From the IMG/VR virus record IMGVR_UViG_3300047564_005685: a DNA stretch of 25,778 bases; one strand, written 5' to 3'. The notes below the pieces were generated by a model. The model saw only the letters and a program-made list of their open reading frames with translations. It searched no databases and was not told the origin of the DNA. The position numbers and the translations under genes are program-made. The DNA is from an uncultured virus (IMG/VR IMGVR_UViG_3300047564_005685) (Duplodnaviria > Heunggongvirae > Uroviricota > Caudoviricetes). Shown piece by piece: positions 1-25,778 of this stretch (position 1 is its first letter; every line of letters starts with the position of its first letter).

Positions 1-560
1 AAGATCACCGCCTTGGGCGAGAGAGATTCGCCGTAGTAATCGGTGACGACCAGCCACGAGTCGGTGCGGTCGAGTTTGTCCATGTAGGCACTGCTGCCCT
101 GGCGCGAAATGTCCAGGCCGCCGCCGACGCCGTAGCCGCCGCCGATCGTGGAATCGAGCAGGGCGTGGTTATTGCCGCTGAGCTTGCTAGCCATGTAGAA
201 CGTGCGGCCCCCGTCGAGGGTGCCGACGAGATCGAGGCTGATGCGCTTCTCGCTGGCAGCACAGAAGGAGCGGAAGAAGTCAACGAAACTGGCAGGCTGG
301 ATGACTTGGCGGCGATTGCCGAAAGCGCCGAGGTAGTTACGGTTGTCACTGCGCAGCCAGAGCTGGCAGTCGGGGTAGGTGCGATCGCAGACCTGGGCGG
401 GATGGCGCTCGACCTGGAAGTTGCAGCCGATGGAGCGGAGGATGGCCTCGTTGTCCATCCAGTCATGCACCTCGGCTGCTGTGCCGCGGAAGAGTTTGCG
501 GTCCGCAGCGGTCAGTTTGCTGGTGGATGCGGCGGGGGCGGTGGCTGGTGTGATGGTCAT
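1..560 (-). CDS. DUF932-like phage/plasmid protein (5' part; runs off the window)
   Basis: Not in the ORF track (no stop in window). Read by hand from ATG at 560, which overlaps the upstream stop as ATGA: MTITPATAPAASTSKLTAADRKLFRG...LWLRSDNRNYLGAFGNRRQVIQPASFVDFFRSF...VGTLDGGRTFYMASKL...DRTDSWLVVTDYYG. The R-x-D...LG...Q...F-x-F...G-x-L-x-GG pattern is typical of DUF932. Confidence 0.7.
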   Translation of the reverse strand, partial: MTITPATAPAASTSKLTAADRKLFRGTAAEVHDWMDNEAILRSIGCNFQVERHPAQVCDRTYPDCQLWLRSDNRNYLGAFGNRRQVIQPASFVDFFRSFCAASEKRISLDLVGTLDGGRTFYMASKLSGNNHALLDSTIGGGYGVGGGLDISRQGSSAYMDKLDRTDSWLVVTDYYGESLSPKAVI

Positions 561-1132
561 GGTGTGTTGATGGATTCGGATTTAGCGAGGTAGGCCGTCA
601 TGGCATCGCGGCTGATCTCGAGTGAGTCGAGGATCTCGTCGGAGACCAGGAGGATGGAGCGGAGTTCCGCAAGAGGCATGCGGGCATCAGGGGTGACGGT
701 GCCCCGTTTGAGCAGCTCCTGGATGCGGAGCTGACTGCTGATTGGCGCAAACGTGTCCAGCGTCTGCTCAAGGGACAGAACAGAGGAGCGGACAAAGCCG
801 TGATTGCGATCAGCGACACGGACAAGCACCTCGCGCTCGTCCGCACTGAGGGAGGCAAAACTCCCGTCACCAGCTGCCATCTGGTCGTGTTGGCTCTTCA
901 GCTGCGCCTCGATCTCTGAGAGGAGATGCAGCGCGGTCATCATGAGCTGGACGAGGTTGACGCCATTGGATGATTTGGCGATCAGCGTGCTGACGACGAA
1001 CTGCAGGTCGCAGGGCCCACCAAAGCGATCCCCGAAATTGAGCTCGGGCAGTAGCTTGCTGACGGGTGCGTCGTCCTGCTTGAGCAGGGATCGCAGCAGG
1101 TCGGGTGAAACGGCATCGGGGATGTCACTCAT
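557..1132 (-). CDS. hypothetical protein, 191 aa, mostly helical
   Basis: ATGA overlaps with both neighbours; tiles the minus-strand operon. Confidence 0.75.
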   Translation of the reverse strand: MSDIPDAVSPDLLRSLLKQDDAPVSKLLPELNFGDRFGGPCDLQFVVSTLIAKSSNGVNLVQLMMTALHLLSEIEAQLKSQHDQMAAGDGSFASLSADEREVLVRVADRNHGFVRSSVLSLEQTLDTFAPISSQLRIQELLKRGTVTPDARMPLAELRSILLVSDEILDSLEISRDAMTAYLAKSESINTP

Positions 1133-1728
1133 GGGAATTGGGGAAGAAGGTCCAGGGCGCGGCGGACCTGGTTGACGGCGATCTCAAGCGAGTTGCGGTC
1201 ACCGTCGATGGCATCAGCGAAGACCTGGCGAATCGGGGAGTCCGGTTGCTCGCTGTTGGCCAGGAAGAGGTCAATGAAATTTGCCTTGAGTCCTGAGGCT
1301 CCACCAGTGCCGCGCCTGGCGGTCAGTATGCCAGCTGTGTCGGGCAGCCGGTAGGCCGCTTCACACAATGCGCCCATCAGAGAACGGACCGACCACTGGG
1401 TGGAAACGGAGCCGTCTCCCTTGATGGAGCCCTGGCATGGGAGCGCCAGGACGAAAGTGCAGTTGGGAACTGGGCTGAGCAAGCGCAGCTCGAGGTATTC
1501 GCGACCGGCGCGCTCGCTGATCTGGCAATCGAGCAGGGCATGAAAAGCCAGGCCGGTGGCTTCCTCGATGACACGACGAGGCGTGCCGTACGACTCGCCG
1601 TACGCATAGAGGCGACCCTGCTGGTCGATGCCGAACCAGAAGGTCTCCTGCCTGGGGGCGGGCACGAGCGCGGCTTCGAGTGGATCGAAGGGCGCGTCGA
1701 GTGTTGCAAGTGGCGGTGTGTGATCCAT
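1129..1728 (-). CDS. hypothetical protein, ~199 aa (MDHTPPLATL...)
   Basis: Start moved from 1845 to ATG 1728, immediately downstream of a GTGCAC repeat copy; stop overlaps the next ATG. Confidence 0.75.
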   Translation of the reverse strand: MDHTPPLATLDAPFDPLEAALVPAPRQETFWFGIDQQGRLYAYGESYGTPRRVIEEATGLAFHALLDCQISERAGREYLELRLLSPVPNCTFVLALPCQGSIKGDGSVSTQWSVRSLMGALCEAAYRLPDTAGILTARRGTGGASGLKANFIDLFLANSEQPDSPIRQVFADAIDGDRNSLEIAVNQVRRALDLLPQFP

Positions 1729-1799
1729 AAACGAAGCAGAGAGCAAAAGTGCACTGCTGGCAATGCACACAAAAAAGCCCCGGCAGTTCTGCCGAGGCT
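1729..1799 (-). repeat. intergenic repeat copy 1 (terminator hairpin + GTGCAC core)
   Basis: + strand: AAACGAAGCA-N10-GTGCAC (1749-1754), then AAAAAAGCCCCGGCAG-TT-CTGCCGAGGCT (1771-1799), which is a hairpin plus U tract on the - strand. Confidence 0.8.
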
Positions 1800-1831
1800 G
1801 GGTAGGATGAAATGCAGTGCGAAAGAACTGC

Positions 1832-2335
1832 ATGTACGCGGTCATGCCGGCTGGCCAGGGATTGATGACAGGTGAGCCTGCGCCGTCACAGCAGCCGGGT
1901 GGGTTGGTCCGCGAGCTGATTGAACTGGCGGGCTTCCTGAAGGAACTGGAGACGCAGGCGCATCTGGTGCATCTGAATTACGAGGGCGATAATTTCTTCT
2001 CGGTCCACGAATTCCTGAAGAGCCAGTACGAGGCGCACCTCGCCGAGTTCGACGAGGTGGCGGAATACGTGCGGGCGCTGGACAACTTCATGCCGATGTG
2101 CAGCTGCGGTCTCAAAGAGTCAGTGCGTGACTTTGAGAACTGCGCGAGCTATGACGGCATGCAGATGCTGATGACGTACCTGATGAATCTCGATGGGTTG
2201 GTCGAGAAGGCCACTGCCATTGAAGCGATGGCCGGCGAGGCGCGAGCCATCGACGTGCAGAATTACATGGCTGAGCTAGTTGCTGCAGCCAACAAAGCAG
2301 CGTGGTTCCTCAAGGCAACTCTGCGGGGGTGCTAG
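1832..2335 (+). CDS. dps: Dps/ferritin-like DNA starvation protection protein
   Basis: Ferroxidase-centre pattern HLVHLNYEGDNFFSVHEFLKSQY...FDEVAEYVR and C-terminal KAAWFLKA. Start uncertain (1832, 1844 or 1865). Confidence 0.88.
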   Translation: MYAVMPAGQGLMTGEPAPSQQPGGLVRELIELAGFLKELETQAHLVHLNYEGDNFFSVHEFLKSQYEAHLAEFDEVAEYVRALDNFMPMCSCGLKESVRDFENCASYDGMQMLMTYLMNLDGLVEKATAIEAMAGEARAIDVQNYMAELVAAANKAAWFLKATLRGC

Positions 2336-2585
2336 ATGCGGCTTTGATATCAGCCGTGTACCTGAGGGCCGCGTATTCCGTGTACTCAGGCCTGAACCTT
2401 CTTAGACCACCAAGTGAATGAATCCTTTTAACAAAGGCATATCCACCCGGATACTTGCCCATCTCCTCAATGGTGGGAAGCACGATCGGCATTCGCTCAT
2501 GCTTGACAAGAAAGTTGTAGATTTCAGGAAAGATACTGCCTGATCCCTCCTTGCTGATCGCTTGGCCGCAATGCGAGCATCTCAT
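2310..2585 (-). CDS. hypothetical protein, 91 aa, N-terminal CxxC
   Basis: MRCSHCGQ start; ATGA overlap with the upstream gene; visibly more AT-rich than its flanks; 26-nt tail-to-tail overlap with dps. Confidence 0.6.
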   Translation of the reverse strand: MRCSHCGQAISKEGSGSIFPEIYNFLVKHERMPIVLPTIEEMGKYPGGYAFVKRIHSLGGLRRFRPEYTEYAALRYTADIKAASSTPAELP

Positions 2586-2887
2586 GGCTGATTAGCGATA
2601 GCGAGTTCATCGCCGATCCTGGAGGACCAGGTCTGCGCGTAAGCGTGGAGCCTCTGAGCCAGGGATTCACCACGTGGCCAATTGGTGCTGGCGAGCTGCC
2701 GCACAGGAAAGCTGTGCCCATCGGCCACGAGCTGGGCTTCGACGACGATCTTCAGCCGACCAGACTTGGTCAACTGCAGCTCATCGCCATGGGCGCCTTC
2801 AAACAGGAAGGCGGCAATACGGCCCTGCAGGTCGTCGGGAATGACTGTGGCAGGGAGCGATGTGGAGCTGTCGGGTTGCTTGGGCAT
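2582..2887 (-). CDS. hypothetical protein, ~101 aa (MPKQPDSSTS...)
   Basis: Internal ATG at 2887 of ORF 2582..3082 avoids overlap with the upstream gene and follows a pyrimidine-rich leader. Confidence 0.65.
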   Translation of the reverse strand: MPKQPDSSTSLPATVIPDDLQGRIAAFLFEGAHGDELQLTKSGRLKIVVEAQLVADGHSFPVRQLASTNWPRGESLAQRLHAYAQTWSSRIGDELAIANQP

Positions 2888-2909
2888 GGCAGGAATAGGT
2901 AGATGCTGA

Positions 2910-3143
2910 TTACACGGTCTGGACGCCAACGAAGGGTCCGACGAGAACGTTGTAGTGACGGCGATACCACTGGCCGTAGATCGGATCCTCCGGCAGGGGG
3001 AACCCCTGATCGAGCCATTGCTGCTCAGGGGTACTGTCATGCGATAGCCAGCCGGCTGAGGTGTGATACCAGCCGGCGGCACGTCGGATGCGGGTGAGGT
3101 AGAGATCGCCTTCGGGCGAATCAGGATTGGCTTGACGCTTCAC
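2910..3143 (-). CDS. hypothetical protein, 77 aa, Trp/Tyr-rich
   Basis: Fills the gap between neighbours with a short overlap; GTG start. Confidence 0.5.
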   Translation of the reverse strand: MKRQANPDSPEGDLYLTRIRRAAGWYHTSAGWLSHDSTPEQQWLDQGFPLPEDPIYGQWYRRHYNVLVGPFVGVQTV

Positions 3144-3696
3144 GAATCATCGTCTTGAGTTCATTGCCGAAGGTGCTTTCGAGCAGCTCACGGATGAGTT
3201 CACGTTGGCGCTCGGCAGTGCGCGTTTGATCGCGAACAAGGGCGCCGACGGCTTCCCCGGCTGCGTTGCGAGCAAAGTCCCGAAGTTCATTGCGGAGATC
3301 GTTGCGAATACGGGCAATCTCGCAGCGGATGGCCTCTGAGACGATGTGATCCTTAACGGCCGCCATAAGCTCGTACCTGAGGCGGCCGATCAGAGCCCTG
3401 GTGAAAACAACGTCGGAGTCAGAGGACGAGTCGTTGGCACTGTCGGGATTGTTCTCCATCCATTGGAGGCCAGTAAGAAGGCTCCTCTTGAGGGAGTCGC
3501 CAAGGTCGAAGTAATCGATGCGACGCGACAGGCGCTCATAGATACGCGCCCAGTCGTCATCGCTGATGGAGAACTGCTCGAGCTGCTGCTTCGCCATGGA
3601 CAGCACCTCATCGTAGGCGGTGACGAGGGAGTCGAGCTTGAAGATAAGGTCGTCGACTTTGACGGTGTTGTCGGTGACGGTGACGGTAGCGGTCAT
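3121..3696 (-). CDS. helical/coiled-coil hypothetical protein, ~191 aa, directly downstream of E1
   Basis: ATG at 3696 just after the E1 stop (alternative TTG 3705 overlapping it); amphipathic helical composition. Confidence 0.75.
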   Translation of the reverse strand: MTATVTVTDNTVKVDDLIFKLDSLVTAYDEVLSMAKQQLEQFSISDDDWARIYERLSRRIDYFDLGDSLKRSLLTGLQWMENNPDSANDSSSDSDVVFTRALIGRLRYELMAAVKDHIVSEAIRCEIARIRNDLRNELRDFARNAAGEAVGALVRDQTRTAERQRELIRELLESTFGNELKTMIREASSQS

Positions 3697-3701
3697 GGGA
3701 A

Positions 3702-4412
3702 TCAAGAAAGGGTGAGCTTGAAGGAACGGCCGTTAGCGAAGGCCGAGTTGGTGACGGAATCCAGGCGTCCGTCCAGCAGGTTCTGGATCACGAGCAGAGC
3801 CATGACAGCGCTGAGTGCGTTGGCGCTGATGAGCTGCGGAGCCGATGGAGCAGCGAGAGCGCAGGAGCCGTGCGCGGGAATGGCGTCAGACGGGGTAGCG
3901 ATATTCGGAAAGAGCAGAGCGGGTGAGATGCCAACCGGTTGGCCAGCGATGACGCCATGCCAGTGAGTGGAGGTAGAGATGCGGGATTGGCCGTCGGAGT
4001 TGTCGGCATTGCCGGTGGTGACGTGCAGCCAGTTGCTGTCAGCCCGCTTCTCAAGGACCTCAATGACGGCAGCACGGGTGGCGTCGTTGTCAACAGTGGT
4101 GACGACGAGGGGGCAGGTGGCGTGCTGCGTTAAGCGGCGAATCGCGGGGCGGTCCAGGAAGTCAGCAAGACTGGTGACCTGGGTCAGACCGATGTCACGG
4201 CAGTATTCAGCCAGGACGTCGGCCTTGTTGCGGCCGATCTGCCCGGCGCCGCAGAGTTGCCGTTCTTGATTGTGCGCCTCGAAGCTGTCCCCATCGGCAA
4301 TGAGGACAGAGGAGGATGCGTTGGGGTGGTAGGCAAGTAGGCGGGCGAGCGAGGGAATCAACTGGCCGCCGGAGCCGCCAGCGCCGATGACGAGGGTGCT
4401 GTCGATGTACAT
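3702..4412 (-). CDS. E1-like ThiF-family adenylyltransferase (PRTRC ThiF-like), 236 aa
   Basis: From ATG 4412: IGAGGSGG nucleotide-binding loop, DGDSFEAHNQERQ, GRNKA, VDNDATR, TGN, LFP...GSCA (putative catalytic Cys), PQLISANA. No CxxC zinc pairs. Confidence 0.92.
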   Translation of the reverse strand: MYIDSTLVIGAGGSGGQLIPSLARLLAYHPNASSSVLIADGDSFEAHNQERQLCGAGQIGRNKADVLAEYCRDIGLTQVTSLADFLDRPAIRRLTQHATCPLVVTTVDNDATRAAVIEVLEKRADSNWLHVTTGNADNSDGQSRISTSTHWHGVIAGQPVGISPALLFPNIATPSDAIPAHGSCALAAPSAPQLISANALSAVMALLVIQNLLDGRLDSVTNSAFANGRSFKLTLS

Positions 4413-5431
4413 GCCGTGGTGGTGGAGGTAGAGAGTTGGCCGAGGAGGAGTGCTTGGGAGCCGTCTACGTAGCCGGTGGGGTCGAGGGTGAAGAACCAAT
4501 AGTTGCCATCAGTGTCGGGATCGGTAGCGAAACCCTTGACACTGTTGGCGTCGTGGTGCCTGAGTCCGGCCACGATGTGTCCGTCATTGGCCGGCACGCC
4601 AGAAGCGCGCAGAAGTAGATAGGCGGTGCGATGGTGCTGAGCGGAAACCAGCAATGCGGCGTCGTAGCCAGGGCCGATGGCGATGCCAGCTGGGGCCGTG
4701 ATCGGCGGATCCTTGCGGACCATGGTGCGGTACTGGCTGAAGCTCTCAGGTTGCAAGAGGTCGGCGTTGGCCCTGGCATCGCAGTAGGTGGCGACGACAG
4801 CGGGCAGGGATTCCGGTGTGCTGTTCTCTTCGCCCCAGCAGACCCTGTGGTCATCGAATGTATTGATCGACTGATAGATGCGAGTCAGTCTGGGATTGAG
4901 GAGATTAGAGGGAAAGCAAGCCTGCATCCAGGCGTATGAGTAATGCGCGCGACCAGTGAATGGATTGAGGTCGACGCTGTAGGCCATGGGCGGCATAGGG
5001 CCGTCATATTCGGAGTAGTAGCTCGAGTCCGGTCCGTAGCGGCCAGCGGGGCAGGGGAAGGGAACGCAGTCAAATCCTTCTCCGCGCCCGTATGGGCAGC
5101 AGGATTCGTAGCGCACCAAGACAGCTTGGTTGCTGTCATCGTCGTGGATGCCGTCGAGATTGATGGACGACTCCTCGTCGTATGTGTCGAAGTTGTATTT
5201 ACAGCCATTGCAGTTTTCCTCGATCCAGCGCTCCTCGGCATCCTCGGAATCGAGATCGGCGAACTCGCAAAGGCCCCAGCGGTCGGGCATCCAGGCGGTG
5301 AGGCGGATGCAGTGGCGAGCCACGGCGCCAATCACCTCGACGTGCCGGCTACCACTGGCCAGCAGGTAGTGCGACGGGAGCGGGTGAATCAGGACCGGAG
5401 GTGGTGTCTGCGGCGAGATCAGTGAGGTCAT
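4358..5431 (-). CDS. E2-like conjugating enzyme (Prok-E2/PRTRC protein B-like) with Cys-rich N-terminal region
   Basis: INTFDDHRVCWG resembles the N-x5-6-(V/I)C-x-G active-site motif of prokaryotic E2s (Cys codon 4838-4840); lies between JAB and E1; start probably ATG 5431. Confidence 0.72.
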   Translation of the reverse strand: MTSLISPQTPPPVLIHPLPSHYLLASGSRHVEVIGAVARHCIRLTAWMPDRWGLCEFADLDSEDAEERWIEENCNGCKYNFDTYDEESSINLDGIHDDDSNQAVLVRYESCCPYGRGEGFDCVPFPCPAGRYGPDSSYYSEYDGPMPPMAYSVDLNPFTGRAHYSYAWMQACFPSNLLNPRLTRIYQSINTFDDHRVCWGEENSTPESLPAVVATYCDARANADLLQPESFSQYRTMVRKDPPITAPAGIAIGPGYDAALLVSAQHHRTAYLLLRASGVPANDGHIVAGLRHHDANSVKGFATDPDTDGNYWFFTLDPTGYVDGSQALLLGQLSTSTTTACTSTAPSSSALAAPAAS

Positions 5432-6419
5432 CGGAGTACCAGATGGGGTCTTCTGAGTCAAATGTGAAATTGACAGCGTCCATGACTTTCGAATGGGCGC
5501 GCATGAAGTCGATGCCGTGCTTGTAGCAGATGGCGCGGATCTCCTCTAATGCTTCAGAGAAGTAAAGCAAAGACTCATTGAGGAGCTCATCGGGGGAGAC
5601 GCCAAAGTCGTCGAGGTGATCGAAGCAATCCAGCGAGTGAGAACGCGTCGAGGAGCCTGGTTTCAGGCTGCTGGTGGTAGAGCCGTAGACAGCGGCCTCT
5701 TCCCGGCTGAGATGACCAGGCAGCCAGGCATCTCCGTAATGGGTGCCGTAGGACCAGCGAGTCCGTTCGGGCTCGATGATGGTCAGGACGGAGGGATGGA
5801 ATGTGGTGTCAGCGGGGGTGAGGTCAATGACATCGGCGGCATCGTCGAGGTAGAAGCGCCGATGGTTGGCGGTGACGGATGCGGTAGGGACGTAGGTGTT
5901 CTTGAGGATCGAGACGTGGGAAATGACGATGTGCAGCCCAGGGCAGCCCAGTTCGCTCGCGTCGTCGATGCTGCTGAACTTGGCCAGTGGCATGGAGTTA
6001 TGGGAGTGGGAGCTGCCAGCAGGAACCCAGCCCTGTGGCGGGTAGGTCTCGATCAGTTCGCCGGTTTCGATGTCGATGGAGGAATCGAAGGTGTCGATGC
6101 GAACGCTGGCACCGCTGACCTCCTGGCGAGGCACAAGGATGCGCCACGTGGAGCGGTCGTCTTCCTTGCGCAGCAGTCTGCATGACACCTCGAGATCGCC
6201 CTGCTTGAGGTGGGCGAAATGAAAACACAGCTTGATCCAGCGTGACCAGAGGTCGGCAGGGATCTTGCTGATATTGGAATTGAGCTCGAAGCGCTCGAGG
6301 GCGCCGTCTTCCAGATCGGCGTGGGCGTCAGGATCCGGGATGGGGCTTAGAAAGGAGCCCCATGCGTTGGTCCGGACCTGGAAGCACCCGTTACGTGGTG
6401 TACGGATGAATTCGGTCAT
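5349..6419 (-). CDS. JAB/JAMM metallopeptidase (Prok-JAB, PRTRC protein A-like), 356 aa
   Basis: DLEVS (catalytic E), VPRQEVSGASV, and GSSHSHNSMPLAKFSSIDDASE (HxH...S-x2-D JAMM motif); ATG 6419 after a pyrimidine-rich leader. Confidence 0.9.
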   Translation of the reverse strand: MTEFIRTPRNGCFQVRTNAWGSFLSPIPDPDAHADLEDGALERFELNSNISKIPADLWSRWIKLCFHFAHLKQGDLEVSCRLLRKEDDRSTWRILVPRQEVSGASVRIDTFDSSIDIETGELIETYPPQGWVPAGSSHSHNSMPLAKFSSIDDASELGCPGLHIVISHVSILKNTYVPTASVTANHRRFYLDDAADVIDLTPADTTFHPSVLTIIEPERTRWSYGTHYGDAWLPGHLSREEAAVYGSTTSSLKPGSSTRSHSLDCFDHLDDFGVSPDELLNESLLYFSEALEEIRAICYKHGIDFMRAHSKVMDAVNFTFDSEDPIWYSDDLTDLAADTTSGPDSPAPVALPAGQW

Positions 6420-6428
6420 GGGTGATGT

Positions 6429-6459
6429 GAAAGAGAAAGGGCCCAGCGCTGCTGAGCCC
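6429..6459 (-). terminator. intrinsic terminator/attenuator between Ubl and JAB
   Basis: - strand RNA GGGCUCAGC-AGC-GCUGGGCCC-UUUCUCUUUC; the stem is fully paired only on the - strand (U.G wobble). Confidence 0.7.
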
Positions 6460-6471
6460 AGGGAGAGAAGG

Positions 6472-6762
6472 TCAGCCGAGACCTTTTGTCTCGGAGGTGA
6501 TGGCGCCTCGGTACACGGTTCCGAGCTCGATGACGGTGTCGCCACCGACGATTTGCCCAGCAGCCACGAAGCGACTGATGCGATCGGTGTCGCCGAGATC
6601 GTCGGCGTAGAGGCTGAAGAGTTCAGCGACGCTCTTGCCCTCGGCCTCGGCCGGAGAGATGGTGATCTGCTCCTCGTTGAGCTGGAGGATCACCGGTTTG
6701 CGCTCGGTGGTGGCAGCGGTAGCGGTGTTGGTGTTGTTGGTGCCGAAGTTGAAGAAGCCCAT
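6472..6762 (-). CDS. ubiquitin-like (beta-grasp) protein, 96 aa
   Basis: Strand-strand-helix-strand pattern (VILQLN/QITIS/GKSVAELFSLYADDLG/RFVAAGQIVGGDTVIELGTVYR); C-terminus SETKGLG; first gene of the JAB-E2-E1 run. Confidence 0.8.
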   Translation of the reverse strand: MGFFNFGTNNTNTATAATTERKPVILQLNEEQITISPAEAEGKSVAELFSLYADDLGDTDRISRFVAAGQIVGGDTVIELGTVYRGAITSETKGLG

Positions 6763-6850
6763 GGATAAGTATGAAAGAAGAGATGGAAAGGAGGTGAGCG
6801 CAGGAGTTCCCGGGCGGTGCGCGCACCGGGAGAAGTATTTGGGTCATGGG

Positions 6851-7075
6851 TTAACTGGTGGGAAAGCCGGACGAGCCCTGGAGTAGAGCTCGTCTGATGG
6901 ATGCGGTGATGTTGCGTTCAGCGCGTGAGTTGCGCTTGCGGCCAAACGGAATGGTTGTGTGGCCGCCGTTTGGGTGGGTGGCGTGCCAATGCTTGCGCCC
7001 GGGCCTGATCTCGAAACCGAGACTGACGGCGAGCTTGAGCATTGGATCCCGACGTAGCAGGGGATTGGAGGTCAC
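6851..7075 (-). CDS. HicA-like (dsRBD-fold) protein
   Basis: LAVSLGFEIRPGRKHWHATHPNGGHTTIP resembles the HicA GF...G-x-H...HP...(V/I)P pattern; small and basic; GTG 7075 or ATG 7042 start. Confidence 0.55.
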   Translation of the reverse strand: MTSNPLLRRDPMLKLAVSLGFEIRPGRKHWHATHPNGGHTTIPFGRKRNSRAERNITASIRRALLQGSSGFPTS

Positions 7076-7083
7076 AGGAGGAA

Positions 7084-7644
7084 CTAGAAGGACATGGCGC
7101 GTTCCTCGTCATCGGAAAGCTTGACGCCAGTGGCTTTGATCCATGGGATCGCAGCCGTAACGAGAAGTTTCTGGATCTCCATGGCGCGCGGCTGCTCACG
7201 GCAACCGAGGCGTTTGCTGGCATAGGTGTATGCCAAGCAAAGCTGCTCAAGGATGTGCTCCAGCGCAGGATCCAGGGACGGCGGCTCGGGGATCAGCCCC
7301 TGGGAGGCGGCATATTGCCTGAGTGCGGCGGGATCGGCGGTGCCGATGGAAGCCGCAGTGTCAGGATCTGCCCAGCCGGTGTCCCTGTTAGGAGGCTGAG
7401 CAGGATCGTCCTGTGGCGGAGCGTCAAAGTCCACGGTGAGAACCGTGGCCTTGATGTCCTCGTTCCAGTAGAGATCGGTCTCGTCGTCGAAGGCGAAGCC
7501 ACGTCGGACGACACCGATGAGGGAATTAGGGATGACCGCGACGCAATCGCGGCCGGCCTGTGTTTTGGCGTTGTAGTAGCAGTAGTGCCACTTGGGGTGG
7601 CGTATTGACGGCCGGGGTTCAGAGGTGATGATTCTTGGGGCCAT
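7084..7644 (-). CDS. hypothetical protein, 186 aa
   Basis: ATG start, GC3-rich codons, two globular-looking parts separated by a Pro/Ala/Asp linker. Confidence 0.75.
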   Translation of the reverse strand: MAPRIITSEPRPSIRHPKWHYCYYNAKTQAGRDCVAVIPNSLIGVVRRGFAFDDETDLYWNEDIKATVLTVDFDAPPQDDPAQPPNRDTGWADPDTAASIGTADPAALRQYAASQGLIPEPPSLDPALEHILEQLCLAYTYASKRLGCREQPRAMEIQKLLVTAAIPWIKATGVKLSDDEERAMSF

Positions 7645-7859
7645 CGAACGATGTAGTGAAAAGAGCGAAGAGTCTTGACCAGAAAGTCAGCGGTCTGACA
7701 GTCAAGGCAGAGAGCAGTCCCGACACGGCGATAAAGGTTGGGGGGATCACTGAGGTTGTCGAGTGCGTGGTGTGCTCGTCGGGACTGCGGAGTGAGATAA
7801 ACCCGGCCCGACGGTGACTGGCTGAGCCAGAAGTCGAGCCGGGGTGGCTGTAGGTTCAC
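7293..7859 (-). CDS. hypothetical protein; first ~72 codons protein-like, remainder overlaps the next gene out of frame
   Basis: GTGA overlap with the upstream stop; N-terminal part fills the 7645-7859 gap. Confidence 0.45.
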   Translation of the reverse strand: MNLQPPRLDFWLSQSPSGRVYLTPQSRRAHHALDNLSDPPNLYRRVGTALCLDCQTADFLVKTLRSFHYIVRWPQESSPLNPGRQYATPSGTTATTTPKHRPAAIASRSSLIPSSVSSDVASPSTTRPISTGTRTSRPRFSPWTLTLRHRTILLSLLTGTPAGQILTLRLPSAPPIPPHSGNMPPPRG

Positions 7860-8074
7860 GCGGGGTGGAACTTGCCCCCGGGTGAATAGGGAGTCAGGAG
7901 CTCAGGGAAGGCCTCGTAGATGCGACGGGAGTTGTCGCGATCGGCATGGCGCAAAGCCAAAGCGAGGCCCTGAGCGAAGGAGCCGCCGAAGTTGAACATC
8001 AATTCGGCGGTGCGGTTCTTGGTCAGGTAGAAGCTGTCGAAGGAGACAGCGAGAGCGGGGGTGGCAGTGAGCAT
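7856..8074 (-). CDS. conserved phage hypothetical protein, 72 aa
   Basis: FGGSFAQGLALALRHADRDNSRRIYEAFPEL matches a GGSF...AD-x2-N...AFP pattern I recognise from small phage proteins; function unknown. Confidence 0.8.
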   Translation of the reverse strand: MLTATPALAVSFDSFYLTKNRTAELMFNFGGSFAQGLALALRHADRDNSRRIYEAFPELLTPYSPGGKFHPA

Positions 8075-8079
8075 GGCGA

Positions 8080-8775
8080 TTAGTTGATAGACCAGGAGAT
8101 GCGCTCTTCGATGTGAGCGCCAGGAATGGAAGCGCCCGCCTTGATGGCCTCCTTGATGGCGGCCTTGTCGGGCTGGTATGTGGTCTTGGAGATGAGGAAC
8201 TCATCCGGCAGTGCGGATTCGTCCTCGATGACGACGCCAGAGGAGCGGCGGGAACGCAGCTCGTGAGTGGGGAGCGAGAACTTGCCCTGCTCCGGGTATA
8301 GGGTGGTCAGGACTTTCATCATGTAGTCCTGCAGGGACTGGGCGCGTTTGTAGTCAGCGTCGGCCAATTCCTTGAGCCGCTTGGCTTGCTCCTTGCGGAA
8401 ATCAGCCATGGCGATCAGGTGATCGCGATAGCGGCAGATGTTGTCGGCCTTGCTGGTGATGAGTCCAGCGGTGTGCTCCTGGGCGCCGAGGTGCTGTTCG
8501 ATGAGGCGAACAGCAGAGGATTCCTGATCGGGGTCATCCGTTGCCAGGAGTTCGGCCGCCAGGGCGATCTCGGATGCGATGTCCTGCGCCTGGATACCCA
8601 GGGCGTACAGAGACGACGCGCCGTCATTGGACGGGGCGACCGGAAGAGATGGTGACTGCTGGGGCGGGTGGGTAAGAGATGTTGGGGAGGAGTGTGCGGA
8701 GAGAGTCGATGTAGCGCTGCCGTTCCCTGAAGGACGGGAACGTTGCGTACCAGGTGCTGCCACGGAAGGAGTCAT
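8080..8775 (-). CDS. siphovirus Gp157-family protein
   Basis: SLYAL, KADNICRY, KEQAKRLKELA, RRSSGVVIEDESALPDEF, PDKAAIKEAIKAGASIPGAHIE are characteristic of Gp157. Start uncertain (see findings). Confidence 0.88.
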   Translation of the reverse strand: MTPSVAAPGTQRSRPSGNGSATSTLSAHSSPTSLTHPPQQSPSLPVAPSNDGASSLYALGIQAQDIASEIALAAELLATDDPDQESSAVRLIEQHLGAQEHTAGLITSKADNICRYRDHLIAMADFRKEQAKRLKELADADYKRAQSLQDYMMKVLTTLYPEQGKFSLPTHELRSRRSSGVVIEDESALPDEFLISKTTYQPDKAAIKEAIKAGASIPGAHIEERISWSIN

Positions 8776-8801
8776 GGAGATAGAGGGTGAAGCCAGAGCG
8801 G

Positions 8802-9017
8802 TTAACGGTGCGACGAACGAAGAAGCGTCCGTCGTGAGGACTGGAGCCTCTGGTCAAAGGACTCCAGTTGCCGTCGGATGGCGGCAACGGACTCAGGGGT
8901 TTGGGATCCGTCGCGCCGGGAGAGCGCCGCTTCGGCTCGATCAAGGAGATCAGCCGTCGCATCGCGGAGGCGATGGAGTGGCGCAAGCCGGTAGTCGTAG
9001 TTGGAGTCATGGGGCAT
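8802..9017 (-). CDS. hypothetical helical protein, 71 aa (MPHDSNYDY...)
   Basis: ATG 9017, GC3-rich, no overlap with neighbours; competes with an alternative frame 8624..9010. Confidence 0.45.
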   Translation of the reverse strand: MPHDSNYDYRLAPLHRLRDATADLLDRAEAALSRRDGSQTPESVAAIRRQLESFDQRLQSSRRTLLRSSHR

Positions 9018-9098
9018 GGCCGTACGACGTGGCGGGCGCAGCATAGTGCGTATCGCCTAGCAGTGGAAGACGTGGCGGGCAGCAAAGCGGCCGCACGG

Positions 9099-9275
9099 TC
9101 AACAGCAAAGCCAGATCGGACGGCCCATGAAGTCACGGCCGACCTCCTGGCAGCGCATGGGATTGGGGGCGATGTAAGCAACGACCTGATAGCAGGCGTT
9201 CTGGGCGAGGGAGGGTGCCGGCAGGGCCAGAAGGATGGCGGCTACGCCGGCAGCGAAGTGAGATTGACGTTTCAT
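9099..9275 (-). CDS. small secreted Cys-rich peptide, 58 aa
   Basis: MKRQSHFAAGVAAILLALPAPSLA looks like a Sec signal peptide; mature QNACYQ...RCQE...WLCC carries 4 Cys. Confidence 0.7.
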   Translation of the reverse strand: MKRQSHFAAGVAAILLALPAPSLAQNACYQVVAYIAPNPMRCQEVGRDFMGRPIWLCC

Positions 9276-9287
9276 GACAAAGCAGGC

Positions 9288-9324
9288 AGAAGAAAGCCCC
9301 GGCACGCGGGGTGCGCGCCAGGGC
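9288..9324 (-). terminator. intrinsic terminator (degenerate repeat-family member)
   Basis: - strand GCCCUGGCGCGC-ACCCC-GCGUGCCGGGGC-UUUCUUCU, with two G.U pairs valid only on the - strand. Confidence 0.7.
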
Positions 9325-9343
9325 GTGAGCCGGAGCAGGTAGG

Positions 9344-9772
9344 TCAGGCTGCGGCAGCCACGAGATCAGGTGCCTTGCCGTTGCCGCTGGGAGCGGCAGT
9401 CACGGGTTCGGCGGGTGCGATCTTGGCGGTGGCGGACTCGGCATCGGTCAGGCCTTGCTTAACGGCCTTGGTGTACAGAGACTTGGTGTACACGTCGGCC
9501 GCTGAGATCGCGTAGACCCCGGTGGGAGTCTGGACGATCTTGCCGTAGTAGACCGTGCCGGCATCGGGGCAGGTGAAGGTGTCGGCGGGGTTGTCCTTGC
9601 CAGCCATCTCGAGCAGATGTTCGGACTTGAAGCTGGCCGCAACGGCGGTTTCACGGCGAGCCTTGCCGCCATTGCGGTTGGACACCCAGGCGGCCTCCAG
9701 GTGAGTCCAGTTCTTACCGCGATCCTTGCCGGAGTAGAGACGCAGGGAGATGGGGCCGAGATTGAGATCCAT
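9344..9772 (-). CDS. hypothetical protein, 142 aa (MDLNLGPISLRLY...)
   Basis: ATG 9772 directly after repeat copy 2; strong GC3 bias. Confidence 0.8.
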   Translation of the reverse strand: MDLNLGPISLRLYSGKDRGKNWTHLEAAWVSNRNGGKARRETAVAASFKSEHLLEMAGKDNPADTFTCPDAGTVYYGKIVQTPTGVYAISAADVYTKSLYTKAVKQGLTDAESATAKIAPAEPVTAAPSGNGKAPDLVAAAA

Positions 9773-9820
9773 GGTGAAAGAGAAAACAACGAAGCAGAAA
9801 GCCCAAGTGCACAGTTGCAA
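9773..9820 (-). repeat. intergenic repeat copy 2 (core only, no terminator)
   Basis: GGTGAAAGAG...AACGAAGCA-N10-GTGCAC(9807-9812)AGTTGCAA. Confidence 0.8.
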
Positions 9821-9884
9821 AGGGCCAACAACAAAACACCACTAGAATGAAGGAACTGAATACGCCTAAAGGCACCAGTCCGTC

Positions 9885-10355
9885 ATGCAGTGGCTTGGGA
9901 ATGTTGATGACCGAGTGCGTGGCTTCTGGCAGCAGCGCGCTGCCGAGACCATGGCTCGTGGACAGAAGAGCTATGCCGATGAGATGGTTGGCAGGGCGAC
10001 TGGCCAGGGCGCGGATCTCGATGGGGTGGCGAAGGCCCTGGCAGGTCGGACCGGTCGGGATCTGAGCGATTACCAGGCGGGCGGGCAATTTGATATGACC
10101 GGCATGGGAGATGCCCAGCTGCGTCAACTGTTTGAAGACACCTACGCCCAGAAGCCTGGGCTGCGGGTGCGAGCAGAGAGCATCCTGGGCAATACCGGCG
10201 CGAAGGCTCGGGTTGGCCAGGCCGGTCTGTATGCAGCGATGGGCGGTGGCCTGACAATGGGCCTGACAGCTGCAGGTCAGGGGCTGTTTGCCCTGACGCA
10301 ATACCTGGCGCAGGGCCAGGATGCAGCCGTCAAGCGAGACCAGGAGCTGGTCTGA
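9885..10355 (+). CDS. hypothetical Gly/Ala/Gln-rich protein, 156 aa, C-terminal hydrophobic Gly-rich helix
   Basis: ATG start, TAGAAT upstream at 9843, composition similar to right-arm proteins. Confidence 0.75.
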   Translation: MQWLGNVDDRVRGFWQQRAAETMARGQKSYADEMVGRATGQGADLDGVAKALAGRTGRDLSDYQAGGQFDMTGMGDAQLRQLFEDTYAQKPGLRVRAESILGNTGAKARVGQAGLYAAMGGGLTMGLTAAGQGLFALTQYLAQGQDAAVKRDQELV

Positions 10356-10359
10356 TGCC

Positions 10360-10542
10360 GTGCAGACCCCGCCGCGCTGGGAGTGTGGGTTATGGGAGCA
10401 GGTATTGATGAGTTTGGAAGAAGCCGGCAAGACAGGGACGTCGTATTACGTGATGGCCGAGGAGGCCGTGTTCCTGTGCCGTCTGTCGGAATGGCGCCTG
10501 GGGATTCAGCGCATATGCGAGCTGGAGGCTGACTATGGATGA
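10360..10542 (+). CDS. hypothetical protein, ~60 aa
   Basis: GTG 10360 within ORF 10321..10542; tiles between neighbours. Confidence 0.5.
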   Translation: MQTPPRWECGLWEQVLMSLEEAGKTGTSYYVMAEEAVFLCRLSEWRLGIQRICELEADYG

Positions 10543-10735
10543 GCCAATCCTGCTGGCGGGTGAGCGCATGGGACTGGACATCCGAGAAGGCCTGAGCGAT
10601 CCGAGGATCAAGACCAGGCTGCTGAATAGAGCCTGGTCTCAGAGCCTGATGTCTAATCCCATGGCGCCGGAGAACAGTGAGCCGAACTATACGCTGCTGG
10701 GATCGATGCAGCCAGAGGTGACGTTCGGCGCATAG
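10535..10735 (+). CDS. hypothetical protein, 66 aa
   Basis: ATG start overlapping the previous gene by 8 nt; ends before a terminator hairpin. Confidence 0.6.
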   Translation: MDEPILLAGERMGLDIREGLSDPRIKTRLLNRAWSQSLMSNPMAPENSEPNYTLLGSMQPEVTFGA

Positions 10736-10787
10736 TGCACAGAGGTGACATGAAAAAGCCCCGACGCGCATAGTGGCGGCCGGGGCT
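10734..10787 (-). terminator. terminator hairpin with adjacent GTGCAC (partial repeat copy) at the convergence point
   Basis: AGTGCACAG (10734-10742), then AAAAAGCCCCG...CGGGGCT (10753-10787). Confidence 0.7.
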
Positions 10788-10792
10788 GGATG

Positions 10793-10954
10793 TCAGTGCT
10801 GCATTGGGGTCTCCGTGAGGGGTGGTTCAGGCCCGAATTCGAGGGCCAGGCAGTAGTCGTGGTAGTCCGCCCAGGACTCGAGCAGCCCGGGCGGAGCATT
10901 GCGGTCGTCGAGGACCACCAACGCGGTGTCGACACGGGATAATGATGCCGTCAT
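10793..10954 (-). CDS. hypothetical protein, 53 aa
   Basis: Below the ORF-track cutoff; read by hand as MTASLSRVDTALVVLDDRNAPPGLLESWADYHDYCLALEFGPEPPLTETPMQH; ATGA overlap with the upstream gene; ends just before the terminator. Confidence 0.65.
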   Translation of the reverse strand: MTASLSRVDTALVVLDDRNAPPGLLESWADYHDYCLALEFGPEPPLTETPMQH

Positions 10955-11412
10955 ACGGGCATAGCAACAAAGCCCTCGACCATTGCGCGCTTGGACCGCT
11001 TGCGCCTGGTCCGAGTGATGGCGCGAAGTTCTTCAGTCGTGTTGGACATGAGGTCTTCGGCCAGCTGGGCGAGGGGATGCTGAGGAATGGGCGCGGCCTC
11101 TGTGGTGGTGGCGCCTGGAGTTGACGCCACCGGTTGGTTATCAAGGATGAGTTGCTCGATCTGGTCGTCGAGCTGTTCAAGGAGATCTGCGGCGATGCGC
11201 AGAAGGATGATGACGCCCTTGAGCATTTGGTGGCTGCGTTTGCCAAGGGCGATGAGGACCCCGCCGATGAAAGCGATCACGGCGAGGGTGATAGCCATGG
11301 CCTGCCGCGCTGTGCGCTGAACGTCGGCCATGGTGATGGCGCTGGCCTTGCGCTGCAGAATGGCCAGGCCCTGCAGGAGGGGGTCTGCAGGTGGAAATGA
11401 GGAGAAAGACAT
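10951..11412 (-). CDS. membrane protein, 153 aa, possible C-terminal helix-extension-helix (Rho-N/SAP-like) motif
   Basis: TM segment AMAITLAVIAFIGGVLIALG; C-terminal LMSNTTEELRAITRTRRKRSKRAMV; ATG 11412 follows repeat copy 3. Confidence 0.75.
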   Translation of the reverse strand: MSFSSFPPADPLLQGLAILQRKASAITMADVQRTARQAMAITLAVIAFIGGVLIALGKRSHQMLKGVIILLRIAADLLEQLDDQIEQLILDNQPVASTPGATTTEAAPIPQHPLAQLAEDLMSNTTEELRAITRTRRKRSKRAMVEGFVAMPV

Positions 11413-11418
11413 TGTTCT

Positions 11419-11493
11419 AAACGAAGCAAAGGACTGAAGTGCACAGCTGAAGAGGTGCAAGAGAAAAGCCCCACCCGCTTGCGCAGATGGGGC
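11419..11493 (-). repeat. intergenic repeat copy 3 (core + terminator)
   Basis: AAACGAAGCA-N10-GTGCAC(11439-11444)AGCTGAAGAGGTGCAAGAGAAAAGCCCCA...TGGGGC. Confidence 0.85.
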
Positions 11494-11515
11494 AGGAATC
11501 AGAGGCCGCGCCGGG

Positions 11516-12112
11516 TCAGAACGGGATGTCGCCCTCATCGAGGGGCTCGGGCTCACGGTGCGGGATGGGCGGGAGGCTCAGGTCCTCGGCTGGCGCCTGG
11601 GGCTGACCTCCCTTGCTGAGCAGGTCGAAGGCAAAGACGCGCTTATCGGGCGCGTACGCGAAGGAGGTTTCGCGGTAGACCCGCCCGGTGTTGGGGTTGG
11701 TCAGCTCCTTGGTCTGGACGCTCCGGGGATTGCCGGAGTATTCCCAGAACAGGCGGACACAGGCCCAGTCGCAGGTGTCCATGAGCTGCCGGATCTGGGT
11801 GCCGGCCATGTTGTTGGGTTCGTCCCAAACGGTGAAGTACACCGTTTCCACCGGCACCCGGCGGCGCTGAGGTTCCTCGGCAGTGCCGAAGTTGACTTGC
11901 GCGCCGATGCGGACGCGGACGCGAAAGCCGCCGTCAACGACGGAGTTGTCGCGCCGCTGGACCGGGTAGACCCCGGTGATGATGCCGACTGTTGTGGAGT
12001 CGGCGTTGGCCTTGCGGCGCTGGAGAGGGGACGCCTCGGCAGCGGGTGCCGAGAGAATGGCTTCGAGCTCGGCGATGCGGGCTTCGAGCTGGGCCTTGGT
12101 GGTCGTGGTCAT
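11516..12112 (-). CDS. SSB-like protein, 198 aa, with acidic DIPF tail
   Basis: Beta-rich core (VYFTVWD), Pro-rich linker, C-terminus LDEGDIPF resembling the bacterial SSB tail; N-terminal short coil KAQLEARIAELEA. Confidence 0.65.
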   Translation of the reverse strand: MTTTTKAQLEARIAELEAILSAPAAEASPLQRRKANADSTTVGIITGVYPVQRRDNSVVDGGFRVRVRIGAQVNFGTAEEPQRRRVPVETVYFTVWDEPNNMAGTQIRQLMDTCDWACVRLFWEYSGNPRSVQTKELTNPNTGRVYRETSFAYAPDKRVFAFDLLSKGGQPQAPAEDLSLPPIPHREPEPLDEGDIPF

Positions 12113-12229
12113 GGTGCTGCCCGGTGGTGTGCCGGGGTGAAAGAGCACGAAGCAACGCAGCAGTGAGCACAAGTGCACAGCTGCAGAGTTGCAATAGAAA
12201 AACCCCACCCAGCCGGAGCCGAGTGGGGT
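12113..12229 (-). repeat. intergenic repeat copy 4 (long form + terminator)
   Basis: GGTGCT...CCGGGGTGAAAGAGCACGAAGCAACGCAGCAGTGAGCACAAGTGCAC(12173-12178)AGCTGCAGAGTTGCAATAGAAAAACCCCAC...GTGGGGT. Confidence 0.88.
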
Positions 12230-12235
12230 AGGGAC

Positions 12236-12442
12236 TCAGTAGCCGCGACGACCGAGTTCGATATTGATGGCGTCGAAGACGGCCTCAGCCATGTCGGCAT
12301 CGGGGCCGTCTTGGCGGACGAGGTCGGCGGCTTGGCACATGAGTCGCTGGAGATGGGGCTCCTCGAATTGGCTCATGTCGGCCGGACGGCCGAAAGTGTC
12401 GACGGCCTCAAGCCGCAGCTGCAAGGCAGGACAGATAGACAT
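12236..12442 (-). CDS. hypothetical acidic protein, 68 aa (MSICPALQL...)
   Basis: ATG 12442; sits exactly between repeat copies 5 and 4. Confidence 0.7.
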   Translation of the reverse strand: MSICPALQLRLEAVDTFGRPADMSQFEEPHLQRLMCQAADLVRQDGPDADMAEAVFDAINIELGRRGY

Positions 12443-12445
12443 GAT

Positions 12446-12498
12446 CTGCTGATGAGGTGCAGCAGAAAACCCCTGCCCAGCAGGAGCCGAGCAGGGGT
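12446..12498 (-). repeat. intergenic repeat copy 5 (truncated core + terminator)
   Basis: CTGCTGATGAGGTGCAGCAGAAAACCCCTGC...GCAGGGGT; lacks GTGCAC; terminator closely related to that of copy 4. Confidence 0.75.
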
Positions 12499-12503
12499 GG
12501 GTA

Positions 12504-12719
12504 TCAGTAGCGGCCGTGAATGGCGTAGGTGGTCTTGAACTCGCCGCACCATGCGGACATGGCGGCATCCTTGTGGGCGGGCCAGTCGCGCAGCGCGCAC
12601 TGTCGAAGTGCGGCAGCGCTGAGTTGGGCCGTGGCGATCTGAGTAAGGGCGATGAGGCCAAAGCTCACGCCAATCCCGAAGCCGATAGCAGTGAACGGGT
12701 TGATGAAGAAAGAGCGCAT
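12504..12719 (-). CDS. small membrane-anchored/exported protein, 71 aa
   Basis: N-terminal hydrophobic segment, then QCALRDWPAHKDAAMSAWC; the C-x3-DWP-x-H...WC pattern is one I associate with cyanophage proteins (from recollection, not a search). Confidence 0.75.
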   Translation of the reverse strand: MRSFFINPFTAIGFGIGVSFGLIALTQIATAQLSAAALRQCALRDWPAHKDAAMSAWCGEFKTTYAIHGRY

Positions 12720-12792
12720 CGAAGCAGGCGGCGCGAGTGCACCGCTGAAGAGTTGCAATAGAAAAGCCCCCACCCGCTGTGCGAGTGAGGGC
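12720..12792 (-). repeat. intergenic repeat copy 6 (core + terminator)
   Basis: CGAAGCA-N10-GTGCAC(12737-12742)CGCTGAAGAGTTGCAATAGAAAAGCCCCCAC...GTGAGGGC. Confidence 0.85.
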
Positions 12793-12798
12793 AAGTGC

Positions 12799-13065
12799 TC
12801 AAGCGAACTGACGCTCGAGCTCACGTATTGCCTCCCGGTGCCGGGAGATGTAGTCCTGGCAATGGGCCAGGAACTTCTCCTCGAAGGAGGAGAGAGGCCG
12901 ACGCTCAAGAACGTCGTCGTGCAGGATATAAGCCTGCTGATAGAGGGTCTCGGCGTACGGATCGATCCGCCCGCCAAGGACGCGGCCGTCCTGGCCGAGG
13001 TTGATGTCGCGGCGCGCGTAAAGCCCGAGGCGACGGAGCAGGAGGCTGACTTGACCTTCGCTCAT
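12799..13065 (-). CDS. hypothetical protein, 88 aa; first gene of the left arm
   Basis: ATG 13065 directly after repeat copy 7. Confidence 0.75.
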   Translation of the reverse strand: MSEGQVSLLLRRLGLYARRDINLGQDGRVLGGRIDPYAETLYQQAYILHDDVLERRPLSSFEEKFLAHCQDYISRHREAIRELERQFA

Positions 13066-13146
13066 GGTGCTACCGGGCTGAGCCCGGGGTGAAAGAGCAC
13101 AAAGCAACGGAGCAGAGAGCACAAGTGCACAGCTGCTGAGTTGCAC
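13066..13146 (-). repeat. intergenic repeat copy 7 (long form, no terminator)
   Basis: GGTGCT...CCGGGGTGAAAGAGCACAAAGCAACGGAGCAGAGAGCACAAGTGCAC(13125-13130)AGCTGCTGAGTTGCAC; very similar to copy 4. Confidence 0.88.
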
Positions 13147-13149
13147 GAG

Positions 13150-13840
13150 CGATCCCAAAGAAATGTGCGTGCAGAGGGGAACCCATCGACGCTATAAAAC
13201 GGTGCTATGATATGAAGGTAAGCGCCTAAGTCACAGGGATTAGTGCATCAAGGCGCATGAGATTTGCCCCCGAAAGCGTCGCGAGTGCGCGCGTCTTGAG
13301 AGAGCAAATGCAAGCGATAGGCGCGCGAGAAAGTAACAGCAGATTGCGTTAGAAGCAACGGAGTAGCGAACGCATCATCTGCAGCGTTAGTAACACCCAA
13401 GCCTGAGGCGTGTGATAACGAATGCGCGCGAGATAGCAGTTGCTGCAGCGGATCTCAAGCGATCGCGTACGCTCTTGCTGCTGCAATACACTGTGCTACT
13501 GAAGACGCGCGCGCTACAGAGTCGCGTGCTATCTCTCGTTGCTATCACTCGCTACACTCGCTCGCTTCCGATGCGCGGCGCTGGCGCGGGGCGCGGGCAC
13601 AGCGCGCAGCACGCAGTTCTTTTTTTTGTTGCCACGCCTCATCGACTTGTGGGGGGTGTTTGATGTCTACCGCGCGGCGCAACGAAAAATCACCCAGCCC
13701 CAGGGGAACCGGCTCCATGAATTGCCTCGTTTCCTAGGGAGAAACAAACTTGTCTAAAACGGCCTGATTTAAGGGGCTATTTAGGAGGCTTCGGGATAGT
13801 TTTCGTTAGACTTGGTGGACGCAATGAAAGGCTGGTAGTT
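13150..13840. other. large non-coding divergence region with inverted repeats (possible ncRNA, origin or genome-end region)
   Basis: No credible ORF; several inverted repeats; T run at 13617-13627. Confidence 0.6.
13203..13211 (+). promoter_or_regulatory. putative extended -10 sigma70-type promoter (TGcTATGAT)
   Basis: TG-n-TATGAT in an AT-rich patch at the left edge of the non-coding region. Confidence 0.45.
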
Positions 13841-13844
13841 CGGG

Positions 13845-16800
13845 ATGGCGGGATTCCCTAGGGCTAAGTCCAGATCGTACGAGCAATATCAGGCCTGGCG
13901 ACGCGCCAGAGAAGAAGAAAACCGTCAGAATACGCGCTCTAATAGTGGCGATTCGGGGATTTTTGGCGTACCTGGCGTTATGCGAGCAATGCCGGATCCT
14001 CGTGATCCGAGATATACCGCTGGAGAGGTCTACCAACCGGTCAATATCCCCGGACTGCCACCTGCGGTGACTCCGTTCAAGGCCGATCCAGCCAGGCAAG
14101 GCGGTGTGCAGTGGGTTGGAACCCCAATGGGTCCTGCTCGTGCCGTGCAAAACCTGTCTACCGTCGCTGCCGACGAGGAGGCGGGCAGGGCTCAGCGCTG
14201 GTATGAGGCCAAAATGGCCGGAATCGAGCCGGTTTCGCGCGGCGATGCCGACTTAGTCCGCGTGCGCGACAGCCAGATTCTCACCGATCGGCTCGAAGAG
14301 GCCGGCCGGTGGGTGCCAACCAGTGATGCCGACGCCCAAAGGCTCGAGCAAATGGCGGCCAGAGTTCAAAACGTTGCGACTGGTTCTAATGACGCGCCGC
14401 GTAGAGCTGATGCGCCTCTGAGGAGGCGTCTTGGGCAGATCCGTGCAGAAGAAATCGATCAGGTCATTGCCGCGCTTGAGGCCCAAGGGGTCACTGACGC
14501 GCGCGAAGACCCCCGATTCCGCGAAATGGAAGAGGCGGCGCTCTTCGTGCGAGGCGTCCCGAGGCGGGAAACCTACGCGGGTGACCCCTCGCAGATTGAA
14601 GGGCAGGCCTCAGGCGGGGGCTCATGGGGTGGAATCAGCCCGTATGGTCCAGTAGAGCTGCTGACATCAGACGCGCGTGGCCGCATTAGCCGTGTCAATG
14701 TCTATCCGGGTGAGTCAACAGGCCAGGTACGGACAATCGACCCTGATGCCACCGCAATTTGGGATAAAGAGGAAGATCCGACGCTTGGAAAACTGGCTCA
14801 GGAGGCTCGCGGTGACGCGCGGACGGGAGTCATCACGGCATTGGCGCTTCAGGAGCTGGCACGTAGTAGGCGATTCCGTGAAGCAACGCCATCCGAGCTG
14901 CAAGTCCTGGCGCCTGCACGTGGAAAAGCGCAAAACACCCTCAAGGGCTTCATGGTGCAGGCTGGATCGCGGCCTTATGGAGCCAATCAGCTGCTGGAGG
15001 ACCTCGAAAAAGGGAAAATCACGCTAAGCATCGGAAACGGCGGAAGCCTGACGCAACTTGACCCAGAGCGCGCCAATGCATTACTAAGTGACGTTGTCAA
15101 TACTGCCTTGGATCCCAATAATCCGCGCATTACAATCGGGCAAGGGGGGCGCTTCGGGCGTGATTCATCTCTTCCCGAGCTATATGTGCAGCGCGGCGGG
15201 GACATTAGGCGTCTGGCGATGGGCATGAGCCCCGATGGCGCACCCTCATTGCTGGTACGGGAGTGGGCGCCGGTCTATGACCCAGGTGTAGAGACGCAGG
15301 TGGAGGTCGCCAAGCGAAATAGCCTGGGGCAACCCATCGTTGTGCCCCAAAATACTGCGTTGTACCGTGTCGGACGCGCGACTAACCAAGACAACGCTGC
15401 TGTCAAGCAGGGCCTCGCTGAGATCCTTCCCGGCGCTGGAACGGCGACACAACTCAGCCCGCTCATGGGAGTTCGACCACTGGTGCAGCGGCAGCAACGA
15501 GGCGAATTCGATGTTCTGATGCGTGATGCCGAGGGAGTTCGGGTCCTCGCGCCGCAGGAGGTGGAGGCGCAGCTTAGTGCCTTGGTTGGCCGAGCGATGA
15601 GTCCAGATGATCCGATGGTTGCGGTAGACCAGGCTACGGGAATGATCCTGCCTGGACAGGGCGCAACGAGAAGCAATCCGGCTCCGCAGGTCTTTGTTAG
15701 ACGGCCGGATGGAAGAACGGATCGGATCGTACTGTCGGTCCGACCCGGACCGAATCCCGAGCCCCTCGTCAGACTGCCTGGCCAGCAAGTCGAGGTTGGG
15801 CCGACATTCCTGAATTCGGACATCAATGTCCGCATGACTGGTGCAAAACGCGATCCAGACCAGGATCTGTATCCGGTCATGAACGAGCTAACTGGAGCCG
15901 CATTTGCGGAAGGGGCGCCGGTCGCCTCAACGCAGCGCGTCACCCGGGAGCTCATGGCGGGCCTGGTTCGGGACAAAGGGTACACGCCGGTCGAAGCGGC
16001 TAATACGGTCTTGGGGATTGTTGCCCAGCAGAGCGAAAGCCCGACCGTTCGCATGGATTACCGCAATGCAGTAAAAAGCGCCCTGATTGAATTGACTGGC
16101 GGGGAGTCGCGCCTGGGGCCCGAGGTTGCGGTCGAGCCGGCGTCCTATACGGGTCTGGCAGCGGTGCTGGATTTCGCGCGCGGATTGAATCAGCGCGAGC
16201 GCTCAGGGCGCGTCGTGCCGCTTGGCGATGTCCGCGAGCGCATTCGGCCTCGAGTGCGCCTAGCTGAAGAGTCTGGCGAAGCGAACTACGACCCGGCAGA
16301 CGAGATGCGTGATCCGATCCAGCGCGCTCTGCAGGACGAAATGGCTGCCAGGGATTTCGGAGGGTACAGCCGTGGCGGCTCAACGGCAGAAGATGATCTC
16401 AATGATCTGGACTCCGACGCATACGTCAACGCGTATTCACGGCTGCGAGAGGAGAGTGGGCTAACCGGGGAATCGCCGAGGGGGGTGAATGAAGTGGATT
16501 ACGGCCCAAGCCTGACGGAGATCGTCGCGGCGGGGGCCTATGAGCCGCTTTCGTCAAGTTCTCTTGCCGGCAGACGTAGCATGAGTGAATCCGGCCCTAT
16601 TGATAGAGCGCTGCGTAAGCAGGCAGAGCTGCTAGCTGAAGCGGCGATTCGCGCCGGTGGTGCGACGGCCCGCCCGACCGTAACCCAACAGGTGATCAAC
16701 ACGCCGGAAGGCCCCCGCATTGTCCGCGCGCGTGGAGAGGAGCAGCTGCCTGGGCGCACGCCCGCGCAGATGCGCGAGGCTGCAGCTCGAATGGCCAATC

Positions 16801-16859
16801 CTCCGATCAGGGAAGGCCTGACGTGGGATCGCGTTAACTACGGCAGTGGCTGGTACTGA
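13845..16859 (+). CDS. large hypothetical protein, 1004 aa (possible internal virion protein)
   Basis: Long ORF; R/G/A/P-rich, no Cys seen; no recognisable catalytic motif; heads the late arm. Confidence 0.85.
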   Translation: MAGFPRAKSRSYEQYQAWRRAREEENRQNTRSNSGDSGIFGVPGVMRAMPDPRDPRYTAGEVYQPVNIPGLPPAVTPFKADPARQGGVQWVGTPMGPARAVQNLSTVAADEEAGRAQRWYEAKMAGIEPVSRGDADLVRVRDSQILTDRLEEAGRWVPTSDADAQRLEQMAARVQNVATGSNDAPRRADAPLRRRLGQIRAEEIDQVIAALEAQGVTDAREDPRFREMEEAALFVRGVPRRETYAGDPSQIEGQASGGGSWGGISPYGPVELLTSDARGRISRVNVYPGESTGQVRTIDPDATAIWDKEEDPTLGKLAQEARGDARTGVITALALQELARSRRFREATPSELQVLAPARGKAQNTLKGFMVQAGSRPYGANQLLEDLEKGKITLSIGNGGSLTQLDPERANALLSDVVNTALDPNNPRITIGQGGRFGRDSSLPELYVQRGGDIRRLAMGMSPDGAPSLLVREWAPVYDPGVETQVEVAKRNSLGQPIVVPQNTALYRVGRATNQDNAAVKQGLAEILPGAGTATQLSPLMGVRPLVQRQQRGEFDVLMRDAEGVRVLAPQEVEAQLSALVGRAMSPDDPMVAVDQATGMILPGQGATRSNPAPQVFVRRPDGRTDRIVLSVRPGPNPEPLVRLPGQQVEVGPTFLNSDINVRMTGAKRDPDQDLYPVMNELTGAAFAEGAPVASTQRVTRELMAGLVRDKGYTPVEAANTVLGIVAQQSESPTVRMDYRNAVKSALIELTGGESRLGPEVAVEPASYTGLAAVLDFARGLNQRERSGRVVPLGDVRERIRPRVRLAEESGEANYDPADEMRDPIQRALQDEMAARDFGGYSRGGSTAEDDLNDLDSDAYVNAYSRLREESGLTGESPRGVNEVDYGPSLTEIVAAGAYEPLSSSSLAGRRSMSESGPIDRALRKQAELLAEAAIRAGGATARPTVTQQVINTPEGPRIVRARGEEQLPGRTPAQMREAAARMANPPIREGLTWDRVNYGSGWY

Positions 16860-16930
16860 GAAGGCTAACTTCTACCGGAATATCATCAGCAAGTAGCTCC
16901 GTTAGACTGGACGGAGCACGCTGACCGGGA

Positions 16931-17230
16931 TTGGCCAACAGTCTGCCGAAAGATCCAATAGCGATGTCGCGGTCGCTGGCGTATGCGGTCCAGAAAAAGG
17001 CCGACGAACAGGAGACTGTTACTGATTTTGCGTATCAGCAGGGCTCTCCTTCTAAGTTCGAGGGAGAGCAGTTTAGCGCTCGGGAATTTGGTGACTCATT
17101 AGATCCCGTCAAACAGAAAGGCAGGAGCGAGGCCTTAAAGCGCGCCAAGACGTGGAGAACACTTGCTGACAACTTCCGACCCGTCGGCAGCGCTGAATCT
17201 GACACCATGAGCACAGAGGAGTTTGCGTGA
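16931..17230 (+). CDS. hypothetical protein, 99 aa
   Basis: TTG start (ATG 16964 alternative); stop overlaps the next start. Confidence 0.7.
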   Translation: MANSLPKDPIAMSRSLAYAVQKKADEQETVTDFAYQQGSPSKFEGEQFSAREFGDSLDPVKQKGRSEALKRAKTWRTLADNFRPVGSAESDTMSTEEFA

Positions 17231-17751
17231 TGTTTGCCGCGATGCGCCCAGCAGTTAAAGCTGTGCTCGGCCAGATGTTCAGCAAACCCCAAAACGCGGG
17301 AGACTATCTCCAGCTGGCTGGACGGTTTGGGCCGGAACTGATCTTTCCACTGATCAACGCGGGAATGCTGCCCGAGGGGTCCTCGATGGGCGAGCGTGCC
17401 GGTGCGGGTCTTGAGGCATTGGCGTTCAACCTTGGTGGATCCCTGGGTGGCGAGCTTCTTGGAGGGCTCGGCGGGAGGCGACTGGCACGATCGCGCGGCT
17501 GGTCGATGGGCGGTCAGCGCGCACAGCAGGCTGTCAACACTGGGCTAGGCCTCGGGGGCACTGTAGGCGGCCTGGCTGCGAACTTTGTGCCGATGCCAAT
17601 CACTAATAGCGCATACGAAAACGCCTACCGTCGGGAGCAGGAGCGACAACAGGCTCAGCAGAACCTGGAAACGGCCAACCTGTACACAGGTCTCGGAGGC
17701 CTGGGTGCCCTCGCTGCGCAGCCCTTGTTTGACCCGCGCCTGCTGATGTGA
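17230..17751 (+). CDS. glycine-zipper putative virion/ejection protein
   Basis: GGSLGGELLGGLGG and GLGLGGTVGGLAA segments plus a Q/E-rich helix. Confidence 0.8.
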   Translation: MFAAMRPAVKAVLGQMFSKPQNAGDYLQLAGRFGPELIFPLINAGMLPEGSSMGERAGAGLEALAFNLGGSLGGELLGGLGGRRLARSRGWSMGGQRAQQAVNTGLGLGGTVGGLAANFVPMPITNSAYENAYRREQERQQAQQNLETANLYTGLGGLGALAAQPLFDPRLLM

Positions 17752-19022
17752 GCATGAACGATCTCAATCTCGAGCAGTGGTGGGAGATCTTTTCGCGCAC
17801 CGGCCGTGCTAATCCGCGCGCCTACGCGAACGACGTGCAACGTCGGATGGGAGAGGATTACGAGAATGACATTGTCTATGACATCATCAATAGCTCTCCT
17901 GGTCTGCAATATGCACGACAGAGGCTACCAAACAACCTAGGTGAAACTGGTGCCGGCCAATGGCTGCAACAGCAGCTACCGGATAAATACCAAAACCTCG
18001 TCAATCAAGTCCCCCTCGGGGGCATGACGCAGGCTGAGCGCAAGGCCTACTCTGACGCGCGGGCGGCGAGCCCCGAGTTGCGCGCTAATACGATCGAGGT
18101 TGGCCGCGTCCCACTGGGAGATGCCGAAAGGCCGGTTGGCGACAGTGTTCGTGCTGCTTCCGCGCAAGCAGCGGGCGCCATCGCTGGTGATATCGCCACC
18201 GATGGTGTTCGCAATATCTGGTGGTTCCTGAATGCGCCACAGGCGATAACACAAATTGCAATGCTCAGCGCATTGCACAAGGCTGGTGCTGACTATAAGG
18301 ACGACCCGGGTGTTCCGCTCATCAAGAACAGGAACCTCCGAATGGCGGCAACTCTCCCCGCTGTTCTCGGAATGTCGATGGCGATCGGTAACGCCTGGAG
18401 GCAACCTGGGTATAAGGCCGTGGTTCCGGGTGAAGTAGATCCAACACAGACTGCTGATCCGCTCGCAGAATTCGGCAGTCGATACATCCTGGGTCGATCG
18501 GGTAGTCTGCTTCCTTATGACGAATTCGTCAAGGAGAGGCCGGATGTCTCCAAGCGGGAATACGACCAATACAAAGAGTATCTGTTCGGTAACGCGTTAC
18601 CACTGAAAGCCACGCTGGATGGTATTCAGGGCCCCGAAGTCACATTCATGGGCAAGAGCATCCCAATCCTGACCGGCGTGCTCCCGGCTGTGGCAGCGGT
18701 CGTGGGCGGTCGCTACGGAGTGCGCAAAGCAGCCGCGAACCTGGCTGGCGTGGAGATGGCGACCGGTCGGCGGATTGGGGAAAACAAACTGAGAAAGGCA
18801 GCTGATCTCCGCGAGCAGGTGCGGGCCGACAAGGCGGACTACGGCGAATACGACAAGCTGCAACGCTCCAATGAGATGAAAGTCCTTCGCAATGCGCTGC
18901 TCTATAGCGGCAGCTCGATGGCAGGAACAGCGCTTGCTGGACAGACGTTAGAATCACTTCGGCGCGCCCTCAAGGGAAATGCGCCAGTAGAGCAGGAGCA
19001 GCAGCCAGTCCTGGTGCCGTAA
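17748..19022 (+). CDS. hypothetical protein, ~424 aa (putative internal virion protein)
   Basis: Long ORF with GTGA overlap; several moderately hydrophobic helices. Confidence 0.85.
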   Translation: MSMNDLNLEQWWEIFSRTGRANPRAYANDVQRRMGEDYENDIVYDIINSSPGLQYARQRLPNNLGETGAGQWLQQQLPDKYQNLVNQVPLGGMTQAERKAYSDARAASPELRANTIEVGRVPLGDAERPVGDSVRAASAQAAGAIAGDIATDGVRNIWWFLNAPQAITQIAMLSALHKAGADYKDDPGVPLIKNRNLRMAATLPAVLGMSMAIGNAWRQPGYKAVVPGEVDPTQTADPLAEFGSRYILGRSGSLLPYDEFVKERPDVSKREYDQYKEYLFGNALPLKATLDGIQGPEVTFMGKSIPILTGVLPAVAAVVGGRYGVRKAAANLAGVEMATGRRIGENKLRKAADLREQVRADKADYGEYDKLQRSNEMKVLRNALLYSGSSMAGTALAGQTLESLRRALKGNAPVEQEQQPVLVP

Positions 19023-19044
19023 CCGACTTCGATGGGGTAACTGA

Positions 19045-19401
19045 ATGCCAGCTCGTTTCGCCGGATATATGTTCAAGCCGGAAGTTGGCCGCTCGTTGCA
19101 GGAATCTGGCGACGATAATACGCGAGCGATTTGGGAAATGGCGCGAAATACTGTTGGTAATATGGGTATGACGGACATCGCCGAGCTGAAGGGCAAGATG
19201 GACGCATCCAGGCGTGGTAGCGGCACCAGCGGTGGCTCGGGATTCAATTGGGCCGGAGCAGCGCAAGGCCTGATCGGCGGCCTGGGCGGACTGTTTGGCG
19301 GCGGTCGCTCCAGTAGCAACGCAAACCCTGGCTTTGGAATGCAGGGTAGTCTGTATGACTACAAGCCCTCTGGAATCGATTTCTCTTCTGGCTGGCGCTG
19401 A
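19045..19401 (+). CDS. Gly-rich hypothetical protein, 118 aa
   Basis: ORF tiling; GLIGGLGGLFGGG segment. Confidence 0.75.
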   Translation: MPARFAGYMFKPEVGRSLQESGDDNTRAIWEMARNTVGNMGMTDIAELKGKMDASRRGSGTSGGSGFNWAGAAQGLIGGLGGLFGGGRSSSNANPGFGMQGSLYDYKPSGIDFSSGWR

Positions 19402-19403
19402 TC

Positions 19404-19799
19404 ATGGCATTCAACTACGGCAAGTTCAGCGGCGGCTTTGGGGGCAACGACGACGACTACATGGACGCGTTCAGTAATAATGCGCAGTCCTTTGATGGCG
19501 TCTTTGGAGGCAACGAAACCACAAATGCCCTTGAGGCCAGCCGCAAGCGCAGCCAGGAAGGCATGACGCAACTGGCCGGGAGCGCAATCCAGCAGGCGGG
19601 GCAACGCGCGCAAGCATTGGCCTACGCAGAGGGCTGGAAGCAGCAAGCTGATGCCGAGCGCCGGGCGCAGAAGAGGCGACAGGGCGGCGGCTTCCTGGGT
19701 GGACTATTCGGTGCAGCTGGAACCGCCGCAAGCTTTATTCCCGGTGTCGGGCCACTGATTGGCGCTGGCTTGAAAGCTGTTGGCAGTGGATTCGGTTGA
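19404..19799 (+). CDS. putative DNA ejection/pilot-like protein, 131 aa
   Basis: Q/A-rich helix followed by a C-terminal hydrophobic hairpin FLGGLFGAAGTAASFIPGVGPLIGAGL. Confidence 0.75.
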   Translation: MAFNYGKFSGGFGGNDDDYMDAFSNNAQSFDGVFGGNETTNALEASRKRSQEGMTQLAGSAIQQAGQRAQALAYAEGWKQQADAERRAQKRRQGGGFLGGLFGAAGTAASFIPGVGPLIGAGLKAVGSGFG

Positions 19800-19828
19800 T
19801 TAGAATCGACAGATAGAGAAGTTGTCTA

Positions 19829-20416
19829 ATGGCCGGACCATTTGCTGGAGCCGCACTATTGGCAGCCCTTGGTGGTGCGCGGGGAATCGGCCTGAGCGCT
19901 CTCGGCGCTGCTCTACCTTCCGCGCTGGGCGCGATCTTCGATAACAACGAAAGCTTCGCGGGAAAAACAGGTGAGGTCCTCGGTAGCGGCCTTGGTGCCG
20001 TCCCCGGCGCTCTCGGCGGCGCGGCTCTGGGCGGTCTTGCCGGTGGGCGCCAGTACGGGCGCTACCTGCGTGGCCCGGGCGCCATCGTCGGCGGCCTGGC
20101 CGGCGCTGGGCTGGGATCAAGCGCGCTGGGCGCAGGCGCGCGACAGATCGCAGGCGAGAACGAAGACCCGCTGATGAAAGCGGCCAGGCAACAGATGCAG
20201 ATCGAGCGCGAAAGGTTGCCGCTTCTGGCTCAGCAGACCTCGCTGGCATCGCAGCTCGAGGTGGATCGCGCGAAGCAGATGATGGAGCTCGAGCGGCAGC
20301 GGAACCAGCAGGCTGCTGCGATGCAGATGGCTTACCAGGGGCAGCAGAACTCCGCAGCCCTGCAGCAGCAGTTGATCGCGTCGATTCTTGGAGGTGGCGG
20401 CGTTGTTCAACTCTGA
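19829..20416 (+). CDS. glycine-zipper + Gln-rich coiled-coil protein, 195 aa (pilot/ejection-like)
   Basis: Three GxxxG-rich hydrophobic segments, then a Q/M/E/R-rich helix. Confidence 0.8.
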   Translation: MAGPFAGAALLAALGGARGIGLSALGAALPSALGAIFDNNESFAGKTGEVLGSGLGAVPGALGGAALGGLAGGRQYGRYLRGPGAIVGGLAGAGLGSSALGAGARQIAGENEDPLMKAARQQMQIERERLPLLAQQTSLASQLEVDRAKQMMELERQRNQQAAAMQMAYQGQQNSAALQQQLIASILGGGGVVQL

Positions 20417-20867
20417 CGCTGCAGTAGCGGCTCTGCTGTCGCGAAACAATATCCGGGACTGGGCGGAACTGAACCCTCAGCAGACCGGTGTCCTGCTTCA
20501 GCAGACAGAGAGGGATAAGCAAGCTGCCAATCTTGCGCTCGCCGGTGAAGCCCTGCAGCAGGTGGGCGCCACGGATCGCGCCCAGCGTGAGATTGACTAC
20601 TACAAGTGGGCGAACAAGGAGTCGCAGAAGGGGGAACGCCGCCGAAGCAGCCTGGCACTGCTGGGGTCACTGCAGGGGGTGGGAACTGCCGGGCGCCGGC
20701 TGGGCATCTCGCCAGCGCAGATGGCCAGTGTCGACCCCAACGCGATGCTGCAGAACCTGAATAGCCTGGTGAGTGGACTGGGAACTCTTGGTAATCCTTC
20801 CCCGGACTACGCACGGTATCTGAGTCAGGCGTATCAGTATGTGCCTGGAATGGCCCGCAGCTCGTGA
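20388..20867 (+). CDS. hypothetical protein, ~155 aa
   Basis: ORF tiling; GGAGG at 20390 suggests a TTG 20403 start. Confidence 0.75.
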   Translation: MEVAALFNSDAAVAALLSRNNIRDWAELNPQQTGVLLQQTERDKQAANLALAGEALQQVGATDRAQREIDYYKWANKESQKGERRRSSLALLGSLQGVGTAGRRLGISPAQMASVDPNAMLQNLNSLVSGLGTLGNPSPDYARYLSQAYQYVPGMARSS

Positions 20868-20931
20868 CGATGGGCTGCATCGAATGAATCGACTAGGATA
20901 GCCTGAGGGATTTAGCGTCATTCGGTCGGCT

Positions 20932-21603
20932 ATGAGCGCATCATTTGGCCCTCGTGAACAGGCGGTAGACTTGCTCAACGGAGTTCTGGGAAGGATCACA
21001 GAGGGCCTTAGCGGACGCCCGGCCCTGGGGACAGAGCGCAGGAAGCAATATGACCTGGCCCAAGGCAACCTGACCGCAAGCCTTAAGCGGGACAAGCCGC
21101 TGACTCCGCAAGAGCAGTTAGAGCGGAATCTGCAAGAGATTCGGCAGATAGGCCTTGCTAATAATCAACTCACCGCAGAAGCCACTGCAAATGCCATAAC
21201 CGCGGCCACTCGCGGACTGGAGAATAGGACAAACATACAGGACAGATCCTATGGTTACCGGCTGCCAATACTGACCGACTCCCAAAGCCGCCTTCAAGCG
21301 GAGAGGGCGGAGCAGGAACGCACGAACCTGGTCACGAATTACGGGACTTACGGCGATAAGGTCATGGGCCCCGCGTTCGAACTGCAGCGGGGGATGGAAG
21401 CCGGAAACAGAGAGCTGCGAGGCCAGATTGGTAATCGAATGCTCGACATTCAGGAGAATGCGATGAAGTCGGATATTGACTACAGGAATCAACTGCTGGC
21501 AATGGAGCAAAGCCAGAACAGTGGTCTTCGGGGCTTCCTGAACAATCTTGTCATGCCAATTGCTGGCCTCGGCCTGACGGCTGCCGCACTATTCCGAGGT
21601 TGA
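20932..21603 (+). CDS. helical protein with C-terminal TM anchor, 223 aa
   Basis: Q/E/R-rich helices; C-terminus LVMPIAGLGLTAAALFRG. Confidence 0.8.
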   Translation: MSASFGPREQAVDLLNGVLGRITEGLSGRPALGTERRKQYDLAQGNLTASLKRDKPLTPQEQLERNLQEIRQIGLANNQLTAEATANAITAATRGLENRTNIQDRSYGYRLPILTDSQSRLQAERAEQERTNLVTNYGTYGDKVMGPAFELQRGMEAGNRELRGQIGNRMLDIQENAMKSDIDYRNQLLAMEQSQNSGLRGFLNNLVMPIAGLGLTAAALFRG

Positions 21604-21672
21604 CGCAGTGCCAAGCCAGACATCACAGAAAGAACAAAGCCAGATCCATCACCCGAGCAACCGGCACCGAGC

Positions 21673-23601
21673 ATGACCACGCAGCAGAAGCTCAATAATC
21701 CTTACTACCAGAAAGCCGCAGGGGCGCTGGGGATCTCGAATTTCAACAGCGAGAATGACGTTCGCGCCGTTGATGCGGCGATGCAGAGAGCTGGGATCAA
21801 AAGCCTTGACAGTGATAAGGATGTCGCGCAACTGACACGAGTCCAGCCCCAGCCCCAGCCCCAGCAGTCGACGCCAGCCCAGACAGCAGTTGATAACAAC
21901 CAGCAGGCAAGCGCGCCTTACGTTCCTGCAACGGTTTCAGGCCAGTATGCGCAAGCTGGCAACAATCAGCTCGCAACACTTGCTGATCAGTATGGCGATA
22001 ATCCGACAATCGCGAATCAGATTGTAGGGGCGCAGGTTGACAGCGCTGTCGGATCTGTGCGCACGGGGCAGGCGATTGCCTACAACGACGCGATGAATCA
22101 GAGTACCGCAAACATGATTAGCGGGCTCAAGCAGCAAGACTTTGGTTACAACACGCAGATTGCCGCGCAACAGGGGCAGATTCAGGAAAGGCTGAGCACG
22201 GTTAATAATCAAGCGGCACTTGAAAATACGCGCGAACAAACACGAAGCGCAGAGGCGGTCGCGGGAATCACCACGCAGGGCGCAATTTCGCTACAGCAAA
22301 CAGCAAACCAGGGGTCGCTCGCAAATATTCAGGCTCAGAGCCAGGGCGCGCAAGATCTGCAGCGAGTAACCAATCAGGGTGCACTTGCAAATATTGAAGC
22401 GCAGAATCGGGGCTTAATTGAGTCAACTGGGCTTCAGACACGAAGCGCAGAGAATATTGCGAATACTCAACGGCAAAGCGCCTATGACGTTCAAGGACTC
22501 GTAAACCAGGGCTCACTCCAAAACATCGAGGCCCAGAATCGGGGGGCATTCGATGTCACTGGACTTCAGACACGAAGCGCAGAGAATATTGCGAATACTC
22601 AACGGCAGGGAGCCGTGGAAGTCCAAAGTCTTGTAAATCAAGGCGCTTTCGCGAACATCCAAGAGCAGAATCGAGGCGCTGTTGAGGTTACAGGCCTGCA
22701 GACGCGGAGTGCAGAGAATATTGCAGGCATTCAGCAACGTGGCGCATACGATCTCCAGGGTTTAGTCAATCAGGGAAGCTTGGCCAACATCCAAGCGCAG
22801 AATCAGGGTGCAGTTGACGTCGCTGGACTCCAGACAAGAAGCGCCGAGAATATTGCGAACATTCAGCAGGCCGGTGCCTACGGCCTGCAAAACTTAGTCA
22901 ACCAGGGCCAGATTGGGCTTACAAGGGCACAAGGAGAAGAGCAGCGACTCGGTTACATTGCGGAAGGGCAGCAGAATCGCTACTTAGCGGAAACCCAGGG
23001 CGAGCAACAACGTCTAGGCATTACGACACAGGGTGCGCAGGATCGCGCTCTTGCAGCAACCCAAGGCGAACAGTCCCGCCTGGGATATGTCACACAAGGC
23101 GAGCAGCAGCGCCTTGGCATTTCCGCTCAAGGCACCGAAGATCGTGCCCTGTCCCGCACACAGGGTGAGCAGCAGCGACTGAGTATATCCGCGCAGGGCG
23201 AGCAAGATCGACAGAGTATCGCAACCCAGGGCTATCAAAGCAGGCTTGGCTATGAGACGCAGGGCCAGCAACAGCGCCTAGGGATCTCCGCGCAGGGCGT
23301 CGAAGATCGATCCCTGGCGAGGACCCAGGGCGAACAGTCTCGCTTGGGATACGTCACCCAGGGCGAGCAGCAGCGACTCAGTATCGGCTCCCAGGGCGAA
23401 CAAGACCGACTGAACATTTCAGCGCAGGGTGTCGAGAACAGGGCGGGAATCCGCGAAACTGGCGAGCAAACGCGCTTGGGATACGTCACCCAAGGCGAGC
23501 AGGAAAGACTGAACGAGCAGGAAAGGACCAGCCAGCTGCTGCGTGCTCGTGCCGACGCCCGGGGCCAGGTGGCAAGAGTGGGAGCGAGGTTCTTTGGGTG
23601 A
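21673..23601 (+). CDS. Gln-rich hendecad-repeat protein, 642 aa (DNA-ejection tube or tape-measure-like)
   Basis: 44-aa (4x11) repeats followed by 11-aa QGEQxRLGxxx repeats. Confidence 0.85.
   Translation: MTTQQKLNNPYYQKAAGALGISNFNSENDVRAVDAAMQRAGIKSLDSDKDVAQLTRVQPQPQPQQSTPAQTAVDNNQQASAPYVPATVSGQYAQAGNNQLATLADQYGDNPTIANQIVGAQVDSAVGSVRTGQAIAYNDAMNQSTANMISGLKQQDFGYNTQIAAQQGQIQERLSTVNNQAALENTREQTRSAEAVAGITTQGAISLQQTANQGSLANIQAQSQGAQDLQRVTNQGALANIEAQNRGLIESTGLQTRSAENIANTQRQSAYDVQGLVNQGSLQNIEAQNRGAFDVTGLQTRSAENIANTQRQGAVEVQSLVNQGAFANIQEQNRGAVEVTGLQTRSAENIAGIQQRGAYDLQGLVNQGSLANIQAQNQGAVDVAGLQTRSAENIANIQQAGAYGLQNLVNQGQIGLTRAQGEEQRLGYIAEGQQNRYLAETQGEQQRLGITTQGAQDRALAATQGEQSRLGYVTQGEQQRLGISAQGTEDRALSRTQGEQQRLSISAQGEQDRQSIATQGYQSRLGYETQGQQQRLGISAQGVEDRSLARTQGEQSRLGYVTQGEQQRLSIGSQGEQDRLNISAQGVENRAGIRETGEQTRLGYVTQGEQERLNEQERTSQLLRARADARGQVARVGARFFG
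22195..23520 (+). repeat. intragenic tandem repeats (132-bp and 33-bp periods)
   Basis: CTTCAGACACGAAGCGCAGAGAATATTGCGAATACTCAACGGCA occurs at 22432 and 22564 (132 bp apart); later CAGGGCGAGCAG-like units recur every 33 bp. Confidence 0.9.
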
Positions 23602-24110
23602 TGGCAGTCATTGAAGAGGGCCCGATCCAGCTCTTTCTTGCCGCGTTGGACAGCGACAAGCGAGAGGGCTTCCTGGACTACGTTCAGCACACGTATTCCG
23701 TGTACGAGATCTGGCTGTACGCCGGAGTGCTGGGCTACAAGGATAGCTTCACGGCACTCGAAAAATGGGTCCGCAAGAATTACAGCAAGCTGAATCGCCG
23801 CGAGCTCTTGCTGACTGAGATCAGCAAACTGGAGCAGGACATTGCGTTTCTTCGAGAGCACGTCCAGCTGGACCTGGTCAAGCCAGCCGATGCGGCGACA
23901 AAGATCGCCCATCTGTCCAAGGAGCTGCGTGGTCACCTGACCGAGGTGGAGCGAATGACACGCTCCACGGATCGGCGCGGCCTGGTTCTGTCCGGTGCCG
24001 ATGCGGTGATGCGGCAGCTCAGGAGCATTTTCCGCGGCAACGAGGAGGTCATCCCTGCCCTGGAAGCTGCCTTCGAATCGGTCTGGGCCCAGCTTGAGGG
24101 AGAAAAGTAG
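23601..24110 (+). CDS. putative terminase small subunit, 169 aa
   Basis: Directly upstream of terL; all-helical, appropriate size; positional inference only. Confidence 0.5.
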   Translation: MAVIEEGPIQLFLAALDSDKREGFLDYVQHTYSVYEIWLYAGVLGYKDSFTALEKWVRKNYSKLNRRELLLTEISKLEQDIAFLREHVQLDLVKPADAATKIAHLSKELRGHLTEVERMTRSTDRRGLVLSGADAVMRQLRSIFRGNEEVIPALEAAFESVWAQLEGEK

Positions 24111-24154
24111 GGAAAAACGTCGAATCAGCCTGCGCGATTCGGTAGATTGGCGAC

Positions 24155-25711
24155 ATGGCAGGCGCATCGATCGCCCTGGCACGCCAACGCACGGCGCGCC
24201 TTGCGGCTCAGGGAATCAAGAAACCGCCGGTCGAGGCCATCGTCGAGATCGCCGTCCCGGAGGTTATCCCGCCCCATGTGATTAAGGCGCGGGAGAACTT
24301 TGCGTACTTCTGCGAGCTGATGGGCAAGCCACCAGCTCGTCATATGAAGGAGTGGCACAAGCAATTGATCACGGGGCAGAGCAATGAGTATCTGCTGGAT
24401 ATTGCTGGTCCAAATACGTGCATTCTTGCTCCGCGGGGTAGCGCCAAGAGCACCTGCCTAGGGTTCTTGATAGCCTGGCTGATTGGAAGGCATGCAATCG
24501 AGAAACGATTGCTGCGCATTATGTATGTCTCATACAACGTTGACGTAGCACGGAATAAGAGCGCAGCAATCAAAAACACGATTCTCTCAAGTGAATACCA
24601 GGAGATTTTCCCGATGGTTCGCCTCTCAAAGGCGAAGACATCGGACGAGCTCTGGAGCATCGACTGGGAGCATGCAGGAATCGACGTCAGAGGTGAAGAC
24701 GCTTTCACATTGGCTTGCGCTGGCCTAAAGGGTACGATTACCTCGAAGCGCAGCAACCTGATCGTGGTAGATGACGCGATCAAATCCGCCGCTGCCATCG
24801 CGAACCCCGACATCCGCCGGGAAATGGAGGCGAACTGGACGAACGTTATCGTGCCAACGATGTTTCAGGGGGCGCGTGCGATCGCGTTGGGTACCCGTTT
24901 CCATTTCGACGACCTGTTCACCACGACATTCGTCGAGCGCAAGGGCTGGAAGGTCATCGTTCAGGCTGCGCTGCAGTACAGCGAGGACGGCAGGCCGCGT
25001 TCGTACTGGCAGGAGCAGTGGTCGCTGAAGTACCTACTAAAACTCCAGTCCGAAGACCGAGTCGCTTTCTCCTATCAGTACCTCAACCAGCCGATTCGGT
25101 CGACGGAGCTTGGAATCAGCCCCGAGCTGTTTGTCAGAGGCGAAGTCCCCGATGTCTACGACATGATGGGCGTCGGCATCGACCTGTCTGCTGGTATTGG
25201 CGAGCGGAATGACTGGACGGTCTTCACGCTTGGGGGTCGCGTCGATGACAAGTGCTACATCATCGATTACCGGCGCATGAAGTCGATGGGCAACATCGAA
25301 AAGGTCGAAGCACTCTGCGAACTGCTGATGGAGTGGAACCTGCTCGGTGTCAACGATGACGGCCAGTATTTCCCCACCAGCTCCCCCGTGACGATCTGGC
25401 CAGAAATCGTCGCCTATCAGAAGAGCTTCGAGGGCGACCTCAAGCGGATCTTGCTGAAGGAATGGGAGCTCTACAACTTGACGGTATCCCCCGTGAAAGG
25501 CTTCCGTGGTGACAAGCTGGCACGGCTGCGCGGGATGATGGGCCTGTTCCAGACCAAGCGGGTAATCTTCAACAAGTACCGCGACTTCGGGCAGATGATC
25601 GACGAGGTCGTCAACTTCGGCCATAGCCCACATGATGACTGCGCCGATAGTCTCAATTTGACCGTGCAGGGCCTGATGCGACGCGGATCCGCCCAAGTCG
25701 ACTGGGATTAA
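24155..25711 (+). CDS. terL: terminase large subunit
   Basis: Walker A APRGSAKST, Walker B LIVVDD, coupling motif GTRFHFDDL, nuclease acidic residues GIDLS, NDWTV and HDDCADS. Confidence 0.96.
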   Translation: MAGASIALARQRTARLAAQGIKKPPVEAIVEIAVPEVIPPHVIKARENFAYFCELMGKPPARHMKEWHKQLITGQSNEYLLDIAGPNTCILAPRGSAKSTCLGFLIAWLIGRHAIEKRLLRIMYVSYNVDVARNKSAAIKNTILSSEYQEIFPMVRLSKAKTSDELWSIDWEHAGIDVRGEDAFTLACAGLKGTITSKRSNLIVVDDAIKSAAAIANPDIRREMEANWTNVIVPTMFQGARAIALGTRFHFDDLFTTTFVERKGWKVIVQAALQYSEDGRPRSYWQEQWSLKYLLKLQSEDRVAFSYQYLNQPIRSTELGISPELFVRGEVPDVYDMMGVGIDLSAGIGERNDWTVFTLGGRVDDKCYIIDYRRMKSMGNIEKVEALCELLMEWNLLGVNDDGQYFPTSSPVTIWPEIVAYQKSFEGDLKRILLKEWELYNLTVSPVKGFRGDKLARLRGMMGLFQTKRVIFNKYRDFGQMIDEVVNFGHSPHDDCADSLNLTVQGLMRRGSAQVDWD

Positions 25712-25720
25712 CATAGAGCA

Positions 25721-25778
25721 ATGAGCCAGCCCAAGACCGAACGGTTTCGTCGCATCCTAGAGGCCGCCCGCAACCGGG
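25721..25778 (+). CDS. 5' end of next gene, probably portal (MSQPKTERFRRILEAARNR...)
   Basis: ATG 9 nt after the terL stop, open to the window end; identity inferred from position only. Confidence 0.45.
   Translation, partial: MSQPKTERFRRILEAARNR

Follow-up and report, generated by a model that had tools for sequence, protein, structure and literature searches.

A very diverged five-gene relative, probably, of the bacterial 6d/PRTRC-type ubiquitin-like conjugation operons in a cyanophage-like virus

The window, by which we mean the whole stretch of 25,778 nucleotides that was analysed, belongs to a 40-kb IMG/VR viral contig from freshwater that is related to Synechococcus phage S-EIVl. Between positions 3121 and 6762 it carries five co-oriented minus-strand genes that abut or overlap, encoding a ubiquitin-like protein (Ubl), a putative JAB peptidase, an E2-like protein, an E1 and a fifth protein (Table 1). 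The original prediction had described a complete four-gene Ubl-JAB-E2-E1 operon; all four of those minus-strand reading frames are confirmed together with their coordinates, and the set itself is one of five genes. The frame of the JAB gene spans 5349–6545, with the start chosen from orthologues, and that of the E1 gene stays open up to 4499. GC3 is 0.72–0.80 in each of the Ubl, JAB, E2 and E1 frames. The hairpin listed with the genes comes from a consensus scan with 3 hits in the region, where 3.3 would be expected, and is therefore not significant by itself; it may act as an attenuator or stabilise the mRNA.

Table 1 Features of the cassette, with positions counted in the window.
Feature	Position	Strand	Description
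Ubl precursor	6472..6762	-	96 aa, C-terminus TKGLG
Hairpin	6439..6459	-	G+C-rich, 9 pairs, then T-rich run; between the Ubl stop and JAB start codons
Putative JAB/JAMM metallopeptidase	5349..6419	-	356 aa, ATG at 6419 supported by orthologues
E2-like protein	4358..5431	-	357 aa
Minimal ThiF-type E1	3702..4412	-	236 aa, ATG of MYIDST
Fifth gene	3121..3705	-	194 aa

Only the E1 is recognised directly by the profile libraries. It scores 37.4 bits (E 2e-9) against Pfam ThiF (PF00899), above the GA of 28.1, which upholds the ThiF/E1 identity first read from its motifs. Its best NCBIfam match is PRTRC_ThiF (TIGR03736), with 51 bits where the cut-off is 144.75, and its orthologues reach 33–35 bits with the same model; the E1-E2 models of PADLOC match weakly, in the E1 part only (E 3e-7). 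The protein consists of a single adenylation domain with GAGGSGG, N48-x-x-R51-Q52, D108 and C184, and its nucleotide-binding, Arg-finger, Mg-Asp and Cys residues (G10, G12, G13, G15, N48, R51, Q52, D108 and C184) are invariant in 32/32 E1 sequences (alignment A7).

The Ubl, JAB and E2 were placed via family alignments, AlphaFold models, fold searches and transitive profile links. These links reach Prok-E2_D and Prok-JAB in Pfam and PRTRC_A, PRTRC_B and PRTRC_ThiF in NCBIfam, all below the curated cut-offs. The window copies of the three proteins have no direct match in Pfam (including Prok-JAB for the JAB and Prok-E2_D, PF14460, GA 25 bits, for the E2), in NCBIfam (at E ≤ 0.01 for the JAB, and including PRTRC_B and PRTRC_C for the E2 and Ubl), in PHROGs or in PADLOC, and sequence-profile searches of the PDB returned nothing for them.

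The JAB is built from a putative N-terminal α+β domain, a JAMM core and a variable C-terminal part. Its JAMM residues, E77, H138-S-H140, S149 and D152, are invariant in 6/6 sequences (alignment A3), as are R6 and W20, which lie N-terminal to the JAMM core as in 6d-type JAB proteins. Prok-JAB (PF14464) is the sole Pfam match in five of the six family members (18.4–22.6 bits, below the GA of 25), and PRTRC_A (TIGR03735) is found in orthologues at 23.3 bits (L005) and 20 bits (L002) against a cut-off of 101.8; these are the only family matches of the JAB orthologues. The Atlas's own low-confidence JAB model (pLDDT 0.63) aligns with a Prok-JAB cluster at a TM of 0.45/0.77, and its Atlas neighbours are Uroviricota clusters carrying Prok-JAB. 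The invariant motif and the sub-threshold orthologue matches both point to a JAMM peptidase, as had been proposed.

The E2-like protein combines a predicted UBC-like core (approximately residues 12–48 and 149–245, holding N190 and C198-W-G) with a Cys-rich insert (C74, C77, C112 and C127) and an extra C-terminal domain (approximately residues 250–335). The element order of its AF2 model (pLDDT 82.2) fits the UBC/E2 fold, in which a beta-meander is followed by C-terminal helices and the loop joining them bears the catalytic Cys, and E2/UEV entries make up 27 of the 29 best VIA-wide rows and all 42 of the 42 best pdb_via rows, at modest Z-scores of 3.5–5.4; Foldseek with this model gave no match reaching E 0.001. 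N190, C198, W199 and G200 are invariant in 33/33 E2-family sequences, and CWG is present in 144 of the 151 family proteins of at least 250 aa. N222 and D224 are also invariant in alignment A4, which contains no invariant His, before C198 or anywhere else. The family profile retrieves 187 proteins; Prok-E2_D is matched by distant ones among them (9 of 56 scanned, 3 of these above GA), and the A4 profile reaches proteins that score 27.1–34.6 bits for this model. In close family members Prok-E2_D appears at 15–16 bits in 2/9 scanned, and PRTRC_B (TIGR03737) is seen only in distant members (15.5–24.4 bits in 5/20 scanned, cut-off 131.45). A comparison of the E2 family with Prok-E2_D by hhalign gives a probability of 99% (E 3e-18) over the N..VCWG..N.DL core. 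The Cys lies 8 residues after the Asn, the spacing of the HPN...C motif of UBC enzymes, and from this spacing and the Prok-E2_D alignment C198 is the putative equivalent of the catalytic Cys. Taken with the AF2 model, the family link to Prok-E2_D suggests that this protein is UBC-like, in line with the original prediction. It is also the fastest to diverge of the four, at about twice the rate of its partners: identity to the window copy is 23–27% for E2 versus 45–58% for JAB, 46–49% for E1 and 48–63% for Ubl.

The Ubl begins with a conserved N-terminal MGFFNF motif and a low-complexity linker, followed by a predicted beta-grasp domain (approximately residues 24–94), Gly94 and a two-residue tail, LG. 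Its AF2 model (pLDDT 74.5) has the element order β-β-α-β-β-β, and fold searches match it to ubiquitin, SUMO, NEDD8, TGS and MoaD. The closest named structural neighbour of the Atlas's own Ubl model is a ThiS cluster (TM 0.72/0.86), and the models together indicate that the 96-aa protein, predicted earlier to be a beta-grasp, is one, small and stand-alone with a conserved C-terminal Gly as in the 6d type. In the family, SExK is followed by Gly in 119/120 proteins. Fifty-nine of the 120 stop at that Gly, and 61 have tails of 1–47 residues, which imply proteolytic trimming. Across the JAB, E2 and E1, the putative catalytic motifs quoted at the outset are more than chance because these residues are invariant in the family alignments, and the Ubl Gly is nearly so.

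An alternative is that no proteins are tagged. The Ubl could instead be a ThiS/MoaD-type sulfur carrier served by a ThiF-type adenylase in thio-modification of a cofactor, tRNA or DNA, with the E2-like protein and JAB as accessory or scaffold proteins. The proximity of the Ubl to the ThiS cluster, its match to MoaD chains at Z 6.8–7.0, the match of the E1 to ThiF and MoeB models, and the sulfate adenylyltransferase encoded by the relative S-EIVl would all fit such a pathway. However, scans of 38 window ORFs and 17 further ORFs of the record found neither a rhodanese nor a cysteine desulfurase, ThiG/ThiH, MoaE or any other family of a sulfur pathway, in keeping with the earlier statement that the window has no sulfur-metabolism gene. 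Additionally, the E2 keeps an invariant Cys in a predicted UBC-like core, the JAMM site of the JAB is intact, the Ubl family ends in Lys-Gly rather than Gly-Gly, and the tails carried by many Ubls imply a proteolytic maturation. We consider a sulfur-carrier function quite improbable.

The fifth protein diverges rapidly, with conservation limited to about the first 45 residues, where L24, L27, Y31, L35, A38, Q41 and L42 are invariant (alignment A8). It has no family match in Pfam, NCBIfam or PADLOC and one weak match in PHROGs (E 0.005), and the E1 gene is immediately followed by a homologue of it in L002, L003, L004, L006, L007, L019 and L021.

Together, the conserved residues and folds, from which we infer both the chemistry and the role of the cassette, suggest a protein-tagging pathway. 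The JAB would trim the 96-aa Ubl precursor and so expose Gly94, which the ThiF-type E1 would adenylate before holding the Ubl on Cys184 as a thioester. The Ubl would then be handed to Cys198 of the UBC-like E2, which would attach it to lysines of target proteins, with the targets perhaps chosen by the extra C-terminal domain of the E2, its Cys-rich insert or the fifth protein. The JAB may also be able to take the tag off again. Our preferred explanation, to which we assign a probability of roughly 0.65, is that the locus derives from the same stock as the bacterial '6d'/PRTRC-type Ubl conjugation operon but has diverged far from it and lacks ParB, that a lineage of cyanophage-like viruses carries it as a movable five-gene module, and that it works by such a tagging mechanism.

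The viral setting of the cassette is supported. The record encodes a TerL (phrog_38, 2e-72) that is 54.5% identical to that of S-EIVl and has 5 genes in common with this phage, and TerL is present in 4/4 cassette-bearing viral records. A chimeric assembly, which would undercut the original prediction of a phage-carried set, is excluded because independent metagenome contigs span the cassette and both phage flanks. The cassette recurs in three related viral records, of which two are complete. Its gene order is preserved there and also in metagenome loci (6 complete, 3 truncated) with 24–56% identity. In L019 and L020 it sits at another place in the shared backbone, and it is also found in marine contigs adjoining psbA.

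The cassette is placed among non-structural phage genes, and from this position and the fast divergence of the E2 our guess at its most likely role is that it tags proteins of the host or of rivals in the course of infection, to the benefit of the phage. The purposes put forward in the original prediction, namely modification of host proteins, shielding of the phage's own proteins or countering of host Ubl defences, are likewise conjectural. A bolder form of the proposal is that freshwater S-EIVl-like and marine psbA-carrying cyanophages run a full E1-E2-Ubl-deconjugase cascade that tags host proteins, with the fast-evolving E2 as the target selector; we put this forward tentatively, as possible and on balance doubtful.

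The same chemistry could also serve as phage-carried immunity, through superinfection exclusion or protection of a lysogen, with the proteins of competing phages tagged as Bil tags a tail protein. Within one phage backbone the cassette acts like a mobile unit, a fast-evolving E2 fits an arms race, one complete relative (G003) has a tyrosine integrase (56.8 bits), and a 3.67-Mb Synechococcus chromosome contig encodes homologues of the E2 and E1, compatible with a prophage. Against this, G001, G002 and the complete G004 gave no integrase match, the marine copies adjoin psbA among auxiliary genes typical of lytic cyanophages, and S-EIVl, the nearest isolate and presumably a lytic-type one, lacks the cassette. 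PADLOC, moreover, matched no defence-system model except the generic E1 part of Cap2. Bacterial Ubl conjugation has recently been shown to be antiphage, and the characterised E1/E2/JAB systems, type II CBASS and Bil, act in this way in the account given in the available part of PMC11601596. On this evidence a defensive role is unlikely, if a serious contender.

A third alternative, that the cassette maintains or partitions a mobile element as is assumed for the PRTRC cassettes found on plasmids, ICEs and some temperate phages, would accord with the NCBIfam results, in which the E1 matches PRTRC_ThiF best and the JAB orthologues match PRTRC_A best. However, a Pfam scan of the 38 window ORFs found no ParB, as first noted, and ParB_N is absent from the whole 40-kb record and from 4/4 cassette-bearing viral records, of which CheckV rates two as 100% complete, in a scan that was positive in 10/14 control genomes. 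Every PRTRC score is also far under its cut-off. A PRTRC cassette in a Burkholderia prophage has been read by its authors as a partition cassette, but in the available text of that report (PMC13366799) the partition role of PRTRC is itself only assumed. We regard partition as very improbable indeed.

Conjugation by Ubls has so far been known mainly as a bacterial weapon against phages rather than as phage equipment, and the 6d/PRTRC class, described in 2006, has been without an assigned function since. A compact, ParB-free mobile unit in complete phage genomes and in psbA-adjoining marine cyanophage contigs suggests that the virus side also uses this chemistry. If cyanophages do tag host proteins in this way, they would be the first bacterial viruses shown to use Ubl conjugation offensively, and this would be the first function for the whole 6d/PRTRC class. 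The cassette offers a small experimental system: the E1 has only 236 aa and the Ubl 96 aa, and the E2 brings an extra domain of its own. Because Lys93 precedes Gly94, trypsin is predicted to leave a single-Gly remnant on target lysines; with proteins of this size, that prediction would make the function of the class testable. The hidden Markov models from this analysis also recover a family that the standard libraries miss.

Of the known systems, it is row 6d in Table 1 of PMC1779556 (Iyer, Burroughs and Aravind 2006) whose layout the cassette matches; this operon type forms the Ubl/JAB/E2/ThiF core of the NCBIfam PRTRC system (proteins C, A, B and ThiF). As far as that table and its accompanying text describe the type, both have a small Ubl encoded on its own, whose C-terminal Gly is conserved; a JAB whose N-terminal domain has conserved Arg and Trp residues; an E2-like protein, also stand-alone, that has a conserved Cys but lacks the classical His; and a small E1 of the ThiF type, with no rhodanese domain. 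The rapidly diverging fifth protein, the gene of which is conserved in position, may correspond to the additional fast-diverging protein of 6d, which is alpha-helical with conserved charged residues. They differ in the E2, as the 6d E2s have an absolutely conserved downstream His, whereas the cassette E2 has no invariant His and contains a four-Cys insert and an extra C-terminal domain. In NCBIfam the best or only matches of the cassette family are to PRTRC_ThiF, PRTRC_A and PRTRC_B, and the correspondence with PRTRC C/A/B/ThiF in the original prediction stands as a relationship; by the curated cut-offs, no protein belongs to any PRTRC family. Under the PRTRC models (TIGR03734–03738), all scores fall far short, the cassette has no ParB, and the carrier is a cyanophage lineage rather than a plasmid or ICE.

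Phage-borne PRTRC cassettes are already in print (PMC13366799, 2026). The available text of that report, in which the function of PRTRC 'has not been studied', describes such a cassette in the Burkholderia gladioli temperate phage AB2 / BgVeeders33. It resembles ours as a ThiF/Ubl/JAB/E2-type cassette of putative function on a phage genome; by description, the basis of this comparison, it is a canonical PRTRC set with ParB, A, B, C, E and F by NCBI models, and its carrier is a proteobacterial temperate phage.

Among the defence systems, Bil (BilA-D) likewise has separate Ubl, E2, JAB and E1 genes, its E1-to-E2-to-lysine chemistry has been demonstrated, and its Ubl chain 8tyz_B matches our Ubl model at Z 6.6. 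However, Bil is a host defence system with no sequence-level link to the cassette, and compared with its features as given in the available part of PMC11601596, the cassette E1 is a 236-aa protein with one adenylation domain and the Ubl has one beta-grasp domain. Type II CBASS also joins E1 and E2 activities (Cap2) to a JAB partner (Cap3), but Cap2 is a fused E2-E1 whose substrate is a CD-NTase and not a Ubl. The cassette instead encodes its E2 and E1 in two genes that overlap, no slippery site is conserved there, and neither Pfam nor PADLOC gave a CD-NTase match. Bub (6E/DUF6527) is similarly a diverged bacterial Ubl/E2/E1 set with a peptidase, described in the available part of PMC11601596 as working through oxyester intermediates on Ser and Tyr, with a catalytic Ser replacing the Cys of the E2, and as having a DUF6527 protease; in contrast, both putative catalytic Cys residues are invariant in the cassette, and DUF6527 (PF20137) has no Pfam match in the window ORFs. 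The lambda/T1 tail-assembly proteins I (Ubl) and K (JAB plus NlpC/P60), as presented in the available part of PMC1779556, provide a phage precedent for a Ubl with a C-terminal Gly adjoining a JAB. That pair belongs to the tail module and has no E1 or E2, whereas the cassette has both and lies in the non-structural arm of its genome.

The cassette is real; it is conserved and is carried by a phage. The four open reading frames that the original prediction assigned to a ubiquitin-like protein (Ubl), a JAB peptidase, an E2-like protein and an E1 are genuine, lie on the same strand and are tightly packed. The JAB start was set where the orthologues begin to align, which leaves a longer frame reaching to 6545 unsupported. 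As a further gene adjoins E1 and is positionally conserved in relatives, we count five genes in the unit. Between the genes for Ubl and JAB there is a G+C-rich hairpin with a T-rich tail; the whole scan found no more such sites than in shuffled sequence. Scans of the window for tRNAs and Rfam families gave no match.

Positions of the cassette genes in the window and of the structural segments of the E2-like protein
Feature	Position	Strand	Remark
Ubl gene	6472-6762	-	tightly packed and co-oriented with the other cassette genes
JAB gene	5349-6419	-	start at the ATG at 6419
E2-like gene	4358-5431	-	ORF in the cassette
E1 gene	3702-4412	-	ORF in the cassette
Fifth gene	3121-3705	-	start sits on the E1 stop codon; position kept in relatives
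E2 strands	residues 12-48		AlphaFold2 model
E2 insert with four cysteines	residues 55-147		AlphaFold2 model, partly poor
E2 strands	residues 149-169		AlphaFold2 model
E2 long loop with N190 and C198	after the 149-169 strands		AlphaFold2 model
E2 two helices	residues 209-218 and 228-240		AlphaFold2 model
E2 separate C-terminal domain	residues 250-334		AlphaFold2 model

The window has a G+C content of about 60% and carries two divergent gene blocks, one on the minus strand from 1 to about 13,160 and the other on the plus strand from 13,845 on. The cassette had been described as part of a genome with TerL and Gp157, and the window indeed codes for a large terminase (phrog_38, 2e-72) and a Gp157/Gam-like protein, together with a Dps-like protein. 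The terminase shares 54.5% identity with its counterpart in Synechococcus phage S-EIVl, which has homologues for 5 of the 36 window ORFs and for none of the cassette genes; a megablast search of the window against 50,697 GenBank phage records returned no match. The window is part of an IMG/VR record of 40,123 bases, to which CheckV assigns a completeness of 46%; the remainder of the record codes for DUF932, GP88 and SSB proteins and a protein with a weak PD-(D/E)XK match. The window DNA turns up in 10 studies with freshwater and aquatic metagenomes. Chimeric assembly with a foreign element is excluded, as independent contigs from three studies other than the window's own join the cassette to both flanks: one of 24,119 bases covers 2537-12525 and goes on to 19048, one of 8,746 bases covers 138-8880, and one of 5,168 bases covers 3368-8532.

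Several other features of the window were observed alongside the cassette. Immediately upstream of the Ubl gene, a 74-aa ORF (6851-7075, minus strand) weakly matches a HicA-type 'toxin' family (phrog_353, E 1.7e-4); it recurs at 64-66% identity in two of the related IMG/VR viral records (L019 and L020), there away from the cassette. The Dps/ferritin-like DNA-binding protein gene (1817-2335, plus strand) lies on the opposite strand within the minus-strand block and is also present in S-EIVl (46%) and in the related records L019-L021 (45-62%). Contigs of two other runs lack 269 bases at 2333-2603, deleting a 91-aa ORF (2310-2585), and this is a strain-level presence/absence difference. A 1004-aa ORF at 13845-16859 (plus strand) has no family match; it is the sole stretch of 1-20000 left uncovered in contigs of three of four other runs, and in one 24-kb contig unrelated sequence of similar length takes its place. 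It thus looks like a hypervariable gene, and is possibly a host-range determinant. The S-EIVl terminase (about 54176-56617 of its record) is matched by that of the window in two pieces about 1 kb apart within one annotated 847-aa coding sequence, which suggests an intein or similar insert, absent from the window gene; the terminase frame of a complete cassette-bearing relative is likewise long, at 895 aa.

Among the Ubl, JAB, E2-like and E1 proteins, only the E1 is directly recognized by a family model. It matches Pfam ThiF at 37.4 bits (gathering threshold 28.1), its top NCBIfam match is PRTRC_ThiF at 51 bits against a cut-off of 144.75, and in PADLOC it weakly matches the E1 part of Cap2-type E1-E2 models. 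The protein is a lone adenylation domain of 236 aa with 58 orthologues, and the G-x-G-G-x-G loop, R24, D42, N48, R51, Q52, D108, R113 and C184 are invariant in 32 aligned sequences. A complex prediction with two copies of E1 and one E2 scored 0.00 and gave no verdict. The window Ubl, JAB and E2-like proteins match nothing in Pfam, NCBIfam, PHROGs or PADLOC, even at an E value of 0.1, and profile searches of PDB sequences with their alignments return chance-level rows only; the assignments made from the sequence alone therefore needed independent tests.

The JAB assignment draws support from its orthologues. E77, H138, H140, S149 and D152 are invariant in six aligned orthologues, as are R6 and W20 in the N-terminal domain. 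With the threshold relaxed, five orthologues match a single Pfam family, Prok-JAB (18.4-22.6 bits; gathering threshold 25), over the HxH...S..D stretch, and two orthologues reach 20-23 bits with PRTRC_A, whose cut-off is 101.8. Its neighbors in the Atlas are Uroviricota clusters of 378-404 aa, part of them with Prok-JAB, and one PRTRC protein A cluster (TM 0.40).

The small protein was predicted to have a beta-grasp fold, and both its model and its structural neighbors agree. The AlphaFold2 model, built from 36 sequences (pLDDT 74.5), has the order beta-beta-alpha-beta-beta-beta over residues 24-88. Foldseek against the PDB returns mostly SUMO, ubiquitin, NEDD8, TGS and MoaD chains, with a best E value of 4.3e-3 at probability 1.00 and nothing at E <= 0.001; a fold search independent of Foldseek gives Z values up to 8.4 and lists the RAF RBD, Fubi, ISG15, MoaD and the Bil Ubl (8tyz_B), and the ESM Atlas's own model resembles a ThiS cluster (TM 0.72/0.86). 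A profile search collected 184 clusters of this type of protein, none of them named. Among the family members listed, an SExK motif is present in all 120 and is followed directly by glycine in 119. This glycine is the last residue in 59 proteins, while one residue follows it in 16, two in 34 (as in the window Ubl, with its tail LG), and three in one. Long tails of 12-47 residues occur in nine, P0286 and P0287 among them, and two of these tails are Cys-Gly-rich. At the other end, 118 of the 120 share the motif M[GAS][LFI]F[NS]F (residues 1-6; window 6745-6762), followed by a low-complexity linker that is disordered in the model; this motif could be a docking or sorting signal.

The E2-like protein is the most diverged. 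Its 28 close homologues are all unnamed, and in an alignment with five more distant homologues added, N190, C198, W199, G200, N222, D224, C74, C77, C112 and C127 are invariant. Its AlphaFold2 model (pLDDT 82.2, pTM 0.72) finds nothing by Foldseek at E <= 0.001 in the PDB or BFVD. In a fold search of 48,161 representative chains, 27 of the 29 top-ranked rows are E2/UEV entries (Z 3.7-5.0 over 98-132 aligned residues), and when the Foldseek candidates were re-examined, all 42 top rows were E2/UEV (Z 3.5-5.4), with unrelated rows below at 3.3 or less. These Z values are modest. An exhaustive HMMER search with the E2 family profile collected 187 proteins. Pfam Prok-E2_D is found in 9 of 56 distant members scanned, three of them above the gathering score (27.1, 31.9 and 34.6 bits), and 5 of 20 scanned weakly match PRTRC_B. 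Profile-profile comparison of the family with the Prok-E2_D-positive proteins gives 99% probability (E 3e-18, 156 columns) over a stretch that spans N-x-[FY]-x-D-x-x-V-C-W-G and N-x-D-L; CWG itself is kept in 144 of 151 family proteins of at least 250 aa. For a putative E2 identity, we consider this sequence-profile link to Prok-E2_D stronger evidence than the fold search. Scans of the E2 alignment against the viral-contig and genome-contig collections, and of a Synechococcus E2 homologue against the latter, gave no match.

A Cap2-like fusion of E2 to E1 by programmed frameshifting was considered. The E2 frame extends 55-67 nt into the E1 gene in all seven loci compared, marine ones of 44% GC included (4358-4412 in the window), and the E2 tail, with Cys341 and a Ser-rich stretch, seems invariant. 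This tail is explained by E1 coding: its residues come from reading the start codon and Gly-rich loop of E1 in another frame. With no slippery heptamer in common, and an overlap of just 4 nt in two of three IMG/VR relatives, we rejected the frameshift.

A survey for the same synteny, as had been proposed, recovered the cassette order elsewhere. Nine marine metagenome loci of about 44% G+C share it at 24-56% identity, with the order whole in six and interrupted by contig ends in three. In the metagenome loci L003, L005 and L007, psbA lies just upstream of the cassette (0.5-3 kb), ahead of the Ubl gene, with endonuclease VII, HNH/NUMOD4 or T5orf172 genes of homing-endonuclease type nearby; the psbA genes of L005 and of cyanomyovirus S-RIM2 are 82% identical at the DNA level. 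L005 further has an HNH-like ORF between its Ubl and JAB genes. Three further IMG/VR records akin to the window's phage, of 56, 85 and 90 kb, carry the full cassette; the latter two are rated 100% complete, and terminal repeats are present in one. Identity to these relatives is 23-27% for E2, 45-58% for JAB, 46-49% for E1 and 48-63% for Ubl. Across the four cassette-bearing records, TerL is found in all, a tyrosine integrase in one, and psbA and ParB_N in none. Relative to a homologue of the window gene at 9344-9820 and to the Gp157 block, the cassette is on the upstream side in L019 and L020, whereas its place in the window is downstream of the HicA-like gene; the unit has therefore moved as a whole.

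E2 and E1 homologues also occur on a 3.67-Mb Synechococcus chromosome contig. In 50,697 GenBank records of phages, the relatives are remote only. Bacillus phages of about 230 kb and Salmonella phage Arash have JAB-ThiF pairs, and three Vibrio phages have a JAB homologue; with these remote relatives belongs a gut contig that carries JAB, ThiF and a Prok-E2_D protein. By tblastn against these records, the window JAB has no match and the L005 JAB has four weak ones, to Arash and the three Vibrio phages. The pairs in Arash (1340-4539) and in Bacillus phage vB_BceM_WH1 (2707-5801) have a possible E2 upstream, with WH1 gp214 resembling the E2 profile (E 0.003), and the annotation of their genes reads hypothetical, 'structural' or ThiF. 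The Arash E1 and a neighboring protein appear among those detected by mass spectrometry (PMC10585845). We set aside the 'structural protein' label of the Arash E1 and a neighboring gene as evidence of packaging, as the particle proteome behind it includes ribonucleotide reductase and RNA polymerase too (PMC10585845).

Judging from the invariant residues and predicted folds, JAB would trim the Ubl, E1 would adenylate it and form a thioester at C184, and the Ubl would then pass to C198 of E2 and be conjugated to lysines. The fast-evolving E2 and the mobility of the cassette would suit an offensive role as well as a defensive one, in conflict between phage and host or between phages.

Searches of the literature on PRTRC, on cyanophage ThiF/ubiquitin and on phage Prok-E2, as well as broader ones, turned up no account of this cyanophage cassette. 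It departs from the Bil, type II CBASS and Bub systems in a defining feature of each, as these features are set out in the Bub paper (PMC11601596). A 2026 paper describes, in a temperate phage of Burkholderia, a canonical PRTRC cassette that includes ParB; its authors read it as a partition cassette whose function has 'not been studied' (PMC13366799). Iyer et al. 2006 list in row 6d of their Table 1 an uncharacterized five-component operon, and their entries for it give a small Ubl with Gly at the C terminus, a JAB with Arg and Trp conserved in its N-terminal domain, an E1-like protein, an E2-like protein that lacks the classical His but keeps a conserved one further downstream, and a fast-diverging alpha-helical protein (PMC1779556). 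Compared with these entries, our cassette agrees in each item save two: the E2 alignment, unlike the 6d E2, has no invariant downstream His, and the fifth protein, conserved in position among relatives, is a candidate counterpart of the alpha-helical one. We take row 6d to be the core of the NCBIfam PRTRC system, and the matches to PRTRC_ThiF, PRTRC_A and PRTRC_B agree with this. No cassette protein, however, scores high enough for PRTRC membership under the curated cut-offs. The absence of ParB held for the window's ORFs (by Pfam) as for the four records, and in this the cassette differs from a system named for ParB. Overall, a diverged 6d/PRTRC-like module for ubiquitin-like conjugation is the best reading of the cassette.
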